Source: Caldilineaceae bacterium (GTDB taxonomy: Bacteria > Chloroflexota > Anaerolineae > Caldilineales > Caldilineaceae). From it: a DNA stretch of 64,000 nucleotides. Below are positions 1 to 64,000 of the stretch, one piece after another. The stretch spans positions 4,429,264 to 4,493,263 of the forward strand of contig OZ241871.1 of NCBI GenBank assembly GCA_965202955.1, read 5' to 3'. The position numbers and the translations under genes are program-made. The first letter of the stretch is position 1. Each line of letters opens with the position of its first letter. A model generated the notes under the pieces. That model was not told where the DNA came from. It saw nothing but the letters and a program-made list of their open reading frames with translations, and ran no database searches.

Positions 1-818
1 CGGTCGTTGAGGACGGATCTCTCCACAGCCAGATAGTCGTCGTAGGTATAGTCTAACGCCCGGTTGAAGTGCTCCAGCGCTTGGGCGACACGCGGATCGT
101 CCCAGCCAGTTGAGCCGTCAAACAGGCCGAGGTATGACTCGCCATCAAATACGCTGACCAGAAAGTGTCCAAGCCAGTGGTGGGCCGGCCCAGATCCCTG
201 GTAGAATCCAATCGCCGGGATACCAGCCGCTTCGAGCATCTCCGCCACCTGAAAAAACTCATCCCAGGTGGCAGGGGGCTGTTCGACCCCTACTTCAGCA
301 AGTCTGTCCGGCCGATACCACATGACGTTTCCGTGGTGAATGTTGACCGGCACAACGTAAGGTTTGCCGTCATAGGATACTCTGTCGATCACCGATGCAG
401 GGAAGAGGTCGTATAGGCCCATCTCTTCGTAGAGGAAGTCGATCGGTTCCATGCGACCCGGAATCACGTGATCTTCGATGATCCCCGCGCCGGCCCAGAC
501 CTGGAATGCGTCCGGCGGCTCGCCGCCCAACATCCTCGTCTCCAGAACGACCTTCATATTGACGCCGTCGCCGCCGCCTATGGCAGCGTTTACGACCTCT
601 ACGTCCGGATTCTCCATGTTGTAAACGTCGATCAGAGCGAACAGGCCGGCTAACTCGCCGCCGCTGCTCCACCAGGAGAAGATCTCCACTTCGCCGGTAG
701 ACCCTTCGGCTTCGGCCGGCATCTCGGCTGCCATATCCGTGGCCACTGGCTGGCACGCCACAAACGCAATTGCCAGAATGACCAATAGACTCAAGTGCGT
801 CAAACTCATGCGTTTCAT
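1..818 (-). CDS. ABC sugar transporter substrate-binding lipoprotein (CUT1 family), 3' end cut by the window edge; paralog of 2785-4077
   Basis: Absent from the supplied ORF track because it runs off the left edge. My translation of the minus strand from ATG 818-816 gives MKRMSLTHLSLLVILAIAFVACQPVATD...GEVEIFSWWSSGGELAGL...NAAIGGGDGVNMKVVLETRMLGGEPPDAFQVWAG...VVPVNIHHGNVMWYR... and stays open to position 1. A GGAGG RBS lies about 8 nt upstream. Lipobox FVAC. Colinear with the binding protein at 2785-4077. Confidence 0.85.
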   Translation of the reverse strand, partial: MKRMSLTHLSLLVILAIAFVACQPVATDMAAEMPAEAEGSTGEVEIFSWWSSGGELAGLFALIDVYNMENPDVEVVNAAIGGGDGVNMKVVLETRMLGGEPPDAFQVWAGAGIIEDHVIPGRMEPIDFLYEEMGLYDLFPASVIDRVSYDGKPYVVPVNIHHGNVMWYRPDRLAEVGVEQPPATWDEFFQVAEMLEAAGIPAIGFYQGSGPAHHWLGHFLVSVFDGESYLGLFDGSTGWDDPRVAQALEHFNRALDYTYDDYLAVERSVLND

Positions 819-944
819 TTTTCATTCCTCCCTGAAAGAATGACAAGCTGACGACCCAGACACTTTTGTCAACTAGCATGACACCTTCGAGCACTCTGGC
901 CGGCTAATGGTTCAGTCGCCTCACCTCCTTCCGCGTGGAAAACG

Positions 945-1772
945 TCAGCCGCTCAGCGAGCCCTCCAGCAGGCCGCGCATAAACAGCTTGCCGAGCACGA
1001 GGTAGACCACAATTGTGGGAACGGACGCGATCAGCGCGGCAGCCATCTGCAGGTTCCAAGGGATGGCCCCCATGCTGGAAAAGTTCTTGATGGCCACGGT
1101 GACCGGTGCGCGGGCCGGGTTGCCCAGTACGACCAGCGCCATCAGATACTCGTTCCAAATTCTCGTGCATTGCCAGACGCCGACCACGGCGAAAGTCGGC
1201 CCTGACAGCGGCAGGATGATGCGCCGGTAGATGCCGAAGAAGCCGCAGCCATCGATTTTTGAAGCGTCGACCAGCTCATCGGGCACGCTGGCATAGTACC
1301 TGAAGAAGAGCAGCGAGGTAATCGGAATGCCAAAGATGCAGTAGGCCATAATTAGCCCGTTTACCTTGCCGTACAGGCCCAGAAACTGCAAGACCCAAAC
1401 GAGGGGAATGAGAATGCCCTGCCCTGGCAGGAACATACCGAACACGAAGAGGAAGAGGATCCAATTCGAGCCGCGAAAGCCCCATTTCGCGAAGATATAG
1501 CCGTTGATCGAGCCGAGAAAGGTCGAGACGATGGCACCCGGAATGGTTATGCGCACGCTGTTCCAGAAATTGGAGTCCATCTGACTCCATGCCTCGCGGA
1601 AGCCGCCCCAATCCAGCGTTTTGGGCAGCTGCCAGATCTCGAACGAGCTGATGTCTTCAAGCGGCTTCAGCCCGGTCAGGATCATGACATAGAAAGGCAC
1701 AAGGTAGAAGACGGCAAATGCGATCAGGATCGCGTATTTGGCACTGCCGGTAAAGAGACGCTGCCAGCTCAT
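945..1772 (-). CDS. ABC sugar transporter permease (MalG/CUT1-type)
   Basis: The track ORF 945-2639 is over-extended; its upstream part is Arg/Pro-rich and overlaps the next gene. The real start is ATG 1772 (MSWQRLFTGSAKYAILIAF...). It shares a 4-nt ATGA overlap with the stop of the upstream permease. Multi-TM protein with an EAA-loop-like segment DASKIDGCGFFGIYRRIILPLSGP. Confidence 0.9.
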   Translation of the reverse strand: MSWQRLFTGSAKYAILIAFAVFYLVPFYVMILTGLKPLEDISSFEIWQLPKTLDWGGFREAWSQMDSNFWNSVRITIPGAIVSTFLGSINGYIFAKWGFRGSNWILFLFVFGMFLPGQGILIPLVWVLQFLGLYGKVNGLIMAYCIFGIPITSLLFFRYYASVPDELVDASKIDGCGFFGIYRRIILPLSGPTFAVVGVWQCTRIWNEYLMALVVLGNPARAPVTVAIKNFSSMGAIPWNLQMAAALIASVPTIVVYLVLGKLFMRGLLEGSLSG

Positions 1773-2692
1773 TCTTTCTCCTCGCGCAGTACGCTCAGCA
1801 GGTAGGGAAGGATCAGAGGGATGGAAAGAAAAAGCATCAGTGTGGCGACGGCCGCGCCCAGCCCGTAACGGCTGGAGCGGAAGGTTTGTTCGAACATGTA
1901 GAATCCCAGCGTATCGGTGGCGAACGCGGGGCCGGTACCGATGATACTGGGGATCTCGAAGTTGCCGATGGAGCCGGCGCCGGTCAGCACGATCGCGGTA
2001 AAGGTGACGGGCCTGAGCATTGGAATGAACACGTAGCGGTAGAGGGCGATCGTGCCGGCGCCGTCGATGATCGCGGCCTCGCGCAACTCTTCGGGAATGC
2101 CGCGCAGACCGGCAAGATAGAGCGCCATGACGAAACCTGAGAACTGCCACGAGCCCATGATCGTGATCGCCAGCATGCCCAGCTTTGGGTGCATGTACCA
2201 GAGTGGGCGAAATCCCTCGAAACCCAGGTCGGCAATCAGCAGATTGATGCCTGCGGACGGCACCTGAAGCCATCGCCAGGCCGTGCCGCTGACGACCGCC
2301 GAAACGGCAAACGGCATCAGAAAGACGGTGCGGAAAAAGGCTTCGCCCTTTATTCTTTCGTATAGCAAAGCCGCCAGCAGAAAGCCGAAGATCAGGCACT
2401 GGCTCATGTAGCCGACGGCGAAGAGTACGAGGTTGCGAACGTCGATGTGAAAGCGGGGATCGGTGATCATGCGCTGCCAGTTTTTGAGGCCGGCGAAGGA
2501 GAGGTCGAGGGCGGGGCGGTCCCAACCGGAGAACGAAATGTAGAACGTCCACCCCATGAAGACATAGATAAAGACCGCCACGGCGATGATGGACGGGGAC
2601 AGGACGAGCATCGCGACCTTGCGGTCGTCTCGCAACCATTTCGGCAGCGAGGCCCTGAGCGATTTGAACTGTACGGGAAGGCCGGCATTCAT
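1769..2692 (-). CDS. ABC sugar transporter permease (MalF/CUT1-type)
   Basis: 307-aa multi-TM ORF. EAA loop EAAIIDGAGTIALYRYVFIPMLRP. Sits between the binding-protein gene and the second permease. Confidence 0.9.
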   Translation of the reverse strand: MNAGLPVQFKSLRASLPKWLRDDRKVAMLVLSPSIIAVAVFIYVFMGWTFYISFSGWDRPALDLSFAGLKNWQRMITDPRFHIDVRNLVLFAVGYMSQCLIFGFLLAALLYERIKGEAFFRTVFLMPFAVSAVVSGTAWRWLQVPSAGINLLIADLGFEGFRPLWYMHPKLGMLAITIMGSWQFSGFVMALYLAGLRGIPEELREAAIIDGAGTIALYRYVFIPMLRPVTFTAIVLTGAGSIGNFEIPSIIGTGPAFATDTLGFYMFEQTFRSSRYGLGAAVATLMLFLSIPLILPYLLSVLREEKE

Positions 2693-2723
2693 GGCGCGAT
2701 ACGGGAAAATCGGGATAGATGGC

Positions 2724-2771
2724 GGGACGCGGAAAGAGGGCGAGGAGTCTGCCGTTTGCTTTCCGCGTCCC
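2724..2771 (-). other. 13-bp perfect inverted repeat (stem-loop) in the gap between the binding-protein gene and the first permease gene
   Basis: GGGACGCGGAAAG (2724-2736) is the exact reverse complement of CTTTCCGCGTCCC (2759-2771), with a 22-nt loop. It lies between the stop at 2785 and the permease start at 2692. A role as an mRNA stabiliser or partial terminator is inference. Confidence 0.5.
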
Positions 2772-2784
2772 GATGATTCATCTG

Positions 2785-4077
2785 CTACTGGCCGATTCCG
2801 GAGTCGGCGGCCGCCTGAATCAGCTCCTGTTGGGCGCGTTCAACGTCGCCGTGCCCGGTCAGGTAGTTGTTCACGATATTGCCCAGGTCGGTCACGAAGC
2901 TCTGGCGAACAAGCCCGCCGATGAAGGGCAGGAGCTCGTGGGAACTCCAGGCCGCCATCGATTCGCGCAGGTATTCGTCGTACAGTTCCACGTCGCCGTC
3001 GGTGCGGACCGGGATCGAGCCCTTGAGCGGGTTGAAGGCGTCCTGCCCGTCGCGCGAGGCAACGACCTTGAGCCAGGCGATGGCGTTGTCGCGGTTGGGC
3101 GCGTTCTTAGGCAGGCCGAAGGAGTCGGCCACCCAGACATATTTGCCCTGGTGGTTCGGGATGTCGGCCCAACCGACGAGTTCCTGAATGCCCTCAGCCT
3201 TGATGAAACCCCAGAACCAGTCTCCCATCAGGATTATGGCCGGCGTCTCGTCGTAGTCGGCAGCGAAGCGTTCGACCTGGTCGCCCCAGCCGACCTCAAG
3301 CCAGTCTTCGGAGGCATACTCCATCGCTCGCTTGTGGAGCTCAAGCGCTTCGGCGACTTCGGGCGCATCCCAGCCGACTGAACCGTCGAACAGGCCGAGA
3401 TAGGTCTCGCCGTCGGTCACGCCGTTGAGGAAGTAGTTGTAGGTGTGGAAGGCAAGCGCACCCAGTGATGCGCCGCCGATCGCGGGGATGCCGGCCTCTT
3501 TCAACTGCTCCGCCACGATGAAGAACTCGTCCCAGTCTGTGGGCGGGTCGGTGATGCCGGCGGCCTCAAAGCGGTCGAGGCGGTACCACATAACGTTCTG
3601 GCGGTGGATATTGACGGGCACCACATAGGGCGTGCCTTCATAGGAGACGTTGTCGATCACGCCTTGCGGGAAGACGTCGTAGAGCCCCTCTTCAGAGTAG
3701 AGGAAGTCCAGCCCCTCCATTCTGCCGGGCGCGACATGGTCCTCGACGACGCCGACGCCGGCCCAGACCTGAAACGAGTCCGGGGGCTCTCCTCCCAGCA
3801 TGCGCGTCTCGAGCACGGTCTTCATGTTGACGCCGTCGCCGCCACCGATTGCGGCGTTATCGAACTCGATTTCCGGATAGCGTGCGTTGAAGACCTCTAT
3901 GATGGCGTTGAGTCCTTCCAGCTCGCCGCCGCCGCTCCACCAGGAGAACACCTCCACTTCGCCGCTCGGCTCTTGGGCCTCCATCGACATGTCGCCAGCC
4001 GGCTCGGTTGCAACCGGTTGGCATGCGGCCAGGGCCAGTGCCAGGATGATGAGCAAGGCTAGGCTTAAGCGTTTCAT
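2785..4077 (-). CDS. ABC sugar transporter substrate-binding lipoprotein (CUT1 family)
   Basis: Track ORF is 2785-4122. I prefer the start ATG 4077 (MKRLSLALLIILALALAACQ, lipobox LAAC), which has a GGAGGAAAGG RBS immediately upstream. Typical extracellular solute-binding protein, about 430 aa. Confidence 0.9.
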   Translation of the reverse strand: MKRLSLALLIILALALAACQPVATEPAGDMSMEAQEPSGEVEVFSWWSGGGELEGLNAIIEVFNARYPEIEFDNAAIGGGDGVNMKTVLETRMLGGEPPDSFQVWAGVGVVEDHVAPGRMEGLDFLYSEEGLYDVFPQGVIDNVSYEGTPYVVPVNIHRQNVMWYRLDRFEAAGITDPPTDWDEFFIVAEQLKEAGIPAIGGASLGALAFHTYNYFLNGVTDGETYLGLFDGSVGWDAPEVAEALELHKRAMEYASEDWLEVGWGDQVERFAADYDETPAIILMGDWFWGFIKAEGIQELVGWADIPNHQGKYVWVADSFGLPKNAPNRDNAIAWLKVVASRDGQDAFNPLKGSIPVRTDGDVELYDEYLRESMAAWSSHELLPFIGGLVRQSFVTDLGNIVNNYLTGHGDVERAQQELIQAAADSGIGQ

Positions 4078-4168
4078 CGTTCCTTTCCTCCTTTTGAGGG
4101 GTAGATGACCGGAGAGGTCCACTGTGCTATATCAAGATAATTTCGATTTTTTGTCTTCGTGCAGAGCT

Positions 4169-4197
4169 ACTATAGCATAGCGAACGCCAGCGATCAA
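4169..4197 (-). promoter_or_regulatory. Putative sigma-70-type promoter for the 2785-4077 operon
   Basis: On the minus strand: TTGATC (4197-4192), 17-nt spacer, TATAGT (4174-4169), about 90 nt upstream of the start codon and inside a locally AT-rich patch. Pattern match only. Confidence 0.3.
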
Positions 4198-4343
4198 TCA
4201 CGGAAAACGAGGCGGTTAGCGGGCAGGAGTGACTGGCGCAGCAGGTAAAGGAGCGTAATTTTTTGGCGGGTCGCTTGCTGGAGGGGACAGGCAATCGACA
4301 GCGAGGGTATCGCCAAACATTGGGATCAGGCGGAATCGGTCCG

Positions 4344-5930
4344 CTACTCCGGCGCGGCGGGCTGGCGGCGGTAAATCCGGCCCGATTCCAGTGTGTGCGG
4401 CTCCAGAAGCTCGGTAACGGTGACGAAATGGATCCCTTTGCTCTTCAGCGAGGCAATGATTGACGGCACCGCCTCGACCGTTGTTCTGTGAATGTCGTGC
4501 GCCAGGATGATCGCTCCCGCCGGCGAAGCGATGATGCGTGAAGCCACAATCTCCGAGTCGCGGTCCTTCCAGTCGAGCGGGTCCACGCTCCAAAGTATGA
4601 CCGGCATGTCGGTCGCCGCCAGAACGTGGTCGTTGTAGGCGGCGTAGGGCGGGCGCATGTGCTGCGGCGCCTCGCCAATGATCTGGCTGATGATACTATC
4701 GGTCAGACGTATCTGCTCGCGGATCATTTCCGGAGACAGATAGGTGAGATTCGGATGGTTCCAGGTGTGATTGCCGATCTGGTGGCCTTCCCGGTCCATC
4801 CGCCGGATCGTCTCGGAGTGAATCTTGGCCGACTGCCCGACTACGAAGAAGGTAGCCTTTACACCATGATCCTTCAGAATGTCGAGCAGGCCGTCGGTAT
4901 AGATGGAAGGACCGTCATCGAAGGTCAGGGCTACGCAGAGAACCTCCAGGCAGTTCGGCCCTTCTTCGCGGGCTGATTGGGGCTGTCGTGCCAGGGCCGC
5001 AGATGCGTCAAGCGCCAGGCCCTGGTCGGGGGAGGAGGGAGGCGCGGGGCGTTTCAACGGGATAAGCTGCCAGATTTCGGGCCGCAGGTAGTCGGCGAGC
5101 TCGTAGGCTGCGATTTCCACCTCCAAGGGGCCGCCTACGCCTGGGGCCACCTGGTTTTCATCGAATCTAACCAGGATGTAGCCGTCTTCGCGAAAGAGAA
5201 TGTCATCAAAGTTGACCTGCGTTGGCGCTGTGCCCTGTTGGATCCATCTGAAGGACAGTCTCAGCGATTCATTGCGCGCTTCTTCGGAGCCAAACTCTAC
5301 CTGCGTGACATTGTCCAGCACGCGATCTATGAGTTCGGCCCTGGCCAGGTCAGAGAGTCGATGCAAGTAGCTCAGATCATTGAAGAGGTCGGAGGTTAGC
5401 AGCTCCTGGCCAGAGTTGCGGTCAAAGATAAAGCCCTGCAGCGCTTTTTCGCTTTGGCCACCGATGAAACGGGAGCGCGTCACGACGAAATAGACGACAT
5501 CGGCGTTAGCGACCGAGACGTCGAAGTGCTGATGGAAGTGGGTAACAAGCGTTGACGACTCCTGCCCTGATTCGTTCTTGTGCTCCTGGAAGGAGTTTTC
5601 GATTTCGGCTGAAGTGCTGCGAAACTCGTCGATGAAGTCGTGCGCCAACTGCTGCATACGGGCGTTAATTGCGTCATGCTCGGTTACTGGGAAGGAGACA
5701 TGGAGCAGCGACCGGCCATCGTTTTCGATCTCTGCGACCGTATGAGCGAATACGTTGTCGTATTTGGACGGTCTGGTTGAAGGCGTATTGTGCGGCGGCG
5801 CCGCGGATGCCGGCCCCATTGACGGCGCTGGCCAGTATGCGACGGAACTGTCTGTAATTGGCTTACAAGCCGTCAACGCTAGCGAAGCGACCAGGATGAG
5901 TCCTGCTGAGAATGTTGCCGCTCTTGTCAT
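4344..5930 (-). CDS. Polysaccharide/peptidoglycan deacetylase lipoprotein, PdaC-like (N-terminal DUF3298/DUF4163-like module plus C-terminal NodB domain)
   Basis: C-terminal NodB motifs are present: LTFDDGP, GNHTWNHP, RPPY, ILAHD. The N-terminal ~300 aa resemble the RsiV/PdaC-type module, judged from memory only. Start ATG 5930 gives MTRAATFSAGLILVASLALTAC (lipobox LTAC). The track start at 6041 is an alternative. Confidence 0.8.
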   Translation of the reverse strand: MTRAATFSAGLILVASLALTACKPITDSSVAYWPAPSMGPASAAPPHNTPSTRPSKYDNVFAHTVAEIENDGRSLLHVSFPVTEHDAINARMQQLAHDFIDEFRSTSAEIENSFQEHKNESGQESSTLVTHFHQHFDVSVANADVVYFVVTRSRFIGGQSEKALQGFIFDRNSGQELLTSDLFNDLSYLHRLSDLARAELIDRVLDNVTQVEFGSEEARNESLRLSFRWIQQGTAPTQVNFDDILFREDGYILVRFDENQVAPGVGGPLEVEIAAYELADYLRPEIWQLIPLKRPAPPSSPDQGLALDASAALARQPQSAREEGPNCLEVLCVALTFDDGPSIYTDGLLDILKDHGVKATFFVVGQSAKIHSETIRRMDREGHQIGNHTWNHPNLTYLSPEMIREQIRLTDSIISQIIGEAPQHMRPPYAAYNDHVLAATDMPVILWSVDPLDWKDRDSEIVASRIIASPAGAIILAHDIHRTTVEAVPSIIASLKSKGIHFVTVTELLEPHTLESGRIYRRQPAAPE

Positions 5931-6361
5931 CTGGATGGAGCCCCCAGGCGGGAACCGGAAAGTTGCTGGGCTGGCTTCGTGTTCTGCGAAGAGCCTTTCC
6001 GCGCCTTCGGCCGTCCGGCTGTTCGAGTGTCGGCTGACCAATGGAAGTCGGATGGACCAGAACGGTTTTGCTCTCTCTCCATATCCAGACAGGTAGAGCG
6101 GCAGAAAAGTTCCTTGGCGCGCGTCCCGGAGTTGCCCCGTAACTCCGGAACGCGGGAGGATTACTGGATTTCAGAACTGGCGATTCTATGCAGAAGGGTG
6201 GCGCCGTGTCAGGAGGTCAGATTTGACGCGGGGTTGCAGCGAGTTTAAGATTTCGCAGAGGTTGCCGCTGCGTCGATCGCGGATATCGCTCGGCTTGCAG
6301 GGGCATCCCGTTCACCGACTCTGAGGCTTTCAGACCTGCAGTCAAGAAAAGGGAGGCTTTC

Positions 6362-6676
6362 GTGATTCGCAAAGCGTTCGTTATGTCGGTAAATCCCGAC
6401 CAGCACGAGGAGTACGAGGAGCGCCATAGCCCGATCTGGCCCGAGCTTGAGTCTGTCCTCAAGGCGCACGGCGTCAGCAATTACTCGATCTTCCTCGACG
6501 CCGATACGCACACACTGTTCGCTTACGCAGAGATCGAGGACGAGGGGCAATGGGCCAGCATCGCGGACGAAGAGATCTGCAAGAAGTGGTGGGCCTACAT
6601 GCGGGACATTATGCCTTCCAACCCGGACAATAGCCCCATCAATAAAGACCTGCGGCAGGTCTTCCACATCGACTGA
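6362..6676 (+). CDS. rhaM: L-rhamnose mutarotase
   Basis: 104 aa: [46 protein letters not shown]...[18 protein letters not shown]...VF. Near-colinear with E. coli RhaM/YiiL as I remember it. GTG start with an AGGGAGG RBS. Confidence 0.93.
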
Positions 6677-6713
6677 ACGGCCGTCCCTGCGGAGAACTCC
6701 GCCCGCACGGCTG

Positions 6714-9272
6714 CTACCGGCCGCGGCCGAGAACGCCTTGCACGGTCTTTCCGCTTGGCAGGTTAACCTGGTACTCTGCTGGCGACGCGGCCAGCGGCGG
6801 CGCAATGCGGACAGTCGCGGTCGCGGACCTGCCCGCCGGCAACAGGCGGTATCGGGCGCCCAGCTCCGTATCGAACTGGAGGATCTCACCGTCCAGTTCC
6901 CGCTCAGCGGCTCCCGCCTCGCGCAGCGTACAACTCATTCCCCAGGGGTTGCGCAGCCGGCACACCTCCCCGCGCCGCGAATCAATCTCCACAGACTCCA
7001 CTTCGCCCCCTCGCATGGCGGAGCTGACCACAAAGCCGCCGCGCGTCAGCAGCCGGAATGAGGCGTCCCAGTCCCTGGGCCAGGCCGGGAAGAGGCTAAT
7101 GATCTCGGGCTGGCCGGGCCGCGCGGAGACACCCTGCAAGACGCTTTCCTGCAAGAGGAAGCTGATACAGCCTAGCGGTTCAATCGAATGGGCCTGGTTC
7201 TCGATCGCGCCATGCCCCTCGAACAGGCTCCAACCGTTTTCCAACGCGCCAAACGCCGCGTAGTAGGCAGACAAGATGGCTGGCAACTCGTCGCCGCGCC
7301 CGGCCCGCACCGCCGCTATCGGCGTGCGGATGGCAGTATTGCAGGCATCGCCGCGCAGAATCGATCCCATACGCGGCGCCAGGTCGAGCAACTTCTGCAC
7401 AATGGCGTCCGTCGCCGGCCGGCGAGTCTCCAGGGTCCAATCTTCGAAGGGGAAGACCGGCGCCAGCCATACGTCTTCCGGGTTTTGCTGACCATCTACA
7501 ACACCCAACCTTGCCGCGGCCCAGACGTCCTCCGTCAGCACGCCTCCCGTAAGCGCCTGCGCCTGCGGATCGCTTCCCATCAAGTAGGGAGTCAAATCGT
7601 CCAACATCTCCTGCCACGCCCGCCGTAACGCCGGGTCCACTTCGAGCGTTTCAGCCACGGCAATCGCAACCGGCGCCGCACCGCGTATCGCCGCCAGGTC
7701 CCAGATTCCATCGTCCGCGCCCCAGAAGTCCTCATGCTGGTTCAGCCCGTGAAGGTGAAGGCTGCCGTCTTCGCCGCGGACCGCCAGGCCGCGATAAAAC
7801 TCGACCGTGTCCCGCAGCATCGGGTATGCCGCTGTGCGCAGCCAGTCGGCATCGCCGCTGTAGCGATAGCGCCACCACGCGAGCAAAGCCAGCTCACAGG
7901 CGGTCGTGGCCAGGTGGCTGATCCAGGAGACATGGCTGTCCGTACGCCCTTGAAGAGGGTAGAGCTGTGTAAGCAGATGGTGCTCGTAGCGGCACAGCTC
8001 CCGCAACCGCGTGGACAGCGTCTCGGAGGGCTGTTGGCCCAGAAAAACCGCCTGGAACTCTTCGGCAAGCTCATCGGGCAAGACCACCGGCCCGTCAAAG
8101 GGGGCTGTCTCCGGGTAGAAAGCGCCTGGGACGCCCCACCGTTGCGCCGCGGCTTTGCGGCACGCGTCCAGCTGGCTCGCGTACATGCGGAAGAAGGGCT
8201 CGCACAGGTCGTCAGCATCTGCAGCCATCAGCGTGTAGTAGTGCATCTCCATCGTCCAGACCCAGAACTGCGCCCCCCAGTTACGCGTGTCACCGTTGGT
8301 CGTGAAGATCGACCCGTTCCACTTGGGCGGGAAAGCACCGCGCGAGCTGCTGGCCATGTAGTAGAGATGCAACGTTCGCACGCGTTCCATGAAGTCGGCC
8401 ACGCCGTCCTCGCTGTGAATATGGAGAAACGTGCGGGCCCAGAAGCCTTCCCACCAGCGAAGGTGGCTCGCCCTCAGAGCCGGCAAGCCTTCGCTGAGGG
8501 CAGAGTCGAGCCGTGTCAGTGCCTGTAGGCCCACGTCCTCTTCACTCGACCAGGAGACTGCCGAAGAAAAGAGCAGTGTGCGCGTTCCAGAAGTCGCGGG
8601 CAGGACCAGGGTGCGCCGGCCCGGGGAGGAACCGGCTGCGTCCAGCCTGGCCCCGTCTCCGCCCGCACTGACCGCCGAAGCGCAGTAATGGTCGCCCTCG
8701 GTGAACTGCTGGGTCAGCGTCAGGCGATCGCTGCTTTCTCCTTTCGTAGTGGAGGAGTGCTCCGCGATGGAGTAGGCCGCCAGGTGATCGCCGGTGCGCA
8801 CTTCCGGCGCTCGCCACATCGACAAGGTCACGCGGACCGGTACCAGGTCGGTCCGTTCATCGTCGATTTCCACAACGAGGACATCCGTCGGCCCCGAGAG
8901 TTCCTCGGCTGCGGCCACAAAGCAGCGCGCTGTTACACCTTCGCCGCGGACCGTGCATTCCGCCTCGTAGAGCGAAAGACGCTGGCTGAAGGCCGGCGCG
9001 TTGCCCGCGAAGGGGGTGCCGCCCACCTCCACCGTCACTTGCGCGCACGCGCTGCAGTGGTCGGCCGGGTCAGCATAGTCGCCGGCGTGGTGTTTGTTCA
9101 CCGAAAACAGGTCGCTGCGATTAATCTGGAAGTGAATCGCGCCGGGCGTGGTCCAGACCATCGTGCCGGTGCGGCCATTGCCGATGGGCTGCCCCTGCAC
9201 GGGATGCTCGACCGGCTGCTCATATAACAGGTCTGCGCGCCCGATCAGGGCACGGTAGTCGACGTCAAACAT
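6714..9272 (-). CDS. GH95-like / DUF5703-type glycoside hydrolase (putative alpha-L-fucosidase/galactosidase-like)
   Basis: The track ORF 6714-10088 is over-extended into the upstream gene. The real start is ATG 9272 (MFDVDYRALIGRADLLYEQP...PIGNGRTGTMVWTTPGAIHFQINRSDLF), which is the typical N-terminus of the GH95/DUF5703 family. 852 aa. It overlaps the upstream stop by 8 nt. Catalytic residues were not verified. Confidence 0.7.
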   Translation of the reverse strand: MFDVDYRALIGRADLLYEQPVEHPVQGQPIGNGRTGTMVWTTPGAIHFQINRSDLFSVNKHHAGDYADPADHCSACAQVTVEVGGTPFAGNAPAFSQRLSLYEAECTVRGEGVTARCFVAAAEELSGPTDVLVVEIDDERTDLVPVRVTLSMWRAPEVRTGDHLAAYSIAEHSSTTKGESSDRLTLTQQFTEGDHYCASAVSAGGDGARLDAAGSSPGRRTLVLPATSGTRTLLFSSAVSWSSEEDVGLQALTRLDSALSEGLPALRASHLRWWEGFWARTFLHIHSEDGVADFMERVRTLHLYYMASSSRGAFPPKWNGSIFTTNGDTRNWGAQFWVWTMEMHYYTLMAADADDLCEPFFRMYASQLDACRKAAAQRWGVPGAFYPETAPFDGPVVLPDELAEEFQAVFLGQQPSETLSTRLRELCRYEHHLLTQLYPLQGRTDSHVSWISHLATTACELALLAWWRYRYSGDADWLRTAAYPMLRDTVEFYRGLAVRGEDGSLHLHGLNQHEDFWGADDGIWDLAAIRGAAPVAIAVAETLEVDPALRRAWQEMLDDLTPYLMGSDPQAQALTGGVLTEDVWAAARLGVVDGQQNPEDVWLAPVFPFEDWTLETRRPATDAIVQKLLDLAPRMGSILRGDACNTAIRTPIAAVRAGRGDELPAILSAYYAAFGALENGWSLFEGHGAIENQAHSIEPLGCISFLLQESVLQGVSARPGQPEIISLFPAWPRDWDASFRLLTRGGFVVSSAMRGGEVESVEIDSRRGEVCRLRNPWGMSCTLREAGAAERELDGEILQFDTELGARYRLLPAGRSATATVRIAPPLAASPAEYQVNLPSGKTVQGVLGRGR

Positions 9273-10830
9273 CGTCTGGATCCTCCAACGTGGGATAGAA
9301 CGGCAGCGGCCAGCGGTTCGGATAGACGCCGGTGATTTCGTCTCCTTGCCAGGCGAACTGAAACCGATCACAGTTGGGCATTGTCTCGGCAGTGCGGCGA
9401 ACCGGCAGGTCGTAGGCCAGGACGAACTCCTTCCGGTCTTGCACCGTCTCCTTTGGAATGAATGCGAATTCGCCGATGAAACGCAGCGGGCAGGGCTGCC
9501 CGTCGACGGAGAGACGCAGCGTCTCCCGCGGGGCCCAACCGGGCACTCGCACGAGGAGATTGTCCGCCACGTGCAGGCGTACTGTAAGCATAGCGGCTCC
9601 CTTGCGCCTGCGGGACACGATCTCAACTTCGTCGTCGGCGTAGTCAAAGTGCAAATAGACAAACAGGCCCGCTTCCGAACGGTTGCAGATGTGCTGGCGA
9701 ACAGCGCAAAGCGTATGTACGATTTCGGCTGTGCCGCTCGGGTTGTAGCCCTTGCCGGCATGGGGATACCGGTTCGCCCCCCAACCCCCCACCTGTTTGG
9801 CAGAAACGCTACCCTCGGCGCTGCTCCGCAGGTCCTCCTCGGTCGACTGTCCGGGGAAAATACGGGCCCGCAGCAGCCGCTCGACATCATCGAAGAGTTC
9901 CGCACGGCCGGTGTGGAGCGCGATCCACAGGGCCAGCCGCACTGCTGCGCCGGTCGACTCCGTGTTGGCCAGCGGATTGCCCGACTCATCCGGGAACCGG
10001 AGCTGGCCCAGGTCATGCGCGACCCATCCGCACTCGTTGACCAGTTCGGGGATGGCCTTGCGGTAGGTGCGCAACACGGCATCCACATACGTATGCTGGT
10101 GCGTCAACAGCCCGAACTGCAACAACCCGCACATCGTGTAGAGGAAGGACTGGCGGTCGCCCTGATTTCCCTTGTCCGACAGGGACACCGGAGTGGTGCC
10201 GTCGGCGCTCGTCGAATGGGCGAGGTGGTAGTCCGCCAGCCGCTGCGCCAGGTCCAGCGCCAGTTCATCTCCGGTCGACCGATAGTACCAGACCAGTGCC
10301 TCGATCGAACGACCGTGAGATACGGTCAGATCAGGTCCGTTGGCGTGCGTGAACACCTCGTCAAACGAGTCTTCCTCTGTAACTGTGAAATGTTTGGAGT
10401 AGTCGAATTTTAGCGGGTCCCACCTGCCGTCTGACTGCACACAGCGGTTCAACGTCTCCACATAGCGGTGGCCGGCCTCCCGCGCCCAGCGGCTGTTCCT
10501 GTACTGAACGAGCGCATTGAAGGTCAGAATACCCTCGCGCACCGAGTGCAGCTCGAACCTGGGTTCGAGCCAGTCCAGGCCGGGCGGCACGAAGAGGAGC
10601 CCGTCCGGGTTGTCGCAGAGCCAGTGCAGGTTACGCAGCATCGCGCCTTCGAGATGGCCGGGGATGACAAATCCGGTCGCGTCTTCAAGGCGCAACAGGG
10701 CATCCCACAGGCGGGCGAGATCATGTGTAATCAGCCAACTGCCGGTTGGCAGGTAATCCCTTTCCGGATTGAGCCAGCCCAGCAAATGATGTCCTCCCAG
10801 ATCCATCGACTTTTGCAAAACATCGGTCAT
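9265..10830 (-). CDS. Hypothetical protein, probably an alpha/alpha-toroid (six-hairpin glycosidase-like) fold plus a C-terminal beta domain
   Basis: Preferred start is ATG 10830 (MTDVLQKSMDLGGHHLLGWLNPERDYLP...), preceded by GGAGAAGAG. Periodic helical-hairpin signatures occur (HGRSIEALVWYYRSTGDE, TGAAVRLALWIALHTG). Coding is well supported by length, codon bias and the stop/start overlap with the next gene. The family assignment is weak. Confidence 0.6.
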   Translation of the reverse strand: MTDVLQKSMDLGGHHLLGWLNPERDYLPTGSWLITHDLARLWDALLRLEDATGFVIPGHLEGAMLRNLHWLCDNPDGLLFVPPGLDWLEPRFELHSVREGILTFNALVQYRNSRWAREAGHRYVETLNRCVQSDGRWDPLKFDYSKHFTVTEEDSFDEVFTHANGPDLTVSHGRSIEALVWYYRSTGDELALDLAQRLADYHLAHSTSADGTTPVSLSDKGNQGDRQSFLYTMCGLLQFGLLTHQHTYVDAVLRTYRKAIPELVNECGWVAHDLGQLRFPDESGNPLANTESTGAAVRLALWIALHTGRAELFDDVERLLRARIFPGQSTEEDLRSSAEGSVSAKQVGGWGANRYPHAGKGYNPSGTAEIVHTLCAVRQHICNRSEAGLFVYLHFDYADDEVEIVSRRRKGAAMLTVRLHVADNLLVRVPGWAPRETLRLSVDGQPCPLRFIGEFAFIPKETVQDRKEFVLAYDLPVRRTAETMPNCDRFQFAWQGDEITGVYPNRWPLPFYPTLEDPDDV

Positions 10831-11029
10831 CCGCTCTTCTCCAGCGAGATTTAGGGGCGAATTCCGTGCCTTTGGCCGGCGGGGCGATTCCTGGACCTGG
10901 CAGGACTGACCGGTCTGATATCGGGTCGGGAATGGCTGGACACGCACTTGCGATGGGACTGCACTTGCACTGTCCAGTAGCCGGGCAGTGGAGCAGGATG
11001 TAGAGGCAGCGCGTCACGTTTTGTGGGAG

Positions 11030-11935
11030 TCAGCCCTTCACGGCCCCCAGCGTCAGACCCCTGATGAAGTAGCGCTGTACAAACGGGTAAACCAGCATGA
11101 TAGGTACCGAGCCGATCATGACCATCGCGGCGGCAAGCGCCTCCGGGGTTGCATCCTTGAGAAAGGTGAGGTCGTCCTTGCCGTGGAAGAGCGAGCTCAT
11201 CAGCGTCCCCTGCAGCCTCTGCTGCGTCACCTGGTTATAGAGGTAGCTCTGCAGCGGCCACTGGTCTGCATGCCGCAGATAGATGATGCCATCGAACCAG
11301 GAGTTCCAATGGGTGACCGCCGCAAACAAGCCGACGGTCGCCATCGAAGGCAGCGACAGCGGCAGAAAGATGCGGACCAGGACCTGGATATGGTTCGCGC
11401 CGTCCATAAGCGCCGATTCAGACAGCTCCCTGGGAATGCCGCGGAAGAAGTTGATGATCAGGATGGCGAAGAATATGTTAAGAGCGACAGGCAGGACGAG
11501 CACTGCAAAATGGTCGAGCAGGCCGAGGCTCTTGTAGGCCAGGTAGGTGGGGATCAACCCGCCATGAAACAGGAGCCCAAAGACCATGACAATCTTGAAG
11601 ACCGTGCGTCCTGGAATGTACAGATGGTCCTGTGATAACGGGTATGCGGTGAGCGCAATGACCGCCAAATTGAGCGTAACGCCGACCGTGACCCGGGCGA
11701 CCGAGACGCCAAACGCGCCAAGAAAAGACTTCTCCTTCATCAGAAAAGCGTAGTTGTCAATGTTGAATCCAATCGGCCAAAGCCCCACCTGGTTCGTTGT
11801 CACCGCATGCGCGCTGCTGAATGACTTGGCGATCACGGCGACGAAAGGGAGTATGCAGACCAACACGAGCAATGTCGTGACGATCCAGATGATGGCATTG
11901 GCGATGACATCGCCTAAGTGCCGTTCCTCAACCAT
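11030..11935 (-). CDS. ABC sugar transporter permease (LplC/YtcP-type)
   Basis: 301 aa, multi-TM. EAA loop ESALMDGANHIQVLVRIFLPLSLP. Follows the LplB-type permease. Confidence 0.9.
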   Translation of the reverse strand: MVEERHLGDVIANAIIWIVTTLLVLVCILPFVAVIAKSFSSAHAVTTNQVGLWPIGFNIDNYAFLMKEKSFLGAFGVSVARVTVGVTLNLAVIALTAYPLSQDHLYIPGRTVFKIVMVFGLLFHGGLIPTYLAYKSLGLLDHFAVLVLPVALNIFFAILIINFFRGIPRELSESALMDGANHIQVLVRIFLPLSLPSMATVGLFAAVTHWNSWFDGIIYLRHADQWPLQSYLYNQVTQQRLQGTLMSSLFHGKDDLTFLKDATPEALAAAMVMIGSVPIMLVYPFVQRYFIRGLTLGAVKG

Positions 11936-12009
11936 CGCCTTTCCCCCTATTGTGCCTTCGCCGATCTACGAAAACAGCCAGCCAACAACCGGAATGCGAC
12001 TGCCGCGCG

Positions 12010-12984
12010 CTAGAAGATGCGATAATTCGCGTACCTGTCCGCCAGCCAGTAGGACAGCCAGACAAGGATAAATCCAACCACCGACCTGAACATGCCGACG
12101 GCCGTACCCAGGCTGAACTCGCCTGTCAAGAGGCCGACCCGGTAGACGTAGGTGTCGAGAATGTCGCCGGTCGAAAACACGATCGGGTTGATGAAGACCA
12201 GGATCTGCTCGAATCCGGCGTTGAGAACATAACCGAGGCTGAGACAGGCCAGAAGCGCGATGATCGGGGCGATACCGGGGATGCTCACATGCCTGAGCCG
12301 CGCCCAGCGGCCCGCGCCGTCGACCGCGGCCGCCTCATACGTCTCAGGATTGATCCCGGTCAGCGCGGCCAGGTAGATCACCGCGCCCCATCCAAACTCC
12401 TTCCACGTCTCCAGGCCGATCATCGTGTAGGGAAAGATCCTGGGGTCGCCGAGAAAGCTGATCGTCGAGAAGCCAAGCGACTCGATGGCCCGGTTCACGA
12501 TCCCCGACCGGTTCAGGATCTCAACCATCACGCCGCCGATCAGCACCCACGACAGAAAGTGGGGCAACGTTGTCGTCGTCTGCGCCACCCGTTTGAATAC
12601 CGAGCTCCGAACCTCGTTGATCGTCAGCGCAAACGCCAGCGCAATGACCTGGCCCAGAATGATCTTCCCCAGGGCGATGCCGAGGGTATTGCGGATGACA
12701 TTGAAGGCGTCCGGTCCCTCGAAGAAACGGCGGAAGTTCTCCAGGCCGACAAAAGGCGAGCCCATCACGCCTTTGAACGCGCTGTATTTCACAAATGCGA
12801 TGGAAAGGCCCCAGAGGGGATACAGGTGAAACAGGATGAGAAGAACGGCCGCGGGCAGCAGCATCGCGTAGATCATCCAGTGCTGGCGCCATACCACCCT
12901 GAAGGGAGGTTTTTCCTCCGTATATCCCTCGGAGAGCGCGATAGATCCGGGCGATGACCCCGTGAGAGAACTCTCGACAGCCAT
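12010..12984 (-). CDS. ABC sugar transporter permease (LplB-type)
   Basis: 324 aa, multi-TM. EAA loop EAAAVDGAGRWARLRHVSIPGIAP. Confidence 0.9.
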   Translation of the reverse strand: MAVESSLTGSSPGSIALSEGYTEEKPPFRVVWRQHWMIYAMLLPAAVLLILFHLYPLWGLSIAFVKYSAFKGVMGSPFVGLENFRRFFEGPDAFNVIRNTLGIALGKIILGQVIALAFALTINEVRSSVFKRVAQTTTTLPHFLSWVLIGGVMVEILNRSGIVNRAIESLGFSTISFLGDPRIFPYTMIGLETWKEFGWGAVIYLAALTGINPETYEAAAVDGAGRWARLRHVSIPGIAPIIALLACLSLGYVLNAGFEQILVFINPIVFSTGDILDTYVYRVGLLTGEFSLGTAVGMFRSVVGFILVWLSYWLADRYANYRIF

Positions 12985-13083
12985 GCTGAATCGTCACTTT
13001 CGCCAGGCGACCTGGCCAAACGCTGCTGGGACTATGTGCGGGGGAAGTGGACTCCAGGGCGAAGCCACCTCCCCCAATTCGCG

Positions 13084-13142
13084 CCGACTCAAGGTCCTGG
13101 CGGTCCTGAGTCGGAGCGGAACTGCTCGGCCGGCGCGCCGGC
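13084..13142 (-). other. Stem-loop and GC palindrome in the gap between the binding-protein gene and the permease gene
   Basis: CCGACTCA (13084-13091) pairs with TGAGTCGG (13107-13114). A perfect 14-nt palindrome GCCGGCGCGCCGGC sits at 13129-13142. Both lie in the 199-nt gap between the stop at 13184 and the permease start at 12984. Confidence 0.4.
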
Positions 13143-13183
13143 TTCGTCTGGCTTGTGAATCCGCACGGCGGCCGGCCAGGTCC

Positions 13184-14905
13184 TTAAGAGTCCTTGTACG
13201 ACTCGTACCAGGCGTTGACGTCCTCGGCGACCTCATCCCCGCCAAGCTCGTGCCACCTGCTGACGTACTCTTCGAACGCGTCAAGGGGCTTCAGGCCGAG
13301 GACGATCGACAGGTAGAACTCGTCCTCCATCTTCTGCAGATCGGGCAGCAGCTCGTTCATCCGCGGCGTATTGACGCCGAGAAACTCGTTCTCTATCTCG
13401 TACTCGGCCTCCTCGAACAGCTGGGCGTATGCCACCTCCTGGCGGGCCAGCCCTGGGTCGCGAATGAAGTACTTCTCGACCTTGGACAGCTCCGACGGGT
13501 CCATCTTCCGCAGCCTCTGCCTGTTGAGGTCGGCGTGGCGCTGGTATCCGGGATAGGTCGCGTGATGGAAGCCGACATCCCTGAACGAGGTGCCGGTCTG
13601 CCACTCGAGCAGCGTGATCTCGCAGTTCTCGTCCCACTCCCAGTCGTAGCCTTCCTGGAAGAGGCCGTCGTTCCCCATGTCGTCGAGCGGGCCGTAGGCG
13701 TTGTGTTTCACCGGCCCGTTGACGTGCAGCTCGCGCTGGTGGTTCAGCTGCTGGATCAGGGCCTCGACCTTGATGTCCTCCAGGTCGTGGCGGAAGACCC
13801 AGGCGTGGAACACGGGGCTGGTCCATCTGCGGCCGCGCTCGCCGGTCGGTCCTGTAGGCAGCGGCATCGTCTTGAACTCACCCTGCACCTTCTTTTCGAT
13901 CTCGACGATGCGCGATGTGCCCCACATCGGCATCGTAACGATGCCGGCATTGTCGTCGGCGGCCGTATTCAGCCCCGAGGCCCAGTCCAACGTATGGAAA
14001 TCGGGGTCCATCAGGCCATCGTTGTACCAGCCGTTGAGGAGCTCCAACACATCCTTGTTTGTATCGGTCAGGCTGTCGTAGATCAGCTTGCCGTCACCGT
14101 AGTCGCGCCACAGACCGGGCATCACCCGGTAGGCGCCGAAAATCTTGGTGAAGTCGTGCGCCCAGGAAAAGAGGCTCTTCTGGGCCGTGATGCCGTAGGC
14201 GCAAAGCCCCTCTTCGTTGAAGGCGTGCAGGGTCTTATCCCAGCCTTCGACGCTGTCCGGCATCGGCATGTCCAGCTGCTCCAGCCAGTCGTTGCGAATC
14301 CAGCTGATCGTGCAGAAGACCTTGTCGGTAATCCCCAGGTCCAGGCCATACAACTCCTGCCGGTTGTTGCGGAAGCAGTGAATCCAGTTCTTTCCTTCCG
14401 GATAGCGATGGACCTCGAGTGAGAGCGGCGACGCCGTGGCCTCCCAGATGTCCTTGATCTCCTTTAGTGCACCCTCGTCAATCAACTGATTGAACAGAGG
14501 GTCCTGAAGGTTGATCATGTCGGGCATCGTGCCCGCGGCGAGGTCGGCCTGCAGCTTCTGCTGGCGCAGCTCACCGTCAGCCATCCAATGGATGTTGAAC
14601 TTGATCCCCATCTCTTCCAAATACCAGTTGTAGTAGGGGTTGTTGGTGGCATCGTAGCCCGGCGCGAAGGTGGGCCAGGCATTAAAGGGGACGGAAACTT
14701 CGACGACCGGATCGTACTTAATTGGCGCAGGCGGCCAGCCCGACACCCAGTCTTGCTCACAATCTGAACCGGCTGATACTACTCCCTCGCTTACCGCTTC
14801 AGGCGCAGCCGGCTCAGGGGCGCCGCAGGCCGCGGCGGCCACCGCCCCTGTCGCAATCGCTGTTGCCCGCAAGAAATCTCGACGACTCAGCTTTCCGTTC
14901 TTCAT
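13184..14905 (-). CDS. Extracellular solute-binding lipoprotein, LplA-type, with Tat signal
   Basis: Preferred start is ATG 14905 with an AAGGAG RBS: MKNGKLSRRDFLRATAIATGAVAAAACGAP. This carries the twin-arginine motif SRRDFL and a lipobox AAAC. About 570 aa, the large binding-protein class that pairs with LplB/LplC permeases. Confidence 0.9.
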   Translation of the reverse strand: MKNGKLSRRDFLRATAIATGAVAAAACGAPEPAAPEAVSEGVVSAGSDCEQDWVSGWPPAPIKYDPVVEVSVPFNAWPTFAPGYDATNNPYYNWYLEEMGIKFNIHWMADGELRQQKLQADLAAGTMPDMINLQDPLFNQLIDEGALKEIKDIWEATASPLSLEVHRYPEGKNWIHCFRNNRQELYGLDLGITDKVFCTISWIRNDWLEQLDMPMPDSVEGWDKTLHAFNEEGLCAYGITAQKSLFSWAHDFTKIFGAYRVMPGLWRDYGDGKLIYDSLTDTNKDVLELLNGWYNDGLMDPDFHTLDWASGLNTAADDNAGIVTMPMWGTSRIVEIEKKVQGEFKTMPLPTGPTGERGRRWTSPVFHAWVFRHDLEDIKVEALIQQLNHQRELHVNGPVKHNAYGPLDDMGNDGLFQEGYDWEWDENCEITLLEWQTGTSFRDVGFHHATYPGYQRHADLNRQRLRKMDPSELSKVEKYFIRDPGLARQEVAYAQLFEEAEYEIENEFLGVNTPRMNELLPDLQKMEDEFYLSIVLGLKPLDAFEEYVSRWHELGGDEVAEDVNAWYESYKDS

Positions 14906-15192
14906 CGCATTGCTCCTTGACACAGTGGTAGGGAAGTCTACGAATTCCAAAGAACGATTCTGGGCTGGTACCCGGGCCTCACGTTGCAGCTATTTTTTTG
15001 TCTGGCGACCTCCTTTCTTCTTTTGGCGACCGAGCCGGACTGCCTCTCCGAGGCGGCTCAGGTTCCCAAGACTGGCTGCACCGAAAGTCGCCAAATTCAC
15101 GCGGACTCCGGCCAAGACTGGAGGGCACACAACTGCGTGTGCTCTTCTGGGGGCATGGCAACAACCGGAAAACAACCGACTGAGCCACAAAA

Positions 15193-16122
15193 TTATAGAT
15201 ACTGTCCCTTCCTTTGTGCAAACGCCTCCAATTCGGCCCTTGTCGGCAGGCCGTCAATCACGCCCAGGAAGGTCGTGGTGTAGGCCCCGGCGTAGGTGGC
15301 ACGACGCACTGCCTCGCGCAGCGAATGCCCCTCGCAGAGGGCGACCGCCAGGGCGGCATTGAAGCTGTCACCAGCCCCGGTTACGTCCAGCGCCTCCACC
15401 GGGACCGCCGCAATCTCTTCAGTTTCGCTCGCGGTCACGATGATTGCACCCTCCTCGCCGCGGGTGACCACGATCCGATCTACGCCCAGCTCCAGCAGCC
15501 GGCCCGCGAGGTCTAAGGTTGGTGTCGGGTCGTCGGGCGGCAGGCCGAGCAGGATCCGGGTCTCGCTCTCGTTGGGCGTCAGGACGTCGACGTTTGCAAG
15601 GAGGCTGGGTTCAACGGTCTGCCCGGGGGCCGGATTCAGGATGGTCATGGCGCCGTACTTCCTGCCGAGCTCGAGGCCGCGCGCCGTCGATTCCAGCGGC
15701 ACCTCGAACTGGGCCATGACGATGTCGCTGCGGGCGATGATGGATTCGGCCGCATCCACGTGGTGCGGGCGCATCCGCATGTTCGCGCCCAGATGCCCCA
15801 CGATCCAGTTGTCGCCGGAGGGCAGCAGGGTGACCAGGCCGACGCCGGTATTGATGTCGGGGATGCGGTGTAAGTGTGCGGTCGAGATGCCCTCCCCTTC
15901 GAAAAGCGGGCCGGCCATCTCGGCGAACAGGTCGTCTCCCACGCACGCAATCAGATCGACGTGCGCGCCCAGCCGCGCGGCGGCGATGGCCTGGTTGGCC
16001 CCCTTGCCGCCCGGACCCATGTCGAACAGGTCGCCGATCAGCCCTTCGCCGACAACCGGCTTGCGCGGAACGCGTACTGTCAGACCTGCCACGAAGCTGC
16101 CGATCACCACTATGTCAGGCAT
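15193..16122 (-). CDS. rbsK: Ribokinase-like PfkB-family sugar kinase
   Basis: GPGGKGANQAIAAARLG and DVTGAGDSFNAALAVAL are ribokinase/PfkB signatures. ATG 16122 lies 6 nt after GGAGGA; the track uses TTG 16128. Substrate is not proven. Confidence 0.75.
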   Translation of the reverse strand: MPDIVVIGSFVAGLTVRVPRKPVVGEGLIGDLFDMGPGGKGANQAIAAARLGAHVDLIACVGDDLFAEMAGPLFEGEGISTAHLHRIPDINTGVGLVTLLPSGDNWIVGHLGANMRMRPHHVDAAESIIARSDIVMAQFEVPLESTARGLELGRKYGAMTILNPAPGQTVEPSLLANVDVLTPNESETRILLGLPPDDPTPTLDLAGRLLELGVDRIVVTRGEEGAIIVTASETEEIAAVPVEALDVTGAGDSFNAALAVALCEGHSLREAVRRATYAGAYTTTFLGVIDGLPTRAELEAFAQRKGQYL

Positions 16123-16349
16123 AGGCAATCCTCCAAGTGAGCGGGCCGCGTTCGAGACCTGGTGGAGGCTGTTATGTGGGTTTTCAAGTGATTTCGCGGA
16201 CTATGATATTGACCAATTTCTACCATACGCAGAGGCGCTCGTCAACACGCCGAAATGGAGGCAAGTTTCGCCGAGTGCACTCTTGGCTCGGGAGGCTGCG
16301 GGCTGCGCCGGAGTTTGCTCTATGCCAAAGGACGGCCGTTGGCGAACCC

Positions 16350-16378
16350 TTGTCCACCGCTTCGAATTTGCGTATACT
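16350..16378 (+). promoter_or_regulatory. Putative sigma-70-type promoter for the diiron-protein gene
   Basis: TTGTCC (16350-16355), 17-nt spacer, TATACT (16373-16378), about 50 nt upstream of ATG 16429. Pattern match only. Confidence 0.3.
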
Positions 16379-16428
16379 TTGCTTGCGATCAGCTCCGCAG
16401 CCGCTCCTCACGACAGGAGGTGAACGGC

Positions 16429-17718
16429 ATGAACTGTGTTTACCAGTACGCCGGACTGGGCCGGGCCAAAGAAACCGGCCTCAGCGTGGAACAAAGCGCC
16501 CGCCAGATCCGGCGGCTTGCCTATGTCGAAGAGAGGCTCATGTTTCTGCAGGCCGTGCACATCGTCACGACGCCGCAGCGGGATCTGAAGGCGCTGCTGT
16601 CGCGGTTGCAGTATGAAGACGGCCTCCACTCCGATCGGTTGAAGAATCGACTGACTGAACTGCGTACTTCGCAAGTCAGGAGCCACCGCGCGCCCGACGA
16701 GCGGCTAAAGCTTCTCTTCGACGAAGCGATGTTTTCTGCCGGCAGCGTCGAACTGCTCGCGGCGCTGGTCAAGGTGTTCAAGCCGGCCCTGTTGGAGGTC
16801 TACCGCAGCTACGTGGCCCGGACTAATGGCTTGGCAGACTACGAATCGGTGCGGTTGATGCGGAGCATCATCGTTGAGGAAGAAGAGGGTCTGCGCTTGC
16901 TTGAGGCCGCCTACAGTGAAGTTGTGAATTCAGCCACGAAAGAGGCGCAGGCGCAGAGTTGGGCCGCCACACTGCAAAGCATGCTGCGCGCCTCCGGCGG
17001 GATCAGCGGGGAAATGGAAGTCGAAGAAGGGCGCGCAACCGTTGAGGCCGAGCGCAGCCGTGGAGTCGAGTTTCATGTCGCGCGCAAGCCGGAGCGTGAT
17101 GACACGTTCCGGCATGTATGGGATATTGTCCATGTAGATGAAGACCGAATTCCGGAGCGGTTCGTTCAGATGATAGCCACCCGGCTGGGCGAGCTCACCA
17201 TCGCAGAGGCGCTGGCCATTGTTTTGTGGGACGTGAAAGGGCAGCCCTGGTCGTTCTATGCGGCGATTTCCCGCCATATGTGGGACGAGATGCGCCACTC
17301 GTTGTTCGGAGAGGCCGCCGCGGAGCATGTTTACGGCGACCGAGGCGTAATGCCGCTGCGCGACTTTGAGATTGAATACCTGTTCAAGATGTCGCCGCTC
17401 GAGCTCTACGCCATGTTGGGGATCGGCGTTGAAGCCGCCCTGATGAAGTATCCGCCGGGCAAGCGGGCCGAGTACGAGTTCTGCCGCGACCAGGCGCGCC
17501 ATCCGCTGATGACTACATTTCAGGATTTCGACTGGGCGGACGAAGTTGAACACGTGAATATCGCCCGCCGGCAGTTGAGAGAGTGGTACTCCGGTGACAG
17601 CGAAGATCTGGTCGCCCTGGCAGAGAAAGGCATGGAGTTCCGCGCCCGAACGCGCCGGCTCCACTCTCCGTCTCCGATGCCCGATCTTTCCGTCAGCTCG
17701 GAACAGGACGCCGGCTGA
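16429..17718 (+). CDS. Ferritin-like diiron-carboxylate protein (two helical halves; C-terminal half carries the E...ExxH...E...ExxH ligand set)
   Basis: The track ORF starts at 16255. I prefer ATG 16429 with the RBS CAGGAGG (MNCVYQYAGLGRAKETG...). Candidate metal ligands in the C-terminal half are LTIAEAL, WDEMRHS, GVEAAL and ADEVEHV. No closer family is recognised. Confidence 0.7.
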   Translation: MNCVYQYAGLGRAKETGLSVEQSARQIRRLAYVEERLMFLQAVHIVTTPQRDLKALLSRLQYEDGLHSDRLKNRLTELRTSQVRSHRAPDERLKLLFDEAMFSAGSVELLAALVKVFKPALLEVYRSYVARTNGLADYESVRLMRSIIVEEEEGLRLLEAAYSEVVNSATKEAQAQSWAATLQSMLRASGGISGEMEVEEGRATVEAERSRGVEFHVARKPERDDTFRHVWDIVHVDEDRIPERFVQMIATRLGELTIAEALAIVLWDVKGQPWSFYAAISRHMWDEMRHSLFGEAAAEHVYGDRGVMPLRDFEIEYLFKMSPLELYAMLGIGVEAALMKYPPGKRAEYEFCRDQARHPLMTTFQDFDWADEVEHVNIARRQLREWYSGDSEDLVALAEKGMEFRARTRRLHSPSPMPDLSVSSEQDAG

Positions 17719-17862
17719 CATACGCGCAAGCGGAATCCAGGCAGTTACGGTTGCATCAGGGCCAGCTAGCAGGTCCCTCTGTCAATTGGATTGAGCCCTC
17801 CGCGGCGGTCGAGTGAGTGGCCGCAGCGCCGTGGCAGTGGCCGAAAACAGGTACAGAGTTGG

Positions 17863-17890
17863 TTGCATTTTCGACGAATATCCTTAGACT
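17863..17890 (+). promoter_or_regulatory. Putative internal promoter ahead of the aldolase gene
   Basis: TTGCAT (17863-17868), 16-nt spacer, TAGACT (17885-17890), in the 252-nt gap upstream of GTG 17971. Pattern match only. Confidence 0.25.
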
Positions 17891-17970
17891 GTACCTGGAG
17901 ATGGTGCCATCGCGTTGTCAAAGAGACTTCAAAGTCGCCGCACGAAAACCGTCAGGGGGGAACCGAACAC

Positions 17971-18747
17971 GTGAGAACCAATTGGGTGCGCGAGCGACTG
18001 CTCGCCGGTAAGCCGACCGCAGGCTGTTTCATGGGCATGGGCAGCCCGCTCATCGCCGAATTGCTGGCGCACGCCGGCTACGACTGGCTCTCGATTGAGA
18101 TGGAGCACAACGGGCTCGATTTTGCGGGCGTGCAGCAGATGCTGATGGCGATGAGCAGCACCGACTGCATTCCGATTGCTCGCATTCCGTCGTCCGAACC
18201 AACATACATCCAGCGCGCGCTTGACATCGGCGCGATGGGTATTCTCGTTCCCATGGTCCGCAGCGCGGCCGAGGCCGAATCGATCGTAGCCATGACGCGC
18301 TACCCGCCGGCGGGCAGGCGCAGTTTCGGCCCGCTGCGCGCCTCAAACTATACGATCGACTACGAAGGCTATTTCGCCGGTGCCAACGACAATACGCTTG
18401 TCGTCCTGATGCTGGAAACGCAGGAGGCCTTCGACGACTTCGAAGCGATCTGCGCCGTTCCGGGCGTGGACGCCGTGTACGCGGGCCGATTCGACCTCAG
18501 CCTGTCACTGGGTCTCAACCCGATGCAGGAGGACTCGATTCCACCGATCGAAGAGGCTCTCGCAAGGGCGCTGGCGATCGGTCGCGAGAACGGTGTCGCC
18601 ATGGGCTACGGCTGCGGCTCGGCCGAAGAGTTCCGTATGAGAGTAGAGCAAGGCTTTACGTTTCTGTGCTATGCAACCGACTACAATCTGCTGGCCGACA
18701 CCGCTCGCGATAGACTGTCGGCGGTGGGGGACCTTTTGCGAAAATAA
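17971..18747 (+). CDS. HpcH/HpaI-family 2-keto-3-deoxy-acid aldolase (RhmA/YfaU-like)
   Basis: The track ORF starts at 17791. I prefer GTG 17971 after AGGGGGGA. The sequence VRTNWVRERLLAGKPTAGCFMGMGSPLIAELLAHAGYDWLSIEMEHNG...IARIP...RYPPAGRRSFGP...LMLETQEA...GRFDLSLSLG is colinear with E. coli RhmA as I remember it. Confidence 0.85.
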   Translation: MRTNWVRERLLAGKPTAGCFMGMGSPLIAELLAHAGYDWLSIEMEHNGLDFAGVQQMLMAMSSTDCIPIARIPSSEPTYIQRALDIGAMGILVPMVRSAAEAESIVAMTRYPPAGRRSFGPLRASNYTIDYEGYFAGANDNTLVVLMLETQEAFDDFEAICAVPGVDAVYAGRFDLSLSLGLNPMQEDSIPPIEEALARALAIGRENGVAMGYGCGSAEEFRMRVEQGFTFLCYATDYNLLADTARDRLSAVGDLLRK

Positions 18748-18759
18748 GGAGAAAAAGCC

Positions 18760-19722
18760 ATGTCTGAATTTCAGCCTTTCAGAGATTCGACGCCGCATCT
18801 TGGCGACGGGTCGCGATTGCGCGAAACGCTGCACGACGAAGGTTATCTCTTCCTGCGCCGCCTGGTCGACCCGGAGCAGATCAAGACGGTCAAGCGGGAC
18901 ATCATGCAGATCCTGCGCGATCATCACATTATCGAAGATGATGAGACCGACGACCCGATGTGGAGCGGCGGCCCCCATCCCAGCGAAGGCGAATACATGG
19001 CCTTCTACGACAAGATCGCTCGCATGGACTCATTCGTGCAGCTGGCGGAGTCGCCTGAGATCGTCGCGCTGATGGAGGGCATCTTCGACGGGCCGGTGCA
19101 GGTGTGGACGCAGCGGCTGATCCGCGTGATGTATCCCGACCCCGACGCACCGGCCCCGATCGGTCTCGGTGCCCACCAGGACGGTAACTTCAGGTTCGGC
19201 TATCAGTCCCAGAGCTTCAACGCCTGCTGGATGCCGCTCATGGAAATCAACCAGCAGATCGGCGGCCTGGCAGTCGCGCCCGGCTCAAACATTCGCGGCG
19301 AGCTGGACCACGGCGGCGGCTCTGTGGCGAGTTCGGCCAAGGCGGTAAAAGAGAAAAAGGTGTTCGGGCTGGATGCCGAAAGTCTCAACTGGGTAACATC
19401 CGACTTCGAGCCAGGTGATGCCGTAATCTTCACCAGCCTGACCGTTCATCGCGGCATCCTAAACCGCTCCGACCGCATCCGCCTCTCCTGCGATTTTCGC
19501 TACCAGCGGGTCGACGACTCCGCCAGCTGGCTTGCGCACACGCTTGGCCCCGACATCCGGCGGGTCGCACAGAAGATCGATGAGGTCATGGCAAGCCGTG
19601 CGTTTTTTGTCACTACGCGCGCGTCAGAAGAGACAATTGCCGACGTTCGCCTGCGGATGCTCGAAGAGAAGAGCACGAGCCTTGAACGGGCGCAGGAGCT
19701 TGCGAAAGAACTGGCCGTTTGA
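18760..19722 (+). CDS. Phytanoyl-CoA dioxygenase (PhyH) family Fe(II)/2-oxoglutarate oxygenase, copy 1
   Basis: 320 aa. The facial triad is intact: GAHQDGN (HxD) and LTVHRG (distal His), followed by RIRLS. AAGGAG RBS. Confidence 0.85.
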   Translation: MSEFQPFRDSTPHLGDGSRLRETLHDEGYLFLRRLVDPEQIKTVKRDIMQILRDHHIIEDDETDDPMWSGGPHPSEGEYMAFYDKIARMDSFVQLAESPEIVALMEGIFDGPVQVWTQRLIRVMYPDPDAPAPIGLGAHQDGNFRFGYQSQSFNACWMPLMEINQQIGGLAVAPGSNIRGELDHGGGSVASSAKAVKEKKVFGLDAESLNWVTSDFEPGDAVIFTSLTVHRGILNRSDRIRLSCDFRYQRVDDSASWLAHTLGPDIRRVAQKIDEVMASRAFFVTTRASEETIADVRLRMLEEKSTSLERAQELAKELAV

Positions 19723-19744
19723 ACGGGGCCGGGCGAACCCAGAC

Positions 19745-20047
19745 ATGCTTACTGAAGGGTCGGGTCTGCTGCGGATTGCCGAGCAGGACAACGTCTTCGT
19801 TTTGATGCAGTCGCTCTCGCCCGGCGAGCGTCTTCAATTGGACGGTCGCCTGGTCATCTGTGAATCTCCGCTGGGAATGGGCCATAAGATCGCTGCGCGC
19901 GATATCGCCGCGGGTGAGAAGATCATCAAATACGGCGCGCCGATTGGGTCGGCGGTACGCGATATCAGGTTGGGCGAGCACGTTCACCTGCACAATATTC
20001 AGAGCGACTACATTCCCACCTACACGCTGGATCGCGACGCAGGGTGA
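19745..20047 (+). CDS. UxaA-family dehydratase small subunit (SAF domain)
   Basis: The track ORF 19532-20047 is over-extended. ATG 19745 gives MLTEGSGLLRIAEQDNVFVLMQSLSPGERLQLDGRLVICESPLGMGHKIAARDIAAGEKIIKYGAPIG, the typical N-terminal SAF module of altronate/galactarate dehydratases. Confidence 0.8.
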   Translation: MLTEGSGLLRIAEQDNVFVLMQSLSPGERLQLDGRLVICESPLGMGHKIAARDIAAGEKIIKYGAPIGSAVRDIRLGEHVHLHNIQSDYIPTYTLDRDAG

Positions 20048-21276
20048 CGTCCATGAGCCGGTCGCCGCAGCCGTCCTCATCTGAATTTCAGGGTTACCTT
20101 CGCTGGGACGGGCGCAAGGGCATCCGCAACACGGTCCTGGTCGCCTACCTTGTCGAGTGCGCCCACCACGTCGCGCGCGAGATCGTCTATCCTTTCCGAA
20201 CACAGGGCGTTCACCTGATCGGATTCAGCGGCTGCTATCCCAACGAGTACGCCTTCGACATGATGTCGCGCCTCTGTTGCCATCCCAATGTGGGTGGCGC
20301 GCTCCTGCTCTCACTGGGATGCGAGAGCTTCGATCGCAGCGGGCTGGCCCAGCGTATCGAAGCGAGCGGCAGGCCGGTCGCCACTTTGGTCATCCAGGAG
20401 CAGGGTGGGACTTTGTCGACGATCGAGAAAGGCCAGGCGTGGCTTGGGCAGACGCTCGCCGGATTAAAGGAGAGTACCGAGCGCGTGCCGATGGGCGTGG
20501 AGGAGCTGGTTGTGGGCGCGATATGCGGCGGCTCCGACGCCACCAGCGGCATCACGGCAAACCCGGCAATTGGGCGTTGCTTCGACCTGCTGGTCGAGCA
20601 CGATGCCGGCGCCATCTTCGAGGAGGGTGGCGAGTTGATCGGCTGCGAGCAGATCATGGCCGAGCGGGCCGTGACACCGGACCTGGCCGCAGAAATCCTT
20701 TCGACGATGGAAAAGACCGCGCGCTACTACACGACTTTGGGGCACGGCAGCTTCGCGGTGGGAAACGCGGAGGGTGGGCTGACCACAGTCGAGGAAAAGT
20801 CGATGGGCGCCTACGCCAAGAGCGGCTCCTCGCCGATACAGGGCCTGATCAAGCCTGGCGACGTGCCGCCAGCGGGAGGCCTGTACCTGATGGACGTTGT
20901 CCCGGACGGCGAGGTGCGGTTCGGCTTCCCCAATATCAACGACACGGTCGAAATCGCCGAGATGATCGCGTGCGGCGCGCACATGACTCTCTTTTCCACG
21001 GGACGCGGCTCAGTGGTTGGGTCTGCGATCTCGCCTGTGATCAAGGTCTGCGCCAATCCGGAGACCTACCGGCGCATGGGCGGTGACATGGACGTGGACG
21101 CGGGGCGGATTCTCGAAGGGCGCGCCACCCTCGACGAGGTCGGACATGAGATCTTCGCGCAGGTGCTGGACGTTGCAGCAGGCGCGCTGACTAAGTCCGA
21201 ACGCCTGGGTCACCAGGAGTTCGCGCTGACCTACAAGACGTTTGAGCCGATCGGTCCGGCCTGCCTTCCTCTATAG
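20044..21276 (+). CDS. UxaA-family (altronate/galactarate-type) dehydratase large subunit
   Basis: 410 aa: FQGYLRWDGRKGIRNTVLVAYLVECAHHVAREI...LSLGCESFD...ICGGSDATSGITANP...FSTGRGS. GTG 20044 overlaps the small-subunit stop (GTGA). ATG 20053 is an alternative start. Confidence 0.85.
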   Translation: MTSMSRSPQPSSSEFQGYLRWDGRKGIRNTVLVAYLVECAHHVAREIVYPFRTQGVHLIGFSGCYPNEYAFDMMSRLCCHPNVGGALLLSLGCESFDRSGLAQRIEASGRPVATLVIQEQGGTLSTIEKGQAWLGQTLAGLKESTERVPMGVEELVVGAICGGSDATSGITANPAIGRCFDLLVEHDAGAIFEEGGELIGCEQIMAERAVTPDLAAEILSTMEKTARYYTTLGHGSFAVGNAEGGLTTVEEKSMGAYAKSGSSPIQGLIKPGDVPPAGGLYLMDVVPDGEVRFGFPNINDTVEIAEMIACGAHMTLFSTGRGSVVGSAISPVIKVCANPETYRRMGGDMDVDAGRILEGRATLDEVGHEIFAQVLDVAAGALTKSERLGHQEFALTYKTFEPIGPACLPL

Positions 21277-21492
21277 TCTCCGCTTTGGCCTCCCGATTCT
21301 ACCCAAAGGAACCGGATTCCGCCTGCCGAGATTTCGCATCGGCGGCGAAGAGTTTTAGACTTATCTGGTTGCAGGCAACCTGCCTACGCGCCAGCCGCTT
21401 GGCGGCCTGAACTGTAGGCCGCTGCCCCGGGCGAACGGTAGTAGATGCTCGCAGACTGGCGATTGAAACGGGAGCGGGAGAGAAGCACTGAC

Positions 21493-22488
21493 ATGACTGC
21501 AGAAACCGGATTCGGCGGACAACCGGCTGATACAGCCGACGGTTCCGGCACGGAGGCATCGAAGCAGACCGGGCGCGGGCGAAGTTGGAAGGAGTATATC
21601 GGGCTGGCCGCGCGCGGCTTCGCGATGGGCTGTGCCGATGTGGTACCGGGCGTTTCCGGCGGCACGATGGCGTTCATTCTTGGCATCTACGAGGAGCTGG
21701 TGATGAGCATTCGCGCCGGCGCCCGGGGGCCCTTCTGGCGCGCCCTGACCAGGTTCGACATTGGAGCTGCGCTGGCAGCAGTGAACGCGCCGTTTCTGGC
21801 CGCAGTCCTCGCCGGCATCGCCATCGCCGTCGTGACCCTGGCTCCCGGATTGGAGTGGCTTTTTGAGCACCGGCCTGTGCTGCTGTGGAGCTTCTTTTTC
21901 GGGCTTGTGCTCGCTTCGATCGTCACAGTGCGCAAGCGAATTGAACGCTGGACTCTTCCGCTTTTCGCGGCGCTGGCCGCGGGGGCGGTGGGCGCCTACT
22001 TTTTGGTGGGGGCGGTGCCTGTGCAGACGCCCGAAGCGGCCTGGTTCCTCTTCCTCAGCGGCATGCTCGCCATCTGCGCGATGATTCTGCCGGGCATATC
22101 AGGCTCGTTTATCCTGGTGCTGCTGGGAAAGTACCAGTTCGTGCTTGCGGCGGTCAACCAGCGGGATGTTGTCAGTCTCGGTATCGTCGCTCTGGGCGCG
22201 CTCGTTGGCATCGTATCATTCGCCCAGGTGCTTGCGTGGCTGTTCAAGCGCTTCCATGACGTCACTGTGGCGCTCCTCATCGGCCTGATGGCCGGCAGCC
22301 TGCGCAAGGTCTGGCCGTGGAAGGAGACGGTCGCCTCGATCGTCGACCGGCACGGTGAGATCCTTCCTACCGTCCAGGTCAACCAACTGCCTACCGCCTG
22401 GACAGGCGAGCTGTTCGCCGCCTTCGGACTGGCGCTGACCGGCTTTGCGATCGTTATCGTGCTGGAACGGATCAGCCGTTCGCAATGA
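21493..22488 (+). CDS. DUF368 family membrane protein (family reported as the undecaprenyl-phosphate translocase PopT)
   Basis: GFAMGCADVVPGVSGGTMAFILGIYEELV, with a second-half repeat MILPGISGSFILVLLGKY. Multi-TM. The start is uncertain: ATG 21493 after GGGAGAGAAG, or ATG 21445. Confidence 0.85.
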   Translation: MTAETGFGGQPADTADGSGTEASKQTGRGRSWKEYIGLAARGFAMGCADVVPGVSGGTMAFILGIYEELVMSIRAGARGPFWRALTRFDIGAALAAVNAPFLAAVLAGIAIAVVTLAPGLEWLFEHRPVLLWSFFFGLVLASIVTVRKRIERWTLPLFAALAAGAVGAYFLVGAVPVQTPEAAWFLFLSGMLAICAMILPGISGSFILVLLGKYQFVLAAVNQRDVVSLGIVALGALVGIVSFAQVLAWLFKRFHDVTVALLIGLMAGSLRKVWPWKETVASIVDRHGEILPTVQVNQLPTAWTGELFAAFGLALTGFAIVIVLERISRSQ

Positions 22489-22532
22489 CGGGACAAAGCC
22501 CAGGCCAGGGTACAGTATAGCCCCAACGCCGG

Positions 22533-23861
22533 CTATGTTCCGGTTGGCATAGAGAGCGGGCGCTCAGCATCAACCAGCTGCGAGGCCGTTCTGCGCGGCT
22601 CCTTCACCCACAAGATCATCAAACACAGGGCGACGAACGCAAACGCCAGCGAGATTCTGAACATCGCGGCGTAGCCGAGCGCGCCGGCAAGCCATCCGCC
22701 GAAGATGGGCGCGCAGATCAGCATCGGCGCGAGCAGCGTGTTGGTGAGTCCTACGTAGGTTGGCCGGCTCTCAGGCGTGCTGAACTCGAGGATGATGTTG
22801 AGCGCCGACGTGTGGTCGGCCGCCAGGAAGGCGCCGAGGAAGACGAAGGTGAGGAGCAGCCCGAGGGGAACGGGGCCGCCGCTGTTCGGCGCGCCCGGGG
22901 CCCCAGCCGCGCCGACAAACAGCGCGTTGAGGGGAGCGAGCACGATGAAAGCCGCGGCCGCGGTCAGCACGGTCTTGTGGCCCACACGGTCGGCCAGCAT
23001 GCCCCAAAGGGGATTCAGCACAGCCTGCGCCCCCACGAGGACGGCTGTCAGCAGACCGATGCCGCGCCCGTCGAGGGCGAATAGCTCTGCACCGTACACG
23101 GCGAAGAAGCCTGCGCTCATTCCCCCCAGATTCACAAAAGACTTGCTGATCAGGTAACGGCGGAAGTTGTGATCCTGCTTGAGTACGGTGCCGACGCTGC
23201 GCAGGTAACGAAACAGAGGGACGGCCTCTTTCGTCATGTCGCTGGGCGGCTCGCGCGTGAGCGCCAGTCCTGCCCAGGAAAAGAGCATGATGACAAATGC
23301 GGCGAAAAAGAGGAGCGCGTAGTTGCCGGGAAAGGCGTAGCTGACCAGGACCCGGCCCACGAACCAGGCGCCGAGCACCCCCAAGAGCAGGCCGAGTCCG
23401 TGCCCGAGGCCGAGCCAGATGCCGCGGCGGCGCGTTGGGATCACCTTTGCGATCATGTCCATCCAGGCCGGGGTGGCCACGCCCGCGCCGGTTGACGCTA
23501 AGGCCATTCCCAGCAGCAGGGCAATCAGTGCAGCCGCCGGGGCTGTAACCGCAAAGGCGAGGACGGCAAGCCCGATTAGGAGGTAGGGCAGCCGCTCGAC
23601 CGCGAGCGAGATGTACATGATGAACGGCTTCTTGTACACCATGCGCTCGGCCAAGCTGGCTGTCAGGAGCTGCGGCAAGTAGATGCCGAGGCTCCACATC
23701 GCCGGCACAAGGCCGATCGCCAGTTTGGAGTCTGTGAGCTGGCTGACGAGGACGGGAATGACTGTCTCGCGCGAGATGAGACTGAAGCCCAACGTGATGA
23801 AGGTAACGTCCCACAGATTGACGGAGAAGTTCCAGGCGTTTGTGTTGTCAGCGCGGGCCAT
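22533..23861 (-). CDS. MFS transporter
   Basis: 442 aa with about 12 hydrophobic segments in a 6+6 arrangement around a central loop. Its start overlaps the upstream PhyH stop by 14 nt. Confidence 0.85.
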   Translation of the reverse strand: MARADNTNAWNFSVNLWDVTFITLGFSLISRETVIPVLVSQLTDSKLAIGLVPAMWSLGIYLPQLLTASLAERMVYKKPFIMYISLAVERLPYLLIGLAVLAFAVTAPAAALIALLLGMALASTGAGVATPAWMDMIAKVIPTRRRGIWLGLGHGLGLLLGVLGAWFVGRVLVSYAFPGNYALLFFAAFVIMLFSWAGLALTREPPSDMTKEAVPLFRYLRSVGTVLKQDHNFRRYLISKSFVNLGGMSAGFFAVYGAELFALDGRGIGLLTAVLVGAQAVLNPLWGMLADRVGHKTVLTAAAAFIVLAPLNALFVGAAGAPGAPNSGGPVPLGLLLTFVFLGAFLAADHTSALNIILEFSTPESRPTYVGLTNTLLAPMLICAPIFGGWLAGALGYAAMFRISLAFAFVALCLMILWVKEPRRTASQLVDAERPLSMPTGT

Positions 23862-24783
23862 CGGCTTCGGCCCCGTCCGGGTCGGCGAAAGGGCGGAATC
23901 CGCGCACCATCAATCCCTGTGGTTCATTCTCGCGGCGGGCCTGCTGTGCCTTTTTCTCAGCCTCGGCGCGATTGGCGGTCGTGGTCGCCCTGATGATGGC
24001 GTAGTCGTCAGGGCGCCGGTAGCGGTTGATGAAGATGGGTCGGGGCGTATCGGAGTGGTTCTGCTTGGAGCCGTGGATTGTTTTGACGTTGAAGAAGATC
24101 GAGTCGCCGGCCTGTCCGACAACAGGCAGCGCCGCTTCCCAGGGCCATTCGTCCTCGTCCAGGCCCAGGTGTGAAAAGGTATCGACGTGCCGCAGCTGGC
24201 CGAACTTGTGCGAGCCGGGGACGACGTGCACGGCACCGTTGACCAGGTCGGTGTCTACCACGTAGGAGAGAATCGCGACCGGCCCTTCATAGCGGTGCTC
24301 GAAATAGGCCGAGTCCTGGTGCAGATGTTTGGGATGTCCGCCGACAGGCTCTTTGACCAGCGACTGGCCGTTGCCAAACAGCTCGATGTTCGGGCCGAGG
24401 ACCGCTTCCAGAATGTCGAGGGCGACCGGATCGGTAGCGGCGCGCAGGAAGGCGGCGCTGGTCTGGTAGCTGATGCCGACTGTCATGATCTGCTTGTCGC
24501 GCTTGTAACCTTGCGGCGCGGGAATGAAGAGCGACCCGTTCGGCGAGACCCAGCCTTCGGGTCTTCTCTCGGCCCGGTCGAGCAGCGCGACCGCCTGATC
24601 CACGGTGGCGGCGATATCCTGCGCCATCTCTGCGATGTAAGGTTGCATCAGCCCGCGCACGACGAGGCAGCCGTGCTCGCGGTAGATTGCGGCCGCGCGG
24701 TCGATCTCCAGATTCTCGGCCATCACCGACAGTTCGTCGACGGTAACTTGGGGCTCAAGTAGACGCGATTCCATGGCTACCAT
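23848..24783 (-). CDS. PhyH family Fe(II)/2-oxoglutarate oxygenase, copy 2
   Basis: 311 aa. HLHQDSAYFEH (HxD), TIHGSKQN (distal His), then RPIFINRYRR. Confidence 0.85.
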   Translation of the reverse strand: MVAMESRLLEPQVTVDELSVMAENLEIDRAAAIYREHGCLVVRGLMQPYIAEMAQDIAATVDQAVALLDRAERRPEGWVSPNGSLFIPAPQGYKRDKQIMTVGISYQTSAAFLRAATDPVALDILEAVLGPNIELFGNGQSLVKEPVGGHPKHLHQDSAYFEHRYEGPVAILSYVVDTDLVNGAVHVVPGSHKFGQLRHVDTFSHLGLDEDEWPWEAALPVVGQAGDSIFFNVKTIHGSKQNHSDTPRPIFINRYRRPDDYAIIRATTTANRAEAEKKAQQARRENEPQGLMVRGFRPFADPDGAEADGPR

Positions 24784-24853
24784 TTAACTGACGGGACCAG
24801 CGATGTGGACTGGTATGGGGAATAGGCGTTGCCCAAATTTCGCATAGTTAAGT

Positions 24854-26251
24854 TCAAAACAGATTCTCGGATGTCGTAGTCGGACACCAGCGATGAACGC
24901 TGAGATAGTCGAACGCGATCTCGAGCGCGTCGGTTGTGCCGATCCGACGCAGGGCGTCGACGGAATTGGCGCGTACGTAACGGTTCTCGTCACGCAGCGC
25001 CGCTTTCAGCGCGGGGACGGCGCCGGCGGCGCGGCTGCCCAGCCGCTGGAGCGAGAGAGCGCTTGTGAAGCGCGCCTGCCCGTCCTCGTCGTTAAGGCCG
25101 CCAACGAGCGCGGGCAGAATAACGTCGGCAGGTTCTTTGAGCAGCCCGAGCGCTTCGACCGCCGCGCGCCGCACCTGCACCGAGGGGTCGGCTGCCGCGC
25201 CGGCCACCGCTTCAGCAGACCCCGAACCGCCGTCTCCCAGTTCGCCCAGTGCGAAGACGGCGTGCATGCGCGCCTCCTCGCTCTCATGGCCGACGGTGTC
25301 GAGCAGAGCGCTCTGGGCGGCCAAGCCGATGGCACTCAGGCCGTAGCCGGCATTGCGGGCGGCGGTAGCATTCCCGCTGGTGAGCGAGGCGGTAAGCGCG
25401 GGAATTGCGTCGTCGGTGTGGGTAGCCAGGCGATAGGCCGCGTCGACGCCGGTCGGCTCATATTTTGAGGCCAACTGCTCGCCCAGAGCTGCGACCTCGC
25501 CTACATCATTAGGCCGGCCATTGCCATTGGACGCGCCGTCCGCCTCGCCGCGATGCCAGTGCCACTGCTGCGCCCAGAGGACATTGTGATCGACGGGTGC
25601 GTCTTCGACCTCCAGCCAGTCGTCGCGCCGGCTGTCCCATGCTGGTTTTGTGGGCGCATCCATGCGCACGAACTGGAACTTCATCATGGCTCGGCTTTTC
25701 TGCGAGACATTGGCGCCGCCGCGGTGCCACAGGTCGTAGTGGATGAGGGCGAAGGTACCTTCCGGCCCCTTCATAAAGACCGGCTGCTCGGTGTCGTCAC
25801 CGGCCCGTTTCGCGTAGTATTGAGAACCACGGAGGACTCCCGAAGGCCCCATCTCCTCATCGACCGCCTGCGGGTAGTAGAAGATCATCGCCCACCAATT
25901 GTGGTGGTTGCGGACCTTCTGATGTCCCCAATAGCTGTCCTTGTGCCAGTGCTGGACCTTGCGGCCGGGGTAAGTAAAGTGGCAGTGGCGATGGGGATGG
26001 ACCATATAGTTGTCGCCCAGCACGCTGGAAAGACCCCCGTGCACGGCGGGGTCCTCGAGAATGTCGTTGATTTCGCTCAAGCGGGGCAGCAGGTTGTTGC
26101 CCGGATTGCCTTCCTTTTCCATCACCTCGTTGAGATTGGCGTTGAGCGATTCGTAGAACTCTTTCGGAAGTTCCGTACGCAGGATCACATAGCCGCGCGA
26201 GATGAACTGGCGCATCTGTTCGTCGGTCAGAAGATGGCTCGATTCGCTCAT
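24854..26251 (-). CDS. PhyH-family oxygenase domain fused to a C-terminal HEAT/PBS-lyase-type repeat domain, copy 3
   Basis: N-terminal ~235 aa: HWHKDSYW (HxD), YDLWHRGGAN (distal His), RAMMKFQF. C-terminal ~200 aa: repeated units of the kind VRRAAVEALGLL...ALVGGLNDEDGQARFTSALSLQRLG...ALKAALRDENRYVRANSVDALRRIG. Confidence 0.8.
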   Translation of the reverse strand: MSESSHLLTDEQMRQFISRGYVILRTELPKEFYESLNANLNEVMEKEGNPGNNLLPRLSEINDILEDPAVHGGLSSVLGDNYMVHPHRHCHFTYPGRKVQHWHKDSYWGHQKVRNHHNWWAMIFYYPQAVDEEMGPSGVLRGSQYYAKRAGDDTEQPVFMKGPEGTFALIHYDLWHRGGANVSQKSRAMMKFQFVRMDAPTKPAWDSRRDDWLEVEDAPVDHNVLWAQQWHWHRGEADGASNGNGRPNDVGEVAALGEQLASKYEPTGVDAAYRLATHTDDAIPALTASLTSGNATAARNAGYGLSAIGLAAQSALLDTVGHESEEARMHAVFALGELGDGGSGSAEAVAGAAADPSVQVRRAAVEALGLLKEPADVILPALVGGLNDEDGQARFTSALSLQRLGSRAAGAVPALKAALRDENRYVRANSVDALRRIGTTDALEIAFDYLSVHRWCPTTTSENLF

Positions 26252-26348
26252 TTGAGTTTCCTTCCAGGTGGACTGCGTCCTATAGGCAGGCTCGTCAGCC
26301 CCAAGAATCAGATCGAACTCTCGCGGCCGGTTTTTTCCATACGGCCCG

Positions 26349-27110
26349 TCAGTGGTTCCGTGGCGGAGGGCACAGATGGCCTTCCCGCACGATCGGCACC
26401 GCCTGGCCCCACAGTTCTGTCCCTTCCTTATTCATGATCGGCTCAGCCGAATATTGCGCCAGGTAGCAGCGGCGGATGCGCGAGGTTGTGTTGGGGCCGC
26501 TGCGGTGAAATGTGCGGCTGCTGAAGACGACAATGCTGCCGGCAGGGACAATGGCCGGGACGCCGGGGTGATCGCCGCGGTAGCCGATCTTGTCGTTGCT
26601 GGCGTCCTCTATCGTGTGGTCGTAGAGGTCGTCGGGCGTCATCCCGATGGCGGAGTAGGGCAGCACCGACACGGTCCCGTTCTCGGTCGACATGTCGTCT
26701 AGCGCGCACCAGCAGGAGAGATAGGGGCGGTGGTAGTGGCCGATGTAGCCCGAGTCCTGGTGCCAACCGAACTTGGTGCCCACTTCGGCGAACTTGACCA
26801 CGTACTGTTCGTGAAACAGGTAAGCGGTATCGCCCAAGGTCGCGCGGCAGATATCCGCCATGAGTTCGCTGAACAGAAAGTCGGTAATCGTAGGACTCTC
26901 CAACCCGCGCCTGCTGATAAAGTACCGCTTCTTGTAGTGGTTGATTCCCTGAACGGTAACGCCCTTCGCCTCCATTTCGGCATCGTAGCGGGCGATGTAG
27001 CGCTGGCATTCGTCGCGCAATCCCTCCACCTGCTCATAGGGGATAGCGTTTTCGAGGAACATGTAGCCCTCGTTGCGGTACTGGTCGCGCTGTTTTTCGG
27101 AGATGTGCAT
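26349..27110 (-). CDS. PhyH family Fe(II)/2-oxoglutarate oxygenase, copy 4
   Basis: 253 aa. FGWHQDSGY (HxD), RTFHRSGPN (distal His), RIRRCYLAQY. Confidence 0.85.
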   Translation of the reverse strand: MHISEKQRDQYRNEGYMFLENAIPYEQVEGLRDECQRYIARYDAEMEAKGVTVQGINHYKKRYFISRRGLESPTITDFLFSELMADICRATLGDTAYLFHEQYVVKFAEVGTKFGWHQDSGYIGHYHRPYLSCWCALDDMSTENGTVSVLPYSAIGMTPDDLYDHTIEDASNDKIGYRGDHPGVPAIVPAGSIVVFSSRTFHRSGPNTTSRIRRCYLAQYSAEPIMNKEGTELWGQAVPIVREGHLCPPPRNH

Positions 27111-27455
27111 GGGACGCCTCAGCGGTAGCTGCTATCCTTGCGGGTCTGGCGGCAGGAGCACCGTTTCCCTGAAGCGGCGAAATTCCGCGTGTCGGACCGG
27201 CCAAACTGAGACAATCGGTAATGGTCGTGCACGGGGCTGTTCAAGCCGCCCTGACCTGGACTTAGGGGTCGCGAAACACGCTCTGCGCGCCACCTGCACT
27301 TATACATCACGGCCTGGAGAAAGTCAAACGGGGCGCTGCATTCCACTCAGCGTTTCGACCGCATGATGGCGAGGAGCAAGTGATCGGTTGAAGCGCCGGT
27401 CCCAGTCGAAAAGCCGCGGGGCAATGCCGCATCGGAAACTGCGATCTCAGCGAAC

Positions 27456-27485
27456 TTGCAATCCACCCAAGGGCTACAGTATACT
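27456..27485 (+). promoter_or_regulatory. Putative sigma-70-type promoter for the ABC exporter pair
   Basis: TTGCAA (27456-27461), 18-nt spacer, TATACT (27480-27485), about 75 nt upstream of ATG 27562. Pattern match only. Confidence 0.3.
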
Positions 27486-27561
27486 TACAAAAGCGCTTTA
27501 GTAAAGACAGCTGAGCAGCTCCGATTTCCCATTGACTGGGGCTGATTCGAGGCTTCCGCAG

Positions 27562-29397
27562 ATGCGTGGTCTGGCGAAAGTTATCCGCTATATGCGCCCC
27601 TACAGCTGGATGGCTTTGTTGGGCTTTGTCACGACGATTCTCCCGGTCGTGATGGAGCTTGTCACCCCGCGTATGGTGCAGTTCGTCATCGACGAGGGCA
27701 TACGCGCCGGCGACATGGCAGCCGTCTGGCAGGGCAGCGCCGTCATGCTGCTGGCCGCAATCGTCGGCGCTGCCACGACAATAGGCCAGGGCATCGCCCG
27801 CGCCCAGATTTCGCAGGGGATCGCGTTCGACCTGCGCAACGACCTCTTCCGCCATATCCAACGCTTCTCCTTTGCTAATCTGGACCGGATGCAGACCGGC
27901 CAGCTGATGACGCGCGTTTCGAGCGACGTGGATATCGCGCGCATGTTTCTGAGCGCGGGGCTGGCACTGCTGCTGCGGACGCTGCTGATGGTCATCGGCA
28001 GCCTGGCGATGATGCTCATCCTGGACTGGTGGCTCAGCCTTGTGATGATTACGGTGCTTGTGCTTTCGGCCAGCGTCCTCTTCTGGCTGCTGCGCGTCGT
28101 CGGCCCGCTTTTCTCCAAGGTCCAGGAGAAGCTGGACAAACTCAATACGCTCGTCCAGGAGAATCTGGCCGGTGTGCGCGTGGTCAAGGCCTACGTACGC
28201 GAACAGCATGAGATCGACCGATTTGACGTCGAAAACCTGGTTTACATGGAGCAAAACATCAGGGTGGGGCGCTTGCTGGCCCTGGTGATGCCTTCGCTGC
28301 TGCTGCTGACGAATTTCGGCGCCGTCTTCGCCATCTGGTGGGGCGGGCTGGACGTCATCGGAGGGCGGCTGACGCTCGGAGAGCTGGTCGCATTCAACAA
28401 CTATCTGCTGATCGGGATGTCGCCGCTGCTGCTGCTCAGCAACATTCTGGCGATGGTCTCGCGCGCCGAAGCCTCGTCCAAGCGCATCGTCGAAGTGCAG
28501 GAGATGGAGCCGGCGATCCAGGCGCCGCCGGAGCCTGTCACCGACGCGGTCCCCTTCGGTGAGATCACGTTTGACAATGTGCATTTTCACTATTCGGGTT
28601 CGTTGCCGAACGCTTTCGTCGGCAGCGGAGCCGCGAACACGCCGGCCGGGAATGGAGAGGCGCAGCCGGCTGGCGGGAATGGCTTCGGTAATGGCAGGGC
28701 GAGAGCGGTCGGCGAAGAAGTGTTGCACGGGATCCATCTGCATGCACGGCCGGGCGAGAAGATCGCCTTGATGGGCGCGACCGGGGCCGGCAAGAGCACG
28801 CTGGTAAACCTGATTCCGCGTTTCTACGATCCCGTGGATGGCGCGATCAGGCTGGATGGGGTCGACGTGCGCGATTGGGACCCGACGCGGCTGCGCAAGC
28901 ATATCGGCGTCGTCCTGCAACAGTCGACGCTGTTCGCCGGGACGGTGCGGGAGAACATCGCCTATGGGCGACCTGACGCGGCGCTTGAGGAAGTCGTCAG
29001 CGCGGCGCAGGCTGCGCAAGCGCATGAGTTCATCGAACGGATGCCGGAAGGCTACGACAGCATGGTCGAAGCGCGCGGGGCCAACCTTTCGGGCGGCCAG
29101 AAGCAGCGCATCGCAATCGCACGTGCGCTCCTGACCAATCCTGCGGTGTTGATTCTCGACGACAGCACCAGCTCGGTCGATCTCGATACGGAGTTGCGGC
29201 TGCAGTTGGCGTTGAAAGAGTCGCTCGCGGAAACGACGACATTTGTCATCGCCCAGCGTATCAGCAGCGTCGTCGATGCCGACCTGATCCTGGTGCTGGA
29301 CGACGGCAACGTCGCTGCCCGGGGAACGCACGAGGAGCTGCTTACCTCCAGTGAAATCTACCAGGAGATCTATTATTCGCAGTTTGAAGAGGCGTAA
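27562..29397 (+). CDS. ABC exporter, fused permease/ATPase half-transporter (heterodimer partner A)
   Basis: Six-TM exporter domain followed by an NBD with Walker A GATGAGKST, signature LSGGQKQR and Walker B LILDD. ATG 27562 is preferred over the track's TTG 27532. Confidence 0.9.
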   Translation: MRGLAKVIRYMRPYSWMALLGFVTTILPVVMELVTPRMVQFVIDEGIRAGDMAAVWQGSAVMLLAAIVGAATTIGQGIARAQISQGIAFDLRNDLFRHIQRFSFANLDRMQTGQLMTRVSSDVDIARMFLSAGLALLLRTLLMVIGSLAMMLILDWWLSLVMITVLVLSASVLFWLLRVVGPLFSKVQEKLDKLNTLVQENLAGVRVVKAYVREQHEIDRFDVENLVYMEQNIRVGRLLALVMPSLLLLTNFGAVFAIWWGGLDVIGGRLTLGELVAFNNYLLIGMSPLLLLSNILAMVSRAEASSKRIVEVQEMEPAIQAPPEPVTDAVPFGEITFDNVHFHYSGSLPNAFVGSGAANTPAGNGEAQPAGGNGFGNGRARAVGEEVLHGIHLHARPGEKIALMGATGAGKSTLVNLIPRFYDPVDGAIRLDGVDVRDWDPTRLRKHIGVVLQQSTLFAGTVRENIAYGRPDAALEEVVSAAQAAQAHEFIERMPEGYDSMVEARGANLSGGQKQRIAIARALLTNPAVLILDDSTSSVDLDTELRLQLALKESLAETTTFVIAQRISSVVDADLILVLDDGNVAARGTHEELLTSSEIYQEIYYSQFEEA

Positions 29398-29441
29398 GGC
29401 CCGTTCACTCCCAGCAGCGATAGATTGAGCTTCGAAATATC

Positions 29442-31427
29442 ATGTTCTTTTTCCGACCTCCACCAAGACAAGGGATTCGACCAGGCCAGGGTGGCGGCAT
29501 GCTCACGGGCGAGGCTGCCGACAACACGCGTGCAACGTTAATGCGCATGGCCGCGTACCTGCGGCTCTTCCGTTTGCAGTTGATGATCGTCGGCCTTTTC
29601 GTAACAATCAGCACTGTTTTGCGGCTCTACGGTCCGATGCTGATCGGCCGCGCGATCGACCTTTTTATCGCCAGCGGCGACGGCATTGGCCTGCGGAATC
29701 TGGCCTTGGGCATTCTGGGCGTCTATCTGGCTGCGGGCGCGGCTTCGACCGTGCAGGGCCTGATCATGGTGCAGCTTGGCCAGCACTTTGTTTCCAACAT
29801 TCGAGCCGGGCTGTTTAGCCACATGCAGATCATGTCGATGGCGTTCCACGACCGCAACCAGGTCGGCGATCTGATGAGCCGTATCACGAACGATTCGGAG
29901 GCGATTAACCGCACGCTGTCCAACGGGCTGATCGAGTTCATTTCCAACGTTCTGTTGCTGGGCGGCACGTTTGTGGCGATGTTCCTGCTCAACTGGCAAC
30001 TGGCGCTGGCGATGCTTGTGCTGATGCCGCTCATGCTCTACATCACGGCCGAGGTGACCCGCCGCAGCCGCGCGGCATTTCGAACGGTGCAGCGGAATTT
30101 GGGCGCGCTGAATGCGGTCATGGAGGAGAACATCGCCGGCGCGCGCGTCGTGCAGGCCTTTGCCAGAGAGGAGGAGGTCTTTGCCGATTTCCTTGAGGTC
30201 AACAAGACCTATCGCAAGGCCGGGATGACGGCCGACATAATCACCGCCGCGCTGGGCCCGATGTTCACGACGATGATGACGATCACAATCGCCGCGGCTG
30301 CGCTGCTGGGCGGCTGGCTTGCGATTGGAGGGATGCTCGAAGTCGGCGTACTGGCCGCGTTCATCATCTACATTATGAACTTTTTCCGCCCGATGCGGGG
30401 CATCGCGATGCTGTACAACCAGCTCCAATCGGCGCTGGCGGGGGCGGAGCGGATTTTCGACGCCCTCGACGTTGAGCCGACGGTGACTGACTGTCCCGAC
30501 GCGCCGCCATTGGAGAAGATCAATGGTGACGTCGTCTTCGAAAATGTCAGCTTCAGCTACGGGGAGGGGCCACCGCCGGCGACTGCCCTTCCTCGCGGCC
30601 CGGCAATGGCCGGGAGGCGAAACGGTCCGGAGCGAGGCAACAGGTCCAGGGGCCTTCCGCGACAGGCTGCGCAACATGGGCCGCCGTCGGCAGAATCACA
30701 AGGCGAGGCAAACGGGGAGATCGTGTTGCAGAATGTCACCCTGCATGCCGAACCAGGTGCCACGATCGCGCTTGTCGGGCCAACAGGCGCGGGCAAGACA
30801 ACGATCATCAGCCTGCTGAGTCGATTCTACGACGTGGACGAAGGTAGCATCCGCATCGACGGCCACGACATTCGCGACGTTCAGCAGGGGTCGCTGCGCC
30901 GGCAGCTTGGAATCGTACTGCAGGATACCTTCCTCTTTTCGGGAACAGTGCGGGAGAACATCCGCTATGGGCGACTGGACGCGACGGACGAGGAGGTTGT
31001 GGCCGCGGCTACGCTGGCGAATGCGGACGGATTCATCCGTCTGCTGCCGGGCGGATACGACGCTCGCGTTTCGGAGCAGGGGAACAACTTCAGCGAGGGG
31101 CAGCGTCAACTGATCGCGATCGCGCGCGCGGTCCTGGCCGATCCGCGCATTCTCATTCTGGACGAGGCCACCAGCAGCGTCGACACGCGCACCGAGGTGC
31201 AGTTGCAGCAGGCGCTGCTGCGGCTGCTGGAGGGGCGGACTGCCTTTGTCATTGCCCACCGCCTCAGCACGATCCGCAACGCCGACGAAGTCCTGGTCGT
31301 TAACGATAACCGCATCATCGAACGCGGCAATCACCAGGATCTGCTGGACCAGAAGGGCTTCTACCACGATCTCTACATGAGCCAGTACATGCGGGTCAAG
31401 CGGTCGGCTCCCACGGTCGCCGGCTGA
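29442..31427 (+). CDS. ABC exporter, fused permease/ATPase half-transporter (heterodimer partner B)
   Basis: Six-TM domain followed by an NBD with GPTGAGKTT, FSEGQRQL and LILDEATSS. The start is uncertain (29442 or ATG 29499). Confidence 0.9.
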   Translation: MFFFRPPPRQGIRPGQGGGMLTGEAADNTRATLMRMAAYLRLFRLQLMIVGLFVTISTVLRLYGPMLIGRAIDLFIASGDGIGLRNLALGILGVYLAAGAASTVQGLIMVQLGQHFVSNIRAGLFSHMQIMSMAFHDRNQVGDLMSRITNDSEAINRTLSNGLIEFISNVLLLGGTFVAMFLLNWQLALAMLVLMPLMLYITAEVTRRSRAAFRTVQRNLGALNAVMEENIAGARVVQAFAREEEVFADFLEVNKTYRKAGMTADIITAALGPMFTTMMTITIAAAALLGGWLAIGGMLEVGVLAAFIIYIMNFFRPMRGIAMLYNQLQSALAGAERIFDALDVEPTVTDCPDAPPLEKINGDVVFENVSFSYGEGPPPATALPRGPAMAGRRNGPERGNRSRGLPRQAAQHGPPSAESQGEANGEIVLQNVTLHAEPGATIALVGPTGAGKTTIISLLSRFYDVDEGSIRIDGHDIRDVQQGSLRRQLGIVLQDTFLFSGTVRENIRYGRLDATDEEVVAAATLANADGFIRLLPGGYDARVSEQGNNFSEGQRQLIAIARAVLADPRILILDEATSSVDTRTEVQLQQALLRLLEGRTAFVIAHRLSTIRNADEVLVVNDNRIIERGNHQDLLDQKGFYHDLYMSQYMRVKRSAPTVAG

Positions 31428-31476
31428 GGCGCCTTCAAAAGCGCGCCGCATTGCGCTCGTTCACTGGCTTCGCCGG

Positions 31477-32721
31477 TCAGGCAACTCTCTTTCCGCTATC
31501 TCCATCGAACAAGTGCAGATCCGATTCGTCCAACTCCGCCCGGACTCTCTCACCTTGGGCAATACGTGCGCGCACGTCGGCCTGCCCGACCAGGATGCGG
31601 CCGGCCGACTCGAAGTGAATCAGCTGGATGTGGCGTCCGTAATCGGGCTCGACGGTCTCAACGGTCCCCGTCCAAGTTCCGGTTTGCGCGGCCTCGCTTT
31701 CTGCAGCCGGCGCGTCTGTCTCATCTTCGGTCACGGTCACCTGCACGGCTTCGGGGCGGAAGCCGACGGTCAGAGAATCGCCGGCGGCGAGGTCATCAAG
31801 CTGCGAAGCCGGCGGTCTGAAGGCAAGGCCTTGTCCCGCGTCGAGGAAGCCATCGCGCAGTTCAACGTTGTGCACGAGATTCATCGGCGGGACACCGAGA
31901 AAGCCGGCGACAAATGTATTGGCTGGGTTCTGCCGGACCTCTGCAAACGGGCCGACCTGTTCGATCTTCCCCTCGCGCATCACCGCCACCTGATCGCCAA
32001 TGGCCATGGCCTCGGTCTGGTCGTGTGTAACGTAGAGCGCGGTGATGGCGAAACGGTGCAGCAGCCGCTTGATCTCTACGCGTGTTTGCGAGCGCAGTTT
32101 GGCGTCGAGGTTTGAGAGCGGTTCATCGAAGAGGAAGACCCGCGGCCGCCGAACGATCGCGCGCGCGATCGCAACGCGCTGCTGCTGACCACCCGACAGC
32201 GTGCCTGGCTTGCGTTGCAGCAACGCCTGAAAGCCGATGCCCATGATCTCCGAAGTGATGCGGATGCGCTCTTCGGCCTCCGCGTCGGGCGCCTTGTGCA
32301 TGCGAAAGAAGAAGGAGAGATTGCCGCGACCCTCGAAATGGGGGTAGAGGGCATAGTTCTGGAAGACCATGCCGATGTAGCGGTCTTTGGTCGCCACATC
32401 GGCCATCTCCTGGTCGTCGTAGAAGAGGTCGCCGAGATAGTCCGGTTCCAGTCCTGCGATCACGCGCAGCAGCGTGCTTTTGCCGCAGCCGGACGGGCCC
32501 AACACGGCCATCGTCTCGCCGTCGGGGACGGTCAGGTCGACTTGGTCGAGAGCCAGTACGCGGCGGGGCCCATCGTTTTCGCCGGCGCGGAGCCGCGGAA
32601 TTCCCACGCCCTGGCCGGGCCGGCTGTGCAGTCCGAACTGTTTGCTCACTTTGTTCAGACGAATGGTAGCCAAGTTGCTTGCCTTTTGAGCACGCCTGGA
32701 ATCCCGATTGTTCGTGGCCAT
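31477..32721 (-). CDS. Sugar ABC importer ATPase, MsmX/UgpC/MalK-type (orphan)
   Basis: The track ORF 31477-33117 is over-extended. ATG 32721 gives MATNNRD...IRLNKVSKQFG. Motifs: GPSGCGKST, LSGGQQQRVAIARA, FLFDEPLSNLD. C-terminal TOBE/regulatory-like domain. Confidence 0.9.
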   Translation of the reverse strand: MATNNRDSRRAQKASNLATIRLNKVSKQFGLHSRPGQGVGIPRLRAGENDGPRRVLALDQVDLTVPDGETMAVLGPSGCGKSTLLRVIAGLEPDYLGDLFYDDQEMADVATKDRYIGMVFQNYALYPHFEGRGNLSFFFRMHKAPDAEAEERIRITSEIMGIGFQALLQRKPGTLSGGQQQRVAIARAIVRRPRVFLFDEPLSNLDAKLRSQTRVEIKRLLHRFAITALYVTHDQTEAMAIGDQVAVMREGKIEQVGPFAEVRQNPANTFVAGFLGVPPMNLVHNVELRDGFLDAGQGLAFRPPASQLDDLAAGDSLTVGFRPEAVQVTVTEDETDAPAAESEAAQTGTWTGTVETVEPDYGRHIQLIHFESAGRILVGQADVRARIAQGERVRAELDESDLHLFDGDSGKRVA

Positions 32722-32825
32722 TTTACAGGCAGATTCGCCAGCGGGCGAACGCCGGTGGTCCTGGCGGGGCTGAGTTAACCATTTGCGCTGATCCGGTTTA
32801 TCGTTGTAATCTAAAATTGGGGTAT

Positions 32826-34667
32826 ATGTCGAGTTTTCGAGCGGCTTCCGGAAGGATTCAGAAGTTGGCCAACGGCGCGAATCGAGCTCAACTAAATAAC
32901 AAACAGGTTGCCGATCTGTTCCGGTCGATCGGCGAACTTTTGCAGATTCTTGATGAGAGCCGGTTTGTCGTGATGGCCTACCAGAACGCGGCGCGCACGA
33001 TCGACGGTCTCGAGCAGGACATAAACGGAATCGCCGCCGAAGGAGCGTTGGAAGACCTGCCCAGAGTCGGCAAGGCGATCGCGGAGAAGATAGCGACTTT
33101 CCTCGAAACCGGCTCACTTCCTTTCTATGACGAGCTGGCCGCGCAGGTACCCGAAGGCGTTGTGGCGATGATGCAGGTGCCGGACGTCGGCCCCAAGACG
33201 GTGAGGCGGTTGTGGAAGGAGCTGGACATAGCGAGTGTTGAGGCGTTGCAGGAGGCGGCTGAACAGGGCCGGCTGCGGGGGTTGAAGGGCTTCGGGGCCA
33301 AGACAGAGGAGCGCATTCTCAAGAGCATCAAACTGTTGAAACGCAGGTCGGATGATCGCACGCCGATTGGGACCTCTCTGCCGCTGGCACAGAGCCTCGC
33401 GCAGGGGCTGCGGGACAACGCGGCAACTGTGCACAAGGTCGAGATCGCGGGCAGTCTGCGCCGCTGGCGCGAGACGACTGGCGAAATCAGGCTGCTGGCG
33501 GTGAGCGATGAACCGGCCGAGGCGTTGCGGCTGTTTGAAAGCCTCCCGGAGGTGACCGAGGCGCTGGAGAGCGGCGCGAGGCATACCAGAGTGTCGCTGT
33601 CCAATGGAATGCAGGCGACATTGCGCCTGGTGGAGACGAAAGTTTGGGGCGCGGCGCTATGCTTCGCCACCGGCAGCAGGGAGCATCTGGCGGCGGTCGC
33701 CGAACACGCGCAGAAAGCAGGCAGGCGCCTCGACCCGAGCGGACTGACGCCCGACAGCGGTTCTGACGTGACTAATGGTACCGGAAAGGGCGTGTTCGAT
33801 AGCGAAGAGGCGTTCTACAAGTCGGTCGGGTTGCCGTGGGTGCCGCCGGAAATACGCGAGGGCGACAGTGAGATCAGCGACGCGCTGCGCGGCGAATTGC
33901 CGCAGCTGATCGAGACCCGCCATATTCTGGGCGAGGTTCACGGCCACTCGACCTGGAGCGACGGCAAGGCCTCGGTGGCGGAGATGGCGGAAGCCGCACG
34001 GCGCAAAGGCTACCGTTACTGGGCCGTGACGGACCACAGCATTGGGCTGGGCGTCACCGGCGGCGTGGACGGCGAGGCGCTCGTGGCACAACGACGCGAG
34101 ATCGACGCGGTCAATGAGCGATACGAGGCCGAAGGAGTCGATTTCAGGCTGATTCAGGGCGCCGAGGTTGAGGTGCTGGGTGACGGAACTCTGGGCCTGC
34201 CCGACGACGTCCTGGCAACGCTGGATATCGTTGTCGCCAGCATCCATATTGGCCTTCGCCAGGAGCGAGAACGCATCACCGAACGCTGCTTGAACGCGAT
34301 CCACAATACGTACGTTGACGTGATCGGTCACCCAACGGGCCGATTGTTGGGACGGCGCCCACCGTCGGAGATCGACATGGAGGTGGTGATGCGGGCGTGC
34401 GGCGAAACGGGAACGGCGATCGAGATCAATGCCAACCCTGCGCGGCTCGACCTGTCGGCTGAACACGCGCGGCAGGCCTGCGAGCTTGGGTGTATGATCG
34501 TTATCAACACCGATGCCCATAGCGTGGGACAGCTCGACCTGATGCCGTACGGCGCTCATACCGCGAGGCGGGCTTGGCTTGGCCCGGAAGACGTGATGAA
34601 TAGTCGACCGCTCGATGACCTGCTTGGAATGCTGAAACGGAATAGTTCCGGGAGGTGCACAAGGTGA
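32826..34667 (+). CDS. polX: Family X DNA polymerase / PHP-domain phosphoesterase (PolX), polymerase catalytic carboxylates substituted
   Basis: The track ORF starts at 32679; I prefer ATG 32826. HhH motifs are VPDVGPKTV and GFGAKTE. Palm motif is AGSLRRWRETTGEIRLL. PHP motifs are HGHSTWSDG, AVTDHS, SIH, IGHP, EINA and NTDAHS. Confidence 0.85.
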   Translation: MSSFRAASGRIQKLANGANRAQLNNKQVADLFRSIGELLQILDESRFVVMAYQNAARTIDGLEQDINGIAAEGALEDLPRVGKAIAEKIATFLETGSLPFYDELAAQVPEGVVAMMQVPDVGPKTVRRLWKELDIASVEALQEAAEQGRLRGLKGFGAKTEERILKSIKLLKRRSDDRTPIGTSLPLAQSLAQGLRDNAATVHKVEIAGSLRRWRETTGEIRLLAVSDEPAEALRLFESLPEVTEALESGARHTRVSLSNGMQATLRLVETKVWGAALCFATGSREHLAAVAEHAQKAGRRLDPSGLTPDSGSDVTNGTGKGVFDSEEAFYKSVGLPWVPPEIREGDSEISDALRGELPQLIETRHILGEVHGHSTWSDGKASVAEMAEAARRKGYRYWAVTDHSIGLGVTGGVDGEALVAQRREIDAVNERYEAEGVDFRLIQGAEVEVLGDGTLGLPDDVLATLDIVVASIHIGLRQERERITERCLNAIHNTYVDVIGHPTGRLLGRRPPSEIDMEVVMRACGETGTAIEINANPARLDLSAEHARQACELGCMIVINTDAHSVGQLDLMPYGAHTARRAWLGPEDVMNSRPLDDLLGMLKRNSSGRCTR

Positions 34668-35854
34668 CCGATGACGCCAAGCGTCCGGACCTCGAACCGG
34701 AGATGGACGAACCGGTATTCAGACCCGAAGATGCTACCCCCGAGCAATCAGAAACAGACTCTGTTCAGAATGCGACTTCTGGACAGACTGAGGACTGGGA
34801 AAGAGACGCGTCCGGACGGGAAGGTCACTCTGACGGCGAACCGGCGTTCGGTGAACCGGTTTTTTCTCCGGAAGAGCCCATTCCGGAGCCGGCAGAACCA
34901 GTGTTTTCCACCGACCCGGAACCGGACCTGCCAGGTGACTCTGATGCCGATTCGTCAGGATCACCAGAACCGGAGTTTCATTTCGATTCGGGCGGCATAC
35001 AGGACGCTGACTTTCGGCCTGTGGCGGACGCCGCCGAGCCTAATTTCGGACAGGATGGAGAAGAGGCTGTTTCCCTGCAGGACGGGATGTACCAGGAACC
35101 GCCAGAAACATCCGACGGGCAGTCCTCAGTGGAGGCTCCGGCCTTCGAGGATGCCTCGGACGATGAACCAGCCTTTGGATCGGTCTTGGAGGCAGAAACG
35201 TTTGACGGGGCCGCTTCCGAAGAGGACGGGAACGCAGCGGAAGGCTGGGTGAATATCTCGCCGGACTCGGAAATGTCGGTCGAGCCCCTTCCTGAAAAGG
35301 AATATAATTTATTTGAAGAAACGCCCGCCGCCGATGTCGCGATGACACCGCCGCCGCGCCGCAAGCTCGGCCGCACCGGCCCTGTCTGGGTGTTAGGCGG
35401 CATTGTACTCGTTATTATTGCAGGTCTTGTGTGGCTGGCAATCTCACTGCTGACGGGCGCGCCGGAAGAGGTCACGCAGACCGTGGCCGAACCGACCGTG
35501 GAGCAGGTGGAAGAGGCGGCGCCGACTACACCGCCGCCGACTGCGTCGCCAGGCCCGCAGCCCACACCGACTCGGGTCCTGTTGCCTGTCTTGAGCAATG
35601 TTATCGTTGGCGGTACCGAGGGGCAGGGTGTAATGTTGCGCCAGGAACCGAATGTGAACGGCACGTTTATCACAATTATCAAAGAGGGGGAACAGGCAAT
35701 CGTCTTGGAACCGGAGCCGGCGGACGAACAGTACCCTGTCGATGCAGATGGCTTCCTGTGGTATCGCATACGGGTACCCGGCCAGTTGGACGAGGACGAA
35801 AATCCCCTGGTCGGCTGGAGCGCGTCTAATTTCTTTATCATGGATGAACAATGA
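34664..35854 (+). CDS. Single-pass membrane protein: acidic EPxF-repeat N-terminal region, TM helix, Pro/Thr linker, C-terminal SH3b-like domain
   Basis: GTG 34664 lies 8 nt after GGGAGG and overlaps the polX stop (GTGA); the track uses GTG 34655. TM helix PVWVLGGIVLVIIAGLVWLAISLL is preceded by RRKLGR. C-terminal GVMLRQEPNVNGTFITIIKEGEQAIVLE...FLWYRIRVPG...VGWSASNF is SH3_3-like. Confidence 0.7.
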   Translation: MTDDAKRPDLEPEMDEPVFRPEDATPEQSETDSVQNATSGQTEDWERDASGREGHSDGEPAFGEPVFSPEEPIPEPAEPVFSTDPEPDLPGDSDADSSGSPEPEFHFDSGGIQDADFRPVADAAEPNFGQDGEEAVSLQDGMYQEPPETSDGQSSVEAPAFEDASDDEPAFGSVLEAETFDGAASEEDGNAAEGWVNISPDSEMSVEPLPEKEYNLFEETPAADVAMTPPPRRKLGRTGPVWVLGGIVLVIIAGLVWLAISLLTGAPEEVTQTVAEPTVEQVEEAAPTTPPPTASPGPQPTPTRVLLPVLSNVIVGGTEGQGVMLRQEPNVNGTFITIIKEGEQAIVLEPEPADEQYPVDADGFLWYRIRVPGQLDEDENPLVGWSASNFFIMDEQ

Positions 35855-35961
35855 ATTTATTTTCGCATAGACATAAAAGGCACCAACTAAACATACTCAT
35901 TTATACCTTTCCACCAACCTCCACGCTTCAGCATTCTGCGTAGCCGCTACTCTCCTCTTAA

Positions 35962-38021
<2,060 letters not shown>

Positions 38022-38120
38022 ACTGGGAAGAGTGGATTGCAGCCGAACGAAACGGCGGCAAAGATAACGCGCGTGACAAACGCTAATGGCCAATTCACGG
38101 CAGATTCGATAGAATCAACT

Positions 38121-38921
38121 ATGTCGACCAATGATGCGCCGCCGGCTGGCGGGGTAGAGTCGTCCGACAGCGAAGCGGCGGGCGCGTTGCAGCCTGAATT
38201 GGCGGTGCTGCAGATGCTGCGAGAGGGTGCTGCGTTGGCCTCGGATGGGGACCTGGCTGCGGCTGCGCAACGGTACGCTGAGGCGGCCGACGCGGCATCC
38301 GAAATGCAAGATCCCGCCGGCTACGGTCGCGCGATGGCGCAGTTGGCCGCGCTGGAAGAGTCTCGCGACTCAATCGAGCGGGCCTTCGGCTGCAATCGGC
38401 GGGCGCAGGAGGTTTTCCTCGAAATCGGGGATGGAGCGGGGCTGGTGCAGACGTTCCGCGTCGACGGATTCCTGCACTTGCGGACAGGAGATTTCACGGC
38501 CGCCGCGACTTCGTTTGGCAAGGCAGTTGCGCTTGCCCTCCAACACGATGGGGGAATGGCGCTGGCGACGCTCGACCAGATGGTGCCGGTCGCCAGACAC
38601 CTTGTAGAATCTGACGAGCTTCCCGCGCTGCTTCCCTTGGGCGCTTCGCTGAAGGCGGCGGTGGAGAGCGCGGAATCGGTGCAGTCGCCTGAATTGCGCG
38701 GGTTTTCCGAGTTGGCGGCGACTGTTGGTGGCGCGCTGGCGCCGTTGGCCGTGCTCGCCGAGGAGCCGGAGCTGGCAGCGGAACAAAGGAGAAAACTTGC
38801 GGTGCGGGCCACTCATCAAGCCTGGATGATCGACGCCCTGACGAGAAAGCGATGGGCCCTGGCCGAGCTTGTGAAGGAAACGTTGCAGACCAAACTGAAC
38901 TTTCATGAAGATTTGGACTGA
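38121..38921 (+). CDS. Hypothetical protein, all-helical, TPR-like
   Basis: The track ORF starts at TTG 38037; ATG 38121 (MSTNDAPPAGG...) is preferred. Ala/Leu-rich helical repeats such as GDLAAAAQRYAEAADAASEMQDPAGYGRAMAQLAAL. No family recognised. Confidence 0.55.
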   Translation: MSTNDAPPAGGVESSDSEAAGALQPELAVLQMLREGAALASDGDLAAAAQRYAEAADAASEMQDPAGYGRAMAQLAALEESRDSIERAFGCNRRAQEVFLEIGDGAGLVQTFRVDGFLHLRTGDFTAAATSFGKAVALALQHDGGMALATLDQMVPVARHLVESDELPALLPLGASLKAAVESAESVQSPELRGFSELAATVGGALAPLAVLAEEPELAAEQRRKLAVRATHQAWMIDALTRKRWALAELVKETLQTKLNFHEDLD

Positions 38922-38926
38922 CAGTC

Positions 38927-40507
38927 ATGACTGAAATCTGGACACCCGGCAGCCCGCCACCGTCTCAACCGTCTGGTGGCATTGAACTTCCTAAAGGGTT
39001 TTCGACCTCGCGTCGCCAAGAAGAGGAAGTGCCGGATTCGACAACCGAAGACCAGCTCCCTGAACAGCCCGCTACCCAGGAAGAGGAGACGCCTGCGCCC
39101 GCGCCTGACGGCGCGCAGGCAGTTGAGCGGCCGCAGCAGCCCGAATTGGACCTGTTGTTTCCGCCCGCCGGCGTGCAGGTGAATTGCCCCGGGTGCGGCG
39201 TCGCCTACACGGCAGCAGTCTTCACAATCGTCGATTTCGGCGCCAACCCGGAGCTCAAGCCGATGGTCCTTGGCGGCCAGATTAATACGGCTGTTTGCAG
39301 CGCCTGTGGCGCCGGAGGTCCGCTTAGCGTGCCTTTGATGGTCCACGATCCCGAACACGAGTTTTTGGGCGTTGTCATCCCCGGCCAGGCGCGCATTGAC
39401 GACATGCAGCTGCAGAAGACTATCGGCGACATGAGCCAGGCCCTGATGGGGCGCCTGCCCTCTGAACAGCGGCGCGGCTATATGCTCCAGCCACAGCAGT
39501 TCTTCGAATGGGACTCGTTGATGGAGAAGCTGTGGGGATTTGAAGGCGTAACGCCGGAGATGCTTCGCCGCCGCCGCGAGCAGTCCGATCTTATCGGGAG
39601 TCTCATTCGCCTGGGCAGCGATGAATCGGCCATGCAGCTGGTCGTAGAACGCAACAAGGGCCTGGTAGATTCGAGCTTTTTCGTCCTCTTGAGCCAGGTA
39701 ATCAACGCTCTTTCCGCCGAAGGTCAGTCGGAGCAACTAGAGGCCATTCTGAACCTGCGCCAGGCCTTGATGGAGACTACAGAGGCTGGCAAGGAACTCA
39801 AAGCGCTCGAAGTGCGGGTCCAGGATGCGTTGGACAAGATTGGGCCGGGAACGACACGCGAGGATCTGCTTACGCTTCTCATGGATTACTGGCTCGAGGG
39901 CGAGAGCGGCGAGGCCATTGCTTCCGCCGTCCTCAGCGCCGCAGCCCAACTAACCGACTACCAATTCCTCCTCGGCCTCGCCGACCGACTTGAACGGTCC
40001 GACGATCCCGAAGAACGTTCCGCCCTGATTGCCATTCGCGAACGCGTTGTCGAAATCGGCGAGCAGCGCAGCCAGAGCCAACAGGCGGCCGCGCAACAGG
40101 TCCAGGCCGTCCTGCAGAAGGTTCTTCAAGCCCCCGACACCGACGCGGCCCTGCAGGAAAATGCAGACCAGATCGACGAGATGTTTCTCGCAGTTCTGGC
40201 ATCCAACATCCAGCAGGCAGAGCAGAGCAAAGCCACCTTCGCCGTGCAAAGACTGCGCGTGATATACCAGAAGGCGCTCGCGATTGTCGAAGAGAGGCTG
40301 CCTCCCGAGTTGAGGCTTCTCAACCGCCTGCTCGCCGCGCCCGATGAAGGCGCACTGCGCCGCCTCCTGCAGGAGCACCGCGCCGATCTTTCACAGGAAT
40401 TCGTCGGCGCCTTGAAATCACTTGAAGAACGCTTCAGCGGCGAGGGAAACACCGCGCTGGCAAACCGAGTCAAGAGCATTCGCGGGCAGGTCGCGCTTCT
40501 GCTCTAA
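38927..40507 (+). CDS. CpXC-domain zinc-ribbon protein with a long helical C-terminal extension
   Basis: VNCPGCGVAYTAAVFTIVDFGANPELKPMVLGGQINTAVCSACGAGGPLSVPLMVHDPE matches the CpXC pattern (CPxCG ... CxxCG). It is followed by about 350 aa of predicted helices. An acidic N-terminus precedes the ribbon. Confidence 0.65.
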   Translation: MTEIWTPGSPPPSQPSGGIELPKGFSTSRRQEEEVPDSTTEDQLPEQPATQEEETPAPAPDGAQAVERPQQPELDLLFPPAGVQVNCPGCGVAYTAAVFTIVDFGANPELKPMVLGGQINTAVCSACGAGGPLSVPLMVHDPEHEFLGVVIPGQARIDDMQLQKTIGDMSQALMGRLPSEQRRGYMLQPQQFFEWDSLMEKLWGFEGVTPEMLRRRREQSDLIGSLIRLGSDESAMQLVVERNKGLVDSSFFVLLSQVINALSAEGQSEQLEAILNLRQALMETTEAGKELKALEVRVQDALDKIGPGTTREDLLTLLMDYWLEGESGEAIASAVLSAAAQLTDYQFLLGLADRLERSDDPEERSALIAIRERVVEIGEQRSQSQQAAAQQVQAVLQKVLQAPDTDAALQENADQIDEMFLAVLASNIQQAEQSKATFAVQRLRVIYQKALAIVEERLPPELRLLNRLLAAPDEGALRRLLQEHRADLSQEFVGALKSLEERFSGEGNTALANRVKSIRGQVALLL

Positions 40508-40555
40508 GCAGTCCATCCCGGTCTCCGAGGCAAGTCGCACAGGCCAACAAGGCTA

Positions 40556-41806
40556 ATGACTGACTCCAAGAATGTCGCAGCCGAGCTTGTAACCTCCGGC
40601 ACCGAAATCCTCCTCGGCGATATCGTCGACACGAACGCAGCCTGGATCGCACAGCAGCTACGTGAAATCGGCGTCAATCTGTACTACAAGACGACCGTCG
40701 GCGATAACGAACCGCGCCTTCGAGGGGTGCTGGAGACAGCCTTGGCCCGCAGCGATGTGGTTCTCATTACGGGCGGACTAGGACCGACAGCCGACGACAT
40801 CACCCGCGATGCAATTGCAAACGCCACCGGCTGTCCGCTCGAACGCCACCCGGACATCGAAGCCAATCTGCGCGAACGGTTCGCCCGCTGGGGCTATCGC
40901 CAGATGAGTGAAAACAACCTGCGCCAGGCTCTGATCCCTGAATCGGCGACAGTGCTCGAAAACCCGGTCGGCACGGCGCCAGGGTTCGTCACCAGTGACC
41001 GCCGCCACGGACGAGACGGCAAGGTTATCGCCATGCCGGGCGTTCCCCGCGAAATGAAGCGCATGATGAATGATCTCGTGCTGCCCTTACTGCGCGAGTT
41101 GACAGGCGGCGTGGGCGTCATTCGCCGCCGCATTCTGCGGACCGTCGGCATCGGCGAGAGCAATCTGGACGCCGAACTGGGCGACCTGATGAACAGCGCC
41201 AATCCGACAATGGGCCTCGCGGCACATCTCGGGCAGGCCGACGTCCGCATCGCGGCGCGTGCCGAAACCGTAAGCGATGCCGAACAGATGCTGGACGAAA
41301 TGGAAGAGCGCGTGCGCGCAGTAATCGGCGAATATGTCTACAGCACGACACCCGAAGAGACGGTTGAATCGGTGCTGGCGCAGCTGCTCGTCCAGGCCGA
41401 GGCGCAGGTCGCGCTGCTCGAGACGATGACCGGCGGCGCCATCGCCGAGCGCATGCGAAACGGGGCCGGCCCGGAGGAGACCCGTATTTGCGTGGTCGAC
41501 GAGCCGTCCCAGGAGACGAAAAGGCTGCTCGACAGCCCGCCGCAGGGCGATGTGGCCAGAGAGCTGGCCCTACACTTGCGTGACGAATTCGGGGCGTCTC
41601 ACGGCCTTGCCGTGATCACCAGCGGCAGCCCAGATGAGTCTTTCCATTCCAACCAGGGGGGCGAGACCTGGATCGGCTGCGCCGGTCCGAATCGCGCCGA
41701 GGTCGTGCGCTTTCCCTTCGGCGGTGCAGACCGTCTGACCAATGCGTGGGTTGGCAACAGGGCGATGGACCTGCTCCGCCGCATCTTGGTTGACATTGAC
41801 GTGTAG
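40556..41806 (+). CDS. cinA: Competence/damage-inducible protein CinA (MoCF-type N-domain plus PncC-like NMN deamidase C-domain)
   Basis: AELVTSGTEILLGDIVDTNAAWIAQQL...VVLITGGLGPTADDITRDAIA, and ETMTGGAIAERM in the C-terminal half. Confidence 0.9.
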   Translation: MTDSKNVAAELVTSGTEILLGDIVDTNAAWIAQQLREIGVNLYYKTTVGDNEPRLRGVLETALARSDVVLITGGLGPTADDITRDAIANATGCPLERHPDIEANLRERFARWGYRQMSENNLRQALIPESATVLENPVGTAPGFVTSDRRHGRDGKVIAMPGVPREMKRMMNDLVLPLLRELTGGVGVIRRRILRTVGIGESNLDAELGDLMNSANPTMGLAAHLGQADVRIAARAETVSDAEQMLDEMEERVRAVIGEYVYSTTPEETVESVLAQLLVQAEAQVALLETMTGGAIAERMRNGAGPEETRICVVDEPSQETKRLLDSPPQGDVARELALHLRDEFGASHGLAVITSGSPDESFHSNQGGETWIGCAGPNRAEVVRFPFGGADRLTNAWVGNRAMDLLRRILVDIDV

Positions 41807-41970
41807 CAAAAGGGGCTGCTCAACTCTGGGGCCAGGAGAAAGGAGGAGCAACAACCGATCCAACTCCCCTCTTCTCTCTTCTCAACCTCTCTTTGTCCCC
41901 TTCGGAGTAGAAACGGAGCACAGGCGAATCCATTGCTTTTCGTCCTGTGTCTCCGAGGTGCAATTCGGCA

Positions 41971-43278
41971 ATGAGCATCAAGCGTTACCTTCCGGTTCCA
42001 CTCCGGTACTCGCGGAAAGTACTGCATCGCGGCCTTCCCGCCTTTGTTCGCCCTTATCTGTTGCTTATTTTCGGCAGCGCGATCCTGCTCAGCTTCGTCG
42101 TGGTCAGCTCAGACGTGACGGGCGGCGAGAACGGGACGGTGGAGGTCGCGCATTCGGAGGATGTCCTTGCGGACAAAGCGCCCGAACAGCGGTCCGACCG
42201 GTTCCCTGTACGGCAGCCAATCCACGAGCCGCAAGTGCAGATCGAAGTCGAGGCCACACCTACAGCCACGGCAACCGAGACGCCAGCGCCAACGGCAACG
42301 CCTGTGCCAACAGCCACGAACACTCCGCATCCGACGCCGGAGGTCGACGACCTTGGTGCGACGACAACTGTCCTGATCCTGGGCAGCGACAGAAGGCCGG
42401 ACCAGCCCAACTGGCGCACCGACGTCATCATGCTGATGTTGTTGAATCCGGAGCTTGGCGAGGCGGCGGTTATTTCCTTCCCGCGCGACATGTACGTCGA
42501 CCACATTCCCGGTCACCTACCCAACCGCATCAATGTCATCGACTATCTGGGCGAGATGGACGCGCCGGGGGGCGGCGGTCCTGCGCTGCTGATCTCGATC
42601 CTGGAGCAGCGGCTCAACATCGAAATCGATCACTATGTGCGGTTCCAGTTTGGCGGTTTTACGAAGCTGATTGACGAGTTGGGGGGGCTCAGGATCTATG
42701 TTGACTGTTACCTGTACGAGTACTACCCGGAGGAGGGCATCTATCTGAACCTGCCTCCGGGGGAACATCTGCTGAGCGGGCAGCAGGCGCTCAGTTATGT
42801 ACGCAGCCGCCGTTCGGGCGGCGGGGACCTGGAGCGGGCCCGGCGGCAGCAGCGAGTCGTGTGGGCGCTTCGCAAGCAGTTTTCGGACCTCGATTGGAAC
42901 ATGGTCCTGCAAGGCGTAAGGCTGTACGAGACAATGCGTTATACGGTTGACACCGACGTGGGAATTTTGGACGCGCTCAAGTACGCCCGTTTTGGCCTGT
43001 CTCTGAATGAGACAAACGTGAAGGGGATGGTGCTGGGGGAGCCGGCGTTGACTGCGGCCGTACGCCAGAATATGTATGTCTTCCTGGTGGACTGGATCTA
43101 TGTCTCCACAGAAATCCGGCGCGTCTTCGACCGGCCGCCTCTGATCGACACCAATACTGCGCTCAGTCCCAACCGGCCGAAGCCCGCTGAAGGCGGCGGC
43201 GAAGATGCCGTAACCCGGCCCGAATGCCCTTCGGTCGGGGCTTATAACCCCGATTGGCGATCTCTCAGCGCGCGGTAG
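41971..43278 (+). CDS. LytR-CpsA-Psr (LCP) family cell-envelope glycopolymer transferase
   Basis: N-terminal TM helix, a Thr/Pro linker (TPTATATETPAPTATPVPTATNTP), then VLILGSDRR...RTDVIMLMLLNP...ISFPRDMYV...INVIDYLG...IDHYVRFQFGGFTKLIDELGG. ATG 41971 is preferred over GTG 41947. Confidence 0.85.
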   Translation: MSIKRYLPVPLRYSRKVLHRGLPAFVRPYLLLIFGSAILLSFVVVSSDVTGGENGTVEVAHSEDVLADKAPEQRSDRFPVRQPIHEPQVQIEVEATPTATATETPAPTATPVPTATNTPHPTPEVDDLGATTTVLILGSDRRPDQPNWRTDVIMLMLLNPELGEAAVISFPRDMYVDHIPGHLPNRINVIDYLGEMDAPGGGGPALLISILEQRLNIEIDHYVRFQFGGFTKLIDELGGLRIYVDCYLYEYYPEEGIYLNLPPGEHLLSGQQALSYVRSRRSGGGDLERARRQQRVVWALRKQFSDLDWNMVLQGVRLYETMRYTVDTDVGILDALKYARFGLSLNETNVKGMVLGEPALTAAVRQNMYVFLVDWIYVSTEIRRVFDRPPLIDTNTALSPNRPKPAEGGGEDAVTRPECPSVGAYNPDWRSLSAR

Positions 43279-43294
43279 GCGCACAAGCAGGCCC

Positions 43295-43927
43295 TCAGCG
43301 CTTCTGCATCAGATACCAGCGGGAGCGCCGTGCGTTGTGCGTGGAAGGTACCCCCATTTCTTCAGCCAGAACCGCCATTTCATCCCCAAACAGCGCCGCC
43401 ACCTCGCCCTCGTACATGCCGCGTGCACTGGGCCCTTCGGAGGTCTCCCGATCGAAGACATATAGGTGATAGTATGCCCCTGCGGCCAGGGCGCGGCAGA
43501 CGCCTTTGGCATAAGCCGGCCGGTCCGAGTCCGGCAGGCTGTGAAGGCAGCCGATGTCGAGCGCGTAGATGGCCCCCAGTCGGCCGACGGGCAGGCGTCC
43601 GACATGGGCCTGGACAAACGTGGCGCTCCCGCCGGGTGGGAAGGACCCGTCTGTGCCGTCTGCAAGCAGTCGATTGTGCGCCAGCCGCAACGCCTGTCCT
43701 GAGAGTTCGAACCCGATGGCGCGCAGGCCCTGGCGCGCCAGAAAGAGCGTGTTCAGGCCGGTGCCGCAGCCGAGATCGAGCGCAAACGCGCCGGGGAAGG
43801 GAGGGGTCCTTTCCTTCCAGAAACTCTGCACCTCCGGCGGCGTAATGCCTGTGTCCCAGGGCGTCTGCCCGCTGCGGTAGCGGGCATCCCAGTGGGCGCG
43901 AAGTTCGCTCTCTTCTTGTGGGGCCAT
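43295..43927 (-). CDS. Class I SAM-dependent methyltransferase (TPMT-like)
   Basis: HWDARYRSGQTPWD followed by motif I ALDLGCGTGLN. 210 aa. Confidence 0.8.
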   Translation of the reverse strand: MAPQEESELRAHWDARYRSGQTPWDTGITPPEVQSFWKERTPPFPGAFALDLGCGTGLNTLFLARQGLRAIGFELSGQALRLAHNRLLADGTDGSFPPGGSATFVQAHVGRLPVGRLGAIYALDIGCLHSLPDSDRPAYAKGVCRALAAGAYYHLYVFDRETSEGPSARGMYEGEVAALFGDEMAVLAEEMGVPSTHNARRSRWYLMQKR

Positions 43928-43975
43928 GGGTTGTCTCGAATGAGGCGGGCGGAAGCAAGTGAATAGAGCTGGCGG

Positions 43976-44857
43976 CTATGCGCCACCGGCATCGAGGTGG
44001 TCGGTATTTTCGGTGCGCTCCTGCGCGTAGTCCCGCGCCTCCTCGAAGCTGTCGAAGTCCTCGGTGATGAAGTCGATGATCCGCTCCGCCAGCGTAACCG
44101 GGGACTCGATCATCGGGCTGTGGCCGACGCCTCGGAGGATCTCCAGGTTTGCCGCGCCGGGAATCGACAGCAGCGAACGCGTTGCGGTCTCCTTGTCGAC
44201 GATGACGTCCTCGCTGCCCTGTACAAGGAGCGTCGGCAAGGTGAGTCGCCTGGCCTCGTCCTGCCGATTCCAGCGTGTCAGGGCCTCGGCGACGGCGGTG
44301 AATGCAACAGGCGCCATTGCGGCCGCGTCGTTCACGATCAGTTCGAAGAACTGGTCGAACTCCGTCTGTGTCATGGTCGGGGGCGGGGCTGACGGCATGA
44401 GCGCGGCCAACGCCCGCTGCAGGAGGGGCCGGTCTTCACGCATCTGCGCAAGGATCTGCAACCCTTCGAGAGGCGTGAAAGCGCCTTCGACCGGCACGCT
44501 GTCGATAAGAATCAGGCTGTGCAGCCTATCCCTATGACGCAAGGCGAACTCAATTGCAATGGCTCCGCCGCTGCCATGTCCGACCAGATCGAACTCTGTC
44601 AGGGCAAGCGCTTCGACGAATTCGGCGACATCGGCTGCCTGCTCCTCGATCTCGTAACCACTTTCCGAGTGACTGCTCTGTCCGCACCCGCGGAGATCGG
44701 GCGCGATCGCAAGTATCGAGTCCGGCAAAATGGCGCAGAAAGGCTGCCACCAGCGGCTTGACGCGTGCGAGCCGTGCAGCATGAGCAGGGGAACGCCGTC
44801 AGCATCGCCAGATTGGCGAAAATGAAAGTTCAGGCGTTGCGTCAAAACTGTCGGCAT
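43976..44857 (-). CDS. Alpha/beta-fold hydrolase
   Basis: LLMLHGSHASSRWW (oxyanion region), nucleophile elbow VGHGSGGAIA, C-terminal GHSPMIE. 293 aa. Confidence 0.85.
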   Translation of the reverse strand: MPTVLTQRLNFHFRQSGDADGVPLLMLHGSHASSRWWQPFCAILPDSILAIAPDLRGCGQSSHSESGYEIEEQAADVAEFVEALALTEFDLVGHGSGGAIAIEFALRHRDRLHSLILIDSVPVEGAFTPLEGLQILAQMREDRPLLQRALAALMPSAPPPTMTQTEFDQFFELIVNDAAAMAPVAFTAVAEALTRWNRQDEARRLTLPTLLVQGSEDVIVDKETATRSLLSIPGAANLEILRGVGHSPMIESPVTLAERIIDFITEDFDSFEEARDYAQERTENTDHLDAGGA

Positions 44858-44899
44858 TGGCAGAGTTTTCGCATAGTCATTAATAACAACTCCTCCCTC

Positions 44900-45328
44900 T
44901 CATCCACGCCGCATCATTTCGCGACCGGCTTCGTCCTCTTCGGGAATGAAAATCAGCAGCAAGGCGGCGGCACCCATTTCAGCCTGAGAACCTTCCACGC
45001 GGCCAACCTCCGCCTCCTCAAAGATCAGGCCGCCGCGCATGACGGTACCATCGGATTCGAGCCAGCCCAGGTCTCCGCCCTCAAGCAGTCCATGGCTGCG
45101 AACTTGCCCGTCTGAAGTGACTGTACCCAACTCTTTTTCGGCAAAACGAGTCTCACGCAGCACGCGCCAGCCGTTCTGGTCGCGTTCGCAGCGCCCGATG
45201 CGGAGACCCTCCTCCCAGCGCAGCCGGAAGATCTCTTCGCCCGCTACGTAGCCGACAGCGTGCTCTCCGCCGCCGCGAAAGCGGTATATCGTCGTGCGAT
45301 CGCAGGTCGATTGGATGGAGGCGTCCAT
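44900..45328 (-). CDS. Hypothetical small protein with short beta-hairpin-like repeats and a C-terminal hydrophobic segment
   Basis: 142 aa. Repeated G-x-V/I...G motifs (AVGYVAGEEIFRL, GWRVLRETRF, LGTVTSDGQVRSHG, LGWLESDGTVMRGG, VGRVEGS), then MGAAALLLIFIP. Coding status is moderately supported. Confidence 0.5.
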   Translation of the reverse strand: MDASIQSTCDRTTIYRFRGGGEHAVGYVAGEEIFRLRWEEGLRIGRCERDQNGWRVLRETRFAEKELGTVTSDGQVRSHGLLEGGDLGWLESDGTVMRGGLIFEEAEVGRVEGSQAEMGAAALLLIFIPEEDEAGREMMRRG

Positions 45329-45433
45329 GATCGGATTCTAACACTTTGCGGGGTAGCCACCAACGAGTCGGCACGCTCCAGAGCAGGTGGACTCCGGTCT
45401 GGCAACAGGGGAAAGGGACGGTCTGCTGGACTC

Positions 45434-46950
45434 TCAGCGCAATAAGAAGGAGCGACGACAGCTCAGGCCGTGCAGGAGTACGGTCGTCGCGTTTCGGCCG
45501 GCCGCGCCCATGATTCCGCCGCCGGGGTGTGTGCTGGCACCAGTAAGAAAGAGCCTTTTGATTGGCGCTCGATAGCTGCTTATAGTCAGCGCAGGCTGCA
45601 AGGCGAACATTTGACTGACCGACATCTCAAGGTGCATTACGTTGCCGCGCAGGAGCCCCAGCTCTCGCTCAAGCCAGAGCGGTGTCTGTGTCAGTCTTGC
45701 GATCTCGGCGCCGGTTACATTGGGTGCATACTCGGCCAACTTGGCGAGCATCCGGTCGGCCTCGCGCTCGCCGATCTCGTCCCAGCCGTCGCCCGGCGCC
45801 GGGGCATAGGGATAGTACTGGCCCCATAGAAAGAGAACGTGTTTGCCGGGCGGGGACAGCATCGGATCGACGGCGGAGAAGGTCATTGCGATCAGGGCCG
45901 GGTCGACGGCCGGCCGGAGGCAAAGTCGGAGTAAGCGCGATCGAGATAGTCGAGGTCCGGGCAGATGAACTGCAAGGCGCGATGTTCGGGGCGGGGATCT
46001 TCGGCCTCGGATTCCCTGCCTTTCACATAGTAGTCGGGAAGTTCGTTCATCGCGAAGCGGACCATCTTGCCGAATCCATTCCCAGCTCTTGCTCAACGCG
46101 CCAGCAGCGTGCACGATCGCAGGGCATTTGCTCCCAGCAATGCCAGCGTCGTATGGATGTGTGCACCCGATACGACCGCCCGTCCCCTCTCCACGAGTAT
46201 ATGAGAGACGGGTGCTTCGGTGATGATTGTGCCGCGATTCGACTCGACCGAGCGCGCCAGCGCCTGTGTCAACATGCCGGAGCCGCCGAGGGGTCGCCGG
46301 ATGCCTGATTGGTGATGCATGGGATGCCACAGAGCGAACGGCCCGCCCAACCTCGCGGTCGCCGGCGGGCCGGACTGCGCCGCCATCCAACCGATGACGG
46401 CCTGCAGTTGCGACGAGACGAAGGTCTTTCGCAGAAGCCCTCCGTAGCCGCCGAGTATGTCTTGGAGGCGACGGCGCAGGTCGCGCCGCACACTGCTCTC
46501 GATCCCCAGCGTGCGCACAAGATTCAATGGGGACGGCGCTTGCAGGAACGAGTCGATCATCGCCTGGGCAAAGGGGCGCCAGTCCTCGATGAAGCGGGAG
46601 TAGATTTCGGCGTCCTGCGGCGAGATCGCGGCGATGCTCCGGCAGGTGCGATCGACATCCTTCCACACAAACAGGCGGCTGCCATCGGGAAAGGGAGCGA
46701 AGAAGATCGGGGCGATGTCGATATATTTCAGACCGTGGCGTTCCAACTCCAACTCGCGCACGATCGGTGTGTTGTGAACAAGAATGTGTGCGCTGCCGCC
46801 GAGGTCGAACCGGTAGCCGGGGAACGTCTGCTCGGTGACGACGGGGCGGCGTTCCAAGATACCGACGCGATAGCCGGCGCGCGCCAGGTAGGCTGCGCAG
46901 ACGAGGGCATTGTGGCCTGCACCGACGAACAGGACATCGAAGTCGGACAT
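45434..46950 (-). pseudogene. CrtI/phytoene-desaturase-family FAD-dependent oxidoreductase, disrupted by an in-frame TGA and a frame shift
   Basis: The N-terminus from ATG 46950 is MSDFDVLFVGAGHNALVCAAYLARAGYRVGILE (Rossmann GxGxxA). An in-frame TGA sits at 46095-46093 (...LLAR*ARAGNGFGKMVRFAMNELPDYYV...). The same frame continues to ...DYLDRAYSDFASGRPS and then stops at 45892. The C-terminal third (DPALIAMTFSAVDPMLSPPGKHVLFLWGQY...TGASTHPGGGIMGAAG) is in another frame, consistent with one missing base near 45905-45912. Confidence 0.8.
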
Positions 46951-46952
46951 GC

Positions 46953-47882
46953 TCAGAGCATCAGGCCGAGCGACAGCAGCAAGCTGTAACGGAGCGAGAG
47001 CTGGGCCGTTCCCGCCAACAGTGGATTGAGCGCCGTTCCGGTTGCGCTGTAGATGGAGATGGCCCTCTTTGCCGCCATCGGCAGACTGAGGAGGGGAAGC
47101 AGAACCGCCGGCCCGCGTTCGAAACCGAGCCAGATAAGGATGGGCGCGGCATAGGCGAAGACCAGCAGGATGACGAATTGGAGCCGTGTATTGTGGGCGC
47201 CGATCATGACGGCCAGTGTGCGCTTGCCGGCTTTGGCGTCGGTGCCGATGTCGCGCAGATTGTTGACCACCAGAATCGCGGTGATCAAGGCGCCGACCGG
47301 CGCCGCAACGACCAGGACCTCGGTCGAGAGCATGCCCGTCTGAACAAAGTAGGTCCCGGTGACGGCTACCAGGCCGAAGAAAATGAAGACGAACAGGTCT
47401 CCCAAGCCGTGATAGCCGAACGGGAAGGGTCCGCCAGTGTACAGTACAGCCGCCAGCAGTGAGGCCGCGCCGACGGCAAGAATCGGCCATCCGCCTATCA
47501 TTACCAGGTAGGCGCCGACCAGCGCGGTCAGCGCGGCGACGGTAGCCATTCCCCAACGCATGGCCCGGGGCGAAAGCAGTCCTGCTGCCACTGCTCGAGT
47601 CGGGCCCAGGCGCTCGGCCGTATCGGCCCCTTTGGCAAAGTCGAAATAGTCGTTGGCGAAGTTGGAGAGGACCTGCAGAAGGAGTGCGCCGGTGGCGGCG
47701 GCCATAGCGGGCAGCGGGGCGAATTGACCGTACGACCAGGCCAGCGTTGTTCCCACCAGCACGGGTGAAATCGCGGCGGGGAGCGTCTTCGGGCGTAATG
47801 CCAGCAGCCAAGCGGATAGCCGGCTGACTGATGCCCGCCGGGGTTGAGCCTCTCGATCGTGACTGTATTGGTGGTCGCTCAC
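46953..47882 (-). CDS. menA: 1,4-dihydroxy-2-naphthoate polyprenyltransferase (UbiA superfamily)
   Basis: WLLALRPKTLPAAISPVLVG..., LSNFANDYFDFAKGAD (first Asp-rich motif). Multi-TM, 309 aa. Confidence 0.88.
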   Translation of the reverse strand: MSDHQYSHDREAQPRRASVSRLSAWLLALRPKTLPAAISPVLVGTTLAWSYGQFAPLPAMAAATGALLLQVLSNFANDYFDFAKGADTAERLGPTRAVAAGLLSPRAMRWGMATVAALTALVGAYLVMIGGWPILAVGAASLLAAVLYTGGPFPFGYHGLGDLFVFIFFGLVAVTGTYFVQTGMLSTEVLVVAAPVGALITAILVVNNLRDIGTDAKAGKRTLAVMIGAHNTRLQFVILLVFAYAAPILIWLGFERGPAVLLPLLSLPMAAKRAISIYSATGTALNPLLAGTAQLSLRYSLLLSLGLML

Positions 47883-47927
47883 GGACAGTTCCCGCGACTG
47901 CGTTTGGCTGCCCTTAGCGTCGAAACG

Positions 47928-48449
47928 CTAGGCTTGCCTGGCCTGCTTCAGCGAGCGCGCAATTCGCAGCCCGAGCCAGAAGATGCCCGCCAAGACGAAT
48001 ACGGAGGCGTACTCGATGATCGGTATGCGGATGACTTCGTTCAGTCTGACCCATCCCAGCTGTCCATAGACCAGCAACGCCAGCGCAACGAAACTGCCCA
48101 GAATGACCAGGCGGCTGCGCAGCGACAGGCCCAGACCATACATCTGCGTGATGACCAGGATTCCAGCAAAGCCAAAGAAGAACATCGGCCAAAGACCATT
48201 GCCTTGCATCACGGCTACCAGCATCCCGTGCACAAGCACCAGCAGCTCCAGCGTGAACGTCCACCAACGGTTGCTGTGGATGCGGGTATAGAAAAGGCTG
48301 CCCTGCAACAACAGCAGAAACATGTAATAGAAGCCGATCAGGTGTCCCGACGTCGACACCATCGGATGGAACCAGAACGTGTAGATGATCACCCAGGCAA
48401 AAAAGTAGCCGTGGTATGTGCGGGCAAATCGAACGACCTCCATAGTCAT
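47928..48449 (-). CDS. Hypothetical integral membrane protein
   Basis: 173 aa with about 5 hydrophobic segments, Trp/Phe-rich. No family recognised. Confidence 0.6.
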   Translation of the reverse strand: MTMEVVRFARTYHGYFFAWVIIYTFWFHPMVSTSGHLIGFYYMFLLLLQGSLFYTRIHSNRWWTFTLELLVLVHGMLVAVMQGNGLWPMFFFGFAGILVITQMYGLGLSLRSRLVILGSFVALALLVYGQLGWVRLNEVIRIPIIEYASVFVLAGIFWLGLRIARSLKQARQA

Positions 48450-48473
48450 AATAATCTACACAAACCACACATC

Positions 48474-49382
48474 CTAACTCAAATCCTTCAATGCTCCTCC
48501 TGCATCCGTATATGCGTATTCGAATCCAGCCTCTTGCAGACGAGCCGGAACGGCGCGTTGACCGTCCAACAGCACGGTCGACATCTCACCGAAAATCGCC
48601 TTTAGCGCAAAGGAAGGAGTCGGCACGATCGCCGGTCTGCGCATGGCTCGACCCAGGAGCCGTACAAAATCCCTGTTTTTGAGTGGGTCTGGCGCGGTCA
48701 GATTATAGGGTCCGGATGCGGTCTCCGATGACAGCAGAAACCGGATAGCGGCCACCTCGTCATCGATGTGAATCCAGGGAAAGTACTGCTTACCGCTACC
48801 CAGCGGCCCGCCAGCAAACAGACGAAAAGGAAGTGCCATTCGCGGAAACGCTCCACCTTCGGCGCTCAAGACGACCCCTGTACGGATGACCGGACGCCGG
48901 ACCCCCATCTCTTCCACGCCCACCGTTGAAGCTTCCCATTCAACACATACTTCCGCCAGAAAGTCGCTCCCGGCGGCTGCCTCTTCCGTCAGGATTTCAT
49001 CCGCGCATGGTCCGTAATAGCCGACCGCCGACGACTGAATCACCACGTCGGGCTTGGCATCGGCTTCTGCGACCGCTGCAACAAGAGCTTGACCGGCTTC
49101 GACGCGGCTGTCCCTGATCCGCCGTTTGCGGGCGGCGGTCCAGCGGCCATCTGCGATGCCTTCCCCTGCCAGATTGACGATGGCGTCCACCTCTTCTACC
49201 AGCGGGCCCCACCCCTCTGTTGATCTTCCGTCCCACATCTCCAACCGAACGCCGCTGACGGCACGTTCCCCCGCCTGTTCCGGAGCCCTGGTCAATATGA
49301 TCACTTCATTGCCATTGTCGCGCAGGCTCTTGACGAGCGCCGTTCCGATCAGGCCTGTCCCCCCTGCTATTAAGATACGCAT
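48474..49382 (-). CDS. TIGR01777/YfcH-like SDR-family epimerase-type protein (C-terminal DUF1731)
   Basis: MRILIAGGTGLIGTALVKSL (Rossmann fold), 302 aa. The C-terminus ...FALKAIFGEMSTVLLDGQRAVPARLQEAGFEYAY is typical of this family. Confidence 0.85.
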   Translation of the reverse strand: MRILIAGGTGLIGTALVKSLRDNGNEVIILTRAPEQAGERAVSGVRLEMWDGRSTEGWGPLVEEVDAIVNLAGEGIADGRWTAARKRRIRDSRVEAGQALVAAVAEADAKPDVVIQSSAVGYYGPCADEILTEEAAAGSDFLAEVCVEWEASTVGVEEMGVRRPVIRTGVVLSAEGGAFPRMALPFRLFAGGPLGSGKQYFPWIHIDDEVAAIRFLLSSETASGPYNLTAPDPLKNRDFVRLLGRAMRRPAIVPTPSFALKAIFGEMSTVLLDGQRAVPARLQEAGFEYAYTDAGGALKDLS

Positions 49383-49398
49383 CCCGCCTCCTTGCGTG

Positions 49399-51984
49399 CT
49401 ACGCCCAAGCGCTCAGCCCCATTTCCAACGGGTGGACGAGCGCTGCATGCCGGGGCCGCACCCGGACGCCGAAACTGTACTTCCCCGTGCCGTCGGGAAC
49501 GAACGTGCCCCTTGCCGAAACGGTTGTCGCGCCCTGGTAGTCCACCTCTGCCTCGCCATGTACCTGCATGGGTATCGTTGTCGACTCGAGCGGGACGCCA
49601 TCCTCCCCGCCCCTGCTTACCACAATCTCTACCGTTAGGTCGTCGACCGAGAGCCGCCCCGGCCGAACATGCGCTTCAAACCCAATATGGTCCCCAATCT
49701 CAGCCTGCGAAGGCGGGCCCCCTTCGATCGAAACGCCCACGAACGGCCACGCCTCCCGCACTGACCTCTTCCAATGCGCGACCTGCCGCGCCAGCTGGTT
49801 TTCGTCCTGCCTGTACGACCTGCCGCTTTCCATGGCCGGAACATAGTAAAGGGATGTATATTCCGCCAGCATCCGCCGCATGCTGAATCGCGGCCCGCAG
49901 CTCGCAATGGCTCGCCGCATGCGCGTCAGCCATGCCGATCGCCGGGTGGCTGAACGAGGCCCGGATGGCACCACCGAGTCATAGTACTCCGGCACGATCT
50001 CGTCCTCCAGAATACTGTACAAGCTGTGCGCGTCCGCTGCGTTCTGAGTCTCATCATCCTTGTAATCCCGCTCCTCGCCGATGGCCCACCCGTTCATTCC
50101 CTGGTAGCCTTCCCGCCACCAGCCATCGAGAATACTGAAATTCGGCGCGCCGTTGATCGCCGCCTTCTGGCCGCTCGTCCCGCTCGCCTCGTAGGGCCGG
50201 CGCGGCGTATTCAACCATACGTCGACGCCGCTGACTAGGTGCCTGGCAACATTCATGTCATAGTTCTCGATGAACGCGATTCTTCCGAAGAACTCGGGCT
50301 CCTGGCTCAGCCTGTATATCTGCTCAATCAGCCCCTTGCCCATTTCGTCCGCCGGGTGAGCCTTCCCGGCAAAGACGATCTGCACGGGCCGCTCCGGGTC
50401 ATTCAGGAGCCGCTTGAGCCGCTCAGTATCGTGAAATACGAGCGTCGCGCGCTTATATGTGGCGAATCTGCGCGCAAAACCGATCGTTAGCGCATTCGGA
50501 TCAAAGGCTTCCTCCACCTGCGTCAGCTTCCAGTGGCCCTCCCCGTGACGCAAGAATTGACGCTTCAACCGCGTCCGAAGAAAGTCTACCAATTTGGCCT
50601 TACAGGTATTGTGGACTGCGAGCAACTGGTCGTCCGGCACGCCGTCTATCGCCCCCCAGACGGCCGGATCGTCCCTTCTGTCCAGCCATCCTGAGGGGTA
50701 ATAGCGGCCATAGAGAGCCCGCAATTCCGGCGCCAGCCACGACTCGGTATGCACGCCGTTCGTAATATGCCCGATCGGTATCTGGTCCTCGGGCGTGCCC
50801 GGCCACAAGTCCTGCCACATCTGCCTCGAGACCTCTCCGTGCAGCTCGCTCACACCGTTATGGTACCCGCTCAAACGAAACGCAAGCACCGTCATGCTGA
50901 ATTCCGCGCCCCAGTCGTGGTCATGACGGGCCAGCCCGAGGAATCTCTCCCGGTCAATGCCCATCTGACCCCAGTACTGCCAGAAAAACTTATCAACCAG
51001 TTCAAAAGTGAAGGCGTCGTGCCCTGCCGGCACCGGCGTATGCGTCGTGAAGACGTTGCCCGCCCGCACGACTTCTACGGCCGTCTCGAACTCTACGCCC
51101 ATCTGCACCATCTCACGCACACGCTCCAGGCCCAAAAAGGCGCTGTGCCCTTCATTCATGTGCCAGACGGTCGGCTCATACCCCAGCGCCCGCAACGTAC
51201 GCACGCCCGCGATTCCCAGCACATACTCCTGGCTGATTCTCATCTCATGATCGCCGCCGTACAGCCGGGCGCTCAATTCCCGGTCTTGCGGCGCATTCTC
51301 CTCAACGTCGGTATCCATCAGAAAGAGCGGGACGCGGCCAACCTGGATCTTCCAGACTTTCGCGTAGACCGTGCGGCCCGGCAGATCCACATGAACTACA
51401 ACAGGTGTGCCGTCCGCGGCCACCGCTTGCGTCGCCGGCATTTCGGCAAAGTCGATCTTCTCGTAAATCGCCTCCTGCCGACCGGACGCGTTGATCTGCT
51501 GCGTGAAGTAGCCTTGAGGATACAAGAAACCGACGCCCACAAAAGGAAGGCCCATGTCACTTGCCTCTTTGCAGTGGTCGCCGCTCAGTATCCCCAATCC
51601 GCCGCTGTAGATTGGAAGCGCCTCGTGCAGCCCGAACTCGGCGCTGAAATAGGCGATCAACTCCTCCGGCTTGTCGGGATAGTTCCGTCTGTACCAAGTG
51701 TCAGCGTCATCCGACATATAGGCGTCGAACCTCTGCAGGACCGCTTCGTAGCGCTGCATGTAGCTGTGATTCTGCGCCGCGTCGCGCAGGTTGGACAGTG
51801 ATACGCCGCGCAGGAAGCGAATCGGATTCTCGTTTACAATTTCCCACAGATCCGGGTCGATCGACTCATAGAGGTCTTGGGCGTCAGGGTTCCAAACCCA
51901 CCACAGATTGAAAGCCAGTTCCTGTAGCCGGGCGATCGGAGTCGGCAGATGGGGTAGTACCGAGATTGTCCCCAATATGTTCAC
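49399..51984 (-). CDS. glgP: Alpha-glucan phosphorylase (GT35, MalP/GlgP subfamily with DUF3417-type N-terminus)
   Basis: LQELAFNLWWVWNPDAQDLY..., IYSGGLGILSGDHCKEASDMG, and PLP-Lys region EASGTSGQKAAINGAPNFSILDGWW. 861 aa. Confidence 0.9.
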   Translation of the reverse strand: MNILGTISVLPHLPTPIARLQELAFNLWWVWNPDAQDLYESIDPDLWEIVNENPIRFLRGVSLSNLRDAAQNHSYMQRYEAVLQRFDAYMSDDADTWYRRNYPDKPEELIAYFSAEFGLHEALPIYSGGLGILSGDHCKEASDMGLPFVGVGFLYPQGYFTQQINASGRQEAIYEKIDFAEMPATQAVAADGTPVVVHVDLPGRTVYAKVWKIQVGRVPLFLMDTDVEENAPQDRELSARLYGGDHEMRISQEYVLGIAGVRTLRALGYEPTVWHMNEGHSAFLGLERVREMVQMGVEFETAVEVVRAGNVFTTHTPVPAGHDAFTFELVDKFFWQYWGQMGIDRERFLGLARHDHDWGAEFSMTVLAFRLSGYHNGVSELHGEVSRQMWQDLWPGTPEDQIPIGHITNGVHTESWLAPELRALYGRYYPSGWLDRRDDPAVWGAIDGVPDDQLLAVHNTCKAKLVDFLRTRLKRQFLRHGEGHWKLTQVEEAFDPNALTIGFARRFATYKRATLVFHDTERLKRLLNDPERPVQIVFAGKAHPADEMGKGLIEQIYRLSQEPEFFGRIAFIENYDMNVARHLVSGVDVWLNTPRRPYEASGTSGQKAAINGAPNFSILDGWWREGYQGMNGWAIGEERDYKDDETQNAADAHSLYSILEDEIVPEYYDSVVPSGPRSATRRSAWLTRMRRAIASCGPRFSMRRMLAEYTSLYYVPAMESGRSYRQDENQLARQVAHWKRSVREAWPFVGVSIEGGPPSQAEIGDHIGFEAHVRPGRLSVDDLTVEIVVSRGGEDGVPLESTTIPMQVHGEAEVDYQGATTVSARGTFVPDGTGKYSFGVRVRPRHAALVHPLEMGLSAWA

Positions 51985-52153
51985 GGCTTTGCGCTCCTCG
52001 TCTTTAGCTTCGGACGGCCATCACGTCCGTGAAATACGTACTTTTAACTGCCGGATTCGGCCGGCCCGCCGCCCTTCCCTCACACATTATTCTGCCCCTC
52101 CCCATTTTCTCAGTAACTTGCCTTGCATTCTTGGACTCCGTATACTTCTCCAA

Positions 52154-54865
52154 ATGCCGACTCGCCTTTCGCGTGACCTTTGGGTTGTACCTTTCATCGC
52201 TCTGGTCGCTATACTCGTCGCCGGTCCCTTCTGGCAAATCGAAGGCATCCCCGTCAGCACGCACGACGTGGAGGTGCATCTCCACCGCAGCGCCGCGATT
52301 GAGCGTTCCTTTGAGCAGGGCGTTTACTGGCCCCGCTGGTTCCCTACCGTCTACCGGGGACTTGGCGCTCCTCTATTCCATCATTATAACCCAGGATTTC
52401 ACTGGTTCGTAGCAGTGGCTCATCGGTTCGGGCTAGGACTAGACCAAGCCCTCAAGTTGGTCGTGACGGCCGCGCTTGTTCTGTCCGGCTTCGGCGTATA
52501 CGCCTGGTTGCGCTACGCCTTCGGCCGCGCAGCCTGCCTGACCGCCGCTGCACTCTACATCCTTCATCCCGCCCTCTTGACAAGGACCTTTTACTCCGGC
52601 GGCGACTACCCCCAGATGCTGGCACTGCTCCTTTTGCCGGTTAGTTTGTGGGCATTCACTGCCCTCCATGCACGCAAATCCGGATTCACATGGGTCGCCG
52701 CAATCCTTTCTTTGGCCGTGCTGATTCTGAGCCACATGCTGATGGCGATGGTTGGCGTGCTGGTCCTGGGTGCATACTGGCTGTTTTTGGGCGCCGGCTA
52801 CCACAACACTGCCGGACTGACGCGCTGCGCCGCGGCTGCCATTGCGGTTGCCCTCCTGTCCGCAGGCTACTGGCTGCCAGCCCTGGCCGACCTTCCCTTC
52901 GTGCAATACGGGAATGCACGACTGCGGCTCGCCCACTACAGCGAATTCTTCCTCCACTGGTGGCAACTCTTTGGCATCCAGTCACCGATAATGGACAGCC
53001 GCGCCGGCAACCCGCTGAATCCAATTGATTCTTTCGGTGCGGCTTCCTGGCTGGCGTTGACCGCTGGACTGCTCAGCGTACCGTTTGCCGCCGGCAGAAC
53101 TCGCCGCGTATGGTGCCTTGCCGGCGCTCTCTTTTCGCTGGCTGCTCTTGCGCTGGCATCACCTATTTCGCAGTTCATATGGGAGGCGCTGCCAGCGCTC
53201 AGCATCTACCAGTACCCCTCCCGTTTTCTTTACGTCGCCCCAATCGGCGTCTTGCCGGTCGCCGCACTAGCTGTCGACGCCTGGAGCGAACACCGCCGCT
53301 GGTTGCCAGCGCTAGGGCTGTTAACGGCCCAGATTCTCGTTATCTTCCCCTATCTCTTTCCTTCCCATACACCGATGTTTTCGCCTTTCATGCCAGTGAA
53401 ATCTTTGGACGAGGAGGATACGCTTGCATATGAGCCGTTCGCCAACGCTTGGGGCATGTCCAGCTTCAACGAATTCCTGGTAAAGGGAGCTGACTTGCGC
53501 GTTGCAACTGGCGATATCGCAGAGCCGGCCGCTTCAAGACCGACCTGGCGGTCGCCTCACTTGGCCGTCGCCGACCTGTCCGACCAATCCGAGCCGATGC
53601 TCTTGAGGCTGCACTTTCATCCGAGCTGGAGCGCTGGAGAGCGCGCGAAATTGGCGCCAGGGCCTGCCGGCTGGGTACAGGTGACAGAGCTTCGCGATCC
53701 CGAACAACCCTTGGTAATTCGCTGGAACGGCACGATCTGGCAGCGGTGGGGCGAACGCTTTACGCTGCTTGGATTCATCGCTACCCTGGCAGGGACGCTG
53801 ATCTTCGCCCTGCGGCGAAATGCGCGGTCAAACGCGACAGCCGACCGCCCGATTTCTTCTGAGCATGCCGCCGGCGCGTTGACGGTCTGCCTGCTTCTCT
53901 TCGTCGCGGCCCGCTTCGCGCTGAACCTGGCTCCCAAGGGACCCTTTCTCCTGCACTCGCCGCCGGGGGAACTCGCACTTTCCGTCGAAGGCCGGCCCAC
54001 TACGCTGGGCGACCAGGAAACCGGGCAGGTGACCCTCCTGGGATGGACGCTGCTGAGCAGCGACACGCCCGCCCCTGGCGATACCGTCGGTGTTCGCCTT
54101 TATTGGGAGGCGCACGCAGAGCTTCCAGATGACTACCACACCTTTTTGCACCTCCACACGCCCGCCATCCAGCGCTCATGGGCTGTGGAAAACCAGGGAG
54201 TGCTGCGCCCGCCCACAAGGGTATGGGACCCGCGAAAGTATTACATTGAGACTATGCGCCTGCGCCTGCCGGAGGACATTCCGCCGCTCACTTATGTGCT
54301 TGTCGCCGGCTTGGTTTCCACCTCCGGCGAGAGGCTGACCGTGCCCGGGTCGGTCAACGACCTGGTCGAATTGCGCGAAATGGCGGTCACGCCCTTGCGT
54401 GCGGGATATCTGCAGAGCGAACGCCCGCTGGTGGCAACCGCCGCCGCGACCGATGAAGCCCTTCGACTGCAGGGATACGACCTGATTTCACCGACAGTGC
54501 AAACTGATCATCTGACGCTCCGACTCTTTTGGGAGACGGGGAACGGCCCCGCCCGCGACTGGATCACCTACATCCACCTTACCGACGCCCACGGCAATCT
54601 CGTCGCGCAATTCGACGGTCCGGCCTTTTTTGGTCTGCTGCCAACCAGCAGCTGGCACACCAACTCGCTCTACATCGACCGCCGCGAGCTCCACCTGCCA
54701 GCAGAGCTGGACCCCGGGTACTACCTATTCCGGATCGGCCTTTACAGCTTGAGCACAGGGGAGCGACTGCCCTTCCAACCCGATGACGACGAGACGCAAA
54801 GCTTCGAGAACGGTCAGCTGCTGGTCCCGCTGCAAATCGCTTTGCCGGACCGCGCGTCAAATTGA
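52154..54865 (+). CDS. Large polytopic membrane protein, PTPS-related / GT-C-like family, copy 1
   Basis: The track ORF starts at 51908; I prefer ATG 52154 (MPTRLSRDLWVVPFIALVAILVAGPFWQ). Family hallmark THDVEVHLHRSAAIERSFEQGVYWPRWFPTVYRGLGAPLFHHYNP. More than 10 TM segments, followed by two C-terminal soluble repeat modules (LYWEA.../LFWET...). Confidence 0.8.
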   Translation: MPTRLSRDLWVVPFIALVAILVAGPFWQIEGIPVSTHDVEVHLHRSAAIERSFEQGVYWPRWFPTVYRGLGAPLFHHYNPGFHWFVAVAHRFGLGLDQALKLVVTAALVLSGFGVYAWLRYAFGRAACLTAAALYILHPALLTRTFYSGGDYPQMLALLLLPVSLWAFTALHARKSGFTWVAAILSLAVLILSHMLMAMVGVLVLGAYWLFLGAGYHNTAGLTRCAAAAIAVALLSAGYWLPALADLPFVQYGNARLRLAHYSEFFLHWWQLFGIQSPIMDSRAGNPLNPIDSFGAASWLALTAGLLSVPFAAGRTRRVWCLAGALFSLAALALASPISQFIWEALPALSIYQYPSRFLYVAPIGVLPVAALAVDAWSEHRRWLPALGLLTAQILVIFPYLFPSHTPMFSPFMPVKSLDEEDTLAYEPFANAWGMSSFNEFLVKGADLRVATGDIAEPAASRPTWRSPHLAVADLSDQSEPMLLRLHFHPSWSAGERAKLAPGPAGWVQVTELRDPEQPLVIRWNGTIWQRWGERFTLLGFIATLAGTLIFALRRNARSNATADRPISSEHAAGALTVCLLLFVAARFALNLAPKGPFLLHSPPGELALSVEGRPTTLGDQETGQVTLLGWTLLSSDTPAPGDTVGVRLYWEAHAELPDDYHTFLHLHTPAIQRSWAVENQGVLRPPTRVWDPRKYYIETMRLRLPEDIPPLTYVLVAGLVSTSGERLTVPGSVNDLVELREMAVTPLRAGYLQSERPLVATAAATDEALRLQGYDLISPTVQTDHLTLRLFWETGNGPARDWITYIHLTDAHGNLVAQFDGPAFFGLLPTSSWHTNSLYIDRRELHLPAELDPGYYLFRIGLYSLSTGERLPFQPDDDETQSFENGQLLVPLQIALPDRASN

Positions 54866-54909
54866 CCGTTCATTTGCCCCTCCCTTTCCCGACCCGTATA
54901 CTCAATCGA

Positions 54910-57663
54910 ATGCCAATACGATTCTCCTCCAGCCTCCTGGTCATCCTCTTTATCGCTCTGCTGGCCCTGCTAGTCGCTGGCCCGTTTTGGCAGGTTTCCG
55001 GGCTGCCCGCGGGCACACCCGATGAGCAGCTCCATTCCCACCGCAGCGCGGCGTTTACCCGCGCCTTCGAACAAGGGGTCTACTGGCCTCGTTGGTTTCC
55101 AACCGTCTACAACGGCCTCGGCGCGCCTACTTTTCATCACTACAGCCCGGCCCTTTATTGGCTCGTTGGCGCGACCCACGCGGCCGGCATTCGCCTGGAT
55201 CATGCGCTCAAGCTTGTTATGTCCGCCGCGCTCGTCCTGTCGGCGTTCGGCATCTACGGTTGGCTCCGCTTTGCTTTCAGTCCGGCTGCTGCTCTCGTTG
55301 CCGCAGCGCTCTACCTGCTGCACCCTCACACCCTCACCCGCACCTTCTACTTCGTCGGCGACTATCCCCAGATTCTGGGCCTGATGCTTATGCCCGTCTG
55401 CTTGTGGGCGTTCACTGCGCTCTACATGCAGGGGCGCCGGCGCCATTGGCTGGCCGCGGTCGGCGCCCTCGCCGCCCTCGCATTCAGCCACAATCTGACC
55501 GCAATGACCGGCGGGGGGGTCCTTGCACTCTATTGGCTACTCCTTGCGATCGGCTACAGACGGCTGGACGGACTGGCGCGCTGCGGGCTGGCCGCGCTGG
55601 TCGCCGCGCTCGTTTCGGCCGCATTCTGGCTTCCATCGCTCGCCGACCTGACTTTCGTGCAAATCGAAAATGCGCGCGAAGAGTTCTTCCACTTCAGCAA
55701 CCACTTTCTCAGTTGGCAAGACCTCTTCGCAGTACAATCTCCTGTCCTCGACAGCCGTGCAGGCACGCCGCTCAAGCCTCCCGTTACCTTCGGCGCCGCG
55801 ACCTGGCTTGCTCTCGTCGCCGGACTGGTCAGCTTTCCTTTCGCGACGCGGCGCGCCGGTCGATATTGGGGCCTCGGGGGCGCCTTGCTTGCACTTTTGC
55901 TGCTCGCGCTAACCCTCAATGCTACCGAGCTGCTGTGGGAGCATCTTCCCGGTCTGAGTTTCGTCCAGTTTCCTTCCCGCTTCCTTTCACTTGCCCCGTT
56001 TGGCGCGCTGCCGGCGGCCGCCTTGGCCGTCGATGCCTGGCGGCCGAGCCGGCGCTACGCGCCTGCAGTCATCCTGACAGCCGCCTGCGCAATTGTGCTC
56101 TCCCCCTATCTCTTTCCTTCCCATACACCCTTTACTCCACCCCACCAAATGGAGACCTCGTCCGCCGAAGACATCCTCCATTCCGAACAGGTGGGCGGCG
56201 CCTGGGGAATGACGGGAAGCAACGAGTTTCTCGTCAAAGGGGCGGACATGAACGTGATCGCCGGAAACAGCCCCGAACCAGCTGCAGCCAGCGTCATCTG
56301 GCGTTCCCCCCACGAAGCCGTCGCCGATCTGACTGGCTTGGCCGAACCGGTTCTGCTCAGGCTGCACTTCCACCCCGGCTGGGGCGCGGGGACCCAGGCC
56401 ATGCTGGAACCCGGTACAGCCGGCTGGATGCAGGTGACCGAAATCAGAGACCCTGACCAACCCCTCGTGATGAGCTGGCAGGGAACCGTCTGGCAGAGAC
56501 GCGGTGAGCGCCTCAGCCTGCTGGGAGTCGGCGCGGCCGCATTCGGCTTTCTCTTTATCGCGTTCAGACGCCGGCAGACCGACCGACCAGCCCGGACGCA
56601 GCCAACCGGCGCGGCCCCGCCAAGGGAGCCCCGTCCCACACTTCTCGCAGTCGGGGCAACGGTCATCTGCCTCCTGACCTTTAATGTCGCACGCCTCGCC
56701 ATCAACGGGTCCAGTCGCGGCCCCTTTCTCCTGCATTCTCCGCCGGGTCAGCTGGCATTTGATGTTCAAGGAGAGCCGGTCGTTTTCGGCGACAATGGCG
56801 GCCCTCAAGTAACCTTTCTCGGTTGGGAGATGGTCAGAGGCTCATCGCCCCGCCCAGGCGACCCGATCATCGTTCGTCTTTACTGGCAACCGCATGGCAA
56901 GATTCACGAGCGTCTCAACGGATTCATGCACCTGTACACGCCAGCCATCAAACATTCCTGGGCCACCGGCAACCGGGGCGTCGGCCGGCCCGACTCCCAG
57001 TGGTGGGACCCCAGCAAGTACTACGTTGACGAACTTCGCCTTGTCGTCCCGCCGGACCTGCCTCCAATCACCTATTCGCTCATCGCCGGTATGGTAAAAT
57101 CCACCGGCGAAAGAATGACCGTGCCCGGCTCGGGAGTTGACAACATTCTCACTCTGAGAGACCTGGAAGTCAGACCGACCCGGCCAAGTCTTTTCCAAAA
57201 CACGCGGCCAGGCGTTACTGCGCGCGCCGATACCGACGACGGTTTGCGCCTTCAGGGCTACGACTTGCAGCCGTCGCCCGGCGGCCCGCGTCTTCGCCTC
57301 TTTTGGGAGACACGCGAGGTGCCCACCGCCGACTGGGTCACCTACATTCACCTGCACAATCAACTAGGAGAACGAGTCGCCCAGTTCGACGGCGCCGCCC
57401 TGAGAGGACTCGTCGGCACCAGCGAATGGAGCGCAGACTCACTCTATGTCGACCGCCGCCAACTCCAGTTGCCGGGTGAGCTGCCAGAAGGGGAATACTT
57501 GCTTCGTATAGGGCTGTTCGATCTGACCAACGGGGAGAGACTGCCCCTTAATCCCAGGGACAAATCGGACAGCTTCGAGAGCGGTCAGCTTCTCATTCCG
57601 ATGCGGATCCTGCCACCGGAGGCCGACCCGGAAAGCTGCTACATCTGCGACGGCGATCGGTAG
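54910..57663 (+). CDS. Large polytopic membrane protein, PTPS-related / GT-C-like family, copy 2 (tandem paralog)
   Basis: ATG 54910 (MPIRFSSSLLVILFIALLALLVAGPFWQ) is chosen by analogy with copy 1. PDEQLHSHRSAAFTRAFEQGVYWPRWFPTVYNGLGAPTFHHYSP. Same architecture as copy 1. Confidence 0.8.
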   Translation: MPIRFSSSLLVILFIALLALLVAGPFWQVSGLPAGTPDEQLHSHRSAAFTRAFEQGVYWPRWFPTVYNGLGAPTFHHYSPALYWLVGATHAAGIRLDHALKLVMSAALVLSAFGIYGWLRFAFSPAAALVAAALYLLHPHTLTRTFYFVGDYPQILGLMLMPVCLWAFTALYMQGRRRHWLAAVGALAALAFSHNLTAMTGGGVLALYWLLLAIGYRRLDGLARCGLAALVAALVSAAFWLPSLADLTFVQIENAREEFFHFSNHFLSWQDLFAVQSPVLDSRAGTPLKPPVTFGAATWLALVAGLVSFPFATRRAGRYWGLGGALLALLLLALTLNATELLWEHLPGLSFVQFPSRFLSLAPFGALPAAALAVDAWRPSRRYAPAVILTAACAIVLSPYLFPSHTPFTPPHQMETSSAEDILHSEQVGGAWGMTGSNEFLVKGADMNVIAGNSPEPAAASVIWRSPHEAVADLTGLAEPVLLRLHFHPGWGAGTQAMLEPGTAGWMQVTEIRDPDQPLVMSWQGTVWQRRGERLSLLGVGAAAFGFLFIAFRRRQTDRPARTQPTGAAPPREPRPTLLAVGATVICLLTFNVARLAINGSSRGPFLLHSPPGQLAFDVQGEPVVFGDNGGPQVTFLGWEMVRGSSPRPGDPIIVRLYWQPHGKIHERLNGFMHLYTPAIKHSWATGNRGVGRPDSQWWDPSKYYVDELRLVVPPDLPPITYSLIAGMVKSTGERMTVPGSGVDNILTLRDLEVRPTRPSLFQNTRPGVTARADTDDGLRLQGYDLQPSPGGPRLRLFWETREVPTADWVTYIHLHNQLGERVAQFDGAALRGLVGTSEWSADSLYVDRRQLQLPGELPEGEYLLRIGLFDLTNGERLPLNPRDKSDSFESGQLLIPMRILPPEADPESCYICDGDR

Positions 57664-57706
57664 TAGCCGGCGACCTAGCGCCCGATCCGAATACAGGCAC
57701 GGGAAT

Positions 57707-59320
57707 TCAATCTCTATCCACAATCCAGTGCTGTCCCTCGCGCGCCAGCAGGTCACTCGACTCCGCAGGTCCCCATGTGCCGGCAGGGTATTTGGGCAGA
57801 CGATACGGGCCTGAGCCGTTTGCCGCCAGCGACTCCTGCATGTGCCAACCCTCCAACACTTGCGTGATCCGCTGCCAGGCAATTTCGACTTCGTCCCGCC
57901 GCGTAAACAGGGTCGAATCCCCTAGCACGACATCGAGCAGGAGCCTCTGATAGGCGTCTGGCGGGTCGCCAAAACTGTGGCCGTAGGTGAATTCCAGATT
58001 GACCGGGGTCAGGTTGACCGAAGGGCCGGGTCGCTTGGCCAGCGTTTTCAGCGTGATGCCTTCATCCGGCTGAATCCGCATCGTAAGCACATTGCGGCTC
58101 AAACTTGCACGGCTCACGCCCGGGTGCGGGGCCATCACCGGGACTCCGTCCAGCCCGTCCGTCGTGTCGAACAGGAGGTGCGGCGCCCTGCGGAACGTAA
58201 CCGAGATCTCGGTTGCTTTGCGCGGCAGTGCCTTACCGGTTCGCAAAAAGAACGGAACGCCCTGCCAGCGCCAGTTGTCGATCTCCAGGCGCCAAGCGAC
58301 GTAGGTCTCTGTCGTGGAATCGGGGGCGACACCGTCCTCCTCGAGGTAGGCGGGAACCGGGCGCGTGGCTGCGGTCCCCGCGCCGTACTGGGCGCGCACG
58401 ACGTATTCCGGGACCTCTTCGGGCTGCAGAGGTCGGATAGCCTGTAGCAGGTTCACTTTCTGGTCGCGCACCGCCTTGGCGTCAAACGCGTTCGGCGGCT
58501 CCATTGCCGTCAGCGCCACGAGCTGCAGCAGATGATTTTGCACCATGTCGCGCAGCGCGCCCGATCTTTCGTAGTAACCGCCTCTGCCTTCTACGCCGAT
58601 GCTCTCCGCAACCGTGATCTGGACATTGTCGACGTAGTTGCGGTTCCAGACCGGCTCGAAGATCCCATTGGCAAAGCGGAAAACAAGAACGTTCTGCACC
58701 GTTTCCTTGCCCAAGTAGTGATCGATGCGGTAGACCTGGTCCTCGTCAAAGACCGACAGAACGTGATCGTTGAGCTTGTGCGCGCTCGCCAGGTCGCTGC
58801 CAAACGGCTTCTCGATTACAACGCGGGTCCATTCGTCTTTCACCTTGTGCTCGACCAGGCCGGCGGTACCCAGAAGCGAGATAATCGGTTCGTAGACGGA
58901 TGGCGGCGTGGACAGATAGAAGAGCCGGTTGCCGCCAATGTCCCACTGCTCATCAAGCGAATTGATCCTGTCCCGCAGTTGCTCGAAGCCCTCGGCGTCG
59001 TCGTAGCCGCCTGCCATGTAGTAGAGACGGGGCGCGAAGGCCTCCCAGCCCGCGCTTTGAAAGTCGACTTCCGGGTTGGTCACCATGCTCGCCCGAGCGC
59101 GCTCACGAAACTCCTGATCGGACATTGTGGAGCGTGCGTAGCCCAAGATTATGAAGTTCTGGGGGAGGAGCCGTTGCAGGGCCAGCTTATAGAGCGCGGG
59201 CAGCAGTTTGCGATTGGCCAGGTCGCCTGACGCACCAAAGATTACCATCAACGCCGGCGACGAGACCTGGAACTGTTCATGCGCATCCGGCGACTCTTCC
59301 AGTATGATTCCTTCGCTCAC
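57707..59320 (-). CDS. zwf: Glucose-6-phosphate 1-dehydrogenase
   Basis: [28 protein letters not shown] and NHLLQL motifs. 537 aa. GTG start. Confidence 0.95.
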
Positions 59321-59368
59321 GTTTTGATATCCTTTCGCCGAGGGAGTGGGGAGAGTGGGACGATTACC

Positions 59369-60451
59369 TCACTCGCCCTTCCTCGCAAATGCGAACACGG
59401 GAGAACGCACCGACACCTGAAGCGGCTGATCCGCTATGTATCCGTACTGCGGTCCAAGTCGGACGCTCACGTGTGTGCCCGTTGGTAGCTGGACGGTAAC
59501 CAGCTGGTCATGACCGAAAAAGAGCGTTCCGCGCACTCGCGACGCGGGCAGGCCGGGCTGTGCCGCCTGCACCTCGATGTTTTCGGGCCGCAGCAGGATG
59601 TCCACCGGTCCGTAAACGGCTTTCTGTGCCGCGAGGGTTCCCAATTCGCACTCGATCGTCTCGCCCCGCCCGACCCCGGGCAGGAAGTTCGCCTCGCCGA
59701 TGAATTCAGCCACTGCGCGGCTGGCAGGGACGGTGTAGAGCTCGTGCGGAGCCGCCACCTGCTCCACGCGGCCGTTCAGCATGACCGCCACTCGGTCTAC
59801 CAGGCTCAGCGCCTCTTCCTGGTCGTGCGTAACGAATACAGCGGTCGTGTTGGCCGCGCGCAGGATCTCGCGTACCTCTCGGCGTACGCGCGCGCGCAGG
59901 CCGGCGTCCAGGTTGCTGAATGGCTCGTCGAGCAGGATCAGCGCGGGATGAGGAGCCAGGGCCCTTGCCAGGGCGACGCGTTGTTGCTGGCCCCCGCTGA
60001 GCTCGTGGGGCATACGCTCTTCCATGCCCTGCAACCCGGCGAGGTCCAAGACCTCCCTTGTGCGCGCCGTGCGGGCCCCTTGAGGCAGGCGGCGCAATCC
60101 AAACTGGATGTTGGCCAGTACGTTGACGTGGGGGAACAGGGCGTACTCTTGGAAGACCATGCCCACGCGGCGCAGCTGTGGCGGCACGTGGACCCCCTTG
60201 CCGGCCACAATCTTTCCATCGATTTCGACCATGCCGGAATCCAGGCGCTCAAAGCCGGCGATGAGGCGCAGGGTCGTCGTCTTGCCGCATCCAGACGGAC
60301 CCAATAGGGCTATGAGCTCGCCGCGGGTGACTTCCAGCGAAACTTCGTTGGCGGCCACGACCGGCGCGGCCTTCGCGCCAAAGCGCTTGGTGACGCTCTC
60401 CAGCCGCAGCCCGGTATCGGAAGCTCTTGTCGCAAATGACTCTTGATTCAT
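59369..60451 (-). CDS. ABC importer ATPase (FbpC/PotA-type with C-terminal TOBE-like domain)
   Basis: GPSGCGKTT, LSGGQQQRVALARA, LLDEPFSNLD. 360 aa. Confidence 0.9.
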   Translation of the reverse strand: MNQESFATRASDTGLRLESVTKRFGAKAAPVVAANEVSLEVTRGELIALLGPSGCGKTTTLRLIAGFERLDSGMVEIDGKIVAGKGVHVPPQLRRVGMVFQEYALFPHVNVLANIQFGLRRLPQGARTARTREVLDLAGLQGMEERMPHELSGGQQQRVALARALAPHPALILLDEPFSNLDAGLRARVRREVREILRAANTTAVFVTHDQEEALSLVDRVAVMLNGRVEQVAAPHELYTVPASRAVAEFIGEANFLPGVGRGETIECELGTLAAQKAVYGPVDILLRPENIEVQAAQPGLPASRVRGTLFFGHDQLVTVQLPTGTHVSVRLGPQYGYIADQPLQVSVRSPVFAFARKGE

Positions 60452-60478
60452 GGCACGGTTGGCGAGCGACGGAAGGGA

Positions 60479-62182
60479 TTAGGCGCCGCTGACCATCTCT
60501 CTCTCCTCCTGCATGAGGACGAGGAAAATTCCCAGGGCCGACATTGCAAGAAGCATGAGGGCCGGCGCGGCCGCCCTGGCAAAGAAGGCTTCATCGGCCG
60601 CCGACCAGATTTGCGTAGCCAGGGTCGAAAAGCCTGTCGGACTGAGCAACAGCGTCGCCGGCAGCTCCTTCACCGTCGTCAGAAACACCAGCGCCATTCC
60701 CGCCAAAACACCCGGGCGCACAATCGGGGCGGTAATGCGCCAGAAGACTGCGCGCATGCCCAGGCCCAGACTGCGGCCCGCCTCTTCAAGGCGAGGGTTC
60801 ATCTGCATCAGGCTGATCTGCATCGCGCCCATCGCCTGTGGCAAGAAGCGAACGACATAGGCAAAGACGAGCATCCACATCGTCTGGTAGATCCCGGGAG
60901 CGAAATTAGCCCCAAAAAAGACCAGGCTGAGCGCAATGACAATGCCCGGAAGACCGTAACCGACGTAGACCGCACGAGCGGCTATGCCCATCAGCCGGCC
61001 CCGGATTCGTACTGCCGCATAGGCGACCAGAAAACCGAGCGCTGCCGCGGCCAGCGCTGCCAGCGCGCCGGCCTGAAAGCTGTTGAAGGTGGCAACCCAG
61101 ACCGGTTTGAGCGTCTCGCCGGATATGAGCCCCCGCAACAGCCAGTACGTGATAACCGCCGTCGGCATAACGAGCGCGGCCATCACGACTGCTCCGCAGT
61201 AGAGCAACGCGGCCCCTCTCCAGCGCGCAAGTTCGATTCGGCCGCGCGGCGGGGCCACGCCGGCTCCGGCGCGAAAATGGCGAGGGCGTCCGTGTCCCCG
61301 GCTTTTGCGCTCAAATAGCAACAGCATAATGGTAAACACGAGCAACGCCAAGGCGAGCAGAGAGCCCAAATGGCGATCGAAACTGCTCAAATACTGAACG
61401 TAGATCGCACGCGTGAAGCTGTTGTAGCGGAGCAGCGAGACGGCGCCGAAGTCGCTCAGCGTGTAGAGGGCGACCAGCAGGCCGCCTGCGGTTATCGACG
61501 GCCGCAGGTTCGGCAGAGTGACGCGCAGGAAGGTCTCCCATCCGTTGCTCCCCAGCGAACGAGCTGCCTCTTCGATCGAGGTATCAAACCTTTGCAGCGC
61601 GGCGCGCACGCTCATGAATACGTAAGGATATGTGAAGAGCGTCAGTGACCAAAGCGCGCCTGTGAAACCGTAGATTGACGGCAGCCGCTCCACACCTAAC
61701 GGCGCCAGGAGCTCCTGCAACAGCCCGCGGGGGCCGAACATCGCGATCAGAGCGAAGCCTCCCACATAGCTGGGAACGACCAGCGGCATCATCGCTAGCA
61801 CAGTCCAGACGCGTCTCCCGGGCAGGTCTGTGCGCTCGGTCAGCCATGCCAGCGGCAACGCCACCGCGATCGAAAGCACAGTTACGCAGGCCACGAGCAG
61901 GAAACTGTTCCACAGGATACGGACCGTGCGAATGCGCGCCATCAGGTCGACAGCTTCATTCAGACCGGCACCCCCGGCGCGGTAGACCAGGTAGACCATT
62001 GGCAGCAGCATCGCCAGCGCGATCAGCAGGACCAACGTTTGATAGCAGTACCCGGCAATCCTGTAAGCTGACCCGCGAATCTCCAACTCCTTGTGGTGCA
62101 GTGGGCCGGAGTGATAAGCCTTGCGCAGGACCTGAAAGGCGATGCCGCGCGGCGGTGCGTGGGTCTCGGGCTCGTTGCTCAT
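60479..62182 (-). CDS. ABC importer permease, duplicated-domain FbpB/ThiP-type (iron(III) or thiamine class)
   Basis: 567 aa. Two tandem permease domains, each with an EAA-like loop (EEAARSLGSNGWETFLRVTLPNLRP and EEAGRSLGLGMRAVFWRITAPIVRP). Confidence 0.9.
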   Translation of the reverse strand: MSNEPETHAPPRGIAFQVLRKAYHSGPLHHKELEIRGSAYRIAGYCYQTLVLLIALAMLLPMVYLVYRAGGAGLNEAVDLMARIRTVRILWNSFLLVACVTVLSIAVALPLAWLTERTDLPGRRVWTVLAMMPLVVPSYVGGFALIAMFGPRGLLQELLAPLGVERLPSIYGFTGALWSLTLFTYPYVFMSVRAALQRFDTSIEEAARSLGSNGWETFLRVTLPNLRPSITAGGLLVALYTLSDFGAVSLLRYNSFTRAIYVQYLSSFDRHLGSLLALALLVFTIMLLLFERKSRGHGRPRHFRAGAGVAPPRGRIELARWRGAALLYCGAVVMAALVMPTAVITYWLLRGLISGETLKPVWVATFNSFQAGALAALAAAALGFLVAYAAVRIRGRLMGIAARAVYVGYGLPGIVIALSLVFFGANFAPGIYQTMWMLVFAYVVRFLPQAMGAMQISLMQMNPRLEEAGRSLGLGMRAVFWRITAPIVRPGVLAGMALVFLTTVKELPATLLLSPTGFSTLATQIWSAADEAFFARAAAPALMLLAMSALGIFLVLMQEEREMVSGA

Positions 62183-62689
62183 CTACTCTTCGGGCCCGTC
62201 CGCGATCGGGGCAACCGGGAGCGCAGCCGGTCCAAAGCGCAATCCGTACTTTCTCATTGTCGCAGGCCAGAGCAGCCAGACGAGACCGATCAGCGGCTGG
62301 AACAGGGGGAAATAGCCATAATCTGCGCCGAAATGGCGCCATACTGTACGCCCGATGAGTTCGGGCATTGTCAGACTGAGGCCCCCAACCAACAGTGTCA
62401 GGACCGACTCCAATCCCAGAACGCCGACCGAGAGCCACCAGGCCCAGTGCTCGCGACGGGCAAATCCGATGGTGGCGGTCAGATAGCAGACAGCAGCCAC
62501 CAAGCTCAGGCTGGGGGCAAGATAGTTGTCTACGCCTTCTTTTAACAGGAGTTGGAATAGCGCCCGCACACCGGTTGAGAAGGCAAGGAGCGGATAGGAT
62601 ACGGCCAAGATGTGGCCGAAGACGGTCACCAACTCGGTTGACGCTGATTTCGGCCCGGTCGGGCCCAAATCTTCCCCTGGAGTGTGCAT
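62183..62689 (-). CDS. Hypothetical membrane protein (about 4 TM) directly abutting the permease start
   Basis: 168 aa. Its stop TAG (62185-62183) is immediately followed by the permease ATG (62182). No family recognised. Confidence 0.6.
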
Positions 62690-62735
62690 GGTCTCTGTCG
62701 AGATTTCCTTCGTATAGTAGGAAGACGCGGTCCGC

Positions 62736-63359
62736 TCAAGAGGCTGCCAGCCACTCCTCTATGAAACTTCTCGCCTCATCGTAGCAGCGAATCACCGGCA
62801 CGGCGGGGTAGTCGTCGACGACGTTCTGCGGGGGATCGAAGAGCACACCGACGTCGGCCCGTTGCAACATGGCGATGTCGTTGTATGAGTCGCCTATCGC
62901 GAGCGTCTGAAACTGAAGCTCGCGGAATGCCGTCACGGCGCAGCGCTTGGATTCATCGAGGCGCAGGCGATAGCCGGTGAGGGTCCCTTCCTTATCGACC
63001 TCCAGCGAGTGGCAGAAAATGGTCGGGTAGCCGAGTTTTGCCATCAGCGGCTTGGCGAACTCGTAAAAGGTATCGGAGAGGATGACAAACTGGGTCCGTT
63101 CGCGGACCCAGGCGGAAAACTCCTCCGCGCCGGGAAGGGGAGAAATCGTAGCGATCACTTCCTGAATATCCTGCAGGCGCAGGCCTCGCTCCTTCAGAAT
63201 CCGGATCCGCATCTGCATGAGTTGGTCGTAGTCGGAGATGTCCCGCGTCGTCAGGCGCAGCTGCTCGATGCCGGTCTTTTCGGCGAAGGCGATCCAGATT
63301 TCGGGAACAAGCACGCCTTCCAGGTCGCTGACGATGAGCCGAGGTCTGGAATCTGCCAA
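62736..63359 (-). CDS. thrH: Phosphoserine phosphatase / homoserine phosphotransferase ThrH (HAD family)
   Basis: [21 protein letters not shown]...[19 protein letters not shown]...[21 protein letters not shown]...[10 protein letters not shown] is near-colinear with Pseudomonas aeruginosa ThrH as I remember it. TTG start 6 nt after GAGAGGAG. Confidence 0.88.
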
Positions 63360-63373
63360 CTGATGCTCCTCTC

Positions 63374-64000
63374 TCAGTAGGTCAAGTCATTATCCGCCAG
63401 ATGTTCGGTCCGGTTCACATAGCGGATGAAGGCCACGCTGCTTCTGCCATTCCAGGGAAGAAAGTCGACGCGCGTGATGCCTGTGTTGTGGTGGTTGAAG
63501 TAGAATTCGTTGCCTGGGAGCCGGCCGACAATCGCCTTGAGCAGACTGTCCATGAATGTGCCGTGGCTGACGGCCGCAATCGAGTCATCTTCGGCCAGCT
63601 CACCCGCCATCCGGTGCAAAGTCTCCAGTACGCGCAGCGCGCGCGCGTGGCATCCCTCCTGATCTTCCTCGCCGCCGTACCACCACCCACCTTCTCCGAT
63701 CCCGTCCAGCCGGAAACCAGGAAACTCCTGGGCCATCTGATCTCGACCCAGGCCCGGGTATCCGACGGCATCGGCGTTCAGGCCCTTGCGTTCGAATATG
63801 CCGCCGTGCTCGTGCAGGTCGATCCAGACGGATGGCTCCTGACTCAAGGCATCGGCGAGCGGCTGCATCGTCTGCATAGTTCGCAGCATCGGGCTGCAGA
63901 AGAGACGCTTGATCGGGTGGCCGCCGAGGTATGTTCCCAGACGGGCGGCCTGTTGCTCACCCATTCCGGTGAGCGGCGGCTCGGCGACCCGCTGAATCAT
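63374..64000 (-). CDS. Histidine phosphatase (phosphoglycerate-mutase-like) family protein, 5' end outside the window
   Basis: The ORF runs off the right edge. [16 protein letters not shown] and AVSHGTFM (second catalytic His region) are typical. The catalytic RHG motif would lie beyond position 64000. Confidence 0.75.

Follow-up and report, generated by a model that had tools for sequence, protein, structure and literature searches.

Four iron/2-oxoglutarate oxygenases, a diiron-type protein and ordinary sugar-acid enzymes are brought together in an island of 12 genes in a Caldilineaceae genome, and this 12 kb is a lineage-specific fusion of separately conserved modules rather than one ancestral pathway unit. 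The island occupies positions 15193-27110 of the 64,000-nucleotide stretch of DNA that was analysed (the window), and contains genes for a PfkB kinase, an unannotated protein of 429 amino acids (UNK430), an HpcH aldolase, a split UxaA/GarD dehydratase, a DUF368 protein, an MFS transporter and four PhyH proteins, one of which is fused to HEAT repeats according to Pfam. An earlier note had described these genes, and the observation itself is confirmed, whereas its interpretation is partly supported. The families that it named (PfkB, HpcH, PhyH, SAF/UxaA and MFS) score above the Pfam thresholds, UNK430 apart, but the DUF368 gene inside the region had been omitted. The features of the island and its surroundings are as follows.

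6362-6676, plus strand: RhaM mutarotase (Pfam rhaM, 106 bits)
6714-10088, minus strand: GH95-like glycosidase (Glyco_hydro_95_cat 44 bits, Glyco_hydro_95_C 35.5 bits)
11030-14950, minus strand: SBP-dependent ABC importer, a TAT-signal SBP and two permeases (Pfam SBP_bac_1, BPD_transp_1)
15193-16128, minus strand: PfkB-family sugar kinase, divergent from the diiron gene (Pfam PfkB, 192 bits)
16429-17718, plus strand: UNK430, putative diiron protein, 429 aa, two domains, all-helical (motif, fold-level similarity, remote homology)
17791-18747 (ORF; start probably near 17971), plus strand: HpcH/HpaI-family class II pyruvate aldolase (Pfam HpcH_HpaI, 106 bits)
18760-19722, plus strand: PhyH-1, Fe(II)/2-oxoglutarate dioxygenase (Pfam PhyH, 65 bits; HQD...H...R intact)
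19745-20047, plus strand: SAF-domain small subunit of a split UxaA/GarD-type dehydratase (Pfam SAF, 30 bits)
20044-21276, plus strand: large subunit of the split UxaA/GarD-type acid-sugar dehydratase (GD_AH_second 95 bits, GD_AH_C 274 bits)
21445-22488, plus strand: DUF368/VCA0040-like membrane protein, undecaprenyl-phosphate translocase-like family (Pfam PF04018, 299 bits)
22533-23861, minus strand: MFS_1 transporter, last gene of the minus-strand operon (Pfam MFS_1, 86 bits)
23848-24783, minus strand: PhyH-2 dioxygenase (Pfam PhyH, 83 bits; HQD...H...R intact)
24854-26251, minus strand: PhyH with a C-terminal HEAT-repeat fusion (PhyH 39 bits, HEAT_2 74 bits; HKD...H...R intact)
26349-27110, minus strand: PhyH-4 dioxygenase, first gene of the operon (Pfam PhyH, 99 bits; HQD...H...R intact)
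27532-31427, plus strand: pair of ABC exporter half-transporter genes (ABC_membrane and ABC_tran in both), divergent from PhyH-4

The genes are packed in an operon-like manner. HpcH and PhyH-1 are separated by 12 nt, the likely Met start of the SAF gene at 19745 lies 23 nt past the PhyH-1 stop, and the SAF gene overlaps the start of the large-subunit gene by 4 nt. On the other strand, the MFS gene starts within PhyH-2 and shares its last 14 nt (23848-23861), as previously reported, and this overlap is kept in a locus of the sister clade (L082; genes at 11434-12360 and 12347-13690), which also has a separate SAF gene of 101 aa. In agreement with the earlier description, the HxD, the distal histidine and the arginine are intact in all four PhyH copies in one alignment, and the upstream context consists of two SBP/permease sets, the GH95-like ORF and RhaM. 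A polysaccharide deacetylase is also found there.

The complete 12-gene order is kept in six other genomes, all from close Caldilineaceae, with proteins that are 58-97% identical, which excludes chance adjacency. The importer SBP is located upstream of the PfkB gene in these six relatives (87-96% identity), so that the importer is syntenic with the locus. The closest relative has a fifth PhyH gene, which the window does not have. Beyond the six relatives only the modules recur: in about 22 sister-clade genomes, PhyH(c5)-PfkB / UNK430-HpcH alone remain together, and the block from PhyH-4, PhyH-HEAT, PhyH-2, MFS and DUF368 to UxaA is situated apart from the PfkB/diiron/HpcH block. In L082, the sister-clade locus, DUF368 again lies between UxaA and MFS, and the exporter pair, 76-82% identical, adjoins PhyH-4; the DUF368 gene and the exporters are conserved neighbors without an obvious catabolic role. 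As had been claimed, the ORFs of the region and the other window ORFs scanned include no dehydrogenase, lactonase or regulator. However, the sister-clade PhyH-4-to-UxaA block adjoins a GFO_IDH_MocA dehydrogenase, and the absence of a dehydrogenase is therefore a trait of the arrangement in this lineage and not of the modules.

UNK430 has no match at threshold in Pfam, NCBIfam or the PDB sequences, and none of its 485 homologs has an informative name, those with names being called "hypothetical protein"; wider relatives amount to 1048 representatives at E<=1e-3. Across 82 sequences with 34-100% identity, the invariant residues are E256, E288-x-x-H291, E336/E349 and E373-x-x-H376 (numbered on the 430-aa translation from 16426; the numbers for the Met-start protein are one lower). 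The best Foldseek matches of the AF2 models (pLDDT 79.7 and 78) were to bacterioferritin/Dps, PaaA/C, CmlI, sMMOH, T4moH and ADO at E-values of 0.07-0.7, none of them at E<=0.001, and all structural matches are thus non-significant by E-value. Furthermore, the AurF model was recovered below threshold in 13 of 27 family members, and of 10 distant relatives 6 exceed the DUF455 cut-off. Because of the invariant E...ExxH...E...ExxH pattern, the fold similarity to PaaA/C, CmlI, sMMO and ADO and the DUF455 matches in distant relatives, the C-terminal domain plausibly has a ferritin fold, divergent but DUF455/AurF-like, and a putative diiron-carboxylate motif. The earlier assignment to the ferritin-like diiron proteins would hold at the level of motif, fold similarity and remote homology, but not at a Pfam, NCBIfam or PDB threshold for the window protein. 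A reductase or ferredoxin partner for a diiron monooxygenase is not encoded nearby.

The genomic contexts of UNK430 are those of neutral-sugar kinases and importers. A PfkB gene is located within 3.5 kb of the UNK430 gene in 41 of 81 loci from several phyla, and where the partner is not PfkB, ROK kinases and sugar ABC importers are found, as in the Verrucomicrobia, with a GntR/LacI regulator, a ROK kinase and a CUT2 ABC importer. Likewise, an SBP and permeases are placed directly upstream of UNK430 in a Paenibacillus locus (L061), and an AraC regulator and a xylose-isomerase-like TIM barrel accompany it in 9-10 of 20 Firmicutes loci. PhyH genes adjoin UNK430-PfkB in 25 of 30 Caldilineaceae loci, in 2 of 3 from the Latescibacterota, one of which has PfkB and UNK430 flanked by five PhyH genes, and in some Paenibacillus; most UNK430 loci outside the Caldilineaceae and Latescibacterota are without any PhyH. 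Judged from its sequence, the window kinase is ribokinase-like, as had been stated, but not a canonical ribokinase: it scores 281 bits on the NCBIfam ribokinase model TIGR02152, below the cut-off of 299.65, and has V-A-G in place of the N-x-D motif of two aligned solved ribokinases. The variant GS[FY]V[AV][GS] is common to the kinases that adjoin the diiron gene in relatives.

Yet another module consists of HpcH, PhyH-1 and the dehydratase. The aldolase scores 113-155 bits on the HpaI, GarL and RhmA equivalog models, far below their cut-offs of 369-441. The only solved relative of the dehydratase large subunit is GarD (6u7l, E 2e-39), and its only NCBIfam match is to the GarD model TIGR03248 (182 bits against a cut-off of 731). 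PhyH-1 belongs to a tight orthogroup, the members of which are at least 47% identical, with the next sequences at 33% or less. No window PhyH is close to any characterized enzyme, the best match being that of PhyH-1 to PtlH, its closest solved relative (E 7.6e-18). Among the PhyH-1 orthologs (loci L088, L089 and L090-L119), 19 of 33 loci have an HpcH gene no more than 3.5 kb away, as do 8 of the 11 where both flanks are present, compared with none of 49 paralog loci. Other partners are AP_endonuc_2, SDR, GFO_IDH_MocA and 2-hydroxyacid dehydrogenase proteins and sugar-type MFS transporters, as well as two PhyH subfamilies (PhyH-d and PhyH-c) that are absent from the window.

The minus-strand operon is also connected to sugars elsewhere. 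Of the 120 PhyH-HEAT homologs listed (47-91% identity), 119 are recorded with both Pfam domains, PhyH and HEAT. In distant Chloroflexi, PhyH-HEAT is found beside a GH29 fucosidase within fucose-type clusters; in four of eight more distant loci (L083, L084, L086 and L170) the GH29 alpha-L-fucosidase gene follows directly, three of these loci being mutually syntenic, so that they amount to about two independent observations. Two of the fucosidase loci also contain an aldo-keto reductase, an MR_MLE dehydratase, an RraA-like aldolase, an Fe-ADH and an MFS transporter, which are enzyme types of non-phosphorylative L-fucose catabolism. Homologs of the MFS transporter (49-70% identity) are located near PhyH-HEAT in L082, L084 and L085, and in L085 a homolog 71% identical to PhyH-2 is directly upstream of PhyH-HEAT. 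The MFS protein has no PDB relative and no sugar-porter signature, and its NCBIfam matches are weak and to efflux-type models only. PhyH-4 has weak PDB relatives in EvdO2, EctD, SnoK, KanJ and PHYHD1, and PhyH-2 in EvdO1, PHYH and SnoK; the sugar-modifying EvdO1/O2, SnoK/N and KanJ are thus among the solved structures to which the PhyH copies of the window are weakly related. The anticipated carbohydrate link of the oxygenases is thus conserved elsewhere, in the PhyH-1-HpcH pairs, in the association of the diiron protein with kinases and importers, and upstream of the fucosidases. It agrees with a modified sugar from a fucose- or rhamnose-containing glycan.

We tentatively favor, at somewhat less than an even chance, a catabolic fusion of three modules acting on a decorated fucose- or rhamnose-type glycan sugar or sugar acid, in which oxygen-dependent iron enzymes would perform the hard steps. 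In the first module, PfkB on the minus strand and the divergent UNK430, the latter would be a cytoplasmic diiron oxidase or oxygenase of the DUF455/AurF-like type. Acting on a modified monosaccharide after its import, it would yield a sugar that the co-evolving non-ribokinase PfkB phosphorylates. In the second, PhyH-1 would hydroxylate a sugar or sugar acid, the UxaA/GarD-type dehydratase would yield a 2-keto-3-deoxy acid, and HpcH would cleave it to pyruvate and an aldehyde. The three dioxygenases of the third module may hydroxylate a fucose-type substrate, either at a C-H bond adjacent to oxygen or at a deoxy carbon, most likely in an oxidative O-dealkylation such as O-demethylation with release of formaldehyde, and the MFS protein may transport the substrate or product. 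There is a precedent in that the PhyH-family FJS and PHYHD1 remove the methyl group of nucleoside 2'-O-methylribose with formaldehyde released (PMC12709175). The inferred substrate is a fucose-type sugar or sugar acid that carries a modification, possibly an O-alkyl group; the methylated, sulfated, amino or deoxy sugars of the earlier note are candidates. The order of the steps, the type of oxidation and the service of all three modules in one pathway are parts of the same proposal. Weighing against it are the separation of the modules in the sister clade, the many UNK430 loci without PhyH, the non-significant structural matches of UNK430, the lack of a nearby reductase or ferredoxin, the weak efflux-type similarity of the MFS protein, the distance of every PhyH copy from characterized enzymes, and the DUF368 and exporter genes as conserved neighbors.

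A serious, though unlikely, alternative is that three or four unrelated functions (kinase/diiron/aldolase, sugar-acid dehydratase, the DUF368 envelope gene and PhyH-MFS) became neighbors in this lineage without a common substrate or pathway. This would fit the separation of the modules in the sister clade, where the PhyH-4-to-UxaA block has its own MFS and dehydrogenase, and the lack in the window of the PhyH-d and PhyH-c subfamilies that accompany PhyH-1 elsewhere; the adjacency may be recent and not functional. Against it stand the recurrence of PhyH beside UNK430-PfkB, the narrow gaps from HpcH to the dehydratase, the stable fused order in the six genomes and the carbohydrate contexts of all modules elsewhere. 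Rather improbable, in our view, is a three-gene non-phosphorylative pathway without NAD(P) dehydrogenase or lactonase, in which PhyH-1 converts a 6-deoxyhexose such as L-fucose or L-rhamnose directly to the aldonate by hydroxylation at the anomeric C1-H. The aldonate would then be dehydrated by the split UxaA and cleaved by HpcH to pyruvate and lactaldehyde. The near-zero spacing in the order HpcH-PhyH-1-SAF-UxaA, the missing dehydrogenase and lactonase among the window ORFs scanned, RhaM and the GH95-like gene upstream and the cross-phylum PhyH-1-HpcH linkage could be read in this way; an AP_endonuc_2 TIM-barrel protein often replaces UxaA in that linkage, and this family includes dehydratases, such as IolE. 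However, 2-oxoglutarate would be an unusual cost for a step done cheaply by NAD-dependent enzymes, SDR, GFO_IDH_MocA or 2-hydroxyacid dehydrogenases are often present in the PhyH-1-ortholog loci, and we know of no enzyme that makes an aldonate from an aldose by 2-oxoglutarate-dependent C1 hydroxylation.

We give still less credence to the idea that the minus-strand operon acts with the ABC exporters to hydroxylate a small metabolite or a HEAT-bound protein for export. HEAT repeats are typically protein-binding and may be so here, the exporter pair is a conserved neighbor in both clades, the MFS similarities, though weak, are to efflux-type models, and among solved structures the PhyH copies come closest to natural-product tailoring enzymes, but no NRPS, PKS, terpene or glycosyltransferase scaffold genes were found among the window ORFs scanned, glycosidases and importers are the window neighbors, and PhyH-HEAT is found in fucosidase and fucose-catabolic clusters elsewhere. 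Least probable, and very much so, is the cleavage of a C-P or C-S bond in a phosphonate or sulfonate sugar. The earlier note had drawn an analogy to PhnY/PhnZ, and the combination of a PhyH and a diiron protein does match the logic of PhnY/PhnZ and TmpA/TmpB; sulfatase genes are present near related loci, and the split UxaA could be SuyAB-like, the UxaA family including the two-subunit sulfolactate sulfo-lyase SuyAB. The likeness ends at this level: PhnZ is an HD-domain enzyme whereas UNK430 is putatively ferritin-like, the PhyH copies score 19-32 bits on the PhnY*-type model against a cut-off of 500, the window is without genes for phosphonate or sulfonate transport and sulfite handling, the matches of the large subunit are to GarD, and the neighbors of UNK430 are kinases and importers for neutral sugars.

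Our preferred reading, a catabolic fusion of three modules, connects the families, the intact catalytic motifs, the operon-like packing and the gene linkage across phyla. In several phyla these modules are located beside sugar kinases, aldolases and fucosidases, which may point to an undescribed oxygen-dependent use of decorated sugars.

The gene content of the island (15193-27110) is nearly all as the earlier note had described it, and nearly all the families that it named are borne out by the ORF listing and HMM scans; a DUF368/VCA0040-like gene had been missing from its list. The features are as follows, with strand, identity and source of identification.

15193-16128, minus: PfkB kinase, divergent from UNK430 (Pfam PfkB)
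16429-17718, plus: UNK430, a 429-aa unannotated protein (ORF listing and HMM scans)
17791-18747, plus: HpcH/HpaI aldolase; the ORF opens at 17791, likely start near 17971 (Pfam)
18760-19722, plus: PhyH-1 (Pfam PhyH)
19745-20047, plus: SAF small subunit of the split dehydratase (Pfam SAF)
20044-21276, plus: UxaA/GarD-type dehydratase large subunit (GD_AH_second and GD_AH_C)
21445-22488, plus: DUF368/VCA0040-like membrane protein (Pfam)
22533-23861, minus: MFS_1 transporter (Pfam MFS_1)
23848-24783, minus: PhyH-2 (Pfam PhyH)
24854-26251, minus: PhyH-HEAT fusion (Pfam PhyH and HEAT)
26349-27110, minus: PhyH-4 (Pfam PhyH)

The packing is operon-like, with plus-strand spacings of 12 nt and 23 nt followed by a 4-nt overlap, and with the MFS start placed over the PhyH-2 stop in the 14-nt overlap that had been noticed before. 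Two SBP/permease sets, a polysaccharide deacetylase, RhaM and a GH95-like ORF lie upstream of the island, and an ABC exporter pair followed by DNA polymerase X and LigA lies downstream. No dehydrogenase, lactonase or regulator was identified among the ORFs of the island or the other scanned ORFs of the 64-kb window, and to this extent the absence claimed earlier holds. Promoter and terminator scans gave nothing decisive.

The ORF boundaries should be treated with care, since the assembly holds at least one frameshift. LigA, the NAD-dependent DNA ligase, is split into 35962-36414 and 36420-38021 (plus) in different frames, with the break at about 36.4 kb; the first piece is normal up to the EPKFDGL adenylation motif and degenerate thereafter, which indicates a frameshift, either a sequencing indel or a pseudogene. 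The GH95-like ORF (6714-10088, minus, 1124 aa) shares part of its length, in a different frame, with a 560-aa ORF (9265-10947) whose weak GH127 match spans 33 residues; either a further frameshift or one large glycosidase extended at its N-terminus may account for this. The exporter pair (27532-31427, plus) is of the heterodimeric type, with ABC_membrane and ABC_tran domains twice; it is divergent from PhyH-4 and is kept beside it in both Caldilineaceae clades (4774-8618 in L082, a homologous locus of the sister clade). Likewise, the DUF368/VCA0040-like gene, which is undecaprenyl-phosphate translocase-like and has no obvious link to sugar catabolism, lies between UxaA and MFS in both clades (L082 13732-14727). 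Two consecutive large membrane proteins of 985 and 933 aa with PTPS_related (glycosyltransferase-like) domains (51908-57663, plus) are adjoined by a DUF3417/glycogen-phosphorylase-family gene (49399-51984, minus), unrelated to the island.

A scan with one genome per species assigned the window to the Caldilineaceae in the phylum Chloroflexota. Synteny was assessed by tblastn of the window proteins against 80 homologous loci from other genomes. The full order from the SBP to PhyH-4 is present in six close relatives only (L002-L005, L009 and L039), one of which lacks the dehydratase. About 22 genomes of the sister clade keep only a PhyH gene of subfamily c5 and PfkB, divergent from UNK430-HpcH. 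The remaining genes are located elsewhere in that clade, where the PhyH4/PhyH-HEAT/PhyH2/MFS operon is intact; the order in L082 is an ABC exporter pair, PhyH4-PhyH-HEAT-PhyH2-MFS, DUF368, UxaA-SAF, a second MFS and a GFO_IDH_MocA dehydrogenase. By these three levels of conservation among the 80 loci, the block in the window is a fusion of modules, namely PfkB/UNK430, HpcH/PhyH1/split UxaA and PhyH4/PhyH-HEAT/PhyH2/MFS. The earlier note had let its reading depend on a conserved gene neighborhood; the complete order is confined to the six close relatives, but the modules are separately conserved. Its description of a locus without a dehydrogenase is true of the window, but since one lies beside the sister-clade block, this is a trait of the window arrangement and not of the modules. 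Several of the related Caldilineaceae loci belong to MAGs with sponge-style bin names.

We also searched the window for a fifth PhyH gene, which is present in relatives and absent here. In L002, the closest relative, a stretch of about 1.07 kb with this gene (3498-4563; subfamily c5, about 250 aa) corresponds to window positions 10844-11009, and in the sister clade the gene adjoins PfkB in about 19 of 24 genomes. Its absence from the window genome is either a deletion or an assembly variant.

UNK430 had no match at threshold in Pfam, NCBIfam or the PDB in sequence and profile searches, and none of its 485 homologs is informatively named, the named ones being called “hypothetical protein.” The AlphaFold model (pLDDT 79.7) has two helical domains, residues 21-189 and 242-412 (numbered on the 430-aa translation from 16426). 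Among 82 family members of 34-100% identity, the invariant residues of the C-terminal domain are E256, E261, H284, D287, E288, H291, E296, E336, E349, E351, D367, D369, D372, E373 and H376. Of these, E256, E288xxH291, E336/E349 and E373xxH376 occur in 97% or more of the 82 sequences, lie in helices of the modeled domain and give the pattern E...ExxH...E...ExxH, with spacings of 32 and 37 residues that are close to those of bacterioferritin and ribonucleotide reductase R2. In the N-terminal domain, basic residues (K55, R60, R75, R80) are invariant and no metal motif is present.

Foldseek searches with the UNK430 models gave no match at E<=0.001. The weak best matches to the whole model were bacterioferritin and Dps, and when the C-terminal domain was modeled alone the best matches moved to diiron oxygenases, still at non-significant values. 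These were PaaA/PaaC, CmlI, the hydroxylases of sMMO and toluene monooxygenase (T4moH), aldehyde-deformylating oxygenase (ADO), AetD and UndA; the values for PaaA/C, CmlI, sMMOH, T4moH and ADO were E 0.07-0.7 and TM 0.45-0.61, all non-significant. Sub-threshold Pfam matches were obtained to AurF in 13 of 27 family members, over the ExxH helices, and to DUF455 and Ferritin in four each; the window protein itself reached 14.9 bits with AurF, under the cut-off of 29.6, and otherwise had no match. Scanned in full with an HMM, 1.84 billion representatives yielded 1048 relatives at E<=1e-3, and six of ten distant full-length relatives passed the DUF455 cut-off of 34.3 in the C-terminal domain (38.9-98.6 bits). 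Since the window protein is itself under the cut-off and DUF455 is passed by the distant relatives, the link between UNK430 and DUF455 is one of transitivity. From these remote resemblances in motif, profile and fold we conclude that UNK430, a divergent protein of two domains, is a putative member of the ferritin-like DUF455/AurF branch. It very probably binds a dinuclear metal site, and we infer that its chemistry would involve iron and O2.

A PfkB kinase gene lies within 3.5 kb of UNK430 in 41 of 81 loci (28/30 in the Caldilineaceae, 10/20 in other Chloroflexota and 3/3 in the Latescibacterota). The verrucomicrobial loci contain a GntR/LacI regulator (6/7), a CUT2 sugar ABC importer (5/7) and a ROK kinase (3/7), and those in the Firmicutes an AraC regulator (9/20) and a xylose-isomerase-like TIM barrel (10/20), some with an SBP and two permeases directly upstream (L061), or with a GFO_IDH_MocA or PL22-like gene. 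An MR_MLE dehydratase, MFS and IclR are found in Anaerolineales loci, and a Caldilineales locus (L001) has DeoR, SDR, URO-D-like, fucose-isomerase-like, DUF4432, ADH, FGGY kinase and CUT2 importer genes near UNK430. The pairing of PhyH with UNK430 recurs in the Caldilineaceae, the Latescibacterota and some Paenibacillus, as in a Latescibacterota MAG (L038, 7751-17499) where five PhyH genes and AP_endonuc_2 surround PfkB-UNK430; UNK430 is more often found without PhyH. URO-D-like genes, which belong to the uroporphyrinogen decarboxylase/methyltransferase family that includes methyl-transfer enzymes, lie directly beside UNK430 (L001 11286-12413; 4/20 “other Chloroflexi” loci) and near PhyH-HEAT (8636-9694 in locus L085) in sugar clusters, and they would fit a methyl-sugar theme.

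The partner kinase is not a plain ribokinase, judging from its score below the cut-off and the missing N-x-D after the first Gly-Ser. The window PfkB reached 280.9 bits with the ribokinase model TIGR02152 (cut-off 299.65) and 238 bits with NF008353 (cut-off 341). Where two aligned solved ribokinases read GSVNADH and GSLNMDL, the window kinase reads GSFVAGL, and the UNK430-linked kinases have V-[AV]-[GS] in the place of N-x-D, the Asn and Asp of which bind ribose in the E. coli RbsK structure. As these linked kinases score just under the ribokinase cut-off and have N-x-D replaced, they make up a subfamily of their own. Most simply, UNK430 would turn an imported modified monosaccharide into the substrate of its partner kinase, or would act on the phosphorylated product.

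The four PhyH proteins of the window are members of PF05721 by score (PhyH-1 65.3, PhyH-2 83.4, PhyH-HEAT 38.9 and PhyH-4 98.9 bits; Pfam cut-off 22) and are predicted Fe(II)/2-oxoglutarate dioxygenases. Their catalytic residues are intact, as the earlier note had read them: the facial triad motif is HQD in PhyH-1, PhyH-2 and PhyH-4 and HKD in PhyH-HEAT, and the distal His aligns in all four and in seven relatives, as does an Arg some 10 residues further on. None is close to a characterized enzyme; the best match was PtlH (E 7.6e-18), and EvdO1/O2, SnoK/N, EctD and KanJ matched at E 1e-5 to 1e-10.

The PhyH-1 orthogroup is tight, with identities of at least 47% and then a gap to 33% or less. 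In a metagenome scan, HpcH lay within 3.5 kb in 19 of 33 PhyH-1 ortholog loci, and in 8 of the 11 in which both flanks are present; AP_endonuc_2 occurred in 13 of the 33. Neither gene was found in the 49 loci of PhyH-1 paralogs (identity 36% or less; 0/49 for each). These counts argue that HpcH and PhyH-1 form a conserved functional pair across phyla. In one 5.66-Mb genome (L088), the PhyH-1 ortholog lies between two HpcH genes, followed by Cupin, Amidohydro_2, Rieske, five more PhyH and AP_endonuc_2. Another locus (L089), which bears PSD1/PSCyt/DUF1501 genes of the type found in the Planctomycetes, has the order PhyH-PhyH1-HpcH-GFO_IDH_MocA and then a convergent AP_endonuc_2. Other neighbors of the orthologs include a second conserved PhyH subfamily, SDR, 2-hydroxyacid dehydrogenase, GFO_IDH_MocA and a sugar-type MFS. 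The UxaA dehydratase of the window takes the place held elsewhere by the TIM-barrel protein. The stretch 9201-20993 of L088 is dense in PhyH, with at least six PhyH, two HpcH, Cupin, two Amidohydro_2, Rieske and AP_endonuc_2, and the phyla of L038 and L088 have in common PhyH1, the PhyH subfamilies PhyH-d and PhyH-c, and the TIM-barrel gene at 41-74% identity.

The window aldolase reached 106.4 bits with the Pfam model HpcH_HpaI (cut-off 25) and did not reach the equivalog cut-offs for HpaI (155/369 bits), GarL (151/407) or RhmA (113/441). All three domains of the dehydratase, SAF, second and C-terminal, are present on two polypeptides (19745-20047 and 20044-21276). Among solved structures, the large subunit has GarD (6u7l, E 2e-39) as its sole relative, and the galactarate dehydratase model TIGR03248 was not reached (182 bits; cut-off 731).

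Homologs of PhyH-HEAT show 47-91% identity, and both PhyH and HEAT Pfam domains are recorded in 119 of the 120 listed. A DOHH-like diiron site in the HEAT domain was ruled out by eye, there being one His-Glu pair only. Gene contexts were inspected in eight loci, of which L087 and L171 were uninformative. A GH29 alpha-L-fucosidase gene follows PhyH-HEAT directly in four distant Chloroflexi loci (L083, L084, L086 and L170), three of which are mutually syntenic and thus amount, with the fourth, to about two independent observations. Two of the four add a second GH29, an aldo-keto reductase, an MR_MLE dehydratase, an RraA-like aldolase, Fe-ADH and MFS, the last five being enzyme types of non-phosphorylative L-fucose catabolism. 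L085 contains PhyH2 (71% identity), PhyH-HEAT, an FG-GAP/ASPIC protein, URO-D-like, MFS, GHL6, a fucosidase fragment and a sulfatase-GH95 fusion. Homologs of the window MFS at 49-54% identity lie near PhyH-HEAT in L084 and L085; the window protein has no PDB relative, and its NCBIfam matches are weak and of the efflux type.

By analogy, the island would work most like a non-phosphorylative pathway for a 6-deoxyhexose or an aldarate (GarD/GarL) with oxygenases added. The L-rhamnose/L-fucose route consists of a mutarotase, a 1-dehydrogenase, a lactonase, an acid-sugar dehydratase and a class II pyruvate aldolase (RhmA/YfaU). The window likewise has an upstream RhaM mutarotase and a core of acid-sugar dehydratase and HpcH-family aldolase, with a GH95-like gene and importers adjoining, and its PhyH-HEAT relatives occur in clusters with GH29, aldo-keto reductase, MR_MLE, RraA-like aldolase and Fe-ADH. 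However, no 1-dehydrogenase or lactonase was found across the scanned ORFs of the 64 kb, the dehydratase is of the split UxaA/GarD type rather than of the enolase superfamily, the aldolase reaches 113 bits against the RhmA cut-off of 441, and the locus holds five oxygenase-type genes. The galactarate/glucarate pathway of E. coli comprises the GarD dehydratase, GarL aldolase, GarP MFS, GarR and GarK. Both core families and an MFS are shared with the window, and GarL, at 151 bits, ranks with the best-scoring models for the aldolase, but the window dehydratase is split into SAF and catalytic parts, the equivalog scores are all far under the cut-offs, and there is no GarR reductase or glycerate kinase, the window kinase being ribokinase-like. 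The island is thus not a member of either pathway, since the dehydrogenase and lactonase that the first requires were not found in the scanned ORFs and all equivalog models fail.

We also considered systems that combine or exemplify the oxygenases. In PhnY/PhnZ and TmpA/TmpB, a PhyH-family hydroxylase acts first and a diiron oxygenase then cleaves the activated bond, PhnZ and TmpB being HD-domain proteins. The resemblance to PhnY/PhnZ drawn in the earlier note stands as far as the logic goes, in that a PhyH-family enzyme and a putative diiron O2-activating enzyme are encoded together in a catabolic setting. It does not extend to the proteins: UNK430 has a predicted ferritin fold (DUF455/AurF-like) and no HD-domain match, there is no phosphonate context, and the window PhyH proteins score 19-32 bits with the methylphosphonate hydroxylase (PhnY*-type) model, the cut-off of which is 500. 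With the arylamine N-oxygenases AurF/CmlI and with DUF455, UNK430 would share the four-helix core with E...ExxH...E...ExxH; AurF is the most frequent sub-threshold match of the family and CmlI is among the top structural matches. UNK430 differs in its extra N-terminal helical domain, and its gene neighbors point to the uptake and phosphorylation of sugars rather than to aromatic amine chemistry. EvdO1/EvdO2, SnoK/SnoN and KanJ belong to the same Pfam family, act on sugar-ring C-H and rank with the best matches of solved structure for PhyH-2 and PhyH-4, but they are biosynthetic enzymes of large antibiotic clusters, and the window has no such cluster. The PhyH-family enzymes FJS and PHYHD1 O-demethylate 2'-O-methylribonucleosides with release of formaldehyde (PMC12709175); such oxidation of an O-methyl group on a sugar ring is a catabolic “de-decoration” before ordinary sugar metabolism. 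They are distant from the window proteins (PHYHD1, 2opw, against PhyH-4: E 1.8e-4), and the window lacks nucleoside-handling genes. In the literature on methylated-sugar demethylases, the only carbohydrate demethylase that we found is a P450, which acts on 6-O-methyl-D-galactose (PMC6292453).

Three linkages in the island are conserved, and we tentatively read it, at close to an even chance, as a catabolic locus whose substrate would be a sugar or sugar acid of the fucose/rhamnose type that bears a decoration. Its PhyH enzymes would hydroxylate C-H bonds next to oxygen, leading to O-dealkylation, or at deoxy carbons; UNK430 would supply the special PfkB kinase through an O2-dependent conversion; and the UxaA dehydratase and HpcH aldolase would finish the carbon skeleton to pyruvate and an aldehyde. 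The O-demethylation by FJS and PHYHD1 offers a chemical precedent for the proposed O-dealkylation (PMC12709175). In a sharper variant, PhyH-1 would oxidize sugar C1 to give the aldonate, taking over the work of the dehydrogenase and lactonase, which would fit the gene order but would cost 2-oxoglutarate; to our knowledge there is no precedent for such a C1 oxidation by a PhyH-type enzyme. That the modules, which occur apart in the sister clade and stand together in the window and six relatives, are functionally independent neighbors seems unlikely to us. Should the catabolic reading be wrong, the locus would still be a clean example of the reshuffling of catabolic modules between close lineages.

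Our literature searches on PhyH, split UxaA/SAF, ferritin-like diiron proteins with sugar kinases, and DUF455 returned no description of this locus type, of UNK430 or of the PhyH-HEAT family. The gene families are known, and only their combination and the diiron family are new. Components are found in the Chloroflexota, Planctomycetota, Latescibacterota, Verrucomicrobiota, Paenibacillus and marine metagenomes. A broader and rather less likely proposal than the catabolic reading of the island is that PhyH dioxygenases and the new DUF455-like diiron family constitute a widespread, undescribed toolkit for O2-dependent sugar catabolism, which would also explain the PhyH expansion in the Poribacteria. 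Its enzymes would strip O-alkyl or other decorations from fucose-type and other sugars, or oxidize their C-H bonds, and simple kinases, dehydratases and aldolases would then complete the breakdown. In the Poribacteria, a sponge-symbiont phylum, a study from 2014 found PhyH genes expanded to 1.9% of all genes and left the expansion unexplained (PMC3909097).

If this is true, aerobic glycan catabolism in poorly cultured phyla would routinely employ Fe(II)/2-oxoglutarate and diiron oxygenases. They would perform steps on deoxy or decorated sugars, such as O-demethylation or the hydroxylation of C-H bonds, that we found in the literature only for the P450 system and 2'-O-methylnucleosides. This would provide a function for an unannotated family of about 1000 sequence clusters and for several PhyH subfamilies, new enzymes that remove methyl and other ether groups from sugars, and a testable explanation of the PhyH expansions in the Poribacteria (PMC3909097).
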